Assembly: GCA_031425615.1 (NCBI GenBank) | Contig: JANPJR010000030.1 | Coordinates: 274,492-330,389 of the forward strand | Source: Cytophagales bacterium | Lineage (GTDB): Bacteria > Bacteroidota > Bacteroidia > Cytophagales > Microscillaceae | DNA: 55,898 nucleotides | Direction of reading: 5' to 3' | Shown here: piece after piece, positions 1-55,898 of the stretch | Position numbering within the stretch: position 1 is the stretch's first letter | Layout of the letters: every line of letters begins with the position of its first letter | Translations under genes and position numbers: made by a program | The notes under the pieces: model-generated | What the model saw: the letters and a program-made list of their open reading frames with translations, nothing else | Told to the model about the DNA's origin: nothing | Database searches by the model: none

Positions 1-1151
1 CTAATACATGTGTTCCACTTACAATTATTTCACCAATATTGCCATTATTTACTACAATATTGTTAAATTCTTGTGTGTTATTTACTTCTATTATATTATT
101 GGTTATATTTATTATGCATAATTGTACATTTTTATCTATTTTTCCCACATACAAGCCTTGTTTTTGGTGCATTTTCATTTGATTATGTACCATTACAATA
201 TCTTTTGCCTGCACTGCACTTATTGGCTCTGCTTCCGTAGCACCATATACTACCTCTATATGTGCGTGTGGAAACGCTTGCATATATATATGTGCCTCTT
301 GTGAAAATACAGGTGCGCCCCCCGTAAATATTTTGCTAATTTGTGGTAATTGTATGTTGTTTTTTAACATATATTCGCTTATTTTTTTTACAAAAAAAGG
401 AGATGCAATCAATGTATTTACATGATATTGTGTTAATTGGTGCATAATCTTTTTTGGTTGCATAGTATTTAACTTACTAAACTTACAATTTGCTATAATG
501 GTTGTGGTTGCTGATGCCAAATTAACCAATAACATGATTGGGAGCATAGTCATATTTATTTCTGTTGGCGTAGCATTTATTTTGGGTGCAAGTGCATTAT
601 ATTGTGCCAGCAATTGTGCATGTGTGCGTATCGCTCCTTTTGGTGTGCCTGTGCTTCCTGTTGTAAAAGTTATCAATGCAATATCTTGTGGCTGTGTTTC
701 AGTTTGTTTTTCAAAAATATTTATTTGTTTTGTGTTAATTTTATCTTGTAATTTTTGTTTTTTAAAATATAATGTTAGCTTTATTGGTATTTTACGCAGT
801 TCTTTTGAAAAAATAGACAGTATTTTTATTTTAAAAAACCCAACAAATGCCTGACAATTTGCTATTTTGCAACATTCTTCCATGCGTTTTTTATTTACCC
901 AAGCGTCCAAAAATACCGCAGTAGCCCCAATATTAAAAATAGCTAACACAATTCTATACAAATCAATGCCAACGCTTGCAAATACCATTACTTTATCCCC
1001 TTTTTTGATGCCTTTTTTCAAAAAATAAAGGCTTGTTTCTTGTATTTCTTGGGCTAATTGTTCAAAAGTTATCTCTTTTTTTAGAGAAATAATGGCTAAT
1101 TTTTGTGGATTTTGCTTTGCTTGTTCAAAAAATAAATCTATAATATTCAAT
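1..1151 (-). CDS. AMP-dependent synthetase/ligase (acyl-CoA synthetase-like); C-terminus lies outside the window; likely TTG start at complement(1149..1151)
   Basis: Minus-strand frame is open from pos 1 to a TAA just upstream of the TTG. Translation begins (L/M)NIIDLFFEQAKQNPQKLAIIS and contains TTGSTGTPKGAIRTH, matching AMP-binding motif I T[SG]GSTGxPKG. There is no in-frame ATG, which is why the ATG-only ORF track missed it. Confidence 0.7.
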
Positions 1152-1382
1152 GGCGTAAATAATAAATGGTATAGTATAAAAAATAAATTTTAGCTTAAAT
1201 ATAATAATTAAAAAAGCTTTTTAATTGTTTTGTTGGCGTAATATATTTTTAAAAATTAAAAGGTAAAAAAATATGTATTGTACAATTTTAATTCTTTGGA
1301 AAGTAAATTTTTATTAAAATTATTAAAATATTATTAAAAATTAAAAAAAAATAAATATTAACGCTACTGTTTTACCTATTTT

Positions 1383-2357
1383 TTATAAATTTCTGCCTAA
1401 TAGTACATAATTTTTATATATTTTTCCAGAATAATTTTTTGATATTTGCGTAGAAAAACCATTTTCACGCATAAAAGCGTGTATTATTTGCGTAAAACCA
1501 TTTTGAAACGCATTTTTATACAATATATTTCCTATTACATGCCCCAATCCTTGCCATTTTTTATCTGGGTGTCGTGAGATAGATTTTATAATAAGGCTTT
1601 TTTCAGTCAAATTCCATACATCAGGTATTGCAAAAAATACCCCAATGATATTTTTTTGGCTATCTTCTGCTATTAGCACAAATTCTTTTTTTATGATGGG
1701 CAAAATTTTAAGATATTTTTCCAAAAAAAAATCTATTGAAATAGGTGTATAAAATGTATTTTGGGCAAATGCAATGCTATTAAATGCAAAAATATTACGC
1801 AATTCTTGTTCAAAATTCATAAGGTCTATCTCTCTAATCGTTACACCTACATTTTCAAATGTTTTTGCTTGGGCTAATACTTCTAATTTGTCAAAAACAA
1901 TATCATTATCTATGCTTGAAAAGTATTTTTCCACAATTTCAAAACCTACTTGCTCAAAATGCGTTACGTAATATGCGTGTTGATAAGGTTCTAAAAAGAA
2001 ATTTGGATAATTATTGTGCGTATTCAAACGGTAATTGTCCCATGTTGAGCCTTGCATTTGTCCTAAAACATATTTTCCCCCAAGATTTTTTATTTTTTCA
2101 AGGGCAATATGTAATAAATTTACGCCAAAATCCCCATGTTCTACCGCTTCATAATTGCCAATGCAAAAAATTTTTTGGTTTTTGTATTGTAATTTTTCAT
2201 TATAATAAATTGCCAAATGTGCTTTTGGGCTATTATCATGTATTTGATACAATCTTTCTACTAAATATGCGTCTGTAATATATTCACACATTTTTTTTTG
2301 TTGTAAAATGTATGCTGAGTACAAATTTTGTAGCAATTCATCAAATAAATCATTCAT
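1383..2357 (-). CDS. hypothetical protein, possibly an acyltransferase-fold (GNAT/DUF2156-like) enzyme
   Basis: 324-aa ORF with no TM segments, 55-bp gap to the upstream gene on the same strand, no recognisable catalytic motif; function inferred only from context. Confidence 0.35.
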   Translation of the reverse strand: MNDLFDELLQNLYSAYILQQKKMCEYITDAYLVERLYQIHDNSPKAHLAIYYNEKLQYKNQKIFCIGNYEAVEHGDFGVNLLHIALEKIKNLGGKYVLGQMQGSTWDNYRLNTHNNYPNFFLEPYQHAYYVTHFEQVGFEIVEKYFSSIDNDIVFDKLEVLAQAKTFENVGVTIREIDLMNFEQELRNIFAFNSIAFAQNTFYTPISIDFFLEKYLKILPIIKKEFVLIAEDSQKNIIGVFFAIPDVWNLTEKSLIIKSISRHPDKKWQGLGHVIGNILYKNAFQNGFTQIIHAFMRENGFSTQISKNYSGKIYKNYVLLGRNL

Positions 2358-2411
2358 ATTATTGTATTATTTTAAATAAAATAGTTGTTTTTTAATACAA
2401 AACATTCGTTT

Positions 2412-3083
2412 TTAAATCCCAAATATTTTCAACCCTATAATTACCGCTATTGGAATTGTAATATTATCTATTCCTTTGCCACTTACACCTTCTACAAAAG
2501 CAGTAAATAATGCAATACTTGCCATTGCTATTAAAAAATAAAAAGAAAAAGAAAGTTGTGCAATCAATACATTAAAGTACCCTATATGTAGCAAAAAACA
2601 GCTTACAAAAAATGCTATACTGCCCCCAAAACTCTTTTGGCTACTGCCTATTTTGTATGTTTTATAAGGAAAATTCTTTCCAAAAATTTCAGCTATTGGG
2701 TCGCACAAAGCAAGTGAAAGCATTGGTAGGTAAAAGAAATATAGTTTTTGCCCCTCAAAATCATACACAAGATAACAAAAATAAACTGCACAAGGGTATA
2801 ATAAACTACCTACTGAAAATCTCTTAATTGCATTAATGGATTTTAAAAAATTAAACCACAAACTGATTGATAATAGCACAAAAAACCCAGCACAAAGCAC
2901 CAATACAAGCCAATGATTTGCCAAAAATATTGGAAAAAGCAGGGTTATAATGCCTGTACCTATATGTACGATTTTGCGTGTTAGCTCTGCTTTCATGCGG
3001 AGAGCATGATACAAAAATTCTGCTACAATAAACAATAATAAAAACACTCCTCCCAATAAAAACATGTTGGCTATTTGTTGCAT
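2412..3083 (-). CDS. CTP-dependent polyprenol/diacylglycerol kinase family membrane protein (dolichol/phytol-kinase-like)
   Basis: 223 aa, about 6 TM helices, motifs KIVHIGTGI and CDPIAEIFGKNFPY...GGSIAFF typical of the DolK/PhyK / CDS-like cytidylyltransferase family. Confidence 0.55.
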   Translation of the reverse strand: MQQIANMFLLGGVFLLLFIVAEFLYHALRMKAELTRKIVHIGTGIITLLFPIFLANHWLVLVLCAGFFVLLSISLWFNFLKSINAIKRFSVGSLLYPCAVYFCYLVYDFEGQKLYFFYLPMLSLALCDPIAEIFGKNFPYKTYKIGSSQKSFGGSIAFFVSCFLLHIGYFNVLIAQLSFSFYFLIAMASIALFTAFVEGVSGKGIDNITIPIAVIIGLKIFGI

Positions 3084-3140
3084 ATCATTACATTTTTGAT
3101 GATTTTGGTTGAATTTTTAGGTTAAATTTTGGAGAAATAT

Positions 3141-4205
3141 TTACAAATAATCCACTACAAATTGATTATAGAAAAAACCTTTGTCTTGTGGAGCTAATTC
3201 TTGACAAATATCTTGCTGAAACGATAATTTTTGTGGCAATATGGAGGACATTATGCGGGAAACCATCAAATTCCAATATGCAAACTTTGCATTATTCTCT
3301 GCTCCTATCACAAGTTGCTGGGTTGTGTGTGCAAATACATCTTTGGGCATATATTCAAAGATATTTGACAAATTAAAAGCATCAAATTTGCCAAATAATG
3401 GAATAGCATCTTCTACTTTTCCCTGCTGTAACGTTATTTTATTGATATTTTTTTGAATAATATCAAAGTTTTGCGGTTGTAAATAGTGCGGTAATAGTTC
3501 CCCAAAATGCCCCAAGAGTGCAAAGTGCAACATTTCGTTTGATTGGGCGTAAATACTTTGCAAATGTTTAGCACTTTTTTGATAAATATACTGCGATACT
3601 GGTATTTTTACATGGTCAAAAAAACTTTTATCTCTGCCATATTTCTCCATAATGAACTTACTAAAAAATATTTTGAACATTAACCGCCATGCCCAAGTGT
3701 TCCACTTTTGATTATAGAAAATTTGTTGTTGCAATTCTTCTTTTTTTGCCAAAAGTCTTTGAATTTTTGTTTTATTATGCACAAAAGGCAATATTTTATG
3801 GCTAAAAAGATGAAAATAACGCTCAAATTTGCCTTGATATATTACACCTTTTTGTATCAAATCAAGGTTTTTTGTCCAATATTCATACGCATTTGGATAA
3901 GAGAAAGCATTTTTTAGTTTTTCAAGCACCAAAATTCTATTTTTTGAAGGCAAAAACCCTAAAAATTCTAAAATTTCTTGATACGAAAGCACCCTAAAAC
4001 ACGCTTGTTTGAGGGCTACTAAGTATAATTGTATGTGATTAATATCCATACATACTACTTTTTGTGGATTTGTTGTCAATAACGAAAAACTATTGTCCCC
4101 TGCTGAAGCTACAGATAAGATTTTTGCATTATCTGTTAGCGAAAGCCCTTTTAAAAGGACATTTGCATCTTCCCAACAGTTGGCATAGCGAAGAATATCG
4201 TGCAT
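3141..4205 (-). CDS. DUF3419 / BtaA-like protein (S-adenosylmethionine:diacylglycerol 3-amino-3-carboxypropyl transferase family)
   Basis: N-terminus MHDILRYANCWEDANVLLKGLSL and overall length match the COG5379/BtaA-like family. Confidence 0.6.
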   Translation of the reverse strand: MHDILRYANCWEDANVLLKGLSLTDNAKILSVASAGDNSFSLLTTNPQKVVCMDINHIQLYLVALKQACFRVLSYQEILEFLGFLPSKNRILVLEKLKNAFSYPNAYEYWTKNLDLIQKGVIYQGKFERYFHLFSHKILPFVHNKTKIQRLLAKKEELQQQIFYNQKWNTWAWRLMFKIFFSKFIMEKYGRDKSFFDHVKIPVSQYIYQKSAKHLQSIYAQSNEMLHFALLGHFGELLPHYLQPQNFDIIQKNINKITLQQGKVEDAIPLFGKFDAFNLSNIFEYMPKDVFAHTTQQLVIGAENNAKFAYWNLMVSRIMSSILPQKLSFQQDICQELAPQDKGFFYNQFVVDYL

Positions 4206-4268
4206 AAATGGTTTATTTTGATGCTAATTAAATTGTAATTTGTAGTAATTAGATTATAATTTGTGAGA

Positions 4269-6920
4269 TTAGGATTTTTTTATGATGTCTATTTTCCCTG
4301 TACTACCATTCATTTCTACGGTCATGCCTGTTTCCAATGTTTTCATTAGCCCTGTAATACCTACGATGCAAGGTTTCCCCATTTCCCTTGCCACTATCGC
4401 AGAATGACTAAGCAAACTGCCACGCTCCACCAAAATTCCGCTTGCTTGGGGAAACAATACCACCCACGAGGGGTCGGTGCTGTGTGTTACGAGTATGTTA
4501 TTGTTGAGTGCATTGCTATCATTTGGATTTTGTAGTACCTGTACTTGTTGTTTTACTACGCCTACACAACAACCTACGCCCTGTAAATCGCCTGTATGCT
4601 GAATATTTTTTTCTTGGCTGTGAAAATCATTTTGTTTTTGGTCATACACTATACCATACGTAGCAAATCGCTCTGAGGGTTGCCTGTCATCTGCATAAAA
4701 TTGAAATTCTTTTTTTCGTACATTTACCAATTCGTAAAGATTTTGAGTAACAGACGTACCGTTGATGTAAGCAAATATTTCTTCTTTGGTCAAATAAAAA
4801 ATATCTTTTTGGTCTGTAAGTAAATTTTGCTCAAAAAACTTTTTGCCAATATGCACAAATATCTCTCTTACTACGCCATACGCTCTTGTACGTTCGTATC
4901 TCAAATTTTCTCTTTGGCTTATCAAATCTCTTGCCTTGTCTAAAGTTTTGAAGAACTGTCTTTTTTTCCAAAAATTTACAAAAAAGTTTCTTCCAAGCAC
5001 ATTTTTTACTGTTTGTTCTGCGGTTTCTCTTATATTATTTTCAGTATTTTGGTTATAATGTTGGGTTGAAATGCCTTGTATCACATAATTTTTAAGAATC
5101 TTAATAAACAATGTAGGGTTTTGGTTGTATGACACACTTTCAAGTTTGAGTTCACCCACACATCTCTCCCCAAACATATATAAATAGTCGTCTATTTTTT
5201 GTTTTAGCTGAAAAAAATTATTTTTTTGGGAAAAATCATCTTGTTTATGGTTGGTTTCTTCTTGTAAAGTTGTCCAAATTGTATGTTCATTATTATCCAA
5301 AAACATTTTTTTGAGGGTTTCATGTTGTTGGATAAATGCTGACAAATGAATGGTTTGATGTATAGGTTGCGTAGAGATAATATTTTGACTTCCACAGAGC
5401 AAATCGTTGTGAATATTAGGATTTTTGTCGTGTAATTGTAGTTTTTCACACATTTTTTGCAACCTTCCAAAATAAATCATGGCAAAAAAATCATTCAATA
5501 GGGGGGCTTTCCATTCTTGTAGCAGGGTTTTTTCAAAATTAAGGTACAAATCTATTAGTTGGACGATATTTTTTTGTGTGTAGTCTATGTTTTTGTATTC
5601 TGCAATGGTATCATCCACAAGTTTTGTAAAGGTTTTTCTAATTTTGGGGAGGTTTTTTAATTTAAAAATCATGCCTACACCCATTTTTATAACCCTCCAC
5701 CAAGCGTATATTTTGGACATTTTGTAATCATCAGGCACATCAAAACGTTCTTTTACGCCCATCATTTTTTCCATGTAGCGTGCATTTATATTATAGCTGG
5801 GCAACATTGCAAGCATTTGATACCACGATTTCAAATTGTAGTAAATTCTTCCATTGAGCAACCCCAATGTATTGGCAAATACATGTTCATTTTGTGCAAT
5901 TACCTTTTTTTCCACACCAAGAAAACCTGCAAACAGTGAATAAGCACGCTGGTATGCTTTGCTCACAAACGAGAAAGTAAGAGGTGTAGTTACATTTGGA
6001 TAAGACTCAATAATATTGCTGTTGTCCCAAAGAATATAATTATTATCCTGTATTTTGGGTTTGATGGTGGTAATATTGCGTGTTTGGAGGAGGTATAATG
6101 TATCATTTTTGATGCAAAATTCTATGTCTTGGGGCTTTTTAAAATGTTTTTCCAAACGTTTCAAAACTTCCACAATCTCCAAGATGTGTTTTTCCGAGAT
6201 AGAAGGTTTATTTTGCAAATCTGCTTCTACTTCAGTCTTGGCTGTGTGATGTTTTTGGTGCGTATCTAATGAAATTTTGTGCGTTTTGGTTGCTATTTTG
6301 CTAATAATGTCTTTTGAAGTTGGTTTTTTCAAAGCATTTTTTACAATAAATGTATCAACATCTACACTTCCATTTACCACACCTTCCCCTACGCCCCAAG
6401 TACTATTGATAATGATTTCATTACGCATATCATTTGGATTATCATGTAGGATATTTACGCCAAAAGCCACGCCTGACACATCTGCATCTATCATTTCCTG
6501 AATAATGATGGCAGGTGTTTGAATATCATGCAGGATTCCGTGTTGTTTTTTGTAGGCTTTTACGCGGTCATTTTGGGGAGAAGCAAATACTTTTTGAATT
6601 TTTTCATGTATATTATCCAAATCCACATACAAAAAGCTATCAAACATACCCGCAAAGGAATATTTTTCGCCATCTTCCTCAACAGACGAAGAACGGACTG
6701 CGAAATAGGTTACATTTGGGAGTTCTTCTTTGACAAAAGTAGCAATTTTGGACGAGAGTTTTTCATTTTTTTGCTGAAAAATCACAATAAATGAAGGTAT
6801 AAGTAGCTTTAATTTGTGCATGGCGATAAGATTTTCAGCTTTATTGCCAACTTTAACAGGATTTTCTTGGATTTTTTTAGTGAACTTCAAAATTTTAATT
6901 GGTTTGGTTTTGAGAAACAA
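4269..6920 (-). CDS. PEP-utilising enzyme family protein (PpsA N-terminal ATP-grasp/PEP-pyruvate binding domain plus C-terminal mobile His domain; rifampin-phosphotransferase-like architecture)
   Basis: 883 aa. N-term KVGNKAENLIAM..., central VAFGVNILHDNP, C-term GCCVGVVKQQVQVL...VERGSLLSHSAIVAREMGKPCIVG, which is the PEP-utilising mobile-domain signature. Confidence 0.7.
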   Translation of the reverse strand: MFLKTKPIKILKFTKKIQENPVKVGNKAENLIAMHKLKLLIPSFIVIFQQKNEKLSSKIATFVKEELPNVTYFAVRSSSVEEDGEKYSFAGMFDSFLYVDLDNIHEKIQKVFASPQNDRVKAYKKQHGILHDIQTPAIIIQEMIDADVSGVAFGVNILHDNPNDMRNEIIINSTWGVGEGVVNGSVDVDTFIVKNALKKPTSKDIISKIATKTHKISLDTHQKHHTAKTEVEADLQNKPSISEKHILEIVEVLKRLEKHFKKPQDIEFCIKNDTLYLLQTRNITTIKPKIQDNNYILWDNSNIIESYPNVTTPLTFSFVSKAYQRAYSLFAGFLGVEKKVIAQNEHVFANTLGLLNGRIYYNLKSWYQMLAMLPSYNINARYMEKMMGVKERFDVPDDYKMSKIYAWWRVIKMGVGMIFKLKNLPKIRKTFTKLVDDTIAEYKNIDYTQKNIVQLIDLYLNFEKTLLQEWKAPLLNDFFAMIYFGRLQKMCEKLQLHDKNPNIHNDLLCGSQNIISTQPIHQTIHLSAFIQQHETLKKMFLDNNEHTIWTTLQEETNHKQDDFSQKNNFFQLKQKIDDYLYMFGERCVGELKLESVSYNQNPTLFIKILKNYVIQGISTQHYNQNTENNIRETAEQTVKNVLGRNFFVNFWKKRQFFKTLDKARDLISQRENLRYERTRAYGVVREIFVHIGKKFFEQNLLTDQKDIFYLTKEEIFAYINGTSVTQNLYELVNVRKKEFQFYADDRQPSERFATYGIVYDQKQNDFHSQEKNIQHTGDLQGVGCCVGVVKQQVQVLQNPNDSNALNNNILVTHSTDPSWVVLFPQASGILVERGSLLSHSAIVAREMGKPCIVGITGLMKTLETGMTVEMNGSTGKIDIIKKS

Positions 6921-7096
6921 GAAATTTACAGAAATTTTTTCTTAAAAATAAAAAAAAAACATATTTTTGTATAAAAAATTTGGTACGCTGACAATCTTAG
7001 TGAATACATATTTTTTGAATAACTTTCATTTGATAAGCATACAAACTCCACTAAAATTGCCAAACAACTATAAATTTTACAAAAATAAATAAAATA

Positions 7097-7600
7097 ATGA
7101 CAAAAAATAATACTTGGTATATAGAAATCGCAGGCATAACTTGTGCCACAATAGGATTTTTTTTGAGAATCGGACAAATTGGTGGATTTAGCGTATTTTT
7201 GATGTCGTTTGGATTTGGTATGTTGCTGGTAAACTATCTCAGCAGAGCAAGTGCAGTGTATTTACCAAAATATGATTTCTTGGCACAAGATATCGCTAAA
7301 CCTTTGGTATCTATCACATACAGTATTGTGAGTTTGGGAATTTTAGGACTTATTTTAAAGTTTAATTTTTTAAAATTAGGACAAGATGTATTAGAAATAA
7401 GCACATATTTACACCTCATCTTAGTAATTTTGTTGCTGTTTGCTATGCGTATTGCGGATTCTGCGCTACAATTTGAAAGCACAAAATCGCTTTTGATACG
7501 GTCTTTGGTGATGCTGGCGGTGGTTTATATGTTTTATCTTACTTCGCAAGAACGCTTGCAAAAGGCATTTACAGGAAAGAAAATGGAAAGTAGAAAATAG
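7097..7600 (+). CDS. hypothetical small integral membrane protein
   Basis: 167 aa, 4-5 hydrophobic helices, no recognisable motifs. Confidence 0.35.
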   Translation: MTKNNTWYIEIAGITCATIGFFLRIGQIGGFSVFLMSFGFGMLLVNYLSRASAVYLPKYDFLAQDIAKPLVSITYSIVSLGILGLILKFNFLKLGQDVLEISTYLHLILVILLLFAMRIADSALQFESTKSLLIRSLVMLAVVYMFYLTSQERLQKAFTGKKMESRK

Positions 7601-7755
7601 AAAATGATTATGGATTATAGATTATAGATTATGGATTTTATAAAAATCTTTTATTTATGGATTGCAAGGGGTTTTAATCCATTTTATGAAAAAAATTCTA
7701 TTGGGCTATAAATAGCTAAACAGATGCATTATTTTACCTTTATTTCCTAAAAAAA

Positions 7756-8445
7756 ATGCCTTTTTTAACACAAATCCAAATACAAGAAAATATTTTTTTA
7801 GGCATTTGGAAAATAGATAACGCAAAAGAAAATTTGGATTTTTTTTTGAATTCTTTTATTTTAAATCAAAAAGATGAATTTTATTTGGAAAAAATAAAAA
7901 ACACAAATGCCAAAATTCGGTGTTTAGCAAGTAGGCTTACCCTCAAAATTATTTTAGAAAATCAACAAATTACCTACAATGGCATATCCCACACACCAGA
8001 AAAAAAACCCTTTTTAGCTGAAAATCCTCTTTGGCACATTTCTATTTCACATACCGAAGATTATTGTGGAGCTGTAATTTCTTATAAAAAGTTCGTAGGA
8101 TTAGATTTAGAAAAAGCACAATATAAATTGCAAAAAATTTCACATAAATTTTTGCATGAAACCGAAAAAAATGCTTTTTTTCCTGAAAATTTACCCCAAA
8201 CTATTACCCTCCAAAATCTTACGCAAATATGGGCAAGCAAAGAAGCCATGTATAAACTATATGGAAAGAAAAATATGATTTTTAAAGATGATTTGGCAAT
8301 ACTAACACTACAACCCGAAAATCCAAATCCACACGAAAATTTGGGACGTTTTTTTGATAAAAACCAACAAACTTGGCTACAATGTGCCTTGTATAATCAT
8401 TGTTGGGAAGATGTATGGAGCGTAGTGAGTATTCTTTTACAATAA
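7756..8445 (+). CDS. 4'-phosphopantetheinyl transferase superfamily protein (Sfp/EntD-like)
   Basis: ISISHTEDYCGAV...GLDLE...IWASKEAMYKLYGKK matches the PPTase motifs (G-x-D, W/F-x-x-KEA-x-x-K). Confidence 0.65.
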   Translation: MPFLTQIQIQENIFLGIWKIDNAKENLDFFLNSFILNQKDEFYLEKIKNTNAKIRCLASRLTLKIILENQQITYNGISHTPEKKPFLAENPLWHISISHTEDYCGAVISYKKFVGLDLEKAQYKLQKISHKFLHETEKNAFFPENLPQTITLQNLTQIWASKEAMYKLYGKKNMIFKDDLAILTLQPENPNPHENLGRFFDKNQQTWLQCALYNHCWEDVWSVVSILLQ

Positions 8446-8530
8446 TATTATTTTTTATAATGATTTATTATAGTGTAATCAAAGAAAATGTATATTTTGT
8501 AAAATGTATTTTTATAAGAAAATCGTAGCG

Positions 8531-8567
8531 AAACCTTTGCAAGTGTTTTTAACACTTGCAAAGGTTT
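8531..8567. terminator. bidirectional hairpin terminator between convergent genes
   Basis: Perfect inverted repeat aaacctttgcaagtgtt/ttt/aacacttgcaaaggttt, about 17-bp stem, between the PPTase (+) and ABC ATPase (-) 3' ends. Confidence 0.55.
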
Positions 8568-8786
8568 AAGGTTTAACATCAATTTATACACTTTTTTCAA
8601 TTACAATGTATTTATTGTTTCTCAAATATCCATAATAATCTATAACCATTCAAAAGTTTTTTGTTTGTTGGGCTGGAGCTGGACTTTATACGAATTTCTA
8701 AAAAATTTCCTAATTTTTGACAAAAAAACATTTCTCCAAAAAATGGCTTTTTTAAATTTAAAAACCGACAACTGAAAAAAACTAAA

Positions 8787-9446
8787 TTACTTATCTTCCA
8801 CAATTTTCCCTTTTTCCAACACAATTTTTCTGTCTGACATATCAGCGAGAGCAGTATTATGTGTAACAATCACAAACGTTTGCCCAAATTCTTTTCTAAG
8901 TGTAAAAAAAAGTTGATGCAATTCTTGTGCATTGTGTGTGTCAAGGTTGCCACTTGGTTCATCAGCAAAAATCACTTCTGGCGTGTTGATTAATGCCCTT
9001 GCGACTGCGGTGCGTTGTTGTTCGCCACCTGAAAGTTGAGCAGGAAGGTGCGTAAGTCGGTCTTTCAAACCCAAAAAATCCAGCAATTCACTTGCTTTTT
9101 TTTGGGATTCGCTTGTATTTTTTTTTGCCAAATATGCAGGCAGACACACATTTTCCAATACCGTAAATTCAGGCAAAAGGTTGTGAAACTGAAACACAAA
9201 ACCAATTTTTTGGTTGCGAAATTCCGCTAATTTTGTACCTTTTAGGTTTTGAATATCTGTATCACCAATACGCACCCTGCCTGTGTCAGCTTTGTCAAGT
9301 GTGCCAAGTATGTGCAAAAGCGTACTTTTGCCTGCGCCTGACGCACCTACAATGCTCACAATCTCACTTTTTTTTATCAACAATTCTACCCCTTGCAATA
9401 CGGTAACTTGTCCGTAAGATTTTTGTATATTTTCTGCGAAAACCAA
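8787..9446 (-). CDS. ABC transporter ATP-binding protein (LolD/FtsE-like)
   Basis: Walker [13 protein letters not shown] signature [15 protein letters not shown], Walker [12 protein letters not shown]; 219 aa. Confidence 0.85.
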
Positions 9447-9475
9447 AATAATAAAAAAGCCAAAAAAATGAAAAT

Positions 9476-9500
9476 GCCCCTAACCCCCAAAGGGGTAACA
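9476..9500 (-). terminator. CCCC-AAA-GGGG hairpin element downstream of the Mur ligase gene
   Basis: gcccctaacccccaaaggggtaac followed by A/T-rich tract. The same element recurs at 45961-45980. Confidence 0.4.
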
Positions 9501-9575
9501 AAAAGACTAAAAAATGATATAAAAATGCCACCTAATCCAAAGAGGAATAAACAGTATTTATGAAAAAACTGATAA

Positions 9576-10925
9576 CTAAAAAATATCCACAATTTTCTCA
9601 TCAAGGCTTCCCGAACTCATCAAAAGAAGATTTTTGTTGTGCCAATTTATATTTTTTAAAAAATCTTTTAATTTGCCTAAATCTGTAAAAACATGCAAAT
9701 TATCGTGGTCAAAAGCATTTTTTACAAAATCTTCATCTAAATTAGGCATATTTTTCAAAGCTAATGTATGTGCATCATAATACACAATTGCTATATCAGC
9801 AGGCGCCAGCGTATTGTGGTATTGTGCCAAAAAATTTGCATTTAGACTGCTGTATGTATGCAACTCCAAACAAGCAACCAATTTGCGTTCTACAAATTGA
9901 TTTTTGACCGCTTTTGTTGTAGCAATTACCTTAGAGGGTGCATGTGCAAAATCTTTAAAATAAATAAAGTTATCCGTTTCTTTTACTTTTTCAAGGCGTT
10001 TTGATGCACCTTTGAATGTACTAATTGCTTGATAAAATCCTTCTTCTGTGATACCAATTTTACTACAAACCACTTTTGCACAAGACACATTTTTGAGGTT
10101 ATGTTCTCCAAAAACTTCTAATTTTATGCGGTTATTTTCAACAGTCAAATACGTAATACCGTCCAAAATCTTATGTGGGTGTGCCAAATAAGGCATTTGT
10201 TGAATATCATTACGTTCTTTCGCCCCAATTACCGAAGCAATAGAATCCTCTTGGCTATAAATCAACGTGCCAGATTTTGGGATAGCATCTGCAAAATTTT
10301 CAAAAGGCTCTAAATAACTGTCCCATGTAGGATATACGTTGATATGGTCCCACGCTACACCTGTAATCACGCCAATATGTGCATGGTAGTGCATAAATTT
10401 TGGTGTGAGGTCAAATGGTGCAGAAGGATACTCATCACCCTCCAAAATAATCACAGGAGCATCTTCACTTAATTTTACCGAAGTTTCAAAACCTTCTAAA
10501 ATAGCACCAACTGCATAATCAAATTTTCGTTTGTGATAATTCAATACATGCATAATCATAGCGGTAACGGTAGTTTTGCCATGACTTCCCGCAATCACAA
10601 TTCTATGTTTTTGTTGTGCTTGTTGAAATATATATTCTGGAAAAGAATAAATTTTTAGTCCAAGTTCTTTTGCTTTTATGAGTTCAGGATTATCTGCTTT
10701 GGTGTGCATACCTACAATTACTGTATCAAGCTGTGCAGTAATTTTATCAGGAAACCACCCCAAATTTTCGGGTAAGATATTCGCTTTTTGTAGGCGAGAT
10801 TTTGCAGGTTCAAATATTTCATCGTCGCTACCTGTAACCACAATGCCTTTTTTTTGGGCATCAAGGGCTAACTGGTGCATAATGCTTCCGCCTATTGCTA
10901 TAAAATGAAAGTGTAAAGATGTCAT
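9576..10925 (-). CDS. Mur ligase family protein (Mpl/MurC-like UDP-N-acetylmuramate ligase)
   Basis: 449 aa. N-terminal HFIAIGGSIM...VTGSD Rossmann motif, AGSHGKTTVTAMI P-loop, EGDEYPSAPFD and HYHAHIGVITGVAWDH motifs of the MurC/Mpl family. Confidence 0.7.
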   Translation of the reverse strand: MTSLHFHFIAIGGSIMHQLALDAQKKGIVVTGSDDEIFEPAKSRLQKANILPENLGWFPDKITAQLDTVIVGMHTKADNPELIKAKELGLKIYSFPEYIFQQAQQKHRIVIAGSHGKTTVTAMIMHVLNYHKRKFDYAVGAILEGFETSVKLSEDAPVIILEGDEYPSAPFDLTPKFMHYHAHIGVITGVAWDHINVYPTWDSYLEPFENFADAIPKSGTLIYSQEDSIASVIGAKERNDIQQMPYLAHPHKILDGITYLTVENNRIKLEVFGEHNLKNVSCAKVVCSKIGITEEGFYQAISTFKGASKRLEKVKETDNFIYFKDFAHAPSKVIATTKAVKNQFVERKLVACLELHTYSSLNANFLAQYHNTLAPADIAIVYYDAHTLALKNMPNLDEDFVKNAFDHDNLHVFTDLGKLKDFLKNINWHNKNLLLMSSGSLDEKIVDIF

Positions 10926-11132
10926 TTATTTAATGTCAAATAATTTATCAAAGTATTATAAAATTTGTTTTAATCTACCCAATTTGCTTCGTTAATTTTT
11001 TTTTTAGATGTTTTTTTCTTAGATTTAAGCACACGGATAACGAAGATTTTACGGATTGAAACGTATTTTTAGACAACAAAACGAATTTAGAATTATTTTA
11101 TTAAAACGTAAAAAAATTAATTCTTAATTCTT

Positions 11133-11537
11133 TTAAGATATTTCCTCGCAAGGTATCATTTCAAATTTGAGGGTAGAAAAAGAATGAAAATCCTCACCCA
11201 AGTCTTTCATATCCTCGTCTTCTGTTTCATAAAACCATTGCACAATGATTTCTTGCTCAGGTGTTGCAGTATTTTCAATAAGTTTAATGATTTTGCCAAT
11301 CATACCTGATGTACTGGTATTGACATAAATCAATTTGAGTGCAAGGACTACTTTTTCGGGGTGTTGTTCCTTTAAAAACTGTTCAATATGTTCCAACAAA
11401 GGATTATAAAAATCTTCTGTATCTTCAGGGATTGACACGCCTTTTATTTCAAAAATGCCATTTTCAACCTTAAAAGTTACCTCTGGTGTGGTAGGTGTTT
11501 CTTTTATAAATAAATCTTCCATAAATAAAGGGTTCAA
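11133..11537 (-). CDS. DUF1987 (SiaC-like) protein, copy 1
   Basis: About 130 aa. ...TPEVTFKVENGIFEIKGVSIPEDTEDFYNPLLEHIEQF...LIYVNTSTSGMIGKIIKLIE...IVQWFYETEDEDM is the SiaC/DUF1987 pattern. The start may be the second Met, MEDLF. Confidence 0.75.
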   Translation of the reverse strand: MNPLFMEDLFIKETPTTPEVTFKVENGIFEIKGVSIPEDTEDFYNPLLEHIEQFLKEQHPEKVVLALKLIYVNTSTSGMIGKIIKLIENTATPEQEIIVQWFYETEDEDMKDLGEDFHSFSTLKFEMIPCEEIS

Positions 11538-11627
11538 AAGTTCAAAGGTTTAATAGTTCAAGGGGTTCAAAGAGATTCAAAAGTTTAAAGAATAATACTT
11601 TTCATTGAACCTTAAACCCTTTAATCT
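11529..11627. repeat. GTTCAAAGG-type degenerate tandem array with an internal inverted half
   Basis: ggttcaaaagttcaaaggtttaatagttcaaggggttcaaagagattcaaaagtttaaag ... ttcattgaaccttaaaccctttaatctttcatt, lying between the PP2C stop and the DUF1987 start. Confidence 0.7.
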
Positions 11628-11631
11628 TTCA

Positions 11632-13662
11632 TTATGTTAGTTTAAATCCAGCAACCAAAATATCGTCCATTTGTCTATTTGTTCCCATCCAATCTATAAG
11701 TGTTTTATTTAGGATTTTTCGTTGTTCAGTCATAGGTTCTTGATGATGCTCAAAAAGCAATTCTTCAAGTCTATTTTTTGAAAATTTACGCCCTCTTTGC
11801 CCACCAAATTGGTCTTGGAAACCGTCAGAATATACATAGATAGAAAGTGGATTTTCAGGGTTATAATTGAATACATGTGAAGTAAAAACCCTTTCCCTAT
11901 CTTTCTGAAAACCTCCCACAGGCAATTTACTTGATTCTATCACTTGCATTTGTCCATCTTGTATCAATAAAAGTGGTCTGCCTGCCCCTGCAAACTCCAA
12001 TCGTTTTTTGCGTGGGTCAATAATACACAATGCAACGTCCATGCCATCTTGATTTTGGGTTTCTTGTTGGTTAAGCGCAATGCCTATGCTATTGTGCAAT
12101 TCTTCCAAAATCCAGCTTGGGTCTGTAATACCTTGTAAGTTGATAATTTGGTTTAGATAAGAATCTCCCAACATGGACATAATAGCACCAGGCACACCAT
12201 GTCCTGTACAGTCTAACGCAGCAAAAATAACTTTGCCATTTTTTTCTGAAAACCAATAAAAATCACCTGAAACAATATCTCTTGGGCGAAATAATATAAA
12301 ATTTTCGGGGAAACCCGCAGAAATTTCCAAAGCTGTAGGGAGCATTGACTCCTGAATACGTTTGGCATACGTAATACTCGCGGTAATGTCTTTATTTTTG
12401 CGTTCTATTTCTTTAAAAGTAGCTTCCAGCGTTTCATTTTTCCGATTGATTGCTTCATTTTGGATTTCAATTTTACCTTTTTGGTCTTCCAATTCTTTAT
12501 TTTTTGCTTCAATTTCTATTTTTCTTGTTTCCAAAATTTCCTTTTGTGTAGTAAGTTCTTTAGAAGTTTTTTCTATTTCTTCTTTTTGACTTTGCAAAAT
12601 TTTATTTGTTCTTTTGCTTTGTATATTGCTTCTATACAAGAAAAATACTACCACAAGCACCAACAATACAACAGCAAAAAGGAGGTAAATCCACAGTGTT
12701 TGCCTGTGTGATTCCGCTTCAGCTAATTCTCTTTTTTTGCGTTCCAATTCTGCAAGTGCATTACTTTCTTCCAATCTACCTTGTGTAGCATCTTGCAAAT
12801 CTTTATAATACGTTTCTCTAATGCCCGCATATTGTGTATAAAATTCGTAGGCTTGTTTGTAGTTGGATTGTGTAACTGCTACTTGTGCAAGTCCTTGATA
12901 AGCACGTTGCAAATCTGCATTATCGCCACTGCGTTGTGCCATATACAGTAATTGGCGAAATGAACGAGAAGATTCAGGAATATTATCTTGTTGAAAAAAA
13001 GTTTCGCCTAATCTATGTAAATTATTCGCAATAAGTTTTCTATCCAACAATGAATCTGCCATTACAAGTGCTTTTTGATGATATTGAATGGCTTTATCAA
13101 ATTCTAATTTTTTGGAAAAAACAGTCCCAAGATTTGTCAAAGTAGTTGCAATGCCCTGTTTATCTTTCACATTTTGGTAAATTGAAAGCGCTTTTTCCAA
13201 ATAATTGAGGGCTTTGTCGTTCTCGTTCAATAAGGCATAACAACTGCCTAATCGGTTGTAACTCTCTGCTATTTTTGTATTATTTTTAGTATTTTCTTTG
13301 AGTGCTAAGGCTTTGAGGTAAAATTCTACTGCTTTCGTATAATCCCCTTGTATTTGATAAATATTACCTATTTTGTCTGCACTTGCAATAATACCTTGTA
13401 CATATTTTATTTTTTCGGAAATATGTAAGGCTTCTTCTGCGTATTTTCGGATTTTAGCTGGGCTTTCTTTTGTATTTTGGTATTCATCATACAAATTATT
13501 CAAAATTCGCACCCTTGTAGTGTCATTACGCGTCATTTTGAGCGTACTTTCAAGTTTTTCTATACGTGGATTAGGTTGTGCATAGCTTTTTGGGATAATA
13601 TTAAAGCATATTACCGCCATCAAAAAACCCAAAAAGCATCTTTTTTTATTCATAAGGGACAC
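11632..13662 (-). CDS. PP2C/SpoIIE-family Ser/Thr phosphatase with periplasmic TPR sensor, single TM helix and coiled-coil (SiaA-like)
   Basis: Signal peptide, about 280 aa of TPR repeats, TM LWIYLLFAVVLLVLVVVFFLY, heptad coiled-coil, then SpoIIE/PP2C core ...FRPRDIVSGDFYWFSEK...ALDCTGHGVPGAIMSML...YVYSDGFQDQFGG. Confidence 0.85.
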   Translation of the reverse strand: MSLMNKKRCFLGFLMAVICFNIIPKSYAQPNPRIEKLESTLKMTRNDTTRVRILNNLYDEYQNTKESPAKIRKYAEEALHISEKIKYVQGIIASADKIGNIYQIQGDYTKAVEFYLKALALKENTKNNTKIAESYNRLGSCYALLNENDKALNYLEKALSIYQNVKDKQGIATTLTNLGTVFSKKLEFDKAIQYHQKALVMADSLLDRKLIANNLHRLGETFFQQDNIPESSRSFRQLLYMAQRSGDNADLQRAYQGLAQVAVTQSNYKQAYEFYTQYAGIRETYYKDLQDATQGRLEESNALAELERKKRELAEAESHRQTLWIYLLFAVVLLVLVVVFFLYRSNIQSKRTNKILQSQKEEIEKTSKELTTQKEILETRKIEIEAKNKELEDQKGKIEIQNEAINRKNETLEATFKEIERKNKDITASITYAKRIQESMLPTALEISAGFPENFILFRPRDIVSGDFYWFSEKNGKVIFAALDCTGHGVPGAIMSMLGDSYLNQIINLQGITDPSWILEELHNSIGIALNQQETQNQDGMDVALCIIDPRKKRLEFAGAGRPLLLIQDGQMQVIESSKLPVGGFQKDRERVFTSHVFNYNPENPLSIYVYSDGFQDQFGGQRGRKFSKNRLEELLFEHHQEPMTEQRKILNKTLIDWMGTNRQMDDILVAGFKLT

Positions 13663-13785
13663 AGAAAAGCTTATTAGTCTATAAACATTAGCCTATAAAA
13701 TTATTTGTTGTTTTTAGTTGTTAATTATTTATTTAAAAAAAATAAAAACCTGACAACTAAAAAACTAACAATTGATACCTAAAAT

Positions 13786-14181
13786 TTAGTTTTCAGGTTC
13801 AAAAGAAAACATATTGATTTTCAAGCCTGTATCTTTCATATAATCTTCTGCTTCTTCTGCGATGCTGTCATCATCTTCAGGGTAATACCAATTTACAATA
13901 ACTTGTCCGCTTTCGTCTTCGTATTTTTTCAATACACGCAAAATATTGAGGATACTACGTGAAGAACTTGTATTAAAATATGTGAGCCTAAAATTGAATG
14001 TAAGCCCTTTTTTAATTTCACTGATGTATTTTTCCAACCAACCAATGATTTGGTTATAAAATTCGTCTGTATCTTCCAAGTATGATTCGCCTGATATTTC
14101 ACACACACCATTACCTGCATTAAGCATAACTTCGGGAATGAAATACACATCACTTTTCCCTGAAATTTCTAAATTTTCCAT
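13786..14181 (-). CDS. DUF1987 (SiaC-like) protein, copy 2
   Basis: MENLEISGKSDVYFIPEVMLNAGNGVCEISGESYLEDTDEFYNQIIGWLEKY...LTFNFRLTYFNTSSSRSILNIL...VIVNWYYPEDDD. Confidence 0.8.
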   Translation of the reverse strand: MENLEISGKSDVYFIPEVMLNAGNGVCEISGESYLEDTDEFYNQIIGWLEKYISEIKKGLTFNFRLTYFNTSSSRSILNILRVLKKYEDESGQVIVNWYYPEDDDSIAEEAEDYMKDTGLKINMFSFEPEN

Positions 14182-14322
14182 AGTATTTACAATTTTATAA
14201 TAAAAGGTTTTATAAAAATTTTATAATTGTGCGCAATTTTTGTGAAAAACTGTATTTGAAAATGTAGTTTTGTGATACATTTTTTACGTTGTTTTTTTTA
14301 TTAATTTTTAAAAATTATTTTT

Positions 14323-14892
14323 TTAAGTTGTTTCTTCTTCTTCTGGAAATTTGGCTACTGTTACAAATATGGCATAAAAAGCCATATCTCCCACAAGTTC
14401 TTTTATTTTGATTTCAAGTTTGTTGTCTGCAGTAAGTGCTACCTGCACAAGACCAATACCCGCTCCTTTACTTTCTTCGTTTTGTGGGTCATTGCGTAAC
14501 TTACGTTTGTATTCACGCAGGGCTTCACGGTCTAAAGTGCTGATAGTTTCATATTTTTCCAATAATTTTTGAACAGCAGTTTTATACACAAGATTTCCTG
14601 TGATGAGTTTGTATTCTGTTTCATTTTGAATGATTACAAGCGTGCCTACTTTGTCCCTATTACCAAAATGATTAATTTCTTTGGAATAATACAATACGTT
14701 TTGGGCTAACTCCATAAAAATGGCAAACACTTTTTTGCCTACTTTTGAGTTTTCTTCTTGTAATTTTTGGCGAATATCCCTACTAAACTCCGCCAAAAGA
14801 ACATCTGTAAGCGGACCTTTATAAGACAAAATAATATTCTCTTGGCTTATTTGGCTGTGATATTCAAAAAAATTAAAACCCTTTAAATTCAT
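14323..14892 (-). CDS. SiaB-like GHKL/anti-sigma-factor-type Ser/Thr kinase-like protein
   Basis: 189 aa. N-box-like FMELAQNVLYYSKE and G2-box-like SKGAGIGLVQVAL. It is the first gene of the DUF1987/PP2C operon and is homologous to the N-terminal half of the 24770-25774 fusion. Confidence 0.6.
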   Translation of the reverse strand: MNLKGFNFFEYHSQISQENIILSYKGPLTDVLLAEFSRDIRQKLQEENSKVGKKVFAIFMELAQNVLYYSKEINHFGNRDKVGTLVIIQNETEYKLITGNLVYKTAVQKLLEKYETISTLDREALREYKRKLRNDPQNEESKGAGIGLVQVALTADNKLEIKIKELVGDMAFYAIFVTVAKFPEEEETT

Positions 14893-15462
14893 ATAATTTT
14901 GCTAAAAAGTTGCTTCAAAGATAAGTAAAAACAATGAAATACAAATACGTTAATTGATATTTTTAATTTTACACGCTTAATTTTATACTTATTTCGTGTT
15001 TATTTTATTTGTAAAGCGTGTTTTATGGATTATGTTTTATAATTTTTGGTATTTTAAAACCTTAAAAATGGTAATAAGTGCAATAAAGTAAATTTTTGGC
15101 TAAAAATAAATATTTTTTTTTATTTTAAAAAACATCAAAACAAAAAAAATGTAAAAAAGAATGTAAAAGATGCTATTTTTTGTGAAAATATTTGTTTTTT
15201 TTGTTAGTTTTCAAGCTATTACACTGCTAAATCTAATAAACCACAAAAAAAAACGCCTGACAAAATCAAGCGTCTTTTTAACCTATTTATTTATTTTTTG
15301 CATGTTCTTTTTTTCTATCTATCTTTTTTTCTACTCGTCTTTTTTTTATCTATCTATGTTTATCTTTTCTGTCTTGCATGTTTAGTGTGTTGTTTAGGAC
15401 AACAAGCCATCAAATAACATTTTTTTACCTTTTACCCAATCAAAATAAATTGATTTTAGATT

Positions 15463-15834
15463 TTACCATTTATATTTCTGCAAAAGCAAAGTAAAACGGT
15501 CTTGCACACGGTATTTTTCATACGCTGGCTCATCTATTTGTTCCCAAACAGGAAAACCATATTGCATAGCAAGTTCAAGGTTTTTGTAAAAATCTTCGTC
15601 TTCGTCCTGCATAGCATACGCTTCCGCCAATACAAGATAAGCACGTGAATTATTTTGGTTGAGTTTCAACGCTCTTTCACCATATTGTATTGCGAGATTT
15701 TTGAATGAACCACTCATAAAGCAAATATTTTTAGTTGGTGTAAAAAATGTATGTAACTGTGTTTTGGTGTTTGATGATGCAAAGATATGTATAATGTAAA
15801 AATTTTCAAATTTTTTGTTACTGTCTTTATGCAA
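15463..15834 (-). CDS. hypothetical small TPR-like protein (true start probably the internal Met at complement 15717)
   Basis: ALKLNQNNSRAYLVLAEAYAMQDEDEDFYKNLELAMQYG looks like a single TPR-like helix pair; no other motif. Confidence 0.3.
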   Translation of the reverse strand: MHKDSNKKFENFYIIHIFASSNTKTQLHTFFTPTKNICFMSGSFKNLAIQYGERALKLNQNNSRAYLVLAEAYAMQDEDEDFYKNLELAMQYGFPVWEQIDEPAYEKYRVQDRFTLLLQKYKW

Positions 15835-16256
15835 TATTTAATGTATTTTTTGTAGTATTTTGTAGTATTTTTATGAAAAATTATTTTTTTACTATTTTAT
15901 AAATAATAAAAAATATCCTTAAATCAAATGTAAAACCATTTTTAAAAATTAAATCTACAAAAACATAAGATAATAACTTATTGTACTTTTTTATTTATTT
16001 TTCAACTAATTTATAAAATAATACGCTTTTTTTTGATGACGACTGTTTTGGTAAAACATGAAAACGTGTAAATAATTGCATTTTTTTTGTGAAAAATATA
16101 AAAAAAGCAATTATTTAGCCTCCTAAAAACCAAAAGGGGAATAAATACTTTTTTTTTGTATTTATACCCCCTTTGACGTAAAAAAACACTATTTAGTTGC
16201 GTAAAATCTGTAAAATACGCCATTTTAACATTTTTTTACATTTTTCAAAAAAACGC

Positions 16257-17798
16257 TTAGTCTTTCCATTTAAGCGTAAATAAATCTGTTCTTCTGTCTT
16301 TCAGATTTCTTACGCTTCCTTGCGTGTGAAGTTCTTTGAGCAAATCCAAATCCACATCAGCCACCAAAATCATTTCTGAATTTGGGGTTGCTTCTGCCAC
16401 AACTGCATTGGTTGGGAAAGCAAAATCAGAAGGCGAAAATACCGCAGATTGGGCATATTGAATGTCCATATTAACCACTTTGGGCAAATTGCCCACACTG
16501 CCTGCGATTGCTACATAACACTCGTTTTCCACAGCTCTTGCCTCAGCACATTTGCGTATGCGTTGGTAGCCATTATTAGAATCAGTAGAAAATGGCACAA
16601 ATAAAATTTGCATACCTTCATCAGCCAACAGGCGTGAAAGTTCAGGAAATTCAACATCATAACACACCAAAACCCCAATTTTACATACATCAGTATCAAA
16701 AATTTTTACTTTGCTTCCTCCCACAATGCCCCAATCATCTACTTCGCTTGGTGTAATGTGTATTTTGTATTGTACTTCATACGTACCGTTACGCCTGCAC
16801 AGATACGACACGTTGTAAAGTTGGTTATTTTCGTATAAAGGAACGCTTCCTGCAATGATATTAATGTTGTAACTCACTGCAAATTCTATAAATTTCTCCA
16901 AAATATCTTCGGTATATTGTGCCAATTTACGAATTGCAACAGGCGCACCATCTTGGTTAAATTTTGCCATGAGAGGCACATTAAACAACTCTGGAAATAA
17001 AATAAAATCCGCATTATAATTGGCAATCGCATTGACATAAAACTCTACATTTTCAAAAAAAGCCTCAATAGAAGGTGCAGTACGCATTTGCCACTGCACA
17101 AGCCCAATCCTTGCAAAAGTTTTGGAACTGCCTATTTTACGTTCTTTTGGGTTGTAATAAATATTGTTCCATTCCAAAAGTGTTGCAAATTTTTTGGATT
17201 CTTTATCACCTTCCAAATAATCTGTAAGTATTTTGATTACACGCAAATCATTACTCAGTTGAAAAGTCAAAACAGGGTCATATATTTCTCTAAGTCTTAC
17301 TTTTTCAATATATTCTTTTGGTTTGAGGGTGCGACTATGTTTTGAATAATTAGGCATACGACCTCCTGCCACGATAGACCTAAGATTGAGATGTTCGCAA
17401 AGTTCTTTGCGAGCATCATACAAACGCCTTCCTATGCGCATACCTCTGTATTCGGGGTCTACACAAATATCTACGCCATATAATACATCACCTTTTGGTG
17501 TGTGTGTGGTAAATTCTTCGTTGCCAGTGGCTTGTGCGTAAGTATGCACATCACCAAGTTTTGGATAATCCACAATAATAGATAATACAAAACCTGCTAT
17601 TTTGCCTCTATCCGATATGCAGATTTGTCCATCAGGAAATATTTGCAACAATTTTTCAAATTGTGCCTGTGTCCAAGCACCGCCTATACCATCACCATAT
17701 ACGTTTTCCATGATGCGCGCAAGTTCCGTATAATCGGAGCTTTGCATAGTGCGTATTTCTAATTCGTGTTCAGTTTCTTGTGCCATAGAAAGGGTCAA
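16257..17798 (-). CDS. bifunctional GNAT N-acetyltransferase / carbon-nitrogen hydrolase (nitrilase superfamily) protein
   Basis: N-terminal GNAT (...GFVLSIIVDY...RGMRIGRRLYDARKE) and C-terminal CN-hydrolase (IGLVQWQM...ILFPELFN...KIGVLVCYDVEFPE...YVAIAGSVG). Confidence 0.85.
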   Translation of the reverse strand: MTLSMAQETEHELEIRTMQSSDYTELARIMENVYGDGIGGAWTQAQFEKLLQIFPDGQICISDRGKIAGFVLSIIVDYPKLGDVHTYAQATGNEEFTTHTPKGDVLYGVDICVDPEYRGMRIGRRLYDARKELCEHLNLRSIVAGGRMPNYSKHSRTLKPKEYIEKVRLREIYDPVLTFQLSNDLRVIKILTDYLEGDKESKKFATLLEWNNIYYNPKERKIGSSKTFARIGLVQWQMRTAPSIEAFFENVEFYVNAIANYNADFILFPELFNVPLMAKFNQDGAPVAIRKLAQYTEDILEKFIEFAVSYNINIIAGSVPLYENNQLYNVSYLCRRNGTYEVQYKIHITPSEVDDWGIVGGSKVKIFDTDVCKIGVLVCYDVEFPELSRLLADEGMQILFVPFSTDSNNGYQRIRKCAEARAVENECYVAIAGSVGNLPKVVNMDIQYAQSAVFSPSDFAFPTNAVVAEATPNSEMILVADVDLDLLKELHTQGSVRNLKDRRTDLFTLKWKD

Positions 17799-17856
17799 AG
17801 TTCAAAAGGGCTTAAAGTTTAAAAGGTTCAAAGTTCAAAAGGTTCAAAGTTTATAA
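17791..17856. repeat. GTTCAAAGG-type tandem array
   Basis: agggtcaaagttcaaaagggcttaaagtttaaaaggttcaaagttcaaaaggttcaaagttt, immediately followed by the aaaaactgacaactgaaaaagc motif. Confidence 0.7.
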
Positions 17857-17893
17857 AAACTGACAACTGAAAAAGCTAATGACTTGTACTAAA

Positions 17894-18544
17894 TTACTGT
17901 ATTTTTGATGCCTTTTCTACTTGTTCGTCTGTGAGTTCAAAAAAACCAACTACCAAGAATATAAACCCAACTAAGACAGGAATAAGCCCCAAACCGAAAA
18001 TAGGAAACGTAAAACCACCAATTAATATCCAAAACGAGCCTGAATTAAATTTAGCAACGCCTGTAACATTTGTAAGGGCTACATACATAAAACGTTGGAA
18101 GAATATGCCCACGAGCGAAACCGCTAATACTGAGATTGCAACGGGAATAAGGGTAGTTTCATACAAGCCAAACATCAGTAATTCCATCATTTTATCTTTG
18201 TCACCTGCGTGGTCTGTTTTAAATTGTTCAAAAAAAACAGCAAATTCTGTTGTGCTGCCATCACCAAATTTTGTAATAATAGCATTGGTAATTTGAAACA
18301 TACCAAAAAGCCCAATAATAGTGTTTATACATTGTGTAATAAAAGATGCAACTGCCCATTTTGATATATCAGGTTGTTGATAAAGCTTGGCAATTCGTAT
18401 TATTGCCATTAAAAACAAAACAGGTGCGACAAAACCAAATATAGTTTGCCCTATTATGCCAAAAAGTGAAAGTAAAAGCGAGCCAAAAATCCCTAAACCA
18501 AAAGGTAAAAGCAAAGCAACACGTGCCATGAGAACAGGTTTCAT
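17894..18544 (-). CDS. hypothetical polytopic membrane protein
   Basis: 216 aa, 5-6 predicted TM helices, no motifs recognised. Confidence 0.4.
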   Translation of the reverse strand: MKPVLMARVALLLPFGLGIFGSLLLSLFGIIGQTIFGFVAPVLFLMAIIRIAKLYQQPDISKWAVASFITQCINTIIGLFGMFQITNAIITKFGDGSTTEFAVFFEQFKTDHAGDKDKMMELLMFGLYETTLIPVAISVLAVSLVGIFFQRFMYVALTNVTGVAKFNSGSFWILIGGFTFPIFGLGLIPVLVGFIFLVVGFFELTDEQVEKASKIQ

Positions 18545-18734
18545 AAAAATTGAGTGTTAAATTAAGAAAAATAATTGATGTTTTTATCAATTGGAAAAAT
18601 TGCTTTTAGATTTTCTAAAACATATCTTTTCTTTTATTTGTTTACATAAAATAAAAACAATCTAAAAAACAGCACAAAAATAAACATAAAAATACAGATA
18701 TTTTAATATTCATCATTTTAATTTCATTTCATTC

Positions 18735-20369
18735 TTGCAACAATTTATAGAATTTGGACATTTTTTTGACCGCCAAACAAGGCAATATTTGGTGGATTAC
18801 CTCGTCCAAAAAACAAACCCTACGCATACATTGTCTCAAATGCCTTTTAGTTTTCAAAAAAGGTTAATGCACTTATTGGAGGCATTAGATAAAATTTTTG
18901 AGGAAAAAAATGTGAAAGAAATTACACAAAATAACCCACAACTCGCCCAAGAAATCATAGAAGATACGCTCAAATGGCTTAGAAAAACGTATGAAAAAAC
19001 TGACCAAGAAAATCCACACGCAGAAGAACGCAAGGAATTGGACAGGTGGCAACACAAACCAAATTTTGCATGGGCAGAATCTTGGGATATTTTGGTTAAT
19101 TTTCTCAAAAATATCTATCAAATTGATGAAATTGATACAAGATTTTATGAACAAAAATTTAATGATTTAACCAAAGAACTTACCCAAAAAATTGATTTTA
19201 AGCATCTAAAAGAAAGCCCATTAGAAAATATCAAGCCTTATGTACATCTTTTTGAGCCTTTGGATATGCTCATAGAAGATTTATTAGGTATTTGGGAAAA
19301 TCTGCTTACTGCTAAAAGTTTGGCGTATGAACTCGCTAAAATAGACAAAAGTAGGGAAGAATTTTGTGCATTGTTGTACGCAAAAGTAGATGAATTTGTA
19401 AAACTTTTGTCCATTATTACGCCTTTCCAGAGCGAAGTAGGTAGGTTTTGGGACATGAGTAGAGGACTTTGGCAAGCAAAAAGTTTTGATATTTTGGAAA
19501 AATATGCACAACTTTTGCAAAAAAAAGACGAAATTCAACGCCTTGCGGACATGCTTGGGCAAATGCGAAAAGCAGAGATAGAAACTAAAGAAGAAATTTT
19601 TGAAAATATTATTTCGCACAAAAGATGGGTTACTGAGCCTTATCCACCTGCAGAAATGTCAGGTGTGCAACATAGTGACAGGCTTGCTGATATATTGCCC
19701 ATAGAAATTGCATTATTGAACAATGAAATCACGGAAAGTGTTTTTTTGAAAAAATATGCAGAAAAACAATTACAAACTTGGGATTATCAAAATAAAATCC
19801 TTATAAATGACAAAAAAACCGAATATTTCACACAACAACGCCAAAAACGCAAAGAAAAAGGGGCATTTATTTTGTGTGTAGATACAAGCGGTTCTATGGA
19901 AGGCTTGCCTGAAGAAGTTGCCAAAGTATTGGCATTTGCGATAATAAAAATGGCTTCACAAGATAATAGAAAGTGTTTTTTGATTTCTTTTTCGATAGGC
20001 ATTCATACCATTAATTTATTGGATTTGGCACATTCATTAGAAGAAGTTGTCAAGTTTTTGCTCATGTCTTTTCATGGCGGCACTGACCTTATGCCTGCTA
20101 TGATTGCGAGTATTAATATGCTCCATACAAACGATTATAAAGATGCTGATGTGTTGGTGGTTTCGGATTTTGTAATGTTTGAACTTAGAGAAGAAATCCA
20201 AAAAAAAATGCGTCAAGAACAACGTAAAGGCACAATGTTCCACAGTTTGACGATTTCTACGCAAGCAAACCCAAGCATTTTACAAGCATTTGATTATCAA
20301 TGGTATTATAATCCACACGACCAAAACCTTATTCAAACGCTTGCAAAGGATTTGAGAGAGATTTTTTAG
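18735..20369 (+). CDS. von Willebrand factor type A (VWA) domain protein with about 350-aa uncharacterised N-terminal domain
   Basis: C-terminal AFILCVDTSGSMEGLPEEVAKVLAFAII...GGTDLMPAM...DADVLVVSDF is a MIDAS-type VWA domain (DxSxS ... T ... D). Confidence 0.7.
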   Translation: MQQFIEFGHFFDRQTRQYLVDYLVQKTNPTHTLSQMPFSFQKRLMHLLEALDKIFEEKNVKEITQNNPQLAQEIIEDTLKWLRKTYEKTDQENPHAEERKELDRWQHKPNFAWAESWDILVNFLKNIYQIDEIDTRFYEQKFNDLTKELTQKIDFKHLKESPLENIKPYVHLFEPLDMLIEDLLGIWENLLTAKSLAYELAKIDKSREEFCALLYAKVDEFVKLLSIITPFQSEVGRFWDMSRGLWQAKSFDILEKYAQLLQKKDEIQRLADMLGQMRKAEIETKEEIFENIISHKRWVTEPYPPAEMSGVQHSDRLADILPIEIALLNNEITESVFLKKYAEKQLQTWDYQNKILINDKKTEYFTQQRQKRKEKGAFILCVDTSGSMEGLPEEVAKVLAFAIIKMASQDNRKCFLISFSIGIHTINLLDLAHSLEEVVKFLLMSFHGGTDLMPAMIASINMLHTNDYKDADVLVVSDFVMFELREEIQKKMRQEQRKGTMFHSLTISTQANPSILQAFDYQWYYNPHDQNLIQTLAKDLREIF

Positions 20370-20593
20370 TTTTTAAGTAAATTGTGCCACAAATCCACAG
20401 ATGATAAAGTTCTGTTATTTTTCTCACGTTTTTAAACATCAATATTTTTAATTTTGTTAATGGGTTTTATTTTTGTTAATGAAAAAAATAATAATAAAAT
20501 AAACACAAATACAAACATTTTTCGTTTTTTTTGGGAAAAACATTTTTTTCTGTACCTTTGATAAACTTTTTTATACAAAAAAATTAAAAATAC

Positions 20594-22696
20594 ATGAAAA
20601 AACACACACTTTTATTAATACTTTTATGCTGCTTTTTTGCCCCAAAAGCAAAAGCTGATGAAGGTATGTGGCTCTTGCAACTGTTGTCGCAAATGAACTA
20701 TGGTGACATGAAAAACAAAGGGCTTAAACTTTCCGCAGAGCAAATTTACAGCATCAATAAAGCCTCTTTGAAAGATGCAGTTGTGTCTTTTGGCGGTTTT
20801 TGCACAGGCGAAATCATCTCCAAAGAAGGTTTGGTACTTACCAATCACCATTGCGGTTTTGGACAGATTCAATCGCACAGTACTGTAGAAAAAAACTACC
20901 TTGTAAATGGTTTTTGGGCAATGAAAAAAGAAGAGGAACTCCCAAATGAAGGACTTTTTGTTACATTTATTGTACGTGTGGAAGATGTAACTGCTCAAAT
21001 CATGAAAGATATGCCCAACAACGCCACCGAAAAAGAACGCCAAGCACATATCAGAGAAAAAATAAAAGAAGTAGGCAAAAACGCAACCGAAGGTACACAT
21101 TATGAAACCGTTATTCGCCCATTTTTTTATGGTAATGAGTATTATATGTTTGTAACCGAAACCCACAAAGATGTGCGTCTTGTAGGCACGCCTCCAAATG
21201 CAATTGGTAAATTTGGTGGTGATACCGACAACTGGATGTGGCCTCGCCATACAGGCGATTTTTCGTTGTTTAGGGTTTATACTGCTCCAGATGGCAAGCC
21301 TGCAACTTATAGCAAAAACAATGTACCTTTGAAACCAAAATATTCTTTACCTATTTCTATGAAAGGCATAAAAGAAAATGATTTTACAATGGTGATGGGT
21401 TTTCCAGGTCGCACACAACAATACATTTCTTCGTACCAAGTACAAAGAATTATTGACATTACCAACCCAAAGAAAATTCGTTTGCGTACTAAAAGATTAG
21501 AAATTTTTGATAAATACATGAAATCTTCTGCCAAAATTCATATACAATACGCAGCCAAACAAGCAAGTGTAGCCAATGCGTGGAAAAAATGGATTGGTGA
21601 AAGCAAAGGTTTGAAAAGATTGCAAGCCATCAAAGTAAAAGAAGAACATGAGCAAAAATTTATGACTTGGGCAGGTGCAACGTCTGACCGCAAAATGCAA
21701 TATGGCGAAGTAATGAATAATTTTAAAAATTTATTCAACAGCACCAAAGATATTTTCTTGGCACAAGATTATGTAAATGAAGCAGTTTTTGCCATAGAAT
21801 TATTTGAGTTTGCAATGGATATTGCAAATGCCAAAGAAGATGAAAAAGAAGGACTTGCAAAAGCACATTTTAAGGATTATTACAGCCCATTGGACGAGGA
21901 AGTAATGGCATTTTGCTTAGAAACGTATGCGCAAGATTTGCCAAAAAATCTACACCCTGCATTTTTTGCCAAAATAAAAAACGATTTTCAAGGTGATTAT
22001 CTCAAATTTGCAAGAAATGTAATTCAAAATTCGGTATTGGCTGACGAAAAAAAATACAATGAATTTGTAAAAACAAAAAAACCGCTTTCTGACGATATTG
22101 CAGTGCAATATGCAAGCGAATTGGTGGATATTTACCGCAAAAACGTAAAACCTCAAATGGATAAATTTAACCAAGAACTTGACATCAACCAACGTGCCTA
22201 CGTAAAAGGTATGCGTGAAATGAATGTAAAGCAAAAATTTTATCCTGATGCCAATTCTACCCTTCGCCTTGCATTTGGTGTGGTAAAAGGATATGAACCT
22301 TATGATGGTGGAAGTTATGATTATCAAACATATTTGGAGGGCATTATGGAAAAAGAAGCCACAAAAGATGTGTATGAAGACTATGCAATTCCTGCTAAAT
22401 TACGTGCATTGTTTTTGGCAAAAGATTATGGACAATATGCAGAAAAAGGCAAATTACCTATTTGTTTTACTGCTTCCAATCACACGACAGGCGGAAATTC
22501 TGGTAGCCCTGTACTCAATGCAAAAGGTGAATTGATAGGCATAAATTTTGACCGCACTTGGGAAAGTACCATGAGCGACATCATGTATGATGCCAACAAA
22601 TGCAGAAATGTAGCGGTTGATATTCGTTATGTGTTATTTGTGATTGATAAATATGCTGGGGCAGGACATTTGGTAAAAGAAATGGAATTGAAATAA
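20594..22696 (+). CDS. S46 family dipeptidyl-peptidase (DPP7/DPP11-like)
   Basis: Signal peptide then the canonical S46 N-terminus ADEGMWLLQ, His region LVLTNHHCG, C-terminal GGNSGSPVLNAKGELIGINFD catalytic Ser motif; 700 aa. Confidence 0.9.
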   Translation: MKKHTLLLILLCCFFAPKAKADEGMWLLQLLSQMNYGDMKNKGLKLSAEQIYSINKASLKDAVVSFGGFCTGEIISKEGLVLTNHHCGFGQIQSHSTVEKNYLVNGFWAMKKEEELPNEGLFVTFIVRVEDVTAQIMKDMPNNATEKERQAHIREKIKEVGKNATEGTHYETVIRPFFYGNEYYMFVTETHKDVRLVGTPPNAIGKFGGDTDNWMWPRHTGDFSLFRVYTAPDGKPATYSKNNVPLKPKYSLPISMKGIKENDFTMVMGFPGRTQQYISSYQVQRIIDITNPKKIRLRTKRLEIFDKYMKSSAKIHIQYAAKQASVANAWKKWIGESKGLKRLQAIKVKEEHEQKFMTWAGATSDRKMQYGEVMNNFKNLFNSTKDIFLAQDYVNEAVFAIELFEFAMDIANAKEDEKEGLAKAHFKDYYSPLDEEVMAFCLETYAQDLPKNLHPAFFAKIKNDFQGDYLKFARNVIQNSVLADEKKYNEFVKTKKPLSDDIAVQYASELVDIYRKNVKPQMDKFNQELDINQRAYVKGMREMNVKQKFYPDANSTLRLAFGVVKGYEPYDGGSYDYQTYLEGIMEKEATKDVYEDYAIPAKLRALFLAKDYGQYAEKGKLPICFTASNHTTGGNSGSPVLNAKGELIGINFDRTWESTMSDIMYDANKCRNVAVDIRYVLFVIDKYAGAGHLVKEMELK

Positions 22697-22885
22697 TCCA
22701 AGTTGTATGTTTTCAGTTTTTAAGTTGTTGGTTTTATAGATTTGCTCAAATTTATATTTTTGGACATAAAAAATTGTAAAATATTTTTTTGATTTTTAGG
22801 TGTTGATTTTTAGATAAGCAAAAAAAATGTTTCATTTTTTTGAGAAATGAAACGTTTTTTTTACTTTTAAGGGCTTAGAAAGTTT

Positions 22886-24538
22886 TTACAATTCTTCCGA
22901 AGGTTTTTCCAATTTACCTTCACCTTCTTTCAAAAATTTCTCAAAATCTTCTTCTGAGTTACCACTTTCTTTTTCCATTTCTTTACGTTTTTTACGTTTT
23001 TCTTCTGCTTCTTTTTCTGCTTTTTTGTTTGCCTCTTGTGTTTTTAGGTAGAGGTCATATAGGGCTGGAATAGCGTTGGTTTTGGCATCTTGGAAAGCAA
23101 GCGAAACTTGTGCTTTTATCAAATCTTTGTCTTTTTGTACACCATTTACCGTAAGGGCAAGACCTTTTAGGCTTTTTTCTATAGGCTCAAATGCCCCAGA
23201 TATTTCTTTTGTATTTTTGAGGAGTTGCACAAGGTCAAAATACAATACCATATTTTGGTTTTGGGTTATGCTTGTGATGAGGTTATTTTTGCCAAGTTCT
23301 CCTTTTTCTGCTTTTATTTTTTCCAAAAGTTGTTTGCCATTGATGACATGCAACATATCTTTTTCTATATAGACATAGCTTTCTTCGCTTCCTGTACCTC
23401 TGCCTTGATAGGTATTATCTGCTATTTTTTTGAAAGTTTCGCTTGTACGTTCATTACGCATCATATCATCAAATATTTTACGGTCTTTGATTTTGATGGT
23501 TGTACTAAAAGTTGGTATTTTTCCAGAGAAAATTTTTGAAAAATCTATATTTTCCAACGCAAAAGCTAAATCGCCTGTTACATTTTGTAATACACTAAAA
23601 AGTTCTGTACCTGTATCTTTTTTGAAATTGCGTGCTTCTTTTTCAAAATCTTTGTCTTTTTTGAGTTCTGCAATAATGCCTTCCATATTAAGTGCAGTGC
23701 TTAAAAACACTTTTGGATTTGCAACAGGGTTGTCGTTCAATACACTTTTATCAAGGTTTGTGCGGATGAGGCGGGCATATTTTTCTGATTTCCCTTTCAT
23801 AAAATAGGTAAAAATTTCCATGTTGATAGCACCACTTTCAAAATTGAGGGCAAAATTTGCCCCTATGATGTCGTCTTTTGCTTGATTTTTTACATTATTA
23901 GGCAAAAAATACATAGAAAGTGCGTCAGTTGCATTTTGTGTATTTATCCAAAATTGTATATCGTGTGTATTTTTTTGTGTTTCGGTAAATATAGGATTTT
24001 TTGCCCCAAAACTTTCGCTGACAGAGATTGCACTCCAAGCATTTACATTTTTGAGCAATTCATTTTCACTTTTATCGCCTATTGCTCCCCAAAGGATATT
24101 ATTTTTCCAAGCAAGCAAAAGCGGTTTTTTGTAAATATAGCTTAGGTTTTCTGCTTTTTTTGGTGCAATTTTAAATGCTTTTTGGGCACTTTCCGCCCAT
24201 TTTTTTTCGTCTTTGAGCAAAATGTGCATACCTAAAAAGGCATTTTCAGGCTTTTTGGCATCTGCATTTGTGTAGAAATACATGCGTTGTGTGTCGTCAA
24301 AACTACCATCAAGCAACAAAGGCAGTACTTCTGCAAAACTTTCTGATTCAGGAAAATTTTCTAAGAATTTTTTGTCCTTCAAAATTTTTATCATATCAGT
24401 TGATTTTCCCAAGATTTTTTTCAAATCAACTGTGATAACTGCATTGGCTGTGTTTGGGATTTGGGGCATTTTTCTGCCACCGCAAGACACTAATAAACCC
24501 AAGAAGAGGGCAAAAAGTGAGACTTTGGATAAATTCAT
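22886..24538 (-). CDS. hypothetical lipoprotein (DUF4836-like), C-terminal K/E-rich tail
   Basis: Likely start at the Met of MNLSKVSLFALFLGLLVSCGG (lipobox). The ORF-track start at 24586 runs into the tandem repeat array. About 550 aa, no enzymatic motifs. Confidence 0.55.
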   Translation of the reverse strand: MNLSKVSLFALFLGLLVSCGGRKMPQIPNTANAVITVDLKKILGKSTDMIKILKDKKFLENFPESESFAEVLPLLLDGSFDDTQRMYFYTNADAKKPENAFLGMHILLKDEKKWAESAQKAFKIAPKKAENLSYIYKKPLLLAWKNNILWGAIGDKSENELLKNVNAWSAISVSESFGAKNPIFTETQKNTHDIQFWINTQNATDALSMYFLPNNVKNQAKDDIIGANFALNFESGAINMEIFTYFMKGKSEKYARLIRTNLDKSVLNDNPVANPKVFLSTALNMEGIIAELKKDKDFEKEARNFKKDTGTELFSVLQNVTGDLAFALENIDFSKIFSGKIPTFSTTIKIKDRKIFDDMMRNERTSETFKKIADNTYQGRGTGSEESYVYIEKDMLHVINGKQLLEKIKAEKGELGKNNLITSITQNQNMVLYFDLVQLLKNTKEISGAFEPIEKSLKGLALTVNGVQKDKDLIKAQVSLAFQDAKTNAIPALYDLYLKTQEANKKAEKEAEEKRKKRKEMEKESGNSEEDFEKFLKEGEGKLEKPSEEL

Positions 24539-24680
24539 GTTCAAAAGTTTAAGGGTTTTAAAAGGTTTAATGTTCAAAAGATTCAAGGTTCAAAGGGTTC
24601 AAGGTTCAAAAGGTTTAAGGTTCAAAGGTTTTAAGGTTTAAGGGTTCAAGGTTCAAAAGGTTTAAGGGACAAAGTTTTTA
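24538..24680. repeat. largest GTTCAAAGG / GGTTTAAGG tandem array (about 14 units, roughly 9-10 bp period)
   Basis: ...ggttcaaagggttcaaggttcaaaaggtttaaggttcaaaggttttaaggtttaagggttcaaggttcaaaaggtttaagg..., seen directly in the sequence. Confidence 0.8.
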
Positions 24681-24769
24681 AAAAATTAAAAAAGGTTTAG
24701 ACGCATATTTTTTCTTTATTGTTTTAGACCTAATTTATTGAATCTTAAACTTTGAATTTCAAACTTTTT

Positions 24770-25774
24770 TTAATCTTCATCATCAACTTCATAGCCTATA
24801 AAATTCATATCAATTTTTGCACTTTCGCTAAGGTCTTGTGCTTCTTTGACAATATCAGTATCATCTTCGGGATAAAACCAATTTACTTCTACTTTTCCAC
24901 CACGTATTTCATACGCTTTTAGGCTACGAAGTGTGTCTAAAATGGCTTTGTAAGAGCTTGTATTAAAATAGGTAAGGCGAAAATTGAATGTAATTTTATT
25001 GTTGGATTCTTTGGTATATTTGTCAATCCAGCTAATAATTTTGGAGTAAAACTCGTTGGTGTATTCCAAATAGGATTCACCAGCCAGCTCACATACCCCT
25101 GTATCACCATTGAGCATTACATAAGGGGTATAAAATTCGCCTTTGTTACTTTTGATGTGTAATGTTTCCATTTGTTGCGTAGATTTTTTTTGGGTGGAAT
25201 TTTTTGAAACAGTAATTAAAAGGGTATAATATGTATATAAGTCATTTATAGGTTGCAAATCTACATGAATAGGATTTTCGGACACAAGGGTAGCTTTGAT
25301 AAGTCCTACGCCTGCTCCTTTGCTATCAGGGTTGTTTGGATTGTCATTTTCTACAATTTCCATGCGGTATTTTCTAAGCCCGTCAGTATCAAGCGTTTGG
25401 ATTTTTTTTGCTTGTTTATCAATAAATTCAGCTTGTTTGTGGGTGATGAGATTACCAGTAAAAAGGTGATAACTTGTTTCCCCTTCCGAAAGCACAATCG
25501 TACCAACAGGTGTAGCTTCGCCAAATTGGTTAATTTCTGCGGAATAATAAAAAATATTTTGGGCTAATTCCAAAAAAATATTGTGTAATTTTCTGCCTGC
25601 ACTTCTATTATTTACTTTATGAACGATTTCGTTGTCCATTTCTGCAATAATTTTGGTGGTGATAGAACCTCTGTAAGACAATATGACGTTTTCGTTGGGT
25701 AAATCCGCATAATATGCCAATGTACCAAGCTGTTCGAGCATATCTAATTTCATAATTGAGACAGTTTTTTCCAT
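24770..25774 (-). CDS. fusion protein: SiaB-like kinase-like domain (N) plus DUF1987/SiaC-like domain (C)
   Basis: Residues 1-190 (...NIFLELAQNIFYYSAE...SKGAGVGLIKATL) align with the 14323-14892 product. After the linker KNSTQKKSTQQMETL, residues about 205-334 (EFYTPYVMLNGDTGVCELAGESYLEYTNEFYSKIISWIDKY...ITFNFRLTYFNTSSYKAILDTL...VEVNWFYPEDDTD) align with the two DUF1987 proteins. Single continuous ORF. Confidence 0.75.
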   Translation of the reverse strand: MEKTVSIMKLDMLEQLGTLAYYADLPNENVILSYRGSITTKIIAEMDNEIVHKVNNRSAGRKLHNIFLELAQNIFYYSAEINQFGEATPVGTIVLSEGETSYHLFTGNLITHKQAEFIDKQAKKIQTLDTDGLRKYRMEIVENDNPNNPDSKGAGVGLIKATLVSENPIHVDLQPINDLYTYYTLLITVSKNSTQKKSTQQMETLHIKSNKGEFYTPYVMLNGDTGVCELAGESYLEYTNEFYSKIISWIDKYTKESNNKITFNFRLTYFNTSSYKAILDTLRSLKAYEIRGGKVEVNWFYPEDDTDIVKEAQDLSESAKIDMNFIGYEVDDED

Positions 25775-25838
25775 ATTTTATAAGTGTTTTTTAGGAAAAG
25801 TTTTTTTTCTTAAAGAAATTTTTAACTTTTAAAATTCA

Positions 25839-26093
25839 TTAAAAATTCAATTTCTCTACATTTCTTTTTTTTATCCATTCCAAATACACTTGTAATTCTT
25901 CTGCATTTTTGAGTGTTTGGAGGTCAGTATATTGTTTTGCGAGTGTTTTGTTGTCTATGTGGTGGTGTATGCTGCTATGACAAGGCTGGCACAGGGCTAC
26001 AGTTTTGGTGTGTTTTCCGCCTTTTGATTTTGGCAAAAGGTGGTGTTTAGAGGTGCGTTTTACCTCTCTTTCGCATAATTCGCAGATAGGCAT
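25839..26093 (-). CDS. small HNH endonuclease-motif protein
   Basis: 84 aa. CELC...HHLLPKSKGG...ALCQPCHSSIHH is an HNH/zinc-ribbon pattern. Confidence 0.65.
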   Translation of the reverse strand: MPICELCEREVKRTSKHHLLPKSKGGKHTKTVALCQPCHSSIHHHIDNKTLAKQYTDLQTLKNAEELQVYLEWIKKRNVEKLNF

Positions 26094-26308
26094 AAAGAAT
26101 TAGAAATTAAGAATTATTGTTGAGCTTAATTTAAAAATACATTTTAGATAATGATTTATGTGTTTTAAATATTTAATGTAAGTTTTTTCAAGCATTATTT
26201 TCAAGTATCATTCTAAAATTTGAAAAAATTTAAGATTATAAACCTTTTTTTTAAAATTATTCACAATTCCTATCCTAATTCCTAATTCCCAATTAAATTT
26301 GTTCCTAA

Positions 26309-26338
26309 TTAAAATCCCCCTTTGGAATTTAGGGGCTT
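26309..26338 (-). terminator. hairpin terminator element
   Basis: aaatcccccctttggaatttaggggctttt immediately 3' of the membrane-protein stop. Confidence 0.35.
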
Positions 26339-27766
26339 TTATTCATGGCTATCAAACACCACATTACCCAAACTTCTGCCATCATCACGTTTTTGGCGAA
26401 GAAGTATTGCTTCACGTTTTTCTTCTTGCAAATTAATAAAGTTGTAAATTAGCTTTCCTTTTTCAGTGGTTTCTATTTCTCCGTCCAAATCCTTAATAAG
26501 TTCTTGCATCATGTAATCAATCGTTTCTCTTGGTATGTTTGATTCACCACTTTCACGTGGATTGACAAGTTTTTCCAATTCTTCTGCGGTTACTTTGCCT
26601 TCTTCTTGCGAAAATATGGCTTTCATCAACCTTTTTCGGATATTTTCTAAATCTCTTTTGCGTGAAAATGCCCCAATTTGAAAATATCGCATGATAGGCA
26701 CAAGGAAAAATATCACTGAAAACACAAAAGGCACCCAACCCAACCCAACCGTAATGCCTGCTCCCATGTCTTGTTGCAAGCCCATAGATACAAAAGCAAG
26801 TGCAAAAGAAAGGTTAAACAAACCCATGAACACAATCCAAAAGTTACGCCAAAAAGTATTGCCTGTTAAGTTGTATTTTGGCACATATTCGTCCCAATAC
26901 CAAATTACTTTTTCTTTACCCTCTACACCTTTTGTACGTGTAAAATCTCTAAAATCGCCATACAATACTTTATTTTCGCTGATTTGGGCATCACCTTGAT
27001 ATTTGGCAATACTTTCCGAAAAAAAATTTTCTGCTTCTGCACTTCTCCAACCTGCCAAACCTATGATTTCACTTCGTGTAACAATGCCTTTATTATCTCT
27101 CAAATATTGTGCAAGTTCTCGGTGTTGGTCTTGTCGTGTGGTTTCAACTCTTTCAGGCCCAAAAACAAAATCATATACAGAGGCTACAAAGTCTTTCCCT
27201 CCTTTTTTATCCAATGCAGAAGTACGTGAATCATATTCTCGGTAACGATAACCGTCATTATCATACACATAGTGCGTATTGCTTGTGTGTGTATTCCAAA
27301 TAAAAATTCCCCTGAACAATTCACCTAAAATATTGAAAAAACCACCATCACTATCCGAAGAACTACTTGAATCGCTATCGCTGTTCCCTGAAAGAGAAGC
27401 AATAATTATCGCAATCAAAATTATTAGAAATATCACAAAATATACGACCAATGTAACCGAAATCCATATTTTAAAAAAAACCATAAAGGCTTTCCACAAT
27501 ACTTGTTTTGCCCCAAACCACCATTCTTCCCACGTTCTTTCACCTCTTTTGTGGAGAACTTCGCCAAAATCATAGATTAAATCACCATTTTCGGTAATTT
27601 TGAGGCGACAATCATACAACGACAGAAGCCTTGTCAATATATCTTTTGCGTCATTGACTGAAGTACCTGCTATGGATGCTGCGTCACCAATCGTAAGCAC
27701 TCTATCACGCCCTTGTATGCGTGTTTCTATTTTTTTTAGCCCTTCTAAAACTGCTACATTGCTCAT
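26339..27766 (-). CDS. hypothetical membrane protein with an internally duplicated soluble domain
   Basis: 475 aa. N-terminal ...LYDCRLKITENGDLIYDFG and C-terminal ...DLDGEIETTEKGKLIYNFI are clearly related repeats. Two hydrophobic blocks are separated by a Ser/Asp-rich linker. Confidence 0.45.
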   Translation of the reverse strand: MSNVAVLEGLKKIETRIQGRDRVLTIGDAASIAGTSVNDAKDILTRLLSLYDCRLKITENGDLIYDFGEVLHKRGERTWEEWWFGAKQVLWKAFMVFFKIWISVTLVVYFVIFLIILIAIIIASLSGNSDSDSSSSSDSDGGFFNILGELFRGIFIWNTHTSNTHYVYDNDGYRYREYDSRTSALDKKGGKDFVASVYDFVFGPERVETTRQDQHRELAQYLRDNKGIVTRSEIIGLAGWRSAEAENFFSESIAKYQGDAQISENKVLYGDFRDFTRTKGVEGKEKVIWYWDEYVPKYNLTGNTFWRNFWIVFMGLFNLSFALAFVSMGLQQDMGAGITVGLGWVPFVFSVIFFLVPIMRYFQIGAFSRKRDLENIRKRLMKAIFSQEEGKVTAEELEKLVNPRESGESNIPRETIDYMMQELIKDLDGEIETTEKGKLIYNFINLQEEKREAILLRQKRDDGRSLGNVVFDSHE

Positions 27767-27934
27767 GGTTTTGTATTTTTTTTAATATTTTTGAAATGTA
27801 ATTTTTGTGAAAGAAGTTTTAATATTTTGTGGATTTTTATTTTTGGTAAATGTATGATATTTTTTTTATTTTTTTATAAAAAATTTTTCTTTGGAAAATA
27901 AATAAAATAAGAAACAACAAGTGAAAAATTATTC

Positions 27935-29170
27935 CTAATTCTTAATTACTTTTACCACTTTCCCTTTCAATGCTTTCCCAAAAAAAGGTGAATTTTCCGA
28001 TTGCGATTGTCTTTGGTTATGTTCATATATCCAAGTTTCATCAGGTATAAAACACGTAATATTTGCTTTTTCGCCAACTGCGATTTTGGGTATTGGTAGG
28101 CGTAATAATTGGCGTGGGTTATAGGCAATTTTTTCCAAAAGCTGTGTAATAGATAAACCTGAATACATATTTGCCACTGAAAACGAAGTTTCCAAACCAA
28201 TAATTCCAAAAGGTGCAAGGTCATACTCCACTTGTTTTTGTTCCAAACTATGTGGTTGATGATCAGATACGATTACATCTATTGTACCATCAGCGAGTCC
28301 ATTTTGAAGTGCCAAAATATCAGATTTTTCTCTAAAAGGTGGATTTACTTTGTGGTATGTATCAAAATCTGCCAATATTTCATCTGTGAAAGCCAATTGA
28401 TGGCTACATATATCACACGACACGTGCAACCCTTGTTTTTTGGCTTCACGAATCAACAAAACAGATTTTTCGCAAGAAATCAATGAAAAATGCAATCTTC
28501 CGCCTGCATATTTTAATATTTCTAAATCCCTTTGTACCATGATTTCCTCTGCAATACGAGGCATACCTTTGAAACCCAATTTTGTAGCCATGATACCCTC
28601 GTGCATTTGTCCAAAAGCATTCAAAAAACTATCTTCTGGACGTTGTATCACCAATCCATCAAAATATTGGGTATATTGCAATGATTTGAGCAAAATATCT
28701 GTGTGCCAAATCGCATGTTCGCCATCACTAAACGCTACTGCTCCTGCATGGTGTAGGTCTATCATGTCGCTAAGTTCTTTGCCTTTGTTGTCAAGTGTAA
28801 GACTTGCAATTGCATGAAGTTGTGTTTGCTGGCTTTGTTGAGTGATTGCCTTAACCAAATGTCGGTGTTGCGTAGGCGGTGTAAGCGTGGGTAATAAACA
28901 AACTTCGGTAAAACCGCCCGCTTGTGCAGAAAGTTGTCCTGTATAAAAATCTTCTGCCAAATCTCTGAAATTTGACCGCATGTCTATCCAACCAATAGAT
29001 ACACAAAGGTTTTCATAAGCCACAACCTCACAATCTGCATTTATGTCAATGTGTTGTGAAGCAGGCACAAGTTGTGCAACAATGCCATTTTTGATGTGTA
29101 GATTTACACGTTGAAGATACAAAGGACTTGACTTGTCCAATAATTGTATGTTTTTAAACAAATATTCCAT
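27935..29170 (-). CDS. pyrC: dihydroorotase-like cyclic amidohydrolase
   Basis: 411 aa. Metal-binding region ...VIVSDHQPHSLEQK..., ...ILKYAGGRLHFSLIS..., overall dihydroorotase/allantoinase-family layout. Confidence 0.65.
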   Translation of the reverse strand: MEYLFKNIQLLDKSSPLYLQRVNLHIKNGIVAQLVPASQHIDINADCEVVAYENLCVSIGWIDMRSNFRDLAEDFYTGQLSAQAGGFTEVCLLPTLTPPTQHRHLVKAITQQSQQTQLHAIASLTLDNKGKELSDMIDLHHAGAVAFSDGEHAIWHTDILLKSLQYTQYFDGLVIQRPEDSFLNAFGQMHEGIMATKLGFKGMPRIAEEIMVQRDLEILKYAGGRLHFSLISCEKSVLLIREAKKQGLHVSCDICSHQLAFTDEILADFDTYHKVNPPFREKSDILALQNGLADGTIDVIVSDHQPHSLEQKQVEYDLAPFGIIGLETSFSVANMYSGLSITQLLEKIAYNPRQLLRLPIPKIAVGEKANITCFIPDETWIYEHNQRQSQSENSPFFGKALKGKVVKVIKN

Positions 29171-29472
29171 TTAAAAGCCAAAAATGCAGTTTTTTTTTCT
29201 AAAATAAAAGCAAAGAAAGAGATTATTTTTTTAAATTTTTTTTTTAAATTTTTGTTATCTTTGCGAGATAGTTGTTTTTTGGCTAAAAAGCCCATTAACC
29301 CCAAAAGGAAACAAACTATAAATCCCCTAAATGTTGGCTTCCAAACCCACATTTCTGTACGATACAAGAACTTGCCCCAAACACATAAGTACGGGCTTGA
29401 AACTCGCACCATGACCTAAAACAAACTAAAAAACCACCAACTTAAAACTGACAACTTAAAAACCTTACAACA

Positions 29473-30081
29473 TTGAGCATATTAGTATTAGACAATTACG
29501 ATTCTTTTGTATATAATTTGGTTGAGTATTTGCGAGATTTGGGCGAATCGCCCCAAGTATTTCGCAATGATAAAATTGATTTGGCACAAGTTGCCCAATT
29601 TGATAAAATATTGCTTTCGCCAGGCCCAAGTTTGCCCCAAGAAGCAGGTATTATGCCCCAATTATTGAAAAATTATTACAAAGAAAAAAATATTTTGGGC
29701 GTGTGTTTAGGGCATCAAGCCATAGGCGAATGTTTTGGGGGAAAATTACACAATTTGCCTGATGTATTGCATGGCATACAATCAGAAATTACTTTTTTGG
29801 AAGAAAGTTTTATAGAAAACCTTAGTAATTTTTTGAATATTAATGATGTTAACCTTTTTAAAAATATTCCAAAAAAAATTAAAGTTGCACATTATCATTC
29901 GTGGGTTATTGATGAAAAAGATTTCCCTAAAAATGAGCTAAAAATCCTTGCAAAAGATAGCAACAACCACATCATGGCAATACAACACCACACATACAAA
30001 GTATTTGGCGTACAATTTCACCCTGAATCTGTACTAACAGAATATGGAAAAGAAATGCTGAAAAATTGGGTGGAAATGTAG
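29473..30081 (+). CDS. pabA: class-I glutamine amidotransferase, anthranilate/aminodeoxychorismate synthase component II
   Basis: MSILVLDNYDSFVYNLVEYL...ILGVCLGHQAIGE (catalytic Cys)...HYHSW...QFHPES (His/Glu). Confidence 0.85.
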   Translation: MSILVLDNYDSFVYNLVEYLRDLGESPQVFRNDKIDLAQVAQFDKILLSPGPSLPQEAGIMPQLLKNYYKEKNILGVCLGHQAIGECFGGKLHNLPDVLHGIQSEITFLEESFIENLSNFLNINDVNLFKNIPKKIKVAHYHSWVIDEKDFPKNELKILAKDSNNHIMAIQHHTYKVFGVQFHPESVLTEYGKEMLKNWVEM

Positions 30082-30154
30082 TTTTTTTAGTTTGTCAGTA
30101 ATATGTTTTTCCATTAACAAGTTTTACTTTTTTTATAAATTGAAAAAAGCCACC

Positions 30155-30200
30155 CAACATACCCCCAAAACCCAAAGGGGGAGCAGTCCCAAGTGGGAAT
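30155..30200 (+). terminator. CCCC-AAA-GGGG hairpin terminator
   Basis: acccccaaaacccaaagggggagcagtcccaagtgggaat, 3' of pabA. Confidence 0.4.
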
Positions 30201-30228
30201 AAAAAACCTTTGACTACAAAATTAACAA

Positions 30229-30340
30229 AAAAAAACTCAATTAACTGAAAAAACTGACAACTAAAAAAACTGAATTGACTGAAAAAACTGACAACTGAAA
30301 AGACTAAATTAACTGAAAAAACTAAATTAACTTAAAAAAT
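30229..30340 (+). repeat. tandem array of the AACTGACAACTGAAAAA / AACTAAATTAACTGAAAAA dispersed motif
   Basis: Five or more units directly 5' of the 30342 start codon. An inverted partner array lies at 32950-33016. Confidence 0.8.
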
Positions 30341-30341
30341 C

Positions 30342-32954
30342 ATGTCCAATCAAACCGCTACAAAAACCTTTAAAATACGTCCTATTCATACCAAAATTAT
30401 ATTTTGGGTGTTTTTTACTGCACTTTTGGCAATGATTGGGATTGCGATAAGCATATACAAATGGATATACAATCCTTTGGAACTCACTTTTTTGGGTTGG
30501 GTACTGATAAGTGGGGGTATTGTTTTTCTGCAATTTGGTTTATGGTTTTCGTTTTTACGTGTGGTTGTAGCACCTTTACAAAATCTTGCACAAACTGCAA
30601 AATCAATATCAGAAGGCGACATTTCTATAAATGTAGAAATTAATGCTTTTGATGAAATAGGAAGTATTGCCCATTCCACAAATTCTATTGCACAAAGCAT
30701 CAAACAAGCGAGAGAATTTACAAATAGCATAGGCGAAGGGAATTTTGAGGTTTCAATTTTACAAACTAACCAAAAAAATACAGAAAAAGATGGGCTGTTT
30801 ATTTCATTAATGAAAATGCGAAACCAGCTTAAAAAAGTAGCAGATGAAGATGGAAAACGTAATTGGATTGCCAAAGGTATGGCAGAATTTACCAAAATAT
30901 TACAGTCCAACGATATTAGTATTCAAGAATTGGGTAAAGCTGTAATTGTTGAACTTATCAATTATTTGAAAGCCTCACAAGGGGCAATATTCATGTTGAA
31001 TAATTTTCAAGAAGACAATCCATATTTAGAACTTGTGGCAACTTATGCATACAATAAATTGTCATTTGAAGAAAAAAAAATTATCCTAAAAGAAAATTTT
31101 GCTGATGGTCTTGTGGGACAGGCTTTTTTGGAAAATAATATCATCAACCTTTCTAATATTCCGCCCAATTACCCTTACATTTCTTCAGGTTTGGGTGAAA
31201 CACAACCAAAAAATATCCTTATTGTACCACTTCAACTCAATGGTAAAACGGAGGGCGTAGTAGAAATTGCATCTTTTAGTACGTTCCAACCACACGAAAT
31301 AGAATTTATTGAGCGTATTTCGCAAAATATTGCCTCTGCAATACTTACCATTAAAACAAATGACAACACCAAAAAATTATTATATGAATCTCAAACGCTT
31401 GCCACAAAACTACAAGCACAAGAAAATGAACTAAAAGAAAGTTTATTAGAATTGCAAAGTAGTCAAATGGAAATAGAAAAGAAAAACCAAGAAATAGAAG
31501 CCCAAAAACGCAAAACCGAAGAAGCACTTGAAGAACAAACCGAAAAAAGCGAAATGCTTGAAGCACAAGAAGAAGAAATGCGTCAAAATATGGACGAATT
31601 GCTTACCATACAAGAACAAATGCGTATTACGCAGCTTGAACTTGATGGTCAGCTCAATGCAATCAATTCAAGTGCCATTTGCAAAGTAGAATATTCATTG
31701 GAAGGCAAAATCATAAAAGCAAATGAAAGTTATTGCAAACTTGTAAAATGTGATGAAGATGAAGTAAAAAATCTCCCACATAGCACATTTGTTGATAATA
31801 GATTTGCAAAAACAGACGCATATAAAATGTTTTGGGAAAATCTTAAAAATGGTATTCCACAAACAGGTGATTATCAATATGTGGATTGGGAAGGTGAAGA
31901 GTTTTGGATAAATGCGGTGTATTCGCCTATGTTGGATAACAAAGGCAAACCTCAAAAAATTATTCAACTCGCTTTTGACATTACAGAAGCAAAAAATCTC
32001 CTCCAAGAAATTCAAATGCAAACTTCTGTACTCAAAATGCAAGAAACGGAACTAAAAGACCGTATGAAACAACTCACAAACGCACAAGCAGAAATCAATG
32101 CCAAAAATCAAGCAATTATTGAACTCAAGGAAGAAGAAACCCGCAATGCACAACAACGTACCAGAGAAACTGAAAGCAAAAACCAACTTATCACATCAAG
32201 CATCAATTACGCCCAAAGTATTCAAAAAGCCATATTACCCAATGAAGACAAAATAAAGCAATATGTACAAGATTTTTTCGTGATTTTTATGCCAAAAGAT
32301 ATTGTTTCAGGTGATTTTTATTGGTTTTTGCATGTAGAACAACTCAATATTTCGTTTTTTGCTACTGTTGATTGCACAGGACATGGTGTGCCAGGTGCTT
32401 TTATGTCTATTATTGGTAATACTATTCTTAATGAAATCGTCAATGGACAAAAAATATATGAACCACACAAAATCCTTGAACTCTTACATATTGGCATAAG
32501 AACACGCCTAAGACAAGGCGAAACCACCAACCAAGATGGTATGGATATCGTACTCTGTAAAATAGCCCCAACAGCAACAGAAGAGGTAATCGTAACTTTT
32601 GCAGGAGCAAAAAGACCAATTTTTGTGTACGAAAATACATTACACGAAATACAAGAACATAAAGGCGACCGCAAATCTATTGGTGGATTTCAAGGAGAAG
32701 ATTATAGAGCTTTTTCGCAACAAGAATTTACCCTCAAAAAAGGAAATATCTTGTACCTCACAAGTGATGGCATAATGGATAATCCTAACCAACAACGTAA
32801 AAAATTTGGTGTACAAAAATTTAAAGATATTGCCCTCCAAAATATCAATAAAACCCTAAAACAACAATGTATTCTGCTTATCAACGAAATCATTTCACAC
32901 CAAGACGGAGCAGACCAACGTGATGATATTACAGTTATGGGGATAAGGTTGTAA
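30342..32954 (+). CDS. membrane sensor PP2C/SpoIIE phosphatase: 2 TM, HAMP, GAF, PAS, coiled-coils, PP2C (second SiaA-like protein)
   Basis: 870 aa. The TM pair flanks a short loop. HAMP-like ...VVVAPLQNLAQTAKSISEGDISINVEI.... GAF ...SQGAIFMLNNFQ...GVVEIASFS. PAS ...AICKVEYSLEGKII...WINAVYSPMLDNKG. C-terminal PP2C KDIVSGDFYWFLHV...VDCTGHGVPGAFMSIIG...YLTSDGIMD. Confidence 0.85.
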   Translation: MSNQTATKTFKIRPIHTKIIFWVFFTALLAMIGIAISIYKWIYNPLELTFLGWVLISGGIVFLQFGLWFSFLRVVVAPLQNLAQTAKSISEGDISINVEINAFDEIGSIAHSTNSIAQSIKQAREFTNSIGEGNFEVSILQTNQKNTEKDGLFISLMKMRNQLKKVADEDGKRNWIAKGMAEFTKILQSNDISIQELGKAVIVELINYLKASQGAIFMLNNFQEDNPYLELVATYAYNKLSFEEKKIILKENFADGLVGQAFLENNIINLSNIPPNYPYISSGLGETQPKNILIVPLQLNGKTEGVVEIASFSTFQPHEIEFIERISQNIASAILTIKTNDNTKKLLYESQTLATKLQAQENELKESLLELQSSQMEIEKKNQEIEAQKRKTEEALEEQTEKSEMLEAQEEEMRQNMDELLTIQEQMRITQLELDGQLNAINSSAICKVEYSLEGKIIKANESYCKLVKCDEDEVKNLPHSTFVDNRFAKTDAYKMFWENLKNGIPQTGDYQYVDWEGEEFWINAVYSPMLDNKGKPQKIIQLAFDITEAKNLLQEIQMQTSVLKMQETELKDRMKQLTNAQAEINAKNQAIIELKEEETRNAQQRTRETESKNQLITSSINYAQSIQKAILPNEDKIKQYVQDFFVIFMPKDIVSGDFYWFLHVEQLNISFFATVDCTGHGVPGAFMSIIGNTILNEIVNGQKIYEPHKILELLHIGIRTRLRQGETTNQDGMDIVLCKIAPTATEEVIVTFAGAKRPIFVYENTLHEIQEHKGDRKSIGGFQGEDYRAFSQQEFTLKKGNILYLTSDGIMDNPNQQRKKFGVQKFKDIALQNINKTLKQQCILLINEIISHQDGADQRDDITVMGIRL

Positions 32955-33016
32955 TTTTTTTCAGTTGTCAGTTTTTTCAGTTAATTTAGTTTTTTCAGTT
33001 GTTATTTTTTTAGTTA
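32950..33016 (-). repeat. inverted copy of the AACTGACAACTGAAAAA array
   Basis: ttttttcagttgtcagttttttcagttaatttagttttttcagttgtt is the reverse complement of the 30229-30340 units. Confidence 0.8.
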
Positions 33017-33070
33017 AAGGTATTTTATTTCCTTGGGGCTTGCTCTCCCTTTGAGGGTTGGGAGTTTCCT

Positions 33071-33367
33071 TTAAAAAACCTCCATATACTCCTCCACCGA
33101 AAAAGCCACAGGTTTATCTGCAAAAAGGGTTTTGGTAAATGCCCAAACCCCTTTGAATAATTCAGAATTGCGGTATTTATCCAAATATTCTGTTGAAATC
33201 CAATGGCTGTGCGTACAAAAAATATTTGGATTGTGTGCATCACGCCACAACACTAATCGTAGGCAACCTTCAAAATGCCTAATTTTTTGCTTATTTTCCT
33301 CAAAATTTTGTAAAAAAGCCTCTACTTTATCTTCTTGAAAAGTAAGACGTACAATGCGAATAATCAT
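33071..33367 (-). CDS. antibiotic-biosynthesis-monooxygenase (ABM) domain protein
   Basis: MIIRIVRLTFQEDKVEAFLQNF...FEGCLRLVLWRDAHNPNIFCTHSHWIS is an ABM fold pattern. The ORF track extends to 33403 but that extension overlaps the dispersed repeat, so the internal Met is preferred. Confidence 0.6.
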   Translation of the reverse strand: MIIRIVRLTFQEDKVEAFLQNFEENKQKIRHFEGCLRLVLWRDAHNPNIFCTHSHWISTEYLDKYRNSELFKGVWAFTKTLFADKPVAFSVEEYMEVF

Positions 33368-33695
33368 AAAAATAATATCAGTTATCAGTTTTTGAGTTGT
33401 CAATTTAAAAATATTTTTTCAAAAATAAATGATTTTCTACACTTTATTCCTAAAATTATCGCTAAAAATTCAATTTCAATTTTAATAAAATTATTTTTTT
33501 GGATTTGTTCCCTTTGAAGGTTAGAGACTTAATCACTACAAAAAAAATTATTTTTCATTTCCTTTTAACCAAAAAAAACGTTTATATTTGTAGTTATTTT
33601 TTTATCTTGAAAATGAAAAATAATTGTTTTTATTTTTAACAAAATTTTAAAAAATAAACAAATTAAATTTTTAGACTTTTAAAACGCATCAAAAA

Positions 33696-36263
33696 ATGGC
33701 AGGCAAAAATCAAAATTCAGGTATTTCTAATGTAATAGGCAAACTCCAACCACAGGCATTGGATTTGGAGGAATCTGTATTGGGAGCGTTAATGATTGAA
33801 AAAGACGCACTCAATTTGGTGATTGATACCCTGCGTCCTGAAAGTTTTTATAAGCCTGCACACCAAGAAATTTATAGGGCAATTTTTGACCTTTTTGCAA
33901 GCTCTCAGCCTATTGACTTCAAAATGGTAGTGCAACAACTCCGCAAAAATGGCAAAATAGACCTCGTAGGCGGTGCCAATTATGTAATGCAACTCACAAG
34001 TGGCGTGCAATCGTCTGCCAATATAGAAGCGCATGCAAGGATTATCACAGAACAGGCAATCAAGAGAGAACTTATACAAATATCTTCCGAAATACACAAA
34101 GATTCGCTTGATGAAGGAAAAGATATTTTTGACCTTTTAGACCAAACAGAGCAAAAACTTTTTCAGGTTTCAGAGAGCAATATTCGAAAGCAATATTCCA
34201 CTATGGGCAACCTTGTATCTCAAGCCCTCAAAGAACTCGAAGACCGTCGCCAACTCAAAGACGGTCTTACAGGCGTTCCTACAGGTTTTAGTGATTTGGA
34301 TAGGATTACAGGCGGGTTTCAAAAATCGGATTTAATCATACTCGCAGCGAGGCCAGCCATGGGCAAGTGCCACGCACTTGGCACGATTATTGTTATGTGG
34401 GACGGAACGCTCAAAAAAGTAGAGGATATTGTGGTGGGAGATGTGCTAATGGGTGATGATTCTACCCCAAGAAAAGTACTTTCATTGGCTCGTGGGCGTG
34501 AAATGATGTACTGGGTTAGGCAAAATAAAGGGGTGGATTATCGGGTAAATGAAAGCCATATTTTATCCTTAAAAAGAAGCAGAACAGAATACAAACATAA
34601 AAATGGCGATATTTTAGACATTGAATTAAAAGAATTTTTACAAAAAAGTAAAAAATTTAAAAGCAATTATAAAGGATATAGGGTTGCAGTTGAGTTTGAG
34701 GAAAAAACCACCACCATAGAACCTTATTTTTTAGGGCTTTGGTTGGGTGCTGGAAACTCCAATTCTGCCCAAATTACAAACACTGATGAGGAGGTTAAAA
34801 ACTATCTTTATGAATATGGAGACAGACTAAAAATCCCTGTTTCTGTCAGTATTTTAAATAATAATCCTAAACACACAAGATATAAACTGCACAAAGATTA
34901 TGATAATGATTGGTCGTTTTTAGAATTTGAAATCAATAGGTTAAATTTAAGAAACAACAAACACATTCCTCACCATTATTTGGTGAACAATACCCAAAAA
35001 AGGTTAGAGTTATTGGCGGGTTTAGTAGATAGTGATGGGCATTATTTGAAAGGTAGCAATGGGTACGAGATTACCTTTAAAAACAAACATCTTGCCCAAC
35101 AGCTTAAATTTTTGGTAGATTCGCTTGGTTTTCGTGCCTCTTTAATTCCTAAAAAAGCAACCATCAAAAGCATAAATTACGAAACAGAGGTATATCGTGT
35201 GCGTTTTTTTGGTGATGTGGATAAAATCCCAGCAAGAATCCCTCGCAAAAAAGCCCTTCCTTGGCGTGATACACATCGTACTTGGCTACAAACGGGTTTT
35301 AAGATAGAAAAAGACATAATAGATGATTATTATGGTTTTGTGATAGATGGCAATCACAGATTTTTGTTGGAGGATATGACTGTGGTGCATAATACTGCGT
35401 TTTCGCTTTCATTGTTGCGAAATGCTGCAGTAGATTTTGGCAAACCTTGTGCCTTTTTTTCATTGGAAATGTCAGAAATACAGCTTGTAAATCGTCTTTT
35501 GTCAGGTGAGGCAGAGGTAGAAAGTGACAAAATAAGACGTGGCAGAATGGAAGAGTGGGAATGGCTAAAAATCCACGAAAAAACCCAAAAACTTAGAGAA
35601 TCACCCATTTTTATTGACGATACGCCTGCTATTTCTTTACTTGAATTGCGCGCAAAATGTAGGCGTTTGAAAGCACAACACGATATACAGCTGATAGTGG
35701 TAGATTATCTCCAACTTATGACCGCTTCCACAGGCAAAAATACAATGGGTAATCGCGAGCAAGAGATTTCTACGATTTCACGTGGATTAAAAATGATCGC
35801 AAAAGAACTTAATGTACCTGTAATTGCCTTAGCACAGCTCAGTAGGGCGGTTGAAACAAGGGGAGGCGAAAAAAAACCGCAACTTTCTGACCTTAGGGAA
35901 TCTGGCTCATTGGAACAAGATGCTGATATTGTGATTTTCCTATATCGTCCAGAATATTACGGTTTCGCAACTGATGCAGAAGGAAACGCAACCAAAGATG
36001 TAGGCGAAGTAATCATTGCAAAACACCGTAACGGTTCGCTGGACACGGTTAAATTAAAATTTATTGGACGATACACTAAATTTGAAAACTTAGAAGGGGC
36101 TAATTTTATGCCTCGTACCAACAATACACAAGCTACTACACAACCAATTTTTAATAGTAAAATCAATAATACTACACCAACCACACAACAAAACCCAAAT
36201 ACCCAAGACATGAATGGATTCCAAAATAATACACCAAGATTAGATGATGAACCACCTTTTTAA
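33696..36263 (+). CDS. dnaB: replicative DNA helicase DnaB, interrupted by an in-frame intein
   Basis: N-terminal DnaB domain (LDLEESVLGALMIE...). Walker A LAARPAMGK|C is interrupted. The extein resumes ...HN|TAFSLSLLRNAAV. Downstream are Walker B LIVVDYLQLM and RecA-like motifs (LAQLSRAVE, SGSLEQDADIV). Low-complexity C-terminal tail. Confidence 0.9.
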   Translation: MAGKNQNSGISNVIGKLQPQALDLEESVLGALMIEKDALNLVIDTLRPESFYKPAHQEIYRAIFDLFASSQPIDFKMVVQQLRKNGKIDLVGGANYVMQLTSGVQSSANIEAHARIITEQAIKRELIQISSEIHKDSLDEGKDIFDLLDQTEQKLFQVSESNIRKQYSTMGNLVSQALKELEDRRQLKDGLTGVPTGFSDLDRITGGFQKSDLIILAARPAMGKCHALGTIIVMWDGTLKKVEDIVVGDVLMGDDSTPRKVLSLARGREMMYWVRQNKGVDYRVNESHILSLKRSRTEYKHKNGDILDIELKEFLQKSKKFKSNYKGYRVAVEFEEKTTTIEPYFLGLWLGAGNSNSAQITNTDEEVKNYLYEYGDRLKIPVSVSILNNNPKHTRYKLHKDYDNDWSFLEFEINRLNLRNNKHIPHHYLVNNTQKRLELLAGLVDSDGHYLKGSNGYEITFKNKHLAQQLKFLVDSLGFRASLIPKKATIKSINYETEVYRVRFFGDVDKIPARIPRKKALPWRDTHRTWLQTGFKIEKDIIDDYYGFVIDGNHRFLLEDMTVVHNTAFSLSLLRNAAVDFGKPCAFFSLEMSEIQLVNRLLSGEAEVESDKIRRGRMEEWEWLKIHEKTQKLRESPIFIDDTPAISLLELRAKCRRLKAQHDIQLIVVDYLQLMTASTGKNTMGNREQEISTISRGLKMIAKELNVPVIALAQLSRAVETRGGEKKPQLSDLRESGSLEQDADIVIFLYRPEYYGFATDAEGNATKDVGEVIIAKHRNGSLDTVKLKFIGRYTKFENLEGANFMPRTNNTQATTQPIFNSKINNTTPTTQQNPNTQDMNGFQNNTPRLDDEPPF
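34368..35393 (+). mobile_element. DnaB intein (342 aa) carrying a LAGLIDADG-type homing-endonuclease domain
   Basis: Begins Cys (CHALGTIIVMWDG, block A) and ends VVHN followed by extein Thr. Internal YFLGLWLGAGNS (degenerate) and LLAGLVDSDGHY (canonical LAGLIDADG). Length divisible by 3; excision restores GKT of the P-loop. Confidence 0.8.
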
Positions 36264-36351
36264 AATTTAGCTAAAAAATGCAATAACCAATCATGGATTT
36301 ATCACAAAAATATATGTACTTTTGCTTTTAAACTAAACTTTCATTTTATCC

Positions 36352-37167
36352 ATGTCAATATTCAAAAATAAAACGCTCTTTATCACAGGAGCAAGCAGAG
36401 GCATAGGCAAAGAAATTGCGGTAAGATTTGCAAAAGAAGGTGCAAATATCATTATCGTTGCCAAAACTGCAGAAGCACACGCCAAACTCGCAGGTACAAT
36501 TTACGAAACCGCAGAAGCAGTGGAAAAAGCAGGCGGAAAAGCCCTTCCCCTCATGGTAGATGTACGCGAAGAAGCACAAGTATATGACGCAGTAGCCAAA
36601 GGCGTTGAGAAATTTGGTGGCATTGATATTCTTGTGAATAATGCAAGTGCTATCCAACTTACCAACACATTGGATACAGACATGAAACGTTATGACCTTA
36701 TGAACCAAATCAATACAAGAGGCACTTTTTTGTGTTCAAAAGCCTGTATTCCGCATTTGTTGAAAGCAGAAAACCCACATGTACTTAATCTTTCGCCACC
36801 ACTCAACATGGAAACACGTTGGTTTGCCCCACATGTCGCCTATACAATGGCAAAATTTGGTATGAGTATGTGCGTACTCGGTATGTCAGGCGAATACAAA
36901 GGAAAAATAGCTTTTAATGCTTTGTGGCCTCGCACCACTATCGCAACCGCAGCAGTCAATATGCTTGGAGGTGATTACCTCATGAACCAATCACGCACAC
37001 CAGAAATCATGTCTGATTCCGCTTTTGCAATTTTTTCAAAAGATGCAAAAACTTTTTCAGGTAATTTCTTAGTAGATGAAGATTTTTTGAGAAGCGAAGG
37101 CGTTACAGATTTCGAAAAATATTCGGTAGTGCCTGGTGGCAAACTTGCACCTGATTTCTTTGTGTAA
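36352..37167 (+). CDS. SDR-family oxidoreductase, HSDL2-like
   Basis: TGASRGIGKEIA...VNNASAI...LNLSPPLN...YTMAKFGMSM...WPRTTIATAA closely mirrors the hydroxysteroid-dehydrogenase-like-2 SDR domain. Confidence 0.8.
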   Translation: MSIFKNKTLFITGASRGIGKEIAVRFAKEGANIIIVAKTAEAHAKLAGTIYETAEAVEKAGGKALPLMVDVREEAQVYDAVAKGVEKFGGIDILVNNASAIQLTNTLDTDMKRYDLMNQINTRGTFLCSKACIPHLLKAENPHVLNLSPPLNMETRWFAPHVAYTMAKFGMSMCVLGMSGEYKGKIAFNALWPRTTIATAAVNMLGGDYLMNQSRTPEIMSDSAFAIFSKDAKTFSGNFLVDEDFLRSEGVTDFEKYSVVPGGKLAPDFFV

Positions 37168-37190
37168 ATTCCCTCAAATACACATAATGC

Positions 37191-37240
37191 AACACAGACT
37201 TTTAGTCTGTGAAATGAAACAACAGACTAAAAGTCTGTTC
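37191..37240 (+). promoter_or_regulatory. pair of mutually inverted hairpins (cacagacttttagtctgtg / aacagactaaaagtctgtt)
   Basis: Seen directly in the sequence between the SDR stop and the hslV start. Could act as a terminator or an operator. Confidence 0.35.
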
Positions 37241-37268
37241 TACAAAAAATTTATAACACACAAAAAAA

Positions 37269-37814
37269 ATGAAAAACGTTAAAATACGTTCTACAACCGT
37301 TTTAGCAGTAATGCACAATGGCGAAATAGCCATAGGCGCAGATGGACAAGCTACTATGGGTAATACGGTTGCAAAAAGCAATGTAAAAAAAATTAGAAAA
37401 TTGGCAAATGGCAAAATAATCGTTGGTTTTGCAGGTTCTACTGCTGATGCCTTTACATTATTAGAAAGATTAGAAGAAAAAATCAATGCTTTTGGACAAA
37501 ATCTAAAACGTGGTGCCATAGAACTTGCCAAAGAATGGCGTATGGACAAATATCTCCAAAAATTGGAGGCAATGATTATCGCAGTAAGCAAAGACGAAAT
37601 GCTCATTATTGCAGGTTCTGGTGATGTATTGGAGCCCGACCATAATATTGCGTCTATTGGGTCAGGCAGTATGTACGCCCAGTCAGCAGCGTTGGCACTC
37701 ACAAAACACGCTCCACACCTCACAGCAGAGGAAATAGTGCGTGAAGCGTTGCATATTGCTGCGGATATTTGTATTTACACCAATCATAATCTAATTGTAG
37801 AAAAGGTAGCGTAA
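37269..37814 (+). CDS. hslV: ATP-dependent protease subunit HslV (ClpQ)
   Basis: ...TTVLAVMHNGEIAIGADGQATMGNTVAKSNVKKIRKL...GFAGSTADAFTL... is a classic HslV sequence with the catalytic N-terminal Thr after a short leader. Confidence 0.85.
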   Translation: MKNVKIRSTTVLAVMHNGEIAIGADGQATMGNTVAKSNVKKIRKLANGKIIVGFAGSTADAFTLLERLEEKINAFGQNLKRGAIELAKEWRMDKYLQKLEAMIIAVSKDEMLIIAGSGDVLEPDHNIASIGSGSMYAQSAALALTKHAPHLTAEEIVREALHIAADICIYTNHNLIVEKVA

Positions 37815-37835
37815 ATATATTTTTTTTACAACATA

Positions 37836-37880
37836 AAAAACGGTCTTATGTTAAATAATGACCGTTTTTTTTTATTTTTT
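37836..37880 (+). terminator. rho-independent terminator after hslV
   Basis: aaaaacggtc-ttatgttaaataat-gaccgttttttttt hairpin plus U-tract. Confidence 0.6.
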
Positions 37881-38069
37881 GGCTATAAATTTCTTATAAA
37901 ACTTACCACTTTTTACCATTCGTCAAATCAAAAGACTGATTCATCAAATTAACATGCTTGTTCATCAATAATTATATTTTTAAATAAAAAAGCCTATATC
38001 TTTGTGTCAATATTTGTGTCAATAAATATTACAAAGGACTTTTCAATATACAATTTTCCATTATACAAC

Positions 38070-38618
38070 ATGAAAAACATACTATTTTTTGCCTTTCTCT
38101 TTGTTGTTACTTCTTGCATTACCTCCAAATATCCCGCAGGTGAGCCAAAAGACCAAATAGAAGATGACAAACTTATTGGTAATTGGACTTATCAACCAGC
38201 CCCTAAATACAAAGATGACCCTATGGGAAAATTCATCAAAACGCTTGCGATTACAAAAAATGAAGGTCAAAAATCATATACAATAACCATGTCAGGGCAA
38301 GAAGGAAAAGAAGAATCACTTAGTTTTAAAGTTATTATACATAAGATAAAAGGCGAAAATTTTTTGAGTTTATTTGCTGAAAAAGAAAACCCAGATAGCG
38401 AATATATATATGTGAAATACAAATTGGAAAGTAAAAAACTTATGTTGTACCCAATTGTGGAAGAAAAAGCAATAAAAGACAAAAATGCTTTTAAAAAAGA
38501 TATGGATAAAAAAACACAATTTGACAATGAAAAAGCATTGCGTACTTTGCTTGCCAAAAACACAAAAGGTGGTAACCAAAATATTAATGCCAAAGAGCCT
38601 TTAATTTATACCAAATAA
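38070..38618 (+). CDS. hypothetical lipoprotein
   Basis: MKNILFFAFLFVVTSC lipobox signal peptide; no other motifs. Confidence 0.5.
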   Translation: MKNILFFAFLFVVTSCITSKYPAGEPKDQIEDDKLIGNWTYQPAPKYKDDPMGKFIKTLAITKNEGQKSYTITMSGQEGKEESLSFKVIIHKIKGENFLSLFAEKENPDSEYIYVKYKLESKKLMLYPIVEEKAIKDKNAFKKDMDKKTQFDNEKALRTLLAKNTKGGNQNINAKEPLIYTK

Positions 38619-38923
38619 GCCAACTATAACTCAAAATCCCCCTCTTTCTAAAAAACACCCCAAGAATATTATGTACTTAGGGTGTTTTTTTATTTTTTTT
38701 GGAAATTTTGGCAAAAAAATTGAACATCTATAAATTAACTTTTTTTTGTAAATTTTTTTTTAGAGTTTTGTACTCTTTTTCAAAAAATAAATTTTAAACC
38801 CCCCAAAACAAAGAAATACAAAGCAATAGTGATTTTAAAGTATTCTTTTTTACTTTGCATCTATTTTTTAGCTTATTTTTTTCTTATTTCTTTTTTTCAA
38901 CTTATTATACGCTCATTTTATAC

Positions 38924-39565
38924 ATGCTTGCAAAAATATATTTATTGCGTTTAGCCATATTTGGTGGTATTTTTTTTGGCAATGGGATTTTTTTAAACTA
39001 TTTTTCAAATCAAGAAAAAGAAGTTAAAAAAAATATCAAAGAAATTACGCATATCCACAATCCAACCTCGCAAGAAAAAGGCACAATGCAACCCGCATGG
39101 TATCCTTATTTTAATCCCAAAAAAGCACACACGATTGTTTCCAATAGCCAAACATTGTCTTTTGAATCTATAGAAAATTTAGAAAAAGATAATTTCTTAC
39201 ATTATGAATTAACCAACGTATCTGCAAAAGACATTGTATTGCCTACGCAAGATGGCAGTTTGATGATGATAAGAGAAGGTAAAAACCCAGATGGAAAATG
39301 GCAGGCAATAGAATATTGGCGATATGATTGGGGTTTTTCGCCCAATTTTGGACAAATTATACTTAAAAGCAAACAAGCTATTTTTTTTACTGCACCTATT
39401 TACACAGGCAATTTTAAAACTGAAATGCGTTTTAAACTTAAATTAGATAGCGAAAAATCTATTTTTATTACTTCTCCAACTTTCAAAGGCAATGTGGAAA
39501 TTTCGCAATTTAATCTCCCTCCAAAATGCTTAGGTAAAAAATGGGATGGATTTGCTACGAAATAA
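38924..39565 (+). CDS. hypothetical protein with N-terminal signal anchor
   Basis: ORF 38855-39565. Likely start is at the Met of MLAKIYLLRLAIFGGIFFG. No motifs. Confidence 0.35.
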   Translation: MLAKIYLLRLAIFGGIFFGNGIFLNYFSNQEKEVKKNIKEITHIHNPTSQEKGTMQPAWYPYFNPKKAHTIVSNSQTLSFESIENLEKDNFLHYELTNVSAKDIVLPTQDGSLMMIREGKNPDGKWQAIEYWRYDWGFSPNFGQIILKSKQAIFFTAPIYTGNFKTEMRFKLKLDSEKSIFITSPTFKGNVEISQFNLPPKCLGKKWDGFATK

Positions 39566-39638
39566 AAGCCACCTACCCCCCAAAGTGGAGCAAACAGCCT
39601 TTATCTTAATTTGATATATAAATTTAATGCGTATTAAT

Positions 39639-40463
39639 TCACCCTTTAGAGTTTAAAGGACTTTCCAAAGGCAATGAAAAACCAGAAGCGTTGCGGTGTC
39701 CTCCTCCTTTGAAATGTTTGCAAATCACAGACACATCAAAATCACCCACAGAACGCAAACTAAAACTTCTTTTGTCTTGTGTATCAAAATACACAACTGC
39801 AAAAGCACGCTCAGGGTACATATTACAAAGTTGGTTGCCTATTTCACTTTGTAAGGTTGGACTATTGACGATAGGCACTTCATAATCTAATAATTTCTCA
39901 AAACGCACATTTTCACAAATTTTATTTACTAATTTTTGTTGATAACGCAATAATATTTCGCCTTCTTGTATTACATTTTGCACGTTAATTTTTTGCCAAA
40001 CATCAAAATCAAAGTCATACACACGCAAACCTGCAGAAAATTCTTTTGATTTTGGCAATTCAAATTTCCAAATATCTTTATCTTCAATATACAACAACAA
40101 TTCAGGCACCGCTTTTTCAGGAAATAAATATTGCCATGTAAGCACCGCTCCGCTATGTGTCATGTCAAAGTGTGCTTCTACATATGGATAAGTTTCTTTG
40201 GGAAATTGCTGAAAACTATTGTAAGCGGTTTGGTGATGGTCTATAATGGTAATTTTGTTGGCACGCAATGCAAGTGCTATCAAAGTAGGATTGTCATAAC
40301 AAAAATCCACCATCAATACTTCCGCATTCATTGGAATATCAGGGTAAGGTGTTCCGTGCATCACAGGGAAATAAGTGGCATTATCGCCCCATTTTTGCCA
40401 AATAGCAAACGCAGCACCAAATCCATCTGGGCATTGTGCGTGATAAAATACGTATTTTTTCAT
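39639..40463 (-). CDS. DHH-family phosphoesterase (short NrnA-like)
   Basis: YHAQCPDGFGAA (motif I/II), IIDHHQ (DHH motif), C-terminal KHFKGGGHRNASG (DHHA1 GGGH). Confidence 0.7.
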   Translation of the reverse strand: MKKYVFYHAQCPDGFGAAFAIWQKWGDNATYFPVMHGTPYPDIPMNAEVLMVDFCYDNPTLIALALRANKITIIDHHQTAYNSFQQFPKETYPYVEAHFDMTHSGAVLTWQYLFPEKAVPELLLYIEDKDIWKFELPKSKEFSAGLRVYDFDFDVWQKINVQNVIQEGEILLRYQQKLVNKICENVRFEKLLDYEVPIVNSPTLQSEIGNQLCNMYPERAFAVVYFDTQDKRSFSLRSVGDFDVSVICKHFKGGGHRNASGFSLPLESPLNSKG

Positions 40464-40524
40464 GTTTAAAACATAAATTTAAGCAAATTTACAAAACTGA
40501 TAACTCAAAAACTGATAACTTGAA

Positions 40525-40920
40525 TTATTTAACAATTCTTTTCATAATATATTGAAAAAATCCTTGCACAAGTTTTTTCAAAGTTTGGGGGCTTCTTTTG
40601 ATAACAAATAACAAAATACCCAGCACAAATAAATGTCCAAATGCTACTAATGCAAAACCAATATATAAATTATTAAAATAAGTATTGAGGTAAAAAGCAA
40701 GTGCAAGATTTACAAATAGTAAAAAAATACCCAAAAACACGACTGTAAGCCCCAATTCCAAAAAAATTATGCTCAAACGCGCAATTTTTTCTTCTGTATC
40801 AAGTTTTAATAATTCCAACTGAACATCTATATAATCGTACAGATTTTCTACGATTTTCGGTTTTTTAAAAAGTCCCAAAGCAAGAAATATTTTTTTAGGT
40901 TTTATAATAATTTCAATCAT
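40525..40920 (-). CDS. hypothetical small membrane protein
   Basis: 131 aa, three hydrophobic helices. Confidence 0.35.
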   Translation of the reverse strand: MIEIIIKPKKIFLALGLFKKPKIVENLYDYIDVQLELLKLDTEEKIARLSIIFLELGLTVVFLGIFLLFVNLALAFYLNTYFNNLYIGFALVAFGHLFVLGILLFVIKRSPQTLKKLVQGFFQYIMKRIVK

Positions 40921-41016
40921 TAAAAGATTGATTTTATTGCAAAGATAAATAATTTTAATTTGTACGACTACAATTTATAACTGTAATTTTTAATTTTGCT
41001 CAATTTTAAAAAATCC

Positions 41017-42138
41017 TTAATTCGGTTTTTGGACAGGCATTAAGATTTGCTGTTGTTGTTTGTAATATGCTTTTTGGATAGAGTCATTGATGCGATACAT
41101 TTTTTCTTGGTAAATTTCGTTTTTGATACGCCAAAACCATTCTGAGGCAACCATATTATTAGGCTCCAATTTTAGGCATTTTTCCAATTCTTTTACCGCA
41201 TCTGCTTTTTTGCCCAAACTGTAATATGTAAGTCCTAAATAATATTTGGTAGGGGCATGTGATTTTTGGATATTATTAACCGTTTCCAAATATTTTTGGG
41301 CGTCTTTCAAACGCCATTTGTCATAAGCATATTTTCCGAGTTGAAATGCAGAAAACCATGATTGGTTATTGTATTGAAATGCTTTTTGGTAATAAAAATT
41401 GGCACTGTCTTCTGCAAACCTCTTCAAGCGAAACGACTCTGCTTTGCTAAAATATAAAGCACTTGACACAGGATTTAGTTTTATGCCTTTGTTAGCATAG
41501 AGAATAGCGGTGTTATACATTTCAAATTTATTAAAAAGTTCTGCATAACTGTTAAATACTTCTGGATAATTAGGTTTGTATTTTAAGGCGTACGCTAAAT
41601 TTTTGAGGGCATTCCCGCTATCCAAGCGTGCAATTTCCACATTTGCTTTCCAAAAATACGCTTTTGCATTTTTTCCAGTTATTTTTAAGGCACGATTAAG
41701 TGCTTTGATTGCTTGGTCATATTGTTTTAATTTGTAATGCAATTCTCCTGCAAGCAACAATACTTCCACATAATTTTCATCAATATTTCTTAATTTATTC
41801 AGGGCTTTCAGGGCTTCGGTATTTTGGTTGATATTGCGGTATATTTCTGCAAGTGTAATAAAATACATATTTTGTGTGCTGTCATATTTCAATGCTTTTT
41901 GCATACTTTCCAATGCCAATGTATCTTTTTTGTTGCGAAGATGATACAAAGCCATTTGATAATGTGTATTTGAATTTTCGGGATATGCTGATGTAGCCTC
42001 TTCCAATGCTTTATAAATGACTACATTACTAAGATTTTGGGGCGTTGGAATGGCTTGTATTTGGTCGTTGCTTGGATTGTATCTATCACATGCCCACAAA
42101 AACATTGTACCTATTAAAATAAAAAAAAATGATTTCAT
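41017..42138 (-). CDS. TPR-repeat lipoprotein
   Basis: Signal plus Cys (LWACDRY), multiple TPR-like A-x-x-Y/F repeats. Confidence 0.65.
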   Translation of the reverse strand: MKSFFFILIGTMFLWACDRYNPSNDQIQAIPTPQNLSNVVIYKALEEATSAYPENSNTHYQMALYHLRNKKDTLALESMQKALKYDSTQNMYFITLAEIYRNINQNTEALKALNKLRNIDENYVEVLLLAGELHYKLKQYDQAIKALNRALKITGKNAKAYFWKANVEIARLDSGNALKNLAYALKYKPNYPEVFNSYAELFNKFEMYNTAILYANKGIKLNPVSSALYFSKAESFRLKRFAEDSANFYYQKAFQYNNQSWFSAFQLGKYAYDKWRLKDAQKYLETVNNIQKSHAPTKYYLGLTYYSLGKKADAVKELEKCLKLEPNNMVASEWFWRIKNEIYQEKMYRINDSIQKAYYKQQQQILMPVQKPN

Positions 42139-42301
42139 GCGTTTTGTTAAAGTTTTTGGATTTTCTTAAAAGAAAAAAGGGATAATATTCTGCTATTTAC
42201 TAAGTTTTTTCCAAAAAAATGCTGTTTTTTCCAAAAAAAAATCTACCTTCGTAAAAAAATTATGCAAAAAAATCCTTTACAAAAATAAATTATTTTTAAC
42301 A

Positions 42302-43030
42302 ATGGCAATATTATTTAATGTAGATGGCAGTATTGCCAGCATAGATGACGATACGCCTGACAAGGCTATTATTGGCAAACAAGAAGTACCTTTTATTTCG
42401 GGAGCCCAACTTCGCAGTTATGCTGCAACTGTGTATTCTGAATCTTCGCACAATGGTATTTTACAGTTTGTAGCACCAAACGACCCTGCAAGAGAAATGC
42501 AAAGGGAAACTTTTGCCATTGCTTATAGCATGTATAGTTACGCATTAGCCAAAAGTGCAGCATTCAAAAAAGCAAAAAGAAGCTACGGACTTGCAGATTT
42601 GCTTGTAGACAGCAATTACACAAAAGGTATCAACAGCCCACAACACCAAGAATATTTTGGCACAGGAGGCGATGAAACACGCAGAAGACAAGCAACACTC
42701 GCAGTCATCAAATTATTTACTAAACAAACAACTGACGTAAGTGATATTATCCAAACACTGCAAGGAGGCGGATATTGGGACGGTAGCGATATTTTTCGCA
42801 AATTCCCTGACCATTATCGTTGTAGGCAAGGTTTTGAACTAAGCAACGCAATACATGGCGATTTGTATAAAAATGTTCCAAAAGTGAATAAAACCATACA
42901 ATCTTGCCCAGCAACTGATGCAAAAGTATCTGCACAACGTCAATTTACATTTTTATCTACCATGACCGCAGGCGGAACAATATTTTTCAAACTTCACCCA
43001 AACGCACTTGCACAAGGCGTAACGTGGTAA
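42302..43030 (+). CDS. hypothetical protein (no signal peptide, no motifs)
   Basis: 242-aa ORF whose DNA looks more G+C-rich than its surroundings. Confidence 0.4.
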   Translation: MAILFNVDGSIASIDDDTPDKAIIGKQEVPFISGAQLRSYAATVYSESSHNGILQFVAPNDPAREMQRETFAIAYSMYSYALAKSAAFKKAKRSYGLADLLVDSNYTKGINSPQHQEYFGTGGDETRRRQATLAVIKLFTKQTTDVSDIIQTLQGGGYWDGSDIFRKFPDHYRCRQGFELSNAIHGDLYKNVPKVNKTIQSCPATDAKVSAQRQFTFLSTMTAGGTIFFKLHPNALAQGVTW

Positions 43031-43036
43031 AAAGCT

Positions 43037-43090
43037 TAACCTTTGAACTTTGAACTTTAACCCTTGAACTTTGAACTTTTTAAACCTATA
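43037..43090. repeat. GTTCAAAGG-family tandem array (TTGAACTTT orientation)
   Basis: cctttgaactttgaactttaacccttgaactttgaacttttt. Confidence 0.7.
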
Positions 43091-43095
43091 AAAAC

Positions 43096-43446
43096 ATGGG
43101 AACAATAACCTTAGAAGGTTTGGAATTTTTTGCATATCATGGTTTTTTTAAAGAAGAACGCAAAATTGGCAATAAATTTAGTGTGGATTTGACGATTGAA
43201 GTTGATTTTTCGGAAGCTGCACAACACGACAAACTCTCTGCTACGATTGATTATGGAAAATTGTACGAAATCGTGGAAAAAATCATGCAAAAACCCGCCA
43301 AACTTTTGGAACATTTGGCACAAAATATTGTCCTGACGGTTAAAACACAATATCCACAAATAAAAAGCGTGGAAGTAAGCGTAGCAAAACATAATCCGCC
43401 TGTTGGTGGTGTGTGCAAATGGGCAAAAATTAGATTGAAAGGATAG
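43096..43446 (+). CDS. folB: dihydroneopterin aldolase
   Basis: MGTITLEGLEFFAYHGFFKEERKIGNKFSVDL...IDYGKLYEIV... is the FolB signature; 116 aa. Confidence 0.85.
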   Translation: MGTITLEGLEFFAYHGFFKEERKIGNKFSVDLTIEVDFSEAAQHDKLSATIDYGKLYEIVEKIMQKPAKLLEHLAQNIVLTVKTQYPQIKSVEVSVAKHNPPVGGVCKWAKIRLKG

Positions 43447-43556
43447 AAATTTTTGTTTTCTAATACTTTTTTTTAATGTTTTTTAAAAAATTGCTAAAAA
43501 AATTATAATTAAAACATAATTAAAGTGTAATTTTGCAAAAATTTTAAAGAAAAACC

Positions 43557-45959
43557 ATGCTCTATCCCGAAAACTTAGAAGTAAAATTAGGCTTTGACAA
43601 AATAAGAGAAATGCTCAAACAAGAATGTGTAAGCATTTTGGGGCAAAATTTTGTGGATAAAATCCAATTTTCAAACCAATACGACATCATTGATAAATTT
43701 GCAAAACAAACTGAGGAATTTTGCCAAATTATTACCCAAAATGAGGGCTTTCCCCAACAAAATTATATCAATGTGCATGATGCACTCACAAAGGCAGTGC
43801 CTGAAAATGCGTTTCTTGCAGAACAAGATTTTTTTGATTTAAAACTTTCGCTTTCTACCATTAATGATTGTATCAAGTTTTTTAAAAAAAGACCTGAGCA
43901 ATACCTTGTTTTAAGAAATTTGATAAAAGACCTCGTTTTTGAAGCGGATTTAATTGATAAAATTGAACTCGTAATTGACGAAAGAGGCAAAATACGTGAT
44001 AATGCGTCCTTTGAACTAAGGCGTATTCGTACAGCTTTGTATGGTGCGCAAGGACAACTTCGCAAACGCTTAGAAACGATACTAAAATCTGCCAAATCAC
44101 AAGGTTTTATCCAAGAAGATGCAAATCTTACGCTTAGAGATGGACGACTTGTAATCCCTGTGCAAGCAGAACACAAACGTAAAATCAAGGGTTTTGTGCA
44201 TGATGAATCTGCGTCTGGGCAGACCGTTTTTTTGGAGCCCGCAGAGATCATTGACATGAACAATGAAATAAGGGAATTGGAATACGCAGAACGTAGAGAA
44301 ATCATCAAAATATTGACAGAACTTACAAATACATTGCGTCCTCATATTCCTGCATTGCGAAAAGCATATCATTTCTTAGGTACAATAGATTTTATACGTG
44401 CTAAGGCAAAATTTGCCCTTAAAACCAAATCTATCAACCCACTTTTTGAAAAAAAATCTTTCCTAAAATGGTTTAAGGCATTTCACCCTTTGCTTTGGCT
44501 ACGCCTCAAAGAGCAAAATAAAGAAATTGAGCCTTTAAATATTACATTAGAAAATGATAAACGTATTTTGCTTATTTCAGGCCCTAATGCAGGTGGAAAA
44601 TCCATAGCATTAAAAACGGTTGGTTTGTTACAATATATGTACCAATGCGGTTTGCTAATTCCAGTGGCAGAAGGCTCACAAATGGGTATTTTTCAAGATA
44701 TTTTTATTGATTTGGGTGATGAACAATCCTTAGAAAATGACCTAAGTACATACAGTTCGCACCTTAAAAATATGTTGCATTTTACCAAATTTGCAGATGC
44801 AAAAAGTCTTTTGTTGATAGATGAATTTGGCACAGGTACAGAGCCACAAGTAGGTGGAGCGATTGCACAAGCCATTTTAGAGAAATTAAATCAATCTAAA
44901 AGTTTTGGCGTTATTACCACGCATTATGCAAATTTAAAGTTTTTTGCAGAACAAACCGTAGGAATTATCAATGGTGCAATGCAATTTGACAATGAACACC
45001 TGGAACCACTCTATCGCTTAGAAATGGGAAAACCTGGTAGTTCTTATGCCTTTGAAATTGCCCAAAAAATAGGACTGCCACAACAACTTATCCAAAATGG
45101 TAAAAAATATGCAGGTGTAGAACAGGTTTCTGTGGATAAACTTTTGAGGGAATTGGAGTTAGAAAAAAATCATTTCCAAAACCAAAACCAACGCCTTGAA
45201 GAAAAAGAAAAACAACTTAATAACCTCACTTCTGAATATGAAAAACTAAAAACGTATTTGGATACAGAGAAAAAACGCATCTTAAACCAAGCAAAAGCAG
45301 AAGCACAAGTCCTCGTAAAATCTGCTAAAACACGCATTGAAAATACCATTAAGGAAATAAAAGATAGCCAAGCAGAACAAGAAAAAGTTAAAACTTCACG
45401 CAAAAATTTGGACGATTTTGCTAAAACTGTAAAACCTGAAGAAGGTTTTTCTGCTATACAATCTGTGGAAGATGAAGATGTAGAAATATTGGCAGGCGAC
45501 ATCAAAATTGGTAATATGGTGCGTATTATTGGTCAAACCGCTATCGGAGAAGTAATTGGCATTAGGAATAAAACCGTTGAAATTAGTTTTAATGGTTTGA
45601 GAAGTGATGTAAAAATGGATAAATTAGAAAAGGTAAACCGCAAAATGGTAAGAGAACAGAAAAAAGAAATCCAGAAAAATTTTGGTGGATTTGATTTTTT
45701 GGAAAAATCAATGAATTTTAACCCAAGATTAGACATCAGAGGCAAAAGAGCAGAAGAAGTCCTATTTATTTTGGGTGATTTTATAGATGATGCCCTACTT
45801 ACAAGCACCAAAGAACTCACTATTATTCATGGCAGAGGCGATGGTATTCTTCGCCAAATTGTACGCGATACCCTCAAAAAATACAATAAAGTACGCTCCA
45901 TGAAAGATGAACACGCTGACAGAGGTGGCGATGGCGTTACAATTGTATTATTGGATTAA
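43557..45959 (+). CDS. mutS2: endonuclease MutS2 (MutS ATPase domain plus C-terminal Smr domain)
   Basis: Walker A ISGPNAGGKS, ...LLLIDEFGTGTEP..., Smr ...LDIRGKRAEEVLFILGDFIDDA...IIHGRGDGILR; 800 aa. Confidence 0.9.
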   Translation: MLYPENLEVKLGFDKIREMLKQECVSILGQNFVDKIQFSNQYDIIDKFAKQTEEFCQIITQNEGFPQQNYINVHDALTKAVPENAFLAEQDFFDLKLSLSTINDCIKFFKKRPEQYLVLRNLIKDLVFEADLIDKIELVIDERGKIRDNASFELRRIRTALYGAQGQLRKRLETILKSAKSQGFIQEDANLTLRDGRLVIPVQAEHKRKIKGFVHDESASGQTVFLEPAEIIDMNNEIRELEYAERREIIKILTELTNTLRPHIPALRKAYHFLGTIDFIRAKAKFALKTKSINPLFEKKSFLKWFKAFHPLLWLRLKEQNKEIEPLNITLENDKRILLISGPNAGGKSIALKTVGLLQYMYQCGLLIPVAEGSQMGIFQDIFIDLGDEQSLENDLSTYSSHLKNMLHFTKFADAKSLLLIDEFGTGTEPQVGGAIAQAILEKLNQSKSFGVITTHYANLKFFAEQTVGIINGAMQFDNEHLEPLYRLEMGKPGSSYAFEIAQKIGLPQQLIQNGKKYAGVEQVSVDKLLRELELEKNHFQNQNQRLEEKEKQLNNLTSEYEKLKTYLDTEKKRILNQAKAEAQVLVKSAKTRIENTIKEIKDSQAEQEKVKTSRKNLDDFAKTVKPEEGFSAIQSVEDEDVEILAGDIKIGNMVRIIGQTAIGEVIGIRNKTVEISFNGLRSDVKMDKLEKVNRKMVREQKKEIQKNFGGFDFLEKSMNFNPRLDIRGKRAEEVLFILGDFIDDALLTSTKELTIIHGRGDGILRQIVRDTLKKYNKVRSMKDEHADRGGDGVTIVLLD

Positions 45960-45960
45960 A

Positions 45961-46050
45961 GCCCCCTAACCCCCAAAGGGTGAATTAAAATTAAATTTAC
46001 ACATAAAATTATACATCAAAGGCTATTTACTCCCCTTTGGGCTGGGGGCT
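45961..46050 (+). terminator. long stem-loop terminator element (gccccctaacccccaaaggg ... cccctttgggctgggggc)
   Basis: Two GC-rich arms that are reverse complements of each other flank about 50 bp of AT-rich DNA, 3' of mutS2. The left arm equals the 9476-9500 element. Confidence 0.45.
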
Positions 46051-46059
46051 ATTTTTACC

Positions 46060-46836
46060 ATGTCTTATTTCATAGATACACACACACATTTATTTTCTGA
46101 ACAATTTGCATACGATATTGATGCAGTTGTGCAAAATGCTCTTTCACAAGGCGTTCAAAAAATGGTTTTGCCTAATATTGACAGTGAAACCATAAACGCA
46201 ATGTTGGCTTTGAGCGAAAAATATCCAAAAAATTGCTTCCCAACGATTGGGCTTCACCCTTGTCATGTCAAAGAAAATTTTGAAGAAGAATTACAAATTG
46301 TAGCGGATTATTTACAAAAATATCCAAATTTTTGTGCCATTGGCGAAATGGGGACAGATTTGCATTGGGACAAAACTTTTTGGGAACAGCAAAAAATTGC
46401 TTTCAAATACCAAGTTGAACTCGCCAAAAAATACGATTTACCTATTATTATTCATTGTAGAGAATCTGTAAATGAAACCTTAGAAATGCTCTCAACATTG
46501 CAAGATGGCACTTTGCGTGGTGTTTTCCATTGTTTTACAGGTAGTACGCAAACTGCTGAGAAAATTATACAACTTGGTGGATTTATGATGGGTATTGGTG
46601 GTGTGGCTACCTACAAAAAAAGCGGTTTGGACGAAGTATTACCACATATCCCACTTGAATATTTGGTTTTGGAAACAGATAGCCCATATTTATCGCCTAC
46701 ACCATACAGAGGCAAACGCAATGAAAGTGCTTATATTCCATTTATTGCCCAAAAATTAGCAGATTTCAAAGGCATTTCTATTCAAAAATTGCAAGAAATT
46801 ACTACGCGAAATGCAGAAAGGTTGTTTAGGATTTAG
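46060..46836 (+). CDS. tatD: TatD-family metal-dependent hydrolase/DNase
   Basis: MSYFIDTHTHL..., ...IGEMGTDLHW..., ...IIIHCRE..., ...VLETDSPYL. Confidence 0.9.
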   Translation: MSYFIDTHTHLFSEQFAYDIDAVVQNALSQGVQKMVLPNIDSETINAMLALSEKYPKNCFPTIGLHPCHVKENFEEELQIVADYLQKYPNFCAIGEMGTDLHWDKTFWEQQKIAFKYQVELAKKYDLPIIIHCRESVNETLEMLSTLQDGTLRGVFHCFTGSTQTAEKIIQLGGFMMGIGGVATYKKSGLDEVLPHIPLEYLVLETDSPYLSPTPYRGKRNESAYIPFIAQKLADFKGISIQKLQEITTRNAERLFRI

Positions 46837-47056
46837 GTTTTTCAGTATCCAGTTTTTTCAGTTTAAAATAAAGGATTTTATGTAGTATTTTTCGCTTTTT
46901 TTGTCATTGCATAGGAATCTGGCTCTCTTTTATTTTATCCTTTTTATTTTCAAAAATAAAATTACAGTTTATTGTAAATGCTTGTTATTTTTCGTTTTAA
47001 TTGAATACAAATGTAAGGAAACACGCTAAAAACTTCTTGCAAAAAATAGTATAATT

Positions 47057-48175
47057 ATGGCTAAGAAACGTCAAAAATCAGAATATTGCTTAAATTGTAA
47101 AACCGAACTTCCCGAAAATTATAATTTTTGTCCTGCTTGTGGGCAAGAAAACGACCAAAAAATAAAACCAATTACTTCCTATGTTGACGACTCTTTCCAT
47201 GATTGGTTTGCATTTGACAATCGTTTGTGGCGTAGTATTGTGCCTTTTTTGTTTCGCCCTGCATACCTAACCAAAGCCTATTCAGAAGGCAGAAGGCAAG
47301 ATTATATCACGCCTGTAAGGCTGTATTTGACCATGAGCGTATTATGTTTTTTTGCGTTATCGCTGGTTATTACAAGTAGTGTAGCAAATAGTGAAGCTAA
47401 TTTTAATACAAAACTTACAGATTTTGGCAAAGATGATACGCTCAAAATAAATAAAAAAGAAGTCAAAACAAAAGAACAACTAAAAGAAGATAGCCTAAAA
47501 AAAATAAAAAAAGCTAAAAAAGCCAAAAATAAACCACCCAGAGACAGCACCAAAAAGGAAAATAGTTTAAGTATTACAAGCGATAATGATGGTGGATTTT
47601 CTATTTTTGGCGAAAATATCAAAATAAAAGACCCAAAAAAAGCAAAAAAAATCCTTGATAGCAAAACACTCACACAAAAACAAAAAATGGATAGTCTCAA
47701 AATCAAAAATACATTTTGGAATTATCTTTTAGCAAAACAAATAACAAAAGTAGCTGAAAGCACCCCAAATGAACTATTCAACTATGTTATGAACAAGTTG
47801 CCTATTGTAATGTTTGTGTTGTTGCCTTTTTTTGCGTGGTTGTTGCACTTGTTTTATTTATTTTCTCGTAGAAAATACTATTATATTGAGAGTCTTGTTT
47901 TTACACTCCACACACACAGTTTTGTATTTTTTACATTTTTTATAGGCATACTTTTATCATTTTTTAACTTTGCAAATGATGATGTTGTGGGAATAATGTG
48001 GGGTTTAATTCTGCTTATCAATATGATTTATATTTTTGTTGCCCAAAAACGTTTTTATCAACAAGGATATATTCTTACCTTTATCAAATATAGTATTTAC
48101 AGTTTCTTGTATACAATCGTGCTTTTTTTAGGTTTATTTTTTGGTATTGCATTCACAATGTTGTTTTTTTATTAA
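47057..48175 (+). CDS. DUF3667-like zinc-ribbon membrane protein
   Basis: N-terminal CLNC...CPAC zinc ribbon, ...FRPAYLTKAYSEGRRQDYITPVRLYL... then a Lys-rich linker and C-terminal TM helices. Confidence 0.6.
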   Translation: MAKKRQKSEYCLNCKTELPENYNFCPACGQENDQKIKPITSYVDDSFHDWFAFDNRLWRSIVPFLFRPAYLTKAYSEGRRQDYITPVRLYLTMSVLCFFALSLVITSSVANSEANFNTKLTDFGKDDTLKINKKEVKTKEQLKEDSLKKIKKAKKAKNKPPRDSTKKENSLSITSDNDGGFSIFGENIKIKDPKKAKKILDSKTLTQKQKMDSLKIKNTFWNYLLAKQITKVAESTPNELFNYVMNKLPIVMFVLLPFFAWLLHLFYLFSRRKYYYIESLVFTLHTHSFVFFTFFIGILLSFFNFANDDVVGIMWGLILLINMIYIFVAQKRFYQQGYILTFIKYSIYSFLYTIVLFLGLFFGIAFTMLFFY

Positions 48176-48224
48176 AATTTGGCTTACATTCGCCTTTATT
48201 TTTCTTTAAAAAATCAAATACAAA

Positions 48225-49523
48225 ATGATTACCCAAGCCAATAAATCCTCAAACAAAAATACTGGCAGAGATACAGATATTACATTCAATGAAAAACTGA
48301 TTATTGGTGTGCTTGCAACACTTAATTTTACGCACATCATTGATTTTATGATAATGATGCCACTTGCTCCGCAACTCATGCGTATTTTTAATATTACGCC
48401 TCAAGAGTTTAGCATAGCGGTAGGAGCTTATACCATAAGTGCAGGCATTGTTGGTTTTTTATCTGCGTTTTTTGTAGATAGGTTAGACCGCAAAACAGTG
48501 CTTTTGGTGGGTTTTATAGGGTTTATTTTTGGGACTGCGGGTTGTGCTTTGGCATGGAATTATTGGGCTTTGGTAGCTTTTAGGGTATTTGCAGGAGGTT
48601 TTGGTGGGTTAATTAATACACAAACCAATAGTATTGTAGCAGATATTATCCCTTATGAAAAACGTGGCAAAGCTATGGGAATTTTGAGTATGGGCTTTTC
48701 TTTTGCGTCAGTTGTTGGCGTGCCTTTGGGCTTGTATATGGCTACTACATGGAATTGGCAGGTGCCTTTTTGGTTTATTGTAGTGCTTGGGTTGATATTT
48801 TTGCCTATTGCTATTTGGATAGTACCACAAGTAAGAGGGCATTTGAAACCAAAAGGCAATACATTAAAAACAAATGAAGGAGATAATAAAAATACAGGCA
48901 AAAAATCACCATTTATCATTGTTTCCCAAATAATCCAAAGTCCTATTCAATACACAGGCATTATGTTTATGGTGATGGTGGTGTTGGGACATTTTATTAC
49001 GATACCATTTTTTTCGCCTTACATGGTTGCTAATGTTGGTTTTACCGAAAAAGAACTTATTTACATTTATATGGTAGGCGGTGTTTTGACTTTGTTTACT
49101 TCACCTTTTGTGGGCAAATGGGCAGATAAATATGGTAAATTCAAAGTGTTAAATATTGCTTTGTTGTGTTCTTCTATTACCATTTTATTGATTACCAATT
49201 TTCCCAAAATGCCTTTTTATTATGCGTTACCATTCACAGGGCTATTTTTTATATTTGCAGGCGCAAGGCACATACCAGCCAACGCCATTAGTTCTAACCT
49301 TGTATCTTCTGCCCAAAGAGGGAGTTATTTGAGTATTGGAACATCTGTGCAACAATTAGCTATGGGTGTAGCGTCATTATTGGCGGGTTTTCTTGTACAC
49401 AAAAACGAAGACACAGGCATATTGATAGGCTACAATTATGTAGGAATTTTGTCTATATTATTTACCATCATTGCAGTTTATTTGGGTAATAAATTACAGA
49501 AAATCAGCCCCACAACAAAATAG
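48225..49523 (+). CDS. MFS transporter
   Basis: 432 aa, 12 predicted TM helices, ...FFVDRLDRKTVLL... motif-A-like loop. Confidence 0.8.
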   Translation: MITQANKSSNKNTGRDTDITFNEKLIIGVLATLNFTHIIDFMIMMPLAPQLMRIFNITPQEFSIAVGAYTISAGIVGFLSAFFVDRLDRKTVLLVGFIGFIFGTAGCALAWNYWALVAFRVFAGGFGGLINTQTNSIVADIIPYEKRGKAMGILSMGFSFASVVGVPLGLYMATTWNWQVPFWFIVVLGLIFLPIAIWIVPQVRGHLKPKGNTLKTNEGDNKNTGKKSPFIIVSQIIQSPIQYTGIMFMVMVVLGHFITIPFFSPYMVANVGFTEKELIYIYMVGGVLTLFTSPFVGKWADKYGKFKVLNIALLCSSITILLITNFPKMPFYYALPFTGLFFIFAGARHIPANAISSNLVSSAQRGSYLSIGTSVQQLAMGVASLLAGFLVHKNEDTGILIGYNYVGILSILFTIIAVYLGNKLQKISPTTK

Positions 49524-49721
49524 TTTCTAACTTTTTATTTTCTCCAAATTTAATAATTAACCCAAGTTACCAGTTTTTAAGTTATCAGTTAAAACACTTT
49601 TTCACACATTACTTTTTGTAAAAATGGGAAATAAAGTTAAAATACATAAAATTAGAAATTTCTGTAAATAAAGAAACAAACAAATAAAACAGCACATTAT
49701 TTATTAAAATACAGACTAAAA

Positions 49722-51161
49722 ATGCAGTTTTTTCGTATTCTAATTACCAAATTTACCAAAACCATTTTTACAAAAAAATTAAATTATATGAATCCCACCA
49801 ATTTATTGGCACAACTTGCCCAAATGAATTTGCCTGATGATGTCAAACAAAAATTTATAGATGAAATAAAAAATTCACCTGAAAAACATTTTTTACCAAA
49901 AGATTTTTCAGAGATTGATAAGGATTTTAACCAAAAAAATGATATTTACACCTACAATGACCAAATCTTTTTGGGCGGTTGGCAACCAACACCCAACTAT
50001 TTGATGTCATTGCAAAGCCTTGAAGAACTTATTGCACAAGACCGACAAAGAGAAAAAGATGGATTTCCACGCAGAATTAGGCTTGGAAAATTGGTAAAAC
50101 CCGCAGAAACCAAAGGCAAAAAAAACGAAATTATTATTGTACCAACCACCAACGAAGCCAAACTCTACCATGACGACAACCCAAACCAACCCCAAGAAAT
50201 GGGCGGTGTAGGCGAAGGCGAAACAGGCAAAGTAATAGGCGAAAAACCTGCTAATCCACAACAAAACCAACAACAAGGTGAAGGCGAAGGTGCTGGCGAA
50301 GGAAAAGGCGGTAAACATGATGTAGTGGCTGAAGCATTTGATTTAGGCAGAATCCTTACAGAACAATTTTCATTACCAAACCTTCAACAAAAAGGTAAAA
50401 AACCTTCTCTTACAAAAATATTATATGACCTTACTGATAAAAATGAAGGTTTTGGACAATTATTGGATAATAAAGCAACCTTAAAAAAAATTCTTCAAAG
50501 CAATATTTTATTAAACCCACAAACCGAAAACCTTAACCCAGAGGATTTTGTGGTAAATCCAAAAGACAAAGTTTATCGCATTGTTTCGCCTGAAAAAGAT
50601 GTAGATTCGCAAGCTATGGTGTTTTTTCTAAGGGATTATTCGGGTTCTATGCAGGGCAAACCTACCGAAGTAATTACAACGCAACACCTTTTTATATATA
50701 GTTGGCTCATGTACCAATATAATAATCAAGTAGAAAGTAGGTTTATTTTACATGATACAGAGGCAAAAGAAGTAGCTGATTTTTATACCTATTATAAATC
50801 AACTGTGGCAGGTGGTACCAATGTTTATCCAGCATTTGAGTTGGTGGATACTATTGTAACCAAAGAAAATTTGGCAAAAGATTATAATATTTATGTTTTT
50901 CATGGTACTGATGGAGACGATTGGGAGCAAAATGGTGAAAAAACATTGGCAATTATCCAAAAAATGCTCACTTATACCAACCGTTTGGGCATTACCATCG
51001 CAAAAAATGCGTGGTCAGGCACGCAAACTACCGTAGAAAAATATATCCAAAACTCTGGAATTTTGACCAAAATGCCTGCTTTTGTGCGTATGGATAGTTT
51101 TCAAGCTGATATTTCCAACGAGAGTAGAATGATTGAAGGAATTAAGAAATTAGTAAGTTAA
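49722..51161 (+). CDS. DUF444 (YeaH/YhbH-like) VWA-fold protein; the start may be the Met at 49788
   Basis: ...VFFLRDYSGSMQGKP...FILHDTEAKEV...YNIYVFHGTDGDDWEQ resembles the YeaH/YhbH family D-x-S-G-S-M ... DGDxW pattern. Gly/Glu-rich low-complexity insert in the middle. Confidence 0.5.
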   Translation: MQFFRILITKFTKTIFTKKLNYMNPTNLLAQLAQMNLPDDVKQKFIDEIKNSPEKHFLPKDFSEIDKDFNQKNDIYTYNDQIFLGGWQPTPNYLMSLQSLEELIAQDRQREKDGFPRRIRLGKLVKPAETKGKKNEIIIVPTTNEAKLYHDDNPNQPQEMGGVGEGETGKVIGEKPANPQQNQQQGEGEGAGEGKGGKHDVVAEAFDLGRILTEQFSLPNLQQKGKKPSLTKILYDLTDKNEGFGQLLDNKATLKKILQSNILLNPQTENLNPEDFVVNPKDKVYRIVSPEKDVDSQAMVFFLRDYSGSMQGKPTEVITTQHLFIYSWLMYQYNNQVESRFILHDTEAKEVADFYTYYKSTVAGGTNVYPAFELVDTIVTKENLAKDYNIYVFHGTDGDDWEQNGEKTLAIIQKMLTYTNRLGITIAKNAWSGTQTTVEKYIQNSGILTKMPAFVRMDSFQADISNESRMIEGIKKLVS

Positions 51162-51230
51162 GGATTTCACCATATTTCTTCATTAAATAAAAAAAAAGTG
51201 GCCAGAATTTAAAAATTCTGACCACTTTTT

Positions 51231-52976
51231 TTATTCATACAATTTTCGTTCTGTGATTTTTTTATCTAAAAATTGTGTATTAGCCCCTACTTTTTTAGCT
51301 TTTAGCCATTGTTCTACTGCGGAATCTTTTTCGCCAAGTTGATACAATACATCGCCATAATGTTCTAAATATGTACCGTTTGCATTATTTTTTTGGACAA
51401 CTTGTTCAAATACTTTTTTAGCTTTTTTGTATTCTTTTGCGTTGTAAAGCACCCAACCATGTGTATCAAGAAAAGTAGCATTATCAGGGTGTTTTTCTAT
51501 AAGTTGTCCACTAAGTTTGAGCGCATAATCCAATTTTTCTTTTCGCAAAGCCAAAAAATAAGCATAATTATTCAAAATAAGCGGATTATTAGGCGTAATT
51601 TTGAGGGCTTCTGTGAAGTTGTCATCTGATTGCCTATAATTTTTGATTGCATGATAACTTGTGCCAAGTTGCGTATAAAATTCGCCCAAAAGTTCTTGGT
51701 TATTAAAAGCCAACGCTTTGCCTTCTTCGAATGCTTGTATTGCACTTGTATAATTTTTCTTTTGCAAATACGCATTTCCATTATACAACCAAAAAACTGC
51801 TTGATTTGGAAAATATTCCAATGCTTTTTGGGCGTGTTTCCCCAAACTATCCAACAAATTCAAATCACTATCCAAACCTAACGCAGTATTCCAAACTTTC
51901 AGTTGGTTGCCATCTTGTTTGAGCGATTTCATATAATTTGTAAGGGCATCTTTTTTATTGTTTTGCAACAAAAACAAATCGCCTACAAGTGTATGAATTT
52001 GCATATTAAAAGGGTGTACTTGGGCAATTATTTGAGCGAGTTCTAAGGATTGGGCATTGTGTTGTGGATTACTTTGGGCAAAACTTGTCAAAAATTTAAC
52101 TTTATCTTCTGCATTAAAATCAGGATTTTGAAATGCTTTTTTAAATAATTGAATAGATTTTGCATCTTCTTTTCCCTCCATATACACCTGTGCCAAAAGC
52201 AAATACGCTCTTACATCAACCGCAGGATTTTGGGTTATTCTTTCCAAAATTGTTTGAGCTTCAGGTATTTTTTTATAAAAAAGCAACAATTCTATGTATG
52301 AAATTGCATGTTTATCTTGCGAAGGGTCATTTTCCATTAGTTTTTTTCCTTCTGCAAGCAATTTATCAGTTTGCCCTGTAGCGTTGTAAATGCGTTGTTT
52401 TCGTTGTGTAAGTTGTTCATTTATGCCATATTTTTCTTCTAATTTATTATACGCGTCTATAGCATCATCATTTTTATTTTGTTTTACAAGCAACTCAGCA
52501 AGTTCATAATAATATCTATCGTCCAATTTTACAAGATTTTGATAAGCAATGATTGCTTTGTCATATTTGATATTTTGCGTATAAATATTCGCCAAAAGTA
52601 TGTAAAAATATTTATTATTTTTTTCTTTTTCTATTGCCTCCTCTATGTGTGTTTCAGCTTCTTGTGAACGATTGAGTTTTACCAATGTTTCCGCTATTTT
52701 GTATTGAATAGTGGGGCTTTTGGTCATGAGTTCTGCTTTTTGAAACTGTTGGAGGGCTTTTTCATAATCTTCAATAATAAAAAACTTCATACCTTCTGCC
52801 AGAAAAAACTCTGTTTCGCTTTCTTTGTCACTATCCAAAACGCCTTTTTTATCTTTTGTTTGGGCTTCTTGTTCTTGTTTATCTTTTTTCTTTTTGCCTT
52901 TTTGTGCCAATGCTTCTTGTGAAACAACCTGAACGCAACCAATAGCAAGGAGAGAAATAAAAAATGTTTTTTTCAT
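51231..52976 (-). CDS. secreted TPR-repeat protein
   Basis: Signal peptide MKKTFFISLLAIGCVQVVSQEALA, then more than 10 TPR-like repeats. Confidence 0.7.
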   Translation of the reverse strand: MKKTFFISLLAIGCVQVVSQEALAQKGKKKKDKQEQEAQTKDKKGVLDSDKESETEFFLAEGMKFFIIEDYEKALQQFQKAELMTKSPTIQYKIAETLVKLNRSQEAETHIEEAIEKEKNNKYFYILLANIYTQNIKYDKAIIAYQNLVKLDDRYYYELAELLVKQNKNDDAIDAYNKLEEKYGINEQLTQRKQRIYNATGQTDKLLAEGKKLMENDPSQDKHAISYIELLLFYKKIPEAQTILERITQNPAVDVRAYLLLAQVYMEGKEDAKSIQLFKKAFQNPDFNAEDKVKFLTSFAQSNPQHNAQSLELAQIIAQVHPFNMQIHTLVGDLFLLQNNKKDALTNYMKSLKQDGNQLKVWNTALGLDSDLNLLDSLGKHAQKALEYFPNQAVFWLYNGNAYLQKKNYTSAIQAFEEGKALAFNNQELLGEFYTQLGTSYHAIKNYRQSDDNFTEALKITPNNPLILNNYAYFLALRKEKLDYALKLSGQLIEKHPDNATFLDTHGWVLYNAKEYKKAKKVFEQVVQKNNANGTYLEHYGDVLYQLGEKDSAVEQWLKAKKVGANTQFLDKKITERKLYE

Positions 52977-53087
52977 AAAAAAATGGTGGGAATAAGGCTA
53001 ATCATTATGCTTTCGTAAATGTACGTTTTTTTTTGAATAAAGTTAATAAAAAGATTATGAATTATAGGTTACTTATTTTCCCTTAAT

Positions 53088-53152
53088 TTTTAAAATCCTT
53101 AAACTTTTTCAATCTTTAAACCTTTTGCACCCCTTTGAACTTTTAAACTTTT
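53088..53152. repeat. GTTCAAAGG-family tandem array (reverse orientation)
   Basis: ccttaaactttttcaatctttaaaccttttgcacccctttgaacttttaaactttt. Confidence 0.6.
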
Positions 53153-53153
53153 C

Positions 53154-53603
53154 TCAATAACTCAAATTCACCTTACAATAATGTGTATTTTTGGTAATTT
53201 CAAAGGCACTTTTAGCAAAACTTGGGGCACTCATCGTGCCACGTGCATCATTAGAAAAACCATAACCTTCAGTAGGAATACCTAAGAAATTTTTGTCTAA
53301 TTTTGTGTTATTATTTTCGTCGTGAAACAATGCGAAGGCATATTTACCCAAAGGTAAATTTTCAAAAGAAACTTCTGTTTTGCCTTTTTGGACAGCAAAA
53401 ATTTTCTTTTTTATGGCAAGATTTTCCTTCAAAAAACCTTTTTCTTTGTCATACAAAGCCACAAATAATTTTCCTTTATTTGATTTACAATTTTCTACGC
53501 TGATAGTCAATGTTGCAAAAGTCTGCGTTTTATGTGTAGAATTTTCAGCATTTTGTTTTGGAAATAAACCAAAAAAGAACGAAAAAAATAGAAAATAGGA
53601 CAT
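53154..53603 (-). CDS. DUF2141-like secreted protein
   Basis: ...LFHDENNNTKLDKNFLGIPTEGYGFSND... resembles the DUF2141 signature; N-terminal signal. Confidence 0.6.
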   Translation of the reverse strand: MSYFLFFSFFFGLFPKQNAENSTHKTQTFATLTISVENCKSNKGKLFVALYDKEKGFLKENLAIKKKIFAVQKGKTEVSFENLPLGKYAFALFHDENNNTKLDKNFLGIPTEGYGFSNDARGTMSAPSFAKSAFEITKNTHYCKVNLSY

Positions 53604-53627
53604 GAAAAAAATTAGGAATTTGAAATT

Positions 53628-53668
53628 AGGTTTTTAATCTTTGAACTTTTGAACTTTAAACCCTTTTT
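53628..53668. repeat. GTTCAAAGG-family short array
   Basis: aatctttgaacttttgaactttaaaccc. Confidence 0.55.
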
Positions 53669-53936
53669 AAGCGCTAATTTTGTCTTTTATGCACTTTAAT
53701 AATTCATTAGGGCATTTTTTAGAAATTTTTTCTTTGAGTTTTTCTCTAAGCGTTTTATCCACTTCATAGCAATCCCAGCAATGCGTACAGGTTTCCAAGT
53801 GTAGTTTTACATAAGCTTTATCTTCTTCTGATGCTTCTTTATCAAGCACAAGTTCCAATGTTTCCAAACAATGTTGGCACTCTTTACAAAGTTCTTTTTG
53901 GGAAGAATTTTCTGTATTTGTTTTGTATGTTTCCAT
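53667..53936 (-). CDS. zf-HC2 (ZAS-type) putative anti-sigma factor
   Basis: 89 aa with C-x2-C-x2-C ... HLETCTHC (the H-x3-C-x2-C ZAS motif). Confidence 0.45.
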   Translation of the reverse strand: METYKTNTENSSQKELCKECQHCLETLELVLDKEASEEDKAYVKLHLETCTHCWDCYEVDKTLREKLKEKISKKCPNELLKCIKDKISA

Positions 53937-54346
53937 AAATTATTGCGTGAAGGATTTTTGTATATTTTTATATTTGTGTATTTTTATAAAAATACCTTGC
54001 GTTTTTTGGGTAAAATTGCTTAGTTTGCAAAGAAATAAGTAAAATTTTTGTATAAATATTTTTTGGTTTAATTTTAAAGTATTTTTTGATAAACACTATT
54101 TTAAGATTAAAAAGCAAACATTTTTTTTTATAAAAAAATTTCAAAAAATTACGCTAATTTCAACTTTGTTGCAAAAACAAAATTCCACTTCTTTTTTTTA
54201 TGGTTAATTCAGGTTATGTATTACATTTTTTTTCAAAAAAAATAAATACTTATTTTATCATTTTCTGTGTTAAAAATATAAATTGATTGACGTAAATTTA
54301 TAAAATTGACAACTTAAAAACTGATAACTGACAACTTAGATTATGG

Positions 54347-55384
54347 TTATTTATGGGTTTTCATGGGTTGAAATCTTGCCAAATCCTTTATACCGAGCCA
54401 TTCCATCGCACTTCCACCAAGCAACAATTCTTTGGTTTGTGGTGTAAGGTCAGACATACTTTCAATGAGTTCGCCTGCGTGCAATTCACCCAAAGGAAAA
54501 GGATAATCTGTGCCAAGTGCGACACGATTTGCCCCAAAAAGTTGGATAATATACCGCAAAACTTCTGCTTCATGCACCAAAGAATCCACATAAAATTTAC
54601 CCAAATAATCTCTTGGATTTACATTATTATCAATGGCACACAAATCTGGACGCACCTGAAAAGCGTGTTCAATACGCCCAATACTTGAAGGAAACGCACC
54701 TCCGCCATGCGCAAAAGCCACACGTAATTTTGGGAATTTCTCAAAAACACCGCCAAAAATCATAGAACAAATCGCCAGTGAGGTTTCTGCAGGCATACCA
54801 ACCAGCCAAGGAAGCCAGTATTTAGGCATTTTTTCCTGTGCCATCATGTCCCAAGGGTGGATAAAAATACACGCACCAATCGCTTCAGCACATTCATAAA
54901 TCGGAAACAACGCTTTATCCGACAGATTCCAATCATTGACATGCGAGCCAATCTGCACACCTGCAAGCCCAAGTTGTGTAACACACCTTTCCAATTCCTT
55001 TACTGCCAAATCTGGGGCTTGCATAGGCAATGTCCCTAATCCTACAAAACGAGATGGATATTTATCACAAATCCCTGCAATATGGTCATTGAGAAATTGG
55101 GCAATTTCCAAACAGTCTTTGGGTTTAGCCCAATAATTAAACATAATTGGAATCGTAGAAAGCACTTGTACATCTACTTGCATACCTGCACATTCACGCA
55201 TACGCACTTCTGCGTCCCAACAATTATCTTGTATTTCACGAAAAAATTTATCATCTTTCATCATTCTTGCCATACAAGGGCGGTGATGGTCAAGGGTTAT
55301 AAATCCACCATACCCAAATCTTTCACGAAAATTAGGGATATGTTCAGGGATAATATGTGTGTGAATATCTACTTTGAGGCACAT
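54347..55384 (-). CDS. amidohydrolase-2 family decarboxylase (ACMSD-like, 2-amino-3-carboxymuconate-6-semialdehyde decarboxylase family)
   Basis: DIHTHIIPEH..., ...IFIHPWDMMA..., ...AFAHGGGAFP..., ...ALGTDYPFPLGE are the metal-binding His/Asp positions of the ACMSD family. Confidence 0.75.
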   Translation of the reverse strand: MCLKVDIHTHIIPEHIPNFRERFGYGGFITLDHHRPCMARMMKDDKFFREIQDNCWDAEVRMRECAGMQVDVQVLSTIPIMFNYWAKPKDCLEIAQFLNDHIAGICDKYPSRFVGLGTLPMQAPDLAVKELERCVTQLGLAGVQIGSHVNDWNLSDKALFPIYECAEAIGACIFIHPWDMMAQEKMPKYWLPWLVGMPAETSLAICSMIFGGVFEKFPKLRVAFAHGGGAFPSSIGRIEHAFQVRPDLCAIDNNVNPRDYLGKFYVDSLVHEAEVLRYIIQLFGANRVALGTDYPFPLGELHAGELIESMSDLTPQTKELLLGGSAMEWLGIKDLARFQPMKTHK

Positions 55385-55744
55385 AAGATATAGATTAGTT
55401 TTAACCCAAGTTGTTAGTTTTTAAGTTATCAGTTTTTATAAATTTATATTTTTGACACAGAAAATGATAAAATAAGCGGTTATTTTTCTTAAAAAAACAT
55501 CAAAATTCAAAGTTTTTTGAAGAAAAATATAACATACAACTTGGATTAGTTTTATATTTTTTAGGTAAAAAAAATAATGAAAGAACTGTATTTTAAAATA
55601 CATTTACAAACAAAGGTAATGCTTTTTTTTAGTTGTCAGTTTATCACTTGTTATTTTTTATAAAAAAAATCCCACAACACACTATCCAAAAATAATGCGT
55701 TATGGGAATTTTAGCTTTCAAAGGGGGAATTAATAAAAAATTTA

Positions 55745-55775
55745 AGGCAGTTTGCTCCCCTTTGGGGTTTGGGAG
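55745..55775 (-). terminator. hairpin terminator ctcccctttggggtttgggag
   Basis: Lies directly 3' of the partial minus-strand CDS stop. Confidence 0.45.
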
Positions 55776-55898
55776 TTTTACCTCACCAACGTAACCATAC
55801 CTTGTGTTTTTACTTTTTCATCTTTTTTCAAAATATTTTCGTATTGGGCTTTCCAAACATAAACCCCTTCTGGACATGGTTTGCCATTGAAAGTTCCG
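55776..55898 (-). CDS. C-terminus of a T9SS type-B sorting-domain (CHU_C-like) protein; N-terminus lies outside the window
   Basis: Reverse translation gives ...GTFNGKPCPEGVYVWKAQYENILKKDEKVKTQGMVTLVR*, the type-B gliding/T9SS C-terminal domain pattern (NGxPxPxGxYxW). Confidence 0.5.

Follow-up and report, generated by a model that had tools for sequence, protein, structure and literature searches.

Inverted tandem arrays around a sensor PP2C phosphatase gene of a Cytophagales bacterium: probable sister copies of a dispersed intergenic element oriented by genes

The gene of a sensor PP2C phosphatase is enclosed by two tandem arrays of one short repeat in opposite orientations. The question raised by this locus is whether such geometry marks an invertible or mobilisable cassette, as suggested in the initial annotation, or a regulatory bracket, or whether it arises from a rule that applies to other genes as well. 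The phosphatase gene was considered within the whole stretch of DNA analysed here, 55,898 nt long and further referred to as the window.

Structure of the phosphatase locus

The features of the locus, from left to right, are as follows.

30147–30228, plus strand: outer left arm, GC-rich hairpin (family C) and linker GGGAATAAAAAACCTTTGACTACAAAATTAACAA (alignment, fold)
30229–30341, plus strand: 5' tandem array, 113 nt, with the A-rich ACTGA strand as the sense strand and the last base 2 nt before the ATG
30342–32954, plus strand: sensor PP2C phosphatase gene, SiaA-like, 870 aa, HAMP-GAF-PAS-SpoIIE/PP2C (ORF list, Pfam, PDB 6k4e_A)
32955–33016, minus strand (that of ACTGA): 3' tandem array, 62 nt; the phosphatase sense strand reads TTTTTTCAGTTGTCAGTT
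33017–33072, minus strand: inverted copy of the linker and the family-C hairpin, stem 33060–33064 / 33045–33049 (alignment, fold)

The 5' array contains 12 ACTNA cores spaced by 9, 9, 7, 9, 9, 9, 7, 9, 9, 9 and 9 nt, and has a higher-order unit with the period of 34 (2.8 copies, 90% matches by TRF); no ATG was found in it. The 3' array is its reverse complement and starts directly after the TAA stop. Thus both arrays proposed earlier, a tandem array of five or more units at 30229–30340 and a reverse-complement one directly 3' of the gene, are present. The inverted bracket of approximately 100 bp proposed together with them proved to be larger than first stated. In a gapped alignment, positions 30161–30269 match 33065–32956 over 112 columns, 93 of which are identical (83%), with the longest exact match of 24 nt; the shorter arms extended by this alignment are 73 nt (81% complementary) and 40 nt (95%) long. 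Beyond the arrays, the inverted repeat takes in the GC-rich hairpin and the unique linker. The stem of the left hairpin is formed by 30162–30166 and 30177–30181 and its loop is AAAACCCAAA, whereas the right hairpin element abuts the stop codon of a convergent ABM-domain gene (33071–33367, minus strand; Pfam ABM). The family-C hairpins are defined by per-copy folds only, the MAFFT alignment intended for covariation being out of register.

Eleven copies of the 15-mer AACTGAAAAAACTGA with at most two mismatches are present, whereas 0.77 would be expected by chance. The two phosphatase flanks are mutual closest relatives and have in common a hairpin and a linker that they do not share with the other copies of the repeat. 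As these flanks are closest to each other and also yield the strongest pairing tested (see below), they indicate an event specific to the phosphatase gene, either inverted duplication or conversion.

The HAMP-GAF-PAS-PP2C architecture assigned earlier from the sequence agrees with Pfam (HAMP 73–120, GAF 194–334, PAS 452–549, SpoIIE/PP2C 673–869), and the top match among solved structures is the PP2C chain 6k4e_A (E 1.3e-31). The protein shares with SiaA-type sensor PP2Cs the TM-HAMP N-terminus, the PP2C domain and the linkage of its orthologues to a SiaB-like kinase and SiaC; it differs from them by the extra GAF and PAS modules. The proposed connection to a SiaABC-type partner switch holds: in two more distant relatives (L054 and L056) the orthologue heads the DUF6272-SiaC-TPR_PP2C-SiaC operon, being located directly upstream of it. 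The same operon is present in the window at 14892–11133, separate from the phosphatase gene, so that the linkage is broken here; the ancestral position, 14893–16256, was searched for a remnant of a PP2C pseudogene, and none was found. The fused DUF6272-SiaC gene occupies 24770–25774, and the distance of approximately 4.5 kb between the fused kinase/DUF1987 gene and the phosphatase gene had been given correctly. The closest protein relatives come from Microscillaceae/Cytophagales MAGs, and a search of genome contigs with the phosphatase protein yielded distant relatives only.

Orientation of the arrays relative to genes

The repeat with the ACTGA core (family A) is indeed dispersed, as had been supposed. 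The window contains 15 intergenic arrays among about 46 genes, with two hits in coding regions; the arrays are thus common, which goes largely against the cassette reading of the initial annotation. With at most one mismatch, 20 of the 22 hits of AAACTGAYAACT are intergenic, while the intergenic share of the window is only about one fifth. The lengths vary widely, from 1 to 12 units per array. The other arrays needed for the argument, including the largest one of a second family (family B, TTGAAC core), are listed below.

24539–24681, minus strand: largest family-B array, sense strand CTTTGAAC / CCTTAAAC, period 7–8, abutting the start of gene 22886–24538 in the orientation described below
29424–29472, plus strand: family-A array immediately 5' of the pabA/GATase start (Pfam GATase), which brackets pabA together with the next feature
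30082–30100, minus strand: single family-A unit directly after the pabA stop, sense strand TTTTTTTAGTTTGTCAGT
33374–33406, minus strand: family-A array immediately 5' of the ABM gene start
54303–54336, plus strand: family-A array 10 nt past the stop codon of the amidohydrolase gene 54347–55384 (minus strand), T-form on the sense strand of the gene
55409–55437, minus strand: family-A array upstream of this amidohydrolase gene, 24 nt from its start

Followed along its ACTGA strand, a family-A array leads to an ORF boundary at most 45 nt away in 14 of the 15 cases (5 starts and 9 stops). Hence the polarity rule: this strand is sense just before a start and antisense just after a stop. The one-sided binomial P equals ~5e-4, a value that, like all statistics here, rests on 56 kb, few loci and crude ORF calls. 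The distance between an array and the codon ranges from −2 to 45 nt. Among the five start-side arrays it is 2 nt for PP2C and 6–45 nt for pabA, ABM, amidohydrolase and others; longest-ORF calling can shift such starts toward stop-bearing arrays, a bias to which the stop-adjacent class is not subject.

The two strands of the window are used about equally (~8 to 8), and therefore polarity tracks genes and not the replication strand. Leaders and trailers free of repeats have the AT skew of +0.06 on both sides, which is not significant. Therefore general UTR composition does not explain polarity, and the possibility that it is merely an effect of A-rich leaders and T-rich trailers was rejected. 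The T-strand of the phosphatase array was also considered as open in all frames; this was rejected, as the frames contain 4, 1 and 3 stops.

The rule is not limited to family A. All six clusters of family B, as counted in a mismatch search of the window, point to an ORF boundary within 31 nt. In unrelated metagenome contigs, the nine ACTGA arrays with both flanks callable all fit the rule, three of them at stops; many arrays there finish just upstream of an ATG, and the family-A 19-mer is found inside TAACTGA arrays of diverse contigs. The rule is common to two sequence-unrelated families and several lineages. An Rfam scan of the complete window at gathering thresholds gave no hits, and viral contigs scanned for the array gave a single, irrelevant match.

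It follows from the rule that a gene having arrays on both sides automatically lies inside inverted repeats. There are three such genes in the window: the phosphatase gene, pabA (29473–30081) and the amidohydrolase gene (54347–55384). The unit at 30082–30100 is moreover complementary to units of the phosphatase 5' array 150 nt downstream. We consider it probable that the phosphatase bracket comprises two sister copies of one composite element that is dispersed between genes, and owes its geometry to polarity, rather than being a flip-switch. The element would consist of the GC hairpin, the linker and the ACTGA-core tandem array, and it would belong to TAACTGA-type short tandem repeats of untranslated leaders and trailers. 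The geometry of the bracket would then be a by-product of the polarity rule and no mark of a flip-switch or cassette.

Mobility, turnover and possible function

The suggestion of the initial annotation was that the phosphatase gene forms an invertible or mobilisable cassette, in which the inverted repeats of ~110 bp would be recombination sites for the inversion or movement of this one gene. It could draw on the arms themselves (83% identity over 112 columns with the exact core of 24 nt), on the position of the gene outside the operon headed by its orthologues in L054 and L056, on a context that differs again in a relative with a 76%-identical orthologue, and on a Logan contig from the same sample that is broken off within the 3' array, at position 32970. 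However, no recombinase, integrase or transposase domain was found by Pfam in the ~46 called ORFs of the 56 kb, and the arms are of an ordinary kind, belonging to polar families by which other genes are bracketed as well. The inner ends of the inverted repeat lie next to the start and stop codons, which is also the case at other array-flanked genes, and at its outer ends no direct-repeat target duplication is visible by eye in the alignment; therefore, of the hallmarks of a composite transposon or MITE, inverted repeats are present, but a transposase and a visible target duplication are not. The 5' junction is the same in an independent Logan assembly, where contig L061 contains the pabA-array-PP2C junction at 100% identity (one sample only); contigs of the sample SRR20217183 match the window at 100%. 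Rearrangement is clade-wide and includes the amidohydrolase and pabA neighbourhoods. Finally, the minimum for homologous recombination in E. coli is ~25–30 nt, in comparison with which the exact match of 24 nt is marginal. Given also that the orientation is set by the adjacent ORF and that orthologues have different arrays or none, neither a flip-switch nor a transposable cassette is supported, and we regard this as the least probable of the explanations weighed here.

The arrays turn over fast among relatives. In the PP2C orthologue with 76% identity (L003), the array at the start is of family B and the stop is followed by AATGATA heptamers, and phosphatase orthologues at ~51–54% have no arrays. 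Similarly, a 78% orthologue of pabA has family B at the 5' end and AATGATA at the 3' end, and a 93% orthologue of the amidohydrolase is without arrays. A putative transposase was considered for the gene adjoining the L003 orthologue and rejected, as the Pfam hits of this gene are to HTH and sub-threshold only.

Such turnover is what would be expected if the arrays were a functionless, slippage-prone satellite, that is, neutral microsatellite-like expansions with polarity created by an insertion or expansion bias. Presence and absence shift quickly among relatives at 76–93% protein identity, higher-order units are typical of satellite evolution, and the array-flanked genes of the window share no functional category by Pfam. 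Nevertheless, strict polarity and tight abutment to codons in two families and several phyla are hard to obtain in the absence of selection or a directional mechanism, and we hold the satellite explanation to be very improbable.

If the arrays are read by the cell, the reader could act on DNA: a sequence-specific protein would recognize the repeats as a gene-boundary roadblock or insulator for RNA polymerase leaving or entering the ORF. The inward-pointing rule, valid from both sides of genes in two unrelated families and other lineages, is consistent with this, as is the failure of flank composition to explain the rule. Elsewhere heptamer repeats are bound by proteins, and at Nostoc recO they modulate the effects of LexA/NtcA (bioRxiv 10.1101/2022.06.06.494920). 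However, the reader protein is purely hypothetical; the number of units varies from 1 to 12, arrays are lost or replaced among close relatives, and the same slot is taken by different families. This makes the DNA-level reading improbable.

A broader conjecture is that unrelated short-array families (ACTGA, TTGAAC and others) serve some Cytophagales, Cyanobacteria and Beggiatoaceae as a general code for gene boundaries, each array being oriented so that one particular strand leads into the ORF next to it, be it from the 5' or the 3' side. The putative directional reader would be either a protein that binds single-stranded RNA or a DNA-binding one, and the phosphatase mRNA would in addition be looped, with the partner-switch input controlled at the level of RNase III or translation. 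We consider this distinctly unlikely as a whole.

Returning to the composite element as the preferred explanation, its arrays, if active at all, would act as RNA. The 5' array would provide a structure-free and AUG-free leader with A at −3, −6, −12 and −13, a context that Shine-Dalgarno-independent Bacteroidota ribosomes favour, and the 3' array would provide a U-rich trailer. In F. johnsoniae, A at −3/−6/−12/−13 and low structure raise initiation (PMC6847099). The predicted minimum free energies of the arrays alone are −0.4 kcal/mol (5') and 0.0 kcal/mol (3'). The A(−3) context is missing at two other array-preceded starts.

Given the shared 34-nt higher-order unit, the two arrays could pair if they are on one transcript. 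Formation of the predicted ~62-bp stem would leave the mRNA closed and the leader sequestered over its distal two thirds. The RNA duplex of the arrays has 62 bp and −74.8 kcal/mol, compared with −19.0 ± 4.4 for shuffled partners, and in the minimum-free-energy fold of the whole phosphatase mRNA 70 bp are paired between the ends. Among 2025 upstream/downstream pairings, that of the phosphatase flanks is the strongest (−63 kcal/mol; the next-best partner for the same 5' flank gives −32). As the best-matched 5'/3' flanks in the window, the arrays may have the role of a regulatory bracket, as had been offered alongside the cassette.

These properties, together with the unit shared by both arrays, argue for a closed-loop mRNA switch, in which the arrays are kept complementary and the stem, cut by RNase III or occluding the leader, sets the phosphatase level. 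However, complementarity between the 5' and 3' flanks of the same gene is not enriched across genes (Mann-Whitney P = 0.31), and it was rejected as a general feature. Moreover, the arrays of the 76% orthologue (family B at 5', AATGATA at 3') are non-complementary, and more distant orthologues lack arrays, hence the stem is not conserved. Such a switch therefore appears unlikely, although we rank it above the other alternatives.

Scans for σ70 promoters around the phosphatase gene and for intrinsic terminators yielded nothing above shuffle expectation, with no terminator at either end of the gene. The Bacteroidota −7 box TAnnTTTG is absent from 30082–30341; since upstream of starts in the window it is no more frequent in sense (15) than in antisense (18), it is uninformative in the window.

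The idea of an invertible cassette for the sensor phosphatase is thus replaced by a pair of leader and trailer repeats that could pair in the mRNA. Since the polarity rule holds from either side of an ORF, its mechanism must be directional and work both before starts and after stops. The rule is a simple genome-wide statistic, applicable to complete genomes.

Comparison with known repeat systems

In invertons and shufflons, a nearby invertase acts at short specific sites and usually flips promoters or gene ends. The phosphatase bracket also has a segment between inverted repeats, but there is no recombinase in the window and the arms are generic polar repeats. REP/BIME elements are dispersed intergenic palindromes, often located just after stops and having 3'-UTR roles. 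The composite element is likewise dispersed, intergenic and post-stop, and the family-C hairpin is REP-like in size and position; unlike REPs, the arrays are non-palindromic and unstructured, and no RAYT-like transposase was seen in the window. The sequences on both sides of rRNA genes, 5' and 3', form RNase III processing stems. The phosphatase flanks have similar long-range complementarity, but here it concerns an mRNA, and the pairing is predicted only and is not conserved in orthologues.

In Nostoc PCC 7120, contiguous heptamer repeats TTCAAAA and GAYAAT occur near start codons (bioRxiv 10.1101/2022.06.06.494920). Family B (GTTCAAAG/GTTCAAAA) shares its core with TTCAAAA and likewise has a near-start position, whereas the Nostoc heptamers belong to another phylum and are known for promoter-proximal LexA/NtcA effects, with no described polarity rule or 3' class (bioRxiv 10.1101/2022.06.06.494920).

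The closest known kind of family A is the TAACTGA-type leader repeat. TAACTGA repeats (MacGregor 2015) are direct repeats located between genes in Beggiatoaceae, Cyanobacteria and a few Bacteroidetes, for which repeats a post-transcriptional role was proposed; in Beggiatoaceae and Flexibacter litoralis forward repeats are located 1–43 nt upstream of starts, and F. litoralis has one reverse set after a stop codon (PMC4679880). Family A resembles them in the ACTGA core, tandem arrangement, intergenic location, taxonomic range and a forward set that ends a few nucleotides before the start, and in both cases other families of short repeats occupy the same intergenic regions. The exact head-to-tail heptamer is not retained here: TAACTGATAACTGA, that is, (TAACTGA)x2, has no exact match in the window, the best ones having one mismatch (33378, 49578, 54318), and the PP2C arrays match it with two. 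In place of the clean heptamer, the phosphatase arrays have the 9/9/7-nt spacing, A-runs and the 34-nt unit. Further, arrays of family A can be fused to the GC hairpin element, and the reverse-after-stop arrangement, anecdotal for TAACTGA repeats (PMC4679880), is the majority here, with 9 stops against 5 starts.

Structure of the bracket and the enclosed gene

The ORF at 30342–32954 (+) encodes an 870-aa product in which Pfam identifies HAMP (73–120), GAF (194–334), PAS (452–549) and SpoIIE/PP2C (673–869) domains. Among solved structures, the best match (E 1.3e-31) is to chain 6k4e_A of a PP2C serine phosphatase. The HAMP-GAF-PAS-PP2C assignment of the initial annotation is confirmed and strengthened. 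Two arrays enclose the gene:

30229–30341, 5' array (TRF: period 34, 2.8 copies, 90% matches; sub-periods 9 and 18)
32955–33016, 3' array, reverse complement of the 5' array; its first base directly follows the TAA stop codon

Counted by core, the 5' array contains 12 ACTNA pentamers, 7 of them exact ACTGA, spaced by 9, 9, 7, 9, 9, 9, 7, 9, 9, 9 and 9 nt, and ends 2 nt before the phosphatase ATG. In the repeat search, the inverted-repeat arms were 73 nt long with 81% complementarity and 40 nt long with 95%. In a gapped alignment (30161–30269 vs 33065–32956) the arms are 83% identical over 112 columns, the longest exact match being 24 nt. The repeat continues past the arrays through a GC-rich hairpin and a linker that is unique (GGRAATAAAAWACCTTTRACTA...TAACAA). 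The enclosure by inverted arrays proposed initially is confirmed and was, if anything, understated. None of this is a product of chance: the core 15-mer occurs 11 times vs 0.77 expected, and the arrays pair with a duplex energy ~12 sd beyond shuffles. The arms are sister copies of one another, with the hairpin, the linker and a 34-nt higher-order unit in common, unlike other family members.

Taken singly, the arrays are nearly unstructured (MFE −0.4 kcal/mol for the 5' and 0.0 kcal/mol for the 3' array); their predicted duplex comprises ~62 bp at −74.8 kcal/mol. In the MFE fold of a hypothetical transcript 30200–33030, 70 bp form between the ends, while ~38 nt at the end of the leader stay unpaired. 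Among 45 × 45 upstream/downstream flank pairs, the phosphatase gene's own pair was the strongest (−63 kcal/mol), the second-best partner of its 5' flank reaching only −32 kcal/mol. Same-gene complementarity of 5' and 3' flanks showed no overall enrichment across the window genes (Mann–Whitney P = 0.31). One of the strongest cross-flank pairings comes from two adjacent near-identical palindromes (ACACAGACTTTTAGTCTGTG / ACAGACTAAAAGTCTGT) at 37186–37238, between the genes of a short-chain dehydrogenase and a proteasome-type subunit.

At two loci of relatives (L054 and L056) the phosphatase orthologue heads the operon PP2C-DUF6272-SiaC-TPR_PP2C-SiaC. The Sia-like operon of the window, 14892–11133 (−), has the order DUF6272-SiaC-TPR_PP2C-SiaC and lacks the sensor PP2C gene. 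The corresponding slot (14893–16256) is ~1.4 kb of AT-rich, almost ORF-free DNA, and a search of it revealed no phosphatase remnant. Relative to the operon position in L054 and L056, the gene has indeed moved. In one gene, 24770–25774 (−), DUF6272 (SiaB-like) and SiaC, encoded separately elsewhere in the window, are fused; this gene adjoins a small HNH endonuclease gene, 25839–26093 (−). The DnaB replicative helicase gene, 33696–36263 (+), is split by an intein: between the two terminal DnaB domains (N and C), Pfam places a Hom_end-associated Hint domain and LAGLIDADG homing-endonuclease domains. A partial gene, 55779→55898 (−), runs off the window end; inspection by eye suggests a putative type-IX secretion C-terminal sorting domain at its C-terminus (…GTFNGKPCPEGVYVWKAQYENILKKDEKVKTQGMVTLVR).

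Polarity of the repeat families

All intergenic regions of the window were listed, and arrays with the ACTGA core (family A) were sought using the queries AAACTGAYAACT and AACTGAAAAAACT with at most one mismatch. The matches comprised 15 intergenic sites and no more than 2 in coding sequence. The nearer of the two ORF boundaries flanking each site was then determined. It is found 3' of the array, as read along the ACTGA strand, at 14 of the 15 sites, at a distance of −2 to 45 nt (one-sided binomial P ~5e-4). Start codons account for five of these boundaries, with the array on the sense strand of the gene, and stop codons for nine, with the array on the antisense strand, so that the mRNA would bear UCAGU-type units. 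The lone exception, at 55631, is situated downstream of a hairpin of family C (a GC-rich element) abutting a stop codon, in the same hairpin-then-array order as in both arms around the phosphatase gene. Strand usage is even (~8 to 8); therefore the polarity tracks genes rather than replication. In unrelated metagenome contigs carrying the 19-mer (GC 0.34 to 0.63), the rule was kept in 9/9 ACTGA arrays with both flanks callable, three of them at stops.

It follows from this rule that arrays at both ends of a gene place it between inverted repeats. Two more genes in the window are flanked in this way:

29424–29472 and 30082–30100, family A at each end of pabA
55409–55437 and 54303–54336, family A at each end of the amidohydrolase gene (54347–55384)

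Together with the phosphatase gene this makes three doubly flanked genes vs ~1.1 expected from single-end frequencies, which is not significant.

Family B (CTTTGAAC/CCTTAAAC, period 7–8) is unrelated to family A in sequence and shows the same polarity behavior. With up to two mismatches allowed, all six clusters are directed at an ORF boundary no more than 31 nt away (4 starts, 2 stops), the CTTTGAAC strand running into the adjoining ORF in each. The clusters and the family C hairpins are:

11531–11590, 17789–17853, 24539–24681, family B (GTTCAAAG/GTTTAAGG, up to 143 nt)
43035–43084, 53088–53148, 53633–53666, family B, further clusters
9469–9513, 9520–9564, 16111–16156, 30153–30198, 39561–39605, 45954–45998, family C, strand unmarked
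26299–26343, 33028–33072, 46015–46056, 55740–55783, family C (−)

In family C, a stem of 4–5 bp closes a C-rich loop, (T)AACCCCCAAA. Its stems vary among copies with pairing preserved (CCCC/GGGG, CTCCC/GGGAG, CCAC/GTGG), and five copies meet a stop codon, beginning at it or overlapping it (TAA-AAGCC...). It has no match in Rfam and may be a REP-like 3' element of this genome. One more short intergenic family, AATTAGGAATT / AATTCCTAATTCC, adjoins stop codons both in the window (26265–26294, 53604–53630) and in a close relative (L060, 776–830).

Turnover of the arrays and the cassette hypothesis

The closest phosphatase orthologue (76% identity) is found in the sister species GCA_013297825.1 (locus L003), where a family B array extends up to the start codon and AATGATA heptamers follow the stop, then a canonical terminator. 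Orthologues at ~51–54% identity (L054, L056, L058) have no arrays. The pabA orthologue of the sister species (78%) is preceded by a ~100-nt family B array and followed, past its stop codon, by AATGATA heptamers, and the amidohydrolase orthologue in L060 (93% identity) has no family A array at either end. Because orthologues at 76–93% identity carry other families or no family A array, arrays are gained, lost and switched in family between closely related species, while the before-start and after-stop slots persist. The sister species uses the same slots as the window with different sequence families (L003 12602–12640; L062 1050–1075, 1826–1890 and 1890–2125): AATGATA-type heptamers after genes end in GAAACAGCC, and a ~230-nt family B array precedes a response-regulator gene.

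The initial annotation suggested that the bracket delimits an invertible or mobilizable cassette. This is not supported. Pfam detected no recombinase, integrase or transposase in all ~46 called ORFs of the 56 kb, polar repeats bracket other genes too, and in the alignment of the arms no direct duplication was seen at their outer ends. Gene order near pabA and the amidohydrolase gene also varies among these relatives; rearrangement is a general feature of the clade rather than one peculiar to the phosphatase gene. A single sample, SRR20217183, supplies two Logan contigs that match the window at 100% identity. L061 (window 19473–32326) spans the pabA-array-gene junction in the reference orientation and ends inside the phosphatase gene. 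L064 begins at window position 32970, inside the 3' array, a break within the repeat being uninformative; these contig ends may stem from graph breaks caused by the repeat or from heterogeneous array lengths. The reading that fits best is that the bracket comprises two sister copies of a leader/trailer repeat that is polar and evolves fast.

Possible mode of action and relation to known repeats

If the arrays, which lack AUG, have a role, it would probably lie at the RNA level. Co-transcription of the phosphatase gene with pabA is possible, since no promoter consensus was found in the spacer between them and no terminator at either end of the gene. Bacteroidota ribosomes ignore Shine–Dalgarno sequences. 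In F. johnsoniae, low structure together with A at −3, −6, −12 and −13 favors initiation (PMC6847099); ahead of the phosphatase start (...AACTTAAAAAATC-ATG), each of these four positions is A. Leader context as an explanation of the arrays is nevertheless incomplete, because leaders of family B are rich in pyrimidines, A(−3) is missing at two other array-preceded starts, and repeat-free flanks have no A/T skew. The polarity therefore belongs to the repeats as such and requires either a reader or an origin that is directional. The cross-family polarity rule can be tested genome-wide at low cost and is of somewhat more interest than the phosphatase gene itself.

Among described repeats, those closest to family A are the TAACTGA direct repeats known from Beggiatoaceae, Cyanobacteria and five Bacteroidetes, mostly 'forward' and ending a few nt before the start codon, for which S1, Csp or CsrA were proposed as readers (PMC4679880). 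In Flexibacter litoralis, 12/14 sets are forward, 1–43 nt upstream of the start, and one is reverse directly after a stop (PMC4679880). Family A resembles these repeats in core, location and orientation, but differs in its 9/9/7 phasing and fails the strict definition, the window containing no exact tandem TAACTGA. It goes beyond them in three features: most of its arrays are of the reverse-after-stop class, a higher-order unit is present, and arrays can be fused to a GC hairpin. Family B, in turn, shares its core with TTCAAAA heptamers near start codons in Nostoc, where deletion of a different heptamer array altered LexA/NtcA responsiveness (bioRxiv 10.1101/2022.06.06.494920).

Follow-up and report, generated by a model that had tools for sequence, protein, structure and literature searches.

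The dnaB locus

The window, that is, the whole stretch of 55,898 nucleotides (about 56 kb) analysed here, carries a dnaB precursor gene encoding a replicative DNA helicase with one intein (33696..36263; 855 aa and the stop codon), as indicated by the list of open reading frames, Pfam and TIGR00665. This gene and all features described below lie on the forward strand, and the frame of the dnaB ORF is open across all 855 codons. In the Pfam search, the precursor matched the DnaB N-terminal domain (2.6e-31) and DnaB_C (1.2e-101), the latter match being split around the insert. The TIGR00665 (DnaB) model scored 537 bits against a cutoff of 385, which identifies the host protein as DnaB. The N-extein (33696..34367, aa 1-224) has LIILAARPAMGK at its C-terminal end, which is the first half of Walker A, and the C-extein (35394..36263, aa 567-855 and the stop codon) provides the remainder of the RecA-like ATPase domain. 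The two halves align with the intein-less dnaB of L039, a Cytophagales metagenome-assembled genome (MAG), at 2793-3678 and 3676-4564, respectively.

The intein (34368..35393, 342 aa) is inserted between the Lys and the Thr of Walker A (ARPAMGK|C...N|TAF), which corresponds to DnaB site b. At the junctions (AMGK|C...VVHN|T), Cys1 is residue 225 of the precursor (nt 34368, codon 34368-34370) and the terminal Asn is residue 566, ending at nt 35393. When the insert is removed, ARPAMGKTAF becomes contiguous again and the joined exteins amount to 513 aa. From our reading of the sequence, the Thr at +1 (35394..35396) is both the C-extein nucleophile and the Thr of Walker A (GKT). The P-loop insertion point of DnaB has been named site b (PMC4760082; PMC6195587), and the Lys|Thr position was called the 'classic' P-loop insertion (PMC5050341).

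The H4 motif of the C-extein is uninterrupted (RESG|SLEQDAD), and DnaB site a is empty in the window. A profile built from the intein family scored 482 bits on this intein and matched nowhere else in the window, either to another intein or to a fragment of one. No identical 855-aa precursor was on record in an exact-sequence look-up. Our results suggest that the annotation should read intein-containing dnaB with a mature product of 513 aa, rather than an 855-aa helicase.

Splicing motifs and intein class

The insert consists of a HINT domain interrupted by a LAGLIDADG endonuclease domain, as was indicated by Pfam, the alignment with PI-SceI, the AlphaFold and Foldseek results and the family profile. 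The Pfam matches on the insert were Hom_end_hint (1.6e-22; 81 bits, cutoff 32), Hom_end (9.2e-12) and LAGLIDADG_3 (3.5e-7). Splicing block A (34368..34406; CHALGTIIVMWDG) opens with Cys1, the N-terminal nucleophile, and aligns with PI-SceI residues 1-54; in an alignment of 70 family sequences, C1 and T6 are invariant and G13 is nearly invariant. The core of block B (34548..34559), recognized by family conservation, reads N61-E-S-H64 and is an NxxH variant of TxxH. Its N was found in 117 and its H in 118 of 121 family members, and H64 is invariant in the 70-sequence alignment. Blocks F and G (35313..35393; DIIDDYYGFVIDGNHRFLLEDMTVVHN) contain the penultimate His341 and the terminal Asn342 and align with the PI-SceI C-terminus (...DDYYGITL..FLL..VVVHN), with G323, D336, H341 and N342 invariant in the same alignment. 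Almost all members of the family have T or S at +1.

It has been described that class-3 inteins have no N-terminal Cys or Ser nucleophile and instead use a Cys in block F together with a Trp-Cys-Thr triplet (PMC6195587). In the present insert, Cys1 is the first residue and no Cys occurs in block F (DDYYGFVIDGNHRFLL); therefore, the intein belongs to class 1 and not to class 3. Cys1, the (T/N)xxH of block B, the His-Asn end followed by Thr+1, the HINT fold, the restored host sequence and the existence of an intein-less allele are all in keeping with class 1. Judged from its sequence, the insert is a splicing-competent class-1 intein with all splicing residues intact.

A preliminary description of this DNA had placed a 342-aa insert at 34368-35393 in the Walker A of the dnaB ORF, beginning with Cys, ending with His-Asn and followed by Thr, and had taken it for an intein at the classic DnaB-b site. 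These boundaries were correct to the base, with joined exteins of 513 aa, and Cys1, His341, Asn342 and Thr+1 were all confirmed. The presence of N61-x-x-H64, the HINT fold and the splicing residues agreed with the intein assignment, and the position between Lys and Thr matches the published definition of site b. An alignment to known inteins, which the same description had proposed, recovered the splicing blocks and gave PI-SceI as the best solved relative.

Fold and relation to PI-SceI

The AlphaFold (AF2) model of the intein had a pLDDT of 96.1 and a pTM of 0.93. When the model was used as a Foldseek query, the best matches were to PI-SceI (E 3e-27, TMq 0.78-0.82), followed by TliVMA (TMq 0.61-0.63), PI-PfuI, the Prp8 intein and I-DmoI. 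Free-standing LAGLIDADG enzymes, among them I-DmoI and I-Tsp061I, were included in the matches. PI-SceI was also the best solved relative by sequence comparison (E 2.7e-20). Thus PI-SceI, the Saccharomyces cerevisiae VMA1 intein (PDB 1VDE, 1LWS, 1EF0), is the nearest to the present intein in both sequence and fold among solved structures. Both have Hom_end_hint and Hom_end, with a LAGLIDADG domain of two motifs dividing the HINT domain, and they share the block F/G signature DDYYG...FLL...VVHN and the Lys of block D.

On the other hand, PI-SceI has a eukaryotic V-ATPase as its host and occupies site VMA-a, outside the P-loop (PMC8966425). It is also longer (454 aa versus 342 aa), and about 110 aa of it are absent here between block B and block C; in our own reading, the missing part would be the DNA recognition region of PI-SceI. 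The residue equivalences are A128 to D218, K198 to K301 and D223 to D326, so PI-SceI has Asp at 218 where the present intein has Ala.

The endonuclease domain and the substitution at position 128

The LAGLIDADG homing-endonuclease domain covers approximately aa 111-284 (34698..35219), as indicated by Pfam Hom_end and LAGLIDADG_3, the helices of the model and the Foldseek matches. The model contains two LAGLIDADG helices, at 119-128 and 209-223, in keeping with a monomeric two-motif enzyme in which the helices pack at a pseudo-dimer interface and the core is alpha-beta-beta-alpha-beta-beta-alpha. The first helix corresponds to block C (34716..34760; IEPYFLGLWLGAGNS), which aligns with PI-SceI 207-219 and in which Y120, G123, W125 and G127 are invariant across the family in the 70-sequence alignment. 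Block E (34998..35045; KRLELLAGLVDSDGHY) forms the second helix, and its catalytic Asp223 (codon 35034-35036), which aligns with PI-SceI D326, is kept in a column that is Asp in 112 of 121 sequences. Lys198 of block D (34959..34961), corresponding to PI-SceI K301 in the alignment to ...KNIP..., is also kept and is nearly invariant in the 70-sequence alignment. Each LAGLIDADG helix is known to carry the metal-binding D/E residue at its lower end (PMC6294521). In the present intein, D223 ends the second helix, and the alignment with PI-SceI indicates that the first carries Ala128, encoded by GCT at 34749..34751, in place of the metal-binding catalytic Asp equivalent to D218. By descent and fold, the domain is a member of the LAGLIDADG homing endonucleases, but one that lacks an acidic catalytic residue in one of its two helices.

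The column at position 128 holds Asp in 115 of 121 relatives, in 105 of 112 in a second count, and in 99 of 100 further loci. We defined a conserved column as one with at least 85% conservation in the family, and among 80 such columns the change from Asp to Ala at position 128 was the sole departure from the consensus. Divided by domain, this means none of the 48 conserved HINT columns and one of the 32 conserved endonuclease columns (D128A). The ratio of endonuclease to HINT identity was 0.708 compared with a median of 0.781 (rank 7 of 67), indicating that the endonuclease domain is apparently only mildly more diverged here than in relatives.

The preliminary description had noticed two LAGLIDADG-like blocks, the first without its acidic residue and the second canonical. 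This agreed with our analysis, as LGLWLGAGN (intein aa 122-130) places A128 at PI-SceI D218 and LAGLVDSDG (intein aa 216-224) keeps D223. Its view that the endonuclease was partly degenerate and decaying holds for the loss of the catalytic Asp, but the decay was overstated, as only one of the 80 conserved columns has changed and K198 is kept. We suggest that Ala128 is one substitution at the catalytic site, probably inactivating, and that, with the rest of the domain intact, the endonuclease is at the first step of its loss, not broadly decayed.

The change from GAT to GCT at codon 128 is one transversion (a single A-to-C difference). Such a one-base change, being the only departure at any conserved column, could be expected from a sequencing or assembly error or from a minority variant, in which case the true intein would have Asp and its homing endonuclease would be fully active. 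However, the local sequence is unremarkable, with no homopolymer and an intact frame, and the same position has been substituted independently in other family members, so that we consider an artefact of this kind quite improbable.

Another explanation is that the endonuclease is still useful as a strand-specific nickase acting through D223 and K198, so that nick-induced recombination would support homing with lower efficiency. Christ et al. reportedly found in 1999 (EMBO J) that D218 and D326 of PI-SceI serve separate catalytic centres, one per strand. Single point mutations in the active site turn LAGLIDADG enzymes into site-specific nickases (PMC3943268), and the remaining conserved endonuclease residues of the present intein are all intact, which would be hard to keep without selection. 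However, position 128 is Asp in about 94-99% of the family, so that the nickase state is not what selection usually maintains. Moreover, independent loss of these Asp residues was found in other DnaB-b inteins (L010, L071/L072, L008/L056 and L007), and those that lose the Asp of the first helix also lose the second and diverge strongly (the identity ratio is 0.50 in L010, and both residues are lost in L071/L072), which suggests a path of decay. Considering both sides, we regard continued nicking as rather unlikely.

The empty allele and the distribution of the family

The L039 protein shares 92% identity with the exteins, and ARPAMGK|TAFSLSLL runs through it without interruption. The L039 DNA aligns to the window at 33540-34367 and 35391-36270 with nothing between, and the break falls at the predicted junctions (34367/35391). 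A comparison of dnaB across related genomes had also been proposed beforehand, and it revealed that the intein is absent in L039 and that a homologous intein occupies the same DnaB-b position in 42 genome loci. When synteny of the window with L039 was examined, dnaB alone matched; the empty allele is that of a related but rearranged genome, rather than of a near-isogenic strain. The candidate homing target deduced from L039 is ...AGGCCAGCGATGGGCAAG|ACAGCTTTTTCCCTTTC....

These comparisons also bear on the reading that the insert is a non-splicing domain, or that the gene is a dnaB pseudogene with an intact dnaB elsewhere in the genome. Our view was limited to the 56-kb window, which leaves room for a second dnaB. 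Nevertheless, an intact orthologue shares 92% identity with the exteins, the same arrangement is found in 42 other genomes, the splicing residues are all present and conserved, the ORF of 855 codons is unbroken, and a Walker A split by 342 aa could not work unspliced. This reading is hardly credible, and we rejected it on the basis of the splicing residues, the open frame and the conserved exteins.

The family is very large, and 3,929 representatives of 50%-identity clusters matched it at E<=1e-30. At least six bacterial lineages carry it at DnaB-b, and its members are found at the GK|T/S of DnaB, PhoH, thymidine kinase, AAA_30/RecD-like proteins, ResIII and many other NTPases. At least 581 copies were counted in viral contigs, giant-virus MAGs among them. 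The word-indexed protein search gave only proteins of less than 600 aa, in which the DnaB matches are fragments, and the full-length context was taken from the genome loci and the search of representatives. The spread over viruses and many unrelated NTPases is, as judged from these matches, the distribution of a selfish element. That one lineage occupies Walker A loops in many unrelated NTPases and is abundant in viruses is in line with earlier publications and is not new. The present intein is a further divergent member of a class of P-loop inteins that is very large and has already been described, and its significance outside annotation is small.

No closer intein relative was found, the best identities being at most 62% in the genome scan, no more than 60% across the whole length in the metagenome scan and at most 63-64% in the exhaustive search of representatives. 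As the best relative is about 62-64% identical, synonymous sites are saturated. The GC content was 35.4% in the intein and 39.9% in the extein, and GC3 was 0.316 and 0.320, respectively, both inside the range of the genes in the window. A judgement of recent transfer by composition was dropped, as GC3 is equal and gives no signal.

Proposed state of the intein

In our opinion, the element is very probably a class-1 PI-SceI-type intein at DnaB-b that is splicing-competent, with an endonuclease crippled by D128A, and that persists as an immobile passenger. After translation, Cys1 would perform the N-S acyl shift, the resulting thioester would be attacked by Thr+1, and the intein would be released by cyclisation of Asn342. 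A subsequent O-N shift would restore ...ARPAMGK-TAF... and leave a DnaB of 513 aa whose ATP-binding loop is intact. The unspliced precursor is expected to have no normal ATP binding or hydrolysis, and therefore splicing would be obligatory and the splicing residues would be under strong purifying selection. The endonuclease presumably drove homing into empty dnaB alleles formerly. The D128A change would have removed the metal-binding Asp of the first helix, so that a double-strand break is most likely no longer possible; the element would therefore be immobile and vertically inherited, and would stand at the initial step of degeneration within the homing cycle.

Read as the first step in the loss of a homing endonuclease, the intein would be a clean natural example, with one catalytic Asp gone and the rest intact. 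With an A128D revertant, the homing-cycle model could be tested in a simple way, and such a revertant may also be a source of a new rare-cutting enzyme or nickase whose target is the Walker A coding sequence of dnaB. The conservation of all endonuclease residues but D128 would be unexpected after long relaxed selection, and would fit a function that is retained, or else a loss that is very recent. As no change is seen at any of the other 31 conserved positions of the endonuclease, the second Asp and the Lys of block D among them, we also thought of a domain that is still selected after losing one catalytic centre, either as a homing nickase of low toxicity or as a DNA-binding module that ties splicing to the state of DNA or replication. 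We give this proposal little weight. If it were true, the nickase would still drive low-toxicity homing into the P-loop DNA of dnaB.

Comparison with other known systems

The mycobacterial DnaB-b inteins (M. smegmatis DnaBi1 and M. leprae) are found in the same host protein at the same P-loop site b, and the P-loop Ser/Thr at +1 doubles as the splicing nucleophile, as in the present intein (PMC6195587; PMC4760082). However, they are class-3 mini-inteins that lack both the endonuclease and the N-terminal Cys nucleophile and that rely on a WCT triplet together with a Cys in block F. The present intein is of class 1, has Cys1 and a complete LAGLIDADG domain, and belongs to a separate, PI-SceI-like lineage. 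Part of the published accounts (PMC6195587; PMC7360933) describes splicing at this site in M. smegmatis DnaB as sensitive to oxidative stress and zinc. By analogy, the intein might have been co-opted as a conditional-splicing switch on replication that responds to redox, metals or temperature, with the endonuclease domain kept for structure or DNA binding; the catalytic Cys1 is potentially redox-sensitive, and this domain is conserved except for D128. On the other hand, the mycobacterial case concerns a class-3 mini-intein of another lineage, and neither a further conserved Cys nor any other sensor feature distinguishes the present copy. The 92% identical DnaB of L039 does without the intein, which is thus dispensable, and the occurrence of the family in viruses and unrelated NTPases is that of a selfish element. 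We consider a regulatory role doubtful. A switch of this kind would be compatible with the immobile passenger that we favour.

PhoVMA of Pyrococcus horikoshii (site VMA-b) is likewise an intein in the P-loop of an ATPase that has kept the LAGLIDADG architecture with a catalytic Asp missing. It was reported that PhoVMA left its homing-site substrate uncut in vitro and that grafting back the active-site residues restored cleavage (PMC8966425). By this analogy, PhoVMA would be the best functional precedent for the state of the present intein. It differs in being archaeal, in its host protein, and in having a deletion that shortens block E together with further degeneration, as compared with the single substitution in block C here. 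It is also structurally more distant, as the related TliVMA gave a TMq of 0.61-0.63.

Gallot-Lavallee et al. (2023, PMC10710043) described P-loop-hopping inteins of viruses and Anaeramoeba (cluster 1), and the present family follows the same published pattern. The 'classic' Lys|Thr insertion in the P-loop of phage terminases (PMC5050341) is at the same position as the present one. These two reports (PMC10710043; PMC5050341) describe the phenomenon and not the DnaB-b clade specifically, and the likeness to Anaeramoeba cluster 1 concerns the pattern. The Ssp and Rma DnaB inteins share the host protein and class 1 with the present intein and are widely spread horizontally, but they occupy site a (motif H4, RESG|S), which is empty in the window. 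Inteins at both site b and site a were observed in the relatives L011-L016, L024, L026, L027, L029, L041 and L042.

Identity and Insertion Site of the Intein

The dnaB gene of this Cytophagales bacterium carries a PI-SceI-type intein at the DnaB-b site; the splicing residues are intact, one catalytic Asp is missing, and a relative has the empty allele. This confirmed the observation made in the preliminary description and supported its interpretation, while the extent of endonuclease decay was corrected.

The + strand ORF at 33696..36263 encodes an 855-aa product that matched the replicative helicase DnaB model TIGR00665 of NCBIfam over residues 18-800 (537 bits, cutoff 385). Pfam DnaB N-terminal (2.6e-31) and DnaB_C (1.2e-101, in two stretches) domains surround an insert of 342 aa (aa 225-566, nt 34368-35393), placed by the AMGK/C and VVHN/T junctions in the translation; the joined exteins amount to 513 aa. 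Re-derivation from the ORF translation gave the same coordinates and lengths as before, and the two motifs noticed previously, LGLWLGAGN and LAGLVDSDG, were located at intein residues 122-130 and 216-224. The neighbors of dnaB in the window are housekeeping genes (HAMP-GAF-PAS-SpoIIE phosphatase, ABM monooxygenase, SDR, and HslV); this is the chromosomal copy rather than a phage copy. It is very unlikely that dnaB with this insert is a non-functional gene. Directly upstream, a very AT-rich intergenic stretch (33350-33650, GC 18-26%) separates dnaB from a divergent ABM-domain gene (33071-33403, minus strand); it is probably merely a shared promoter region.

The insert matched Hom_end_hint (1.6e-22), Hom_end (9.2e-12), and LAGLIDADG_3 (3.5e-7) in Pfam, and the closest solved structure by sequence was PI-SceI (E 2.7e-20), the yeast VMA1 intein, which aligned in two pieces, one over block A and one over blocks C to G. 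The AlphaFold2 model, built from a 70-sequence alignment, had a mean pLDDT of 96.1 and a pTM of 0.93. PI-SceI chains were its top Foldseek matches in the PDB (E about 1e-27 to 1e-22, query-normalised TM 0.71-0.82), followed by TliVMA, PI-PfuI, Prp8 inteins, and LAGLIDADG enzymes that are free-standing, I-DmoI among them. The class-1 splicing set is complete: Cys1, N61-x-x-H64 in block B, DDYYGF...FLL...VVHN with His341-Asn342 in block F/G, and Thr+1. Across the relatives, C1, H64, H341, and N342 do not vary, and N61 hardly does. On the domain matches, the PI-SceI-like model, and the full residue set, the insert is a bona fide HINT + LAGLIDADG intein rather than a non-splicing domain, as had been claimed.

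The junction, ...LIILAARPAMGK / C...HN / TAFSLSLL..., splits Walker A between the invariant Lys and Thr. This P-loop position of DnaB is designated site b (Novikova et al., PMC4760082; Kelley et al., PMC6195587), and the Lys/Thr position was named the "classic" P-loop intein insertion by Kelley et al. 2016 (PMC5050341), so the "classic DnaB-b" assignment was right. At site a, the other common site (motif H4, RESG/S), the window has no intein. The intein would be expected to splice efficiently, given that dnaB is an essential gene whose Walker A loop it splits. Conditional splicing, as in mycobacteria, is an alternative by analogy, in which the intein may have been co-opted as a switch.

Empty Allele and Spread of the Family

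A scan of genomes, one for each species, gave 43 related dnaB loci, and 42 of them have a homologous intein at the same position; these belong to Saprospiraceae, Chitinophagales, Cytophagales, Ignavibacteria, Rhodothermales, Campylobacterales, and one cyanobacterium. The presence/absence comparison proposed earlier thus gave a single absence, L039, a Cytophagales MAG whose DnaB is 92% identical to the window's exteins and uninterrupted at site b (ARPAMGK/TAFSLSLL). Its DNA aligns with 33540-34367 and 35391-36270 at 79-82% identity and with nothing between, a break that directly supports 34368-35393 as a discrete insertion. The uninterrupted site in L039 gives the likely homing-site sequence. 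A comparison of the genes flanking dnaB in L039 with those of the window found no synteny. A second intein is present at site a in 12 of the 42 loci (L011-L016, L024, L026, L027, L029, L041, and L042); these sit at RESG/C and are either full-length (about 430 aa) or mini-inteins (143-144 aa).

Among the related loci, intein identity to the window was 48-62% irrespective of extein identity (31-64%); in Campylobacterales the exteins are about 37% identical and the inteins 54-61%. Over all pairs, intein identity stayed near 58% from extein identities below 45% up to 70%, and was higher only among close relatives. This decoupling is the pattern of inter-phylum horizontal spread followed by vertical descent inside clades. 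The intein and exteins have equal GC3, which is compatible with long residence or with a donor similar in composition.

The same lineage (36-47% identity) occurs in PhoH, thymidine kinase, AAA_30/RecD-like, AAA_33, ResIII, and other NTPases, at the Walker A position between GK and T/S or, less often, between G and S/T/C-GK (proteins P0038-P0120; loci L078-L156). IMG/VR viral contigs, giant-virus MAGs included, hold at least 581 copies. It has been described that inteins move among the P-loops of proteins that are not homologous and that viruses act as their vectors (PMC10710043; PMC5050341), and our observation is consistent with this published P-loop-to-P-loop spread (PMC10710043). At E<=1e-30, an exhaustive search gave 3,929 representatives of clusters made at 50% identity, the closest with 63% identity over the full intein. 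The intein is a fairly divergent addition to a well-known kind. The exhaustive search returned full-length proteins of 750-870 aa; a word-indexed search listed only proteins below 600 aa, with intein-containing DnaB matches that were all fragments, and this ceiling seems to stem from the tool or its index rather than from biology. The same lineage also includes a 140-aa mini-intein (CHKKGT...TVCHN/S) in the GGIGLGK/S P-loop of a non-DnaB protein (L075:3001-3420); it has a deletion of the entire endonuclease domain, and its splicing halves share 65% identity with the intein of the window.

Loss of a Catalytic Residue in the Endonuclease

The acidic residue ending each LAGLIDADG helix is a catalytic metal ligand (PMC6294521). 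In the PI-SceI alignment, Ala128, Asp223, and Lys198 take the positions of D218, D326, and K301. Asp is found at position 128 in 115 of 121 relatives, in 105 of 112, and, in a further set of metagenomic and viral loci, in 99 of 100. The Ala128 codon, GCT at 34749-34751, is a single transversion from GAT, and a base-call error at one position is an alternative explanation. A 112-intein alignment has 80 columns conserved at >=85% (48 HINT and 32 endonuclease), and the window's intein is off consensus at just one of them, position 128. At 0.708, the endonuclease/HINT identity ratio was below the median of 0.781 (rank 7 of 67), a mild excess of divergence that is far from L010, the DnaB-b intein with the most diverged endonuclease domain (0.50). 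The preliminary description had called the endonuclease partly degenerate; the missing acidic residue of block C stood, but the domain is not broadly degenerate. Judged by its sequence, the endonuclease carries one substitution at a catalytic site, and the rest of the domain is fully conserved. Asp was also independently lost or changed in other DnaB-b inteins: both are lost in L010, L071, and L072, block C has Lys in L008 and L056 and Glu in L011, and block E has Asn in L007.

PhoVMA, likewise a P-loop intein lacking a catalytic Asp, did not cleave its homing-site substrate, and cleavage was regained on grafting active-site residues back (PMC8966425). The endonuclease of the window would similarly be no longer able to make a double-strand break. 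Alternatively, nickase activity may survive, and LAGLIDADG nickases do arise from single active-site mutations (PMC3943268). We suggest that the intein is now vertically inherited and is entering the degeneration phase of the homing cycle (Goddard and Burt 1999, as cited in PMC10710043). It offers a neat natural system in which endonuclease loss could be tested.

C-Terminal Tail of DnaB

The C-terminus of DnaB (36100-36260) consists of a Q/N/T-rich low-complexity linker and, after it, ...RLDDEPPF. Among the DnaB C-termini of L001-L041, nearly all of those from Bacteroidota share this type of ending (DEDIPF, DDIPF, DDVPF, DDAPF, EEPPF, or DDEVPF); the endings are DEDII in Ignavibacteria and ELPPI in Campylobacterales. 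E. coli SSB ends in DDDIPF, and from the residues the Bacteroidota tail appears to resemble the acidic tip at the C-terminus of SSB. In a quick search of the literature, no account of DnaB with an SSB-like tail was found. The tail could be a docking motif for the usual binding partners of the SSB tip.
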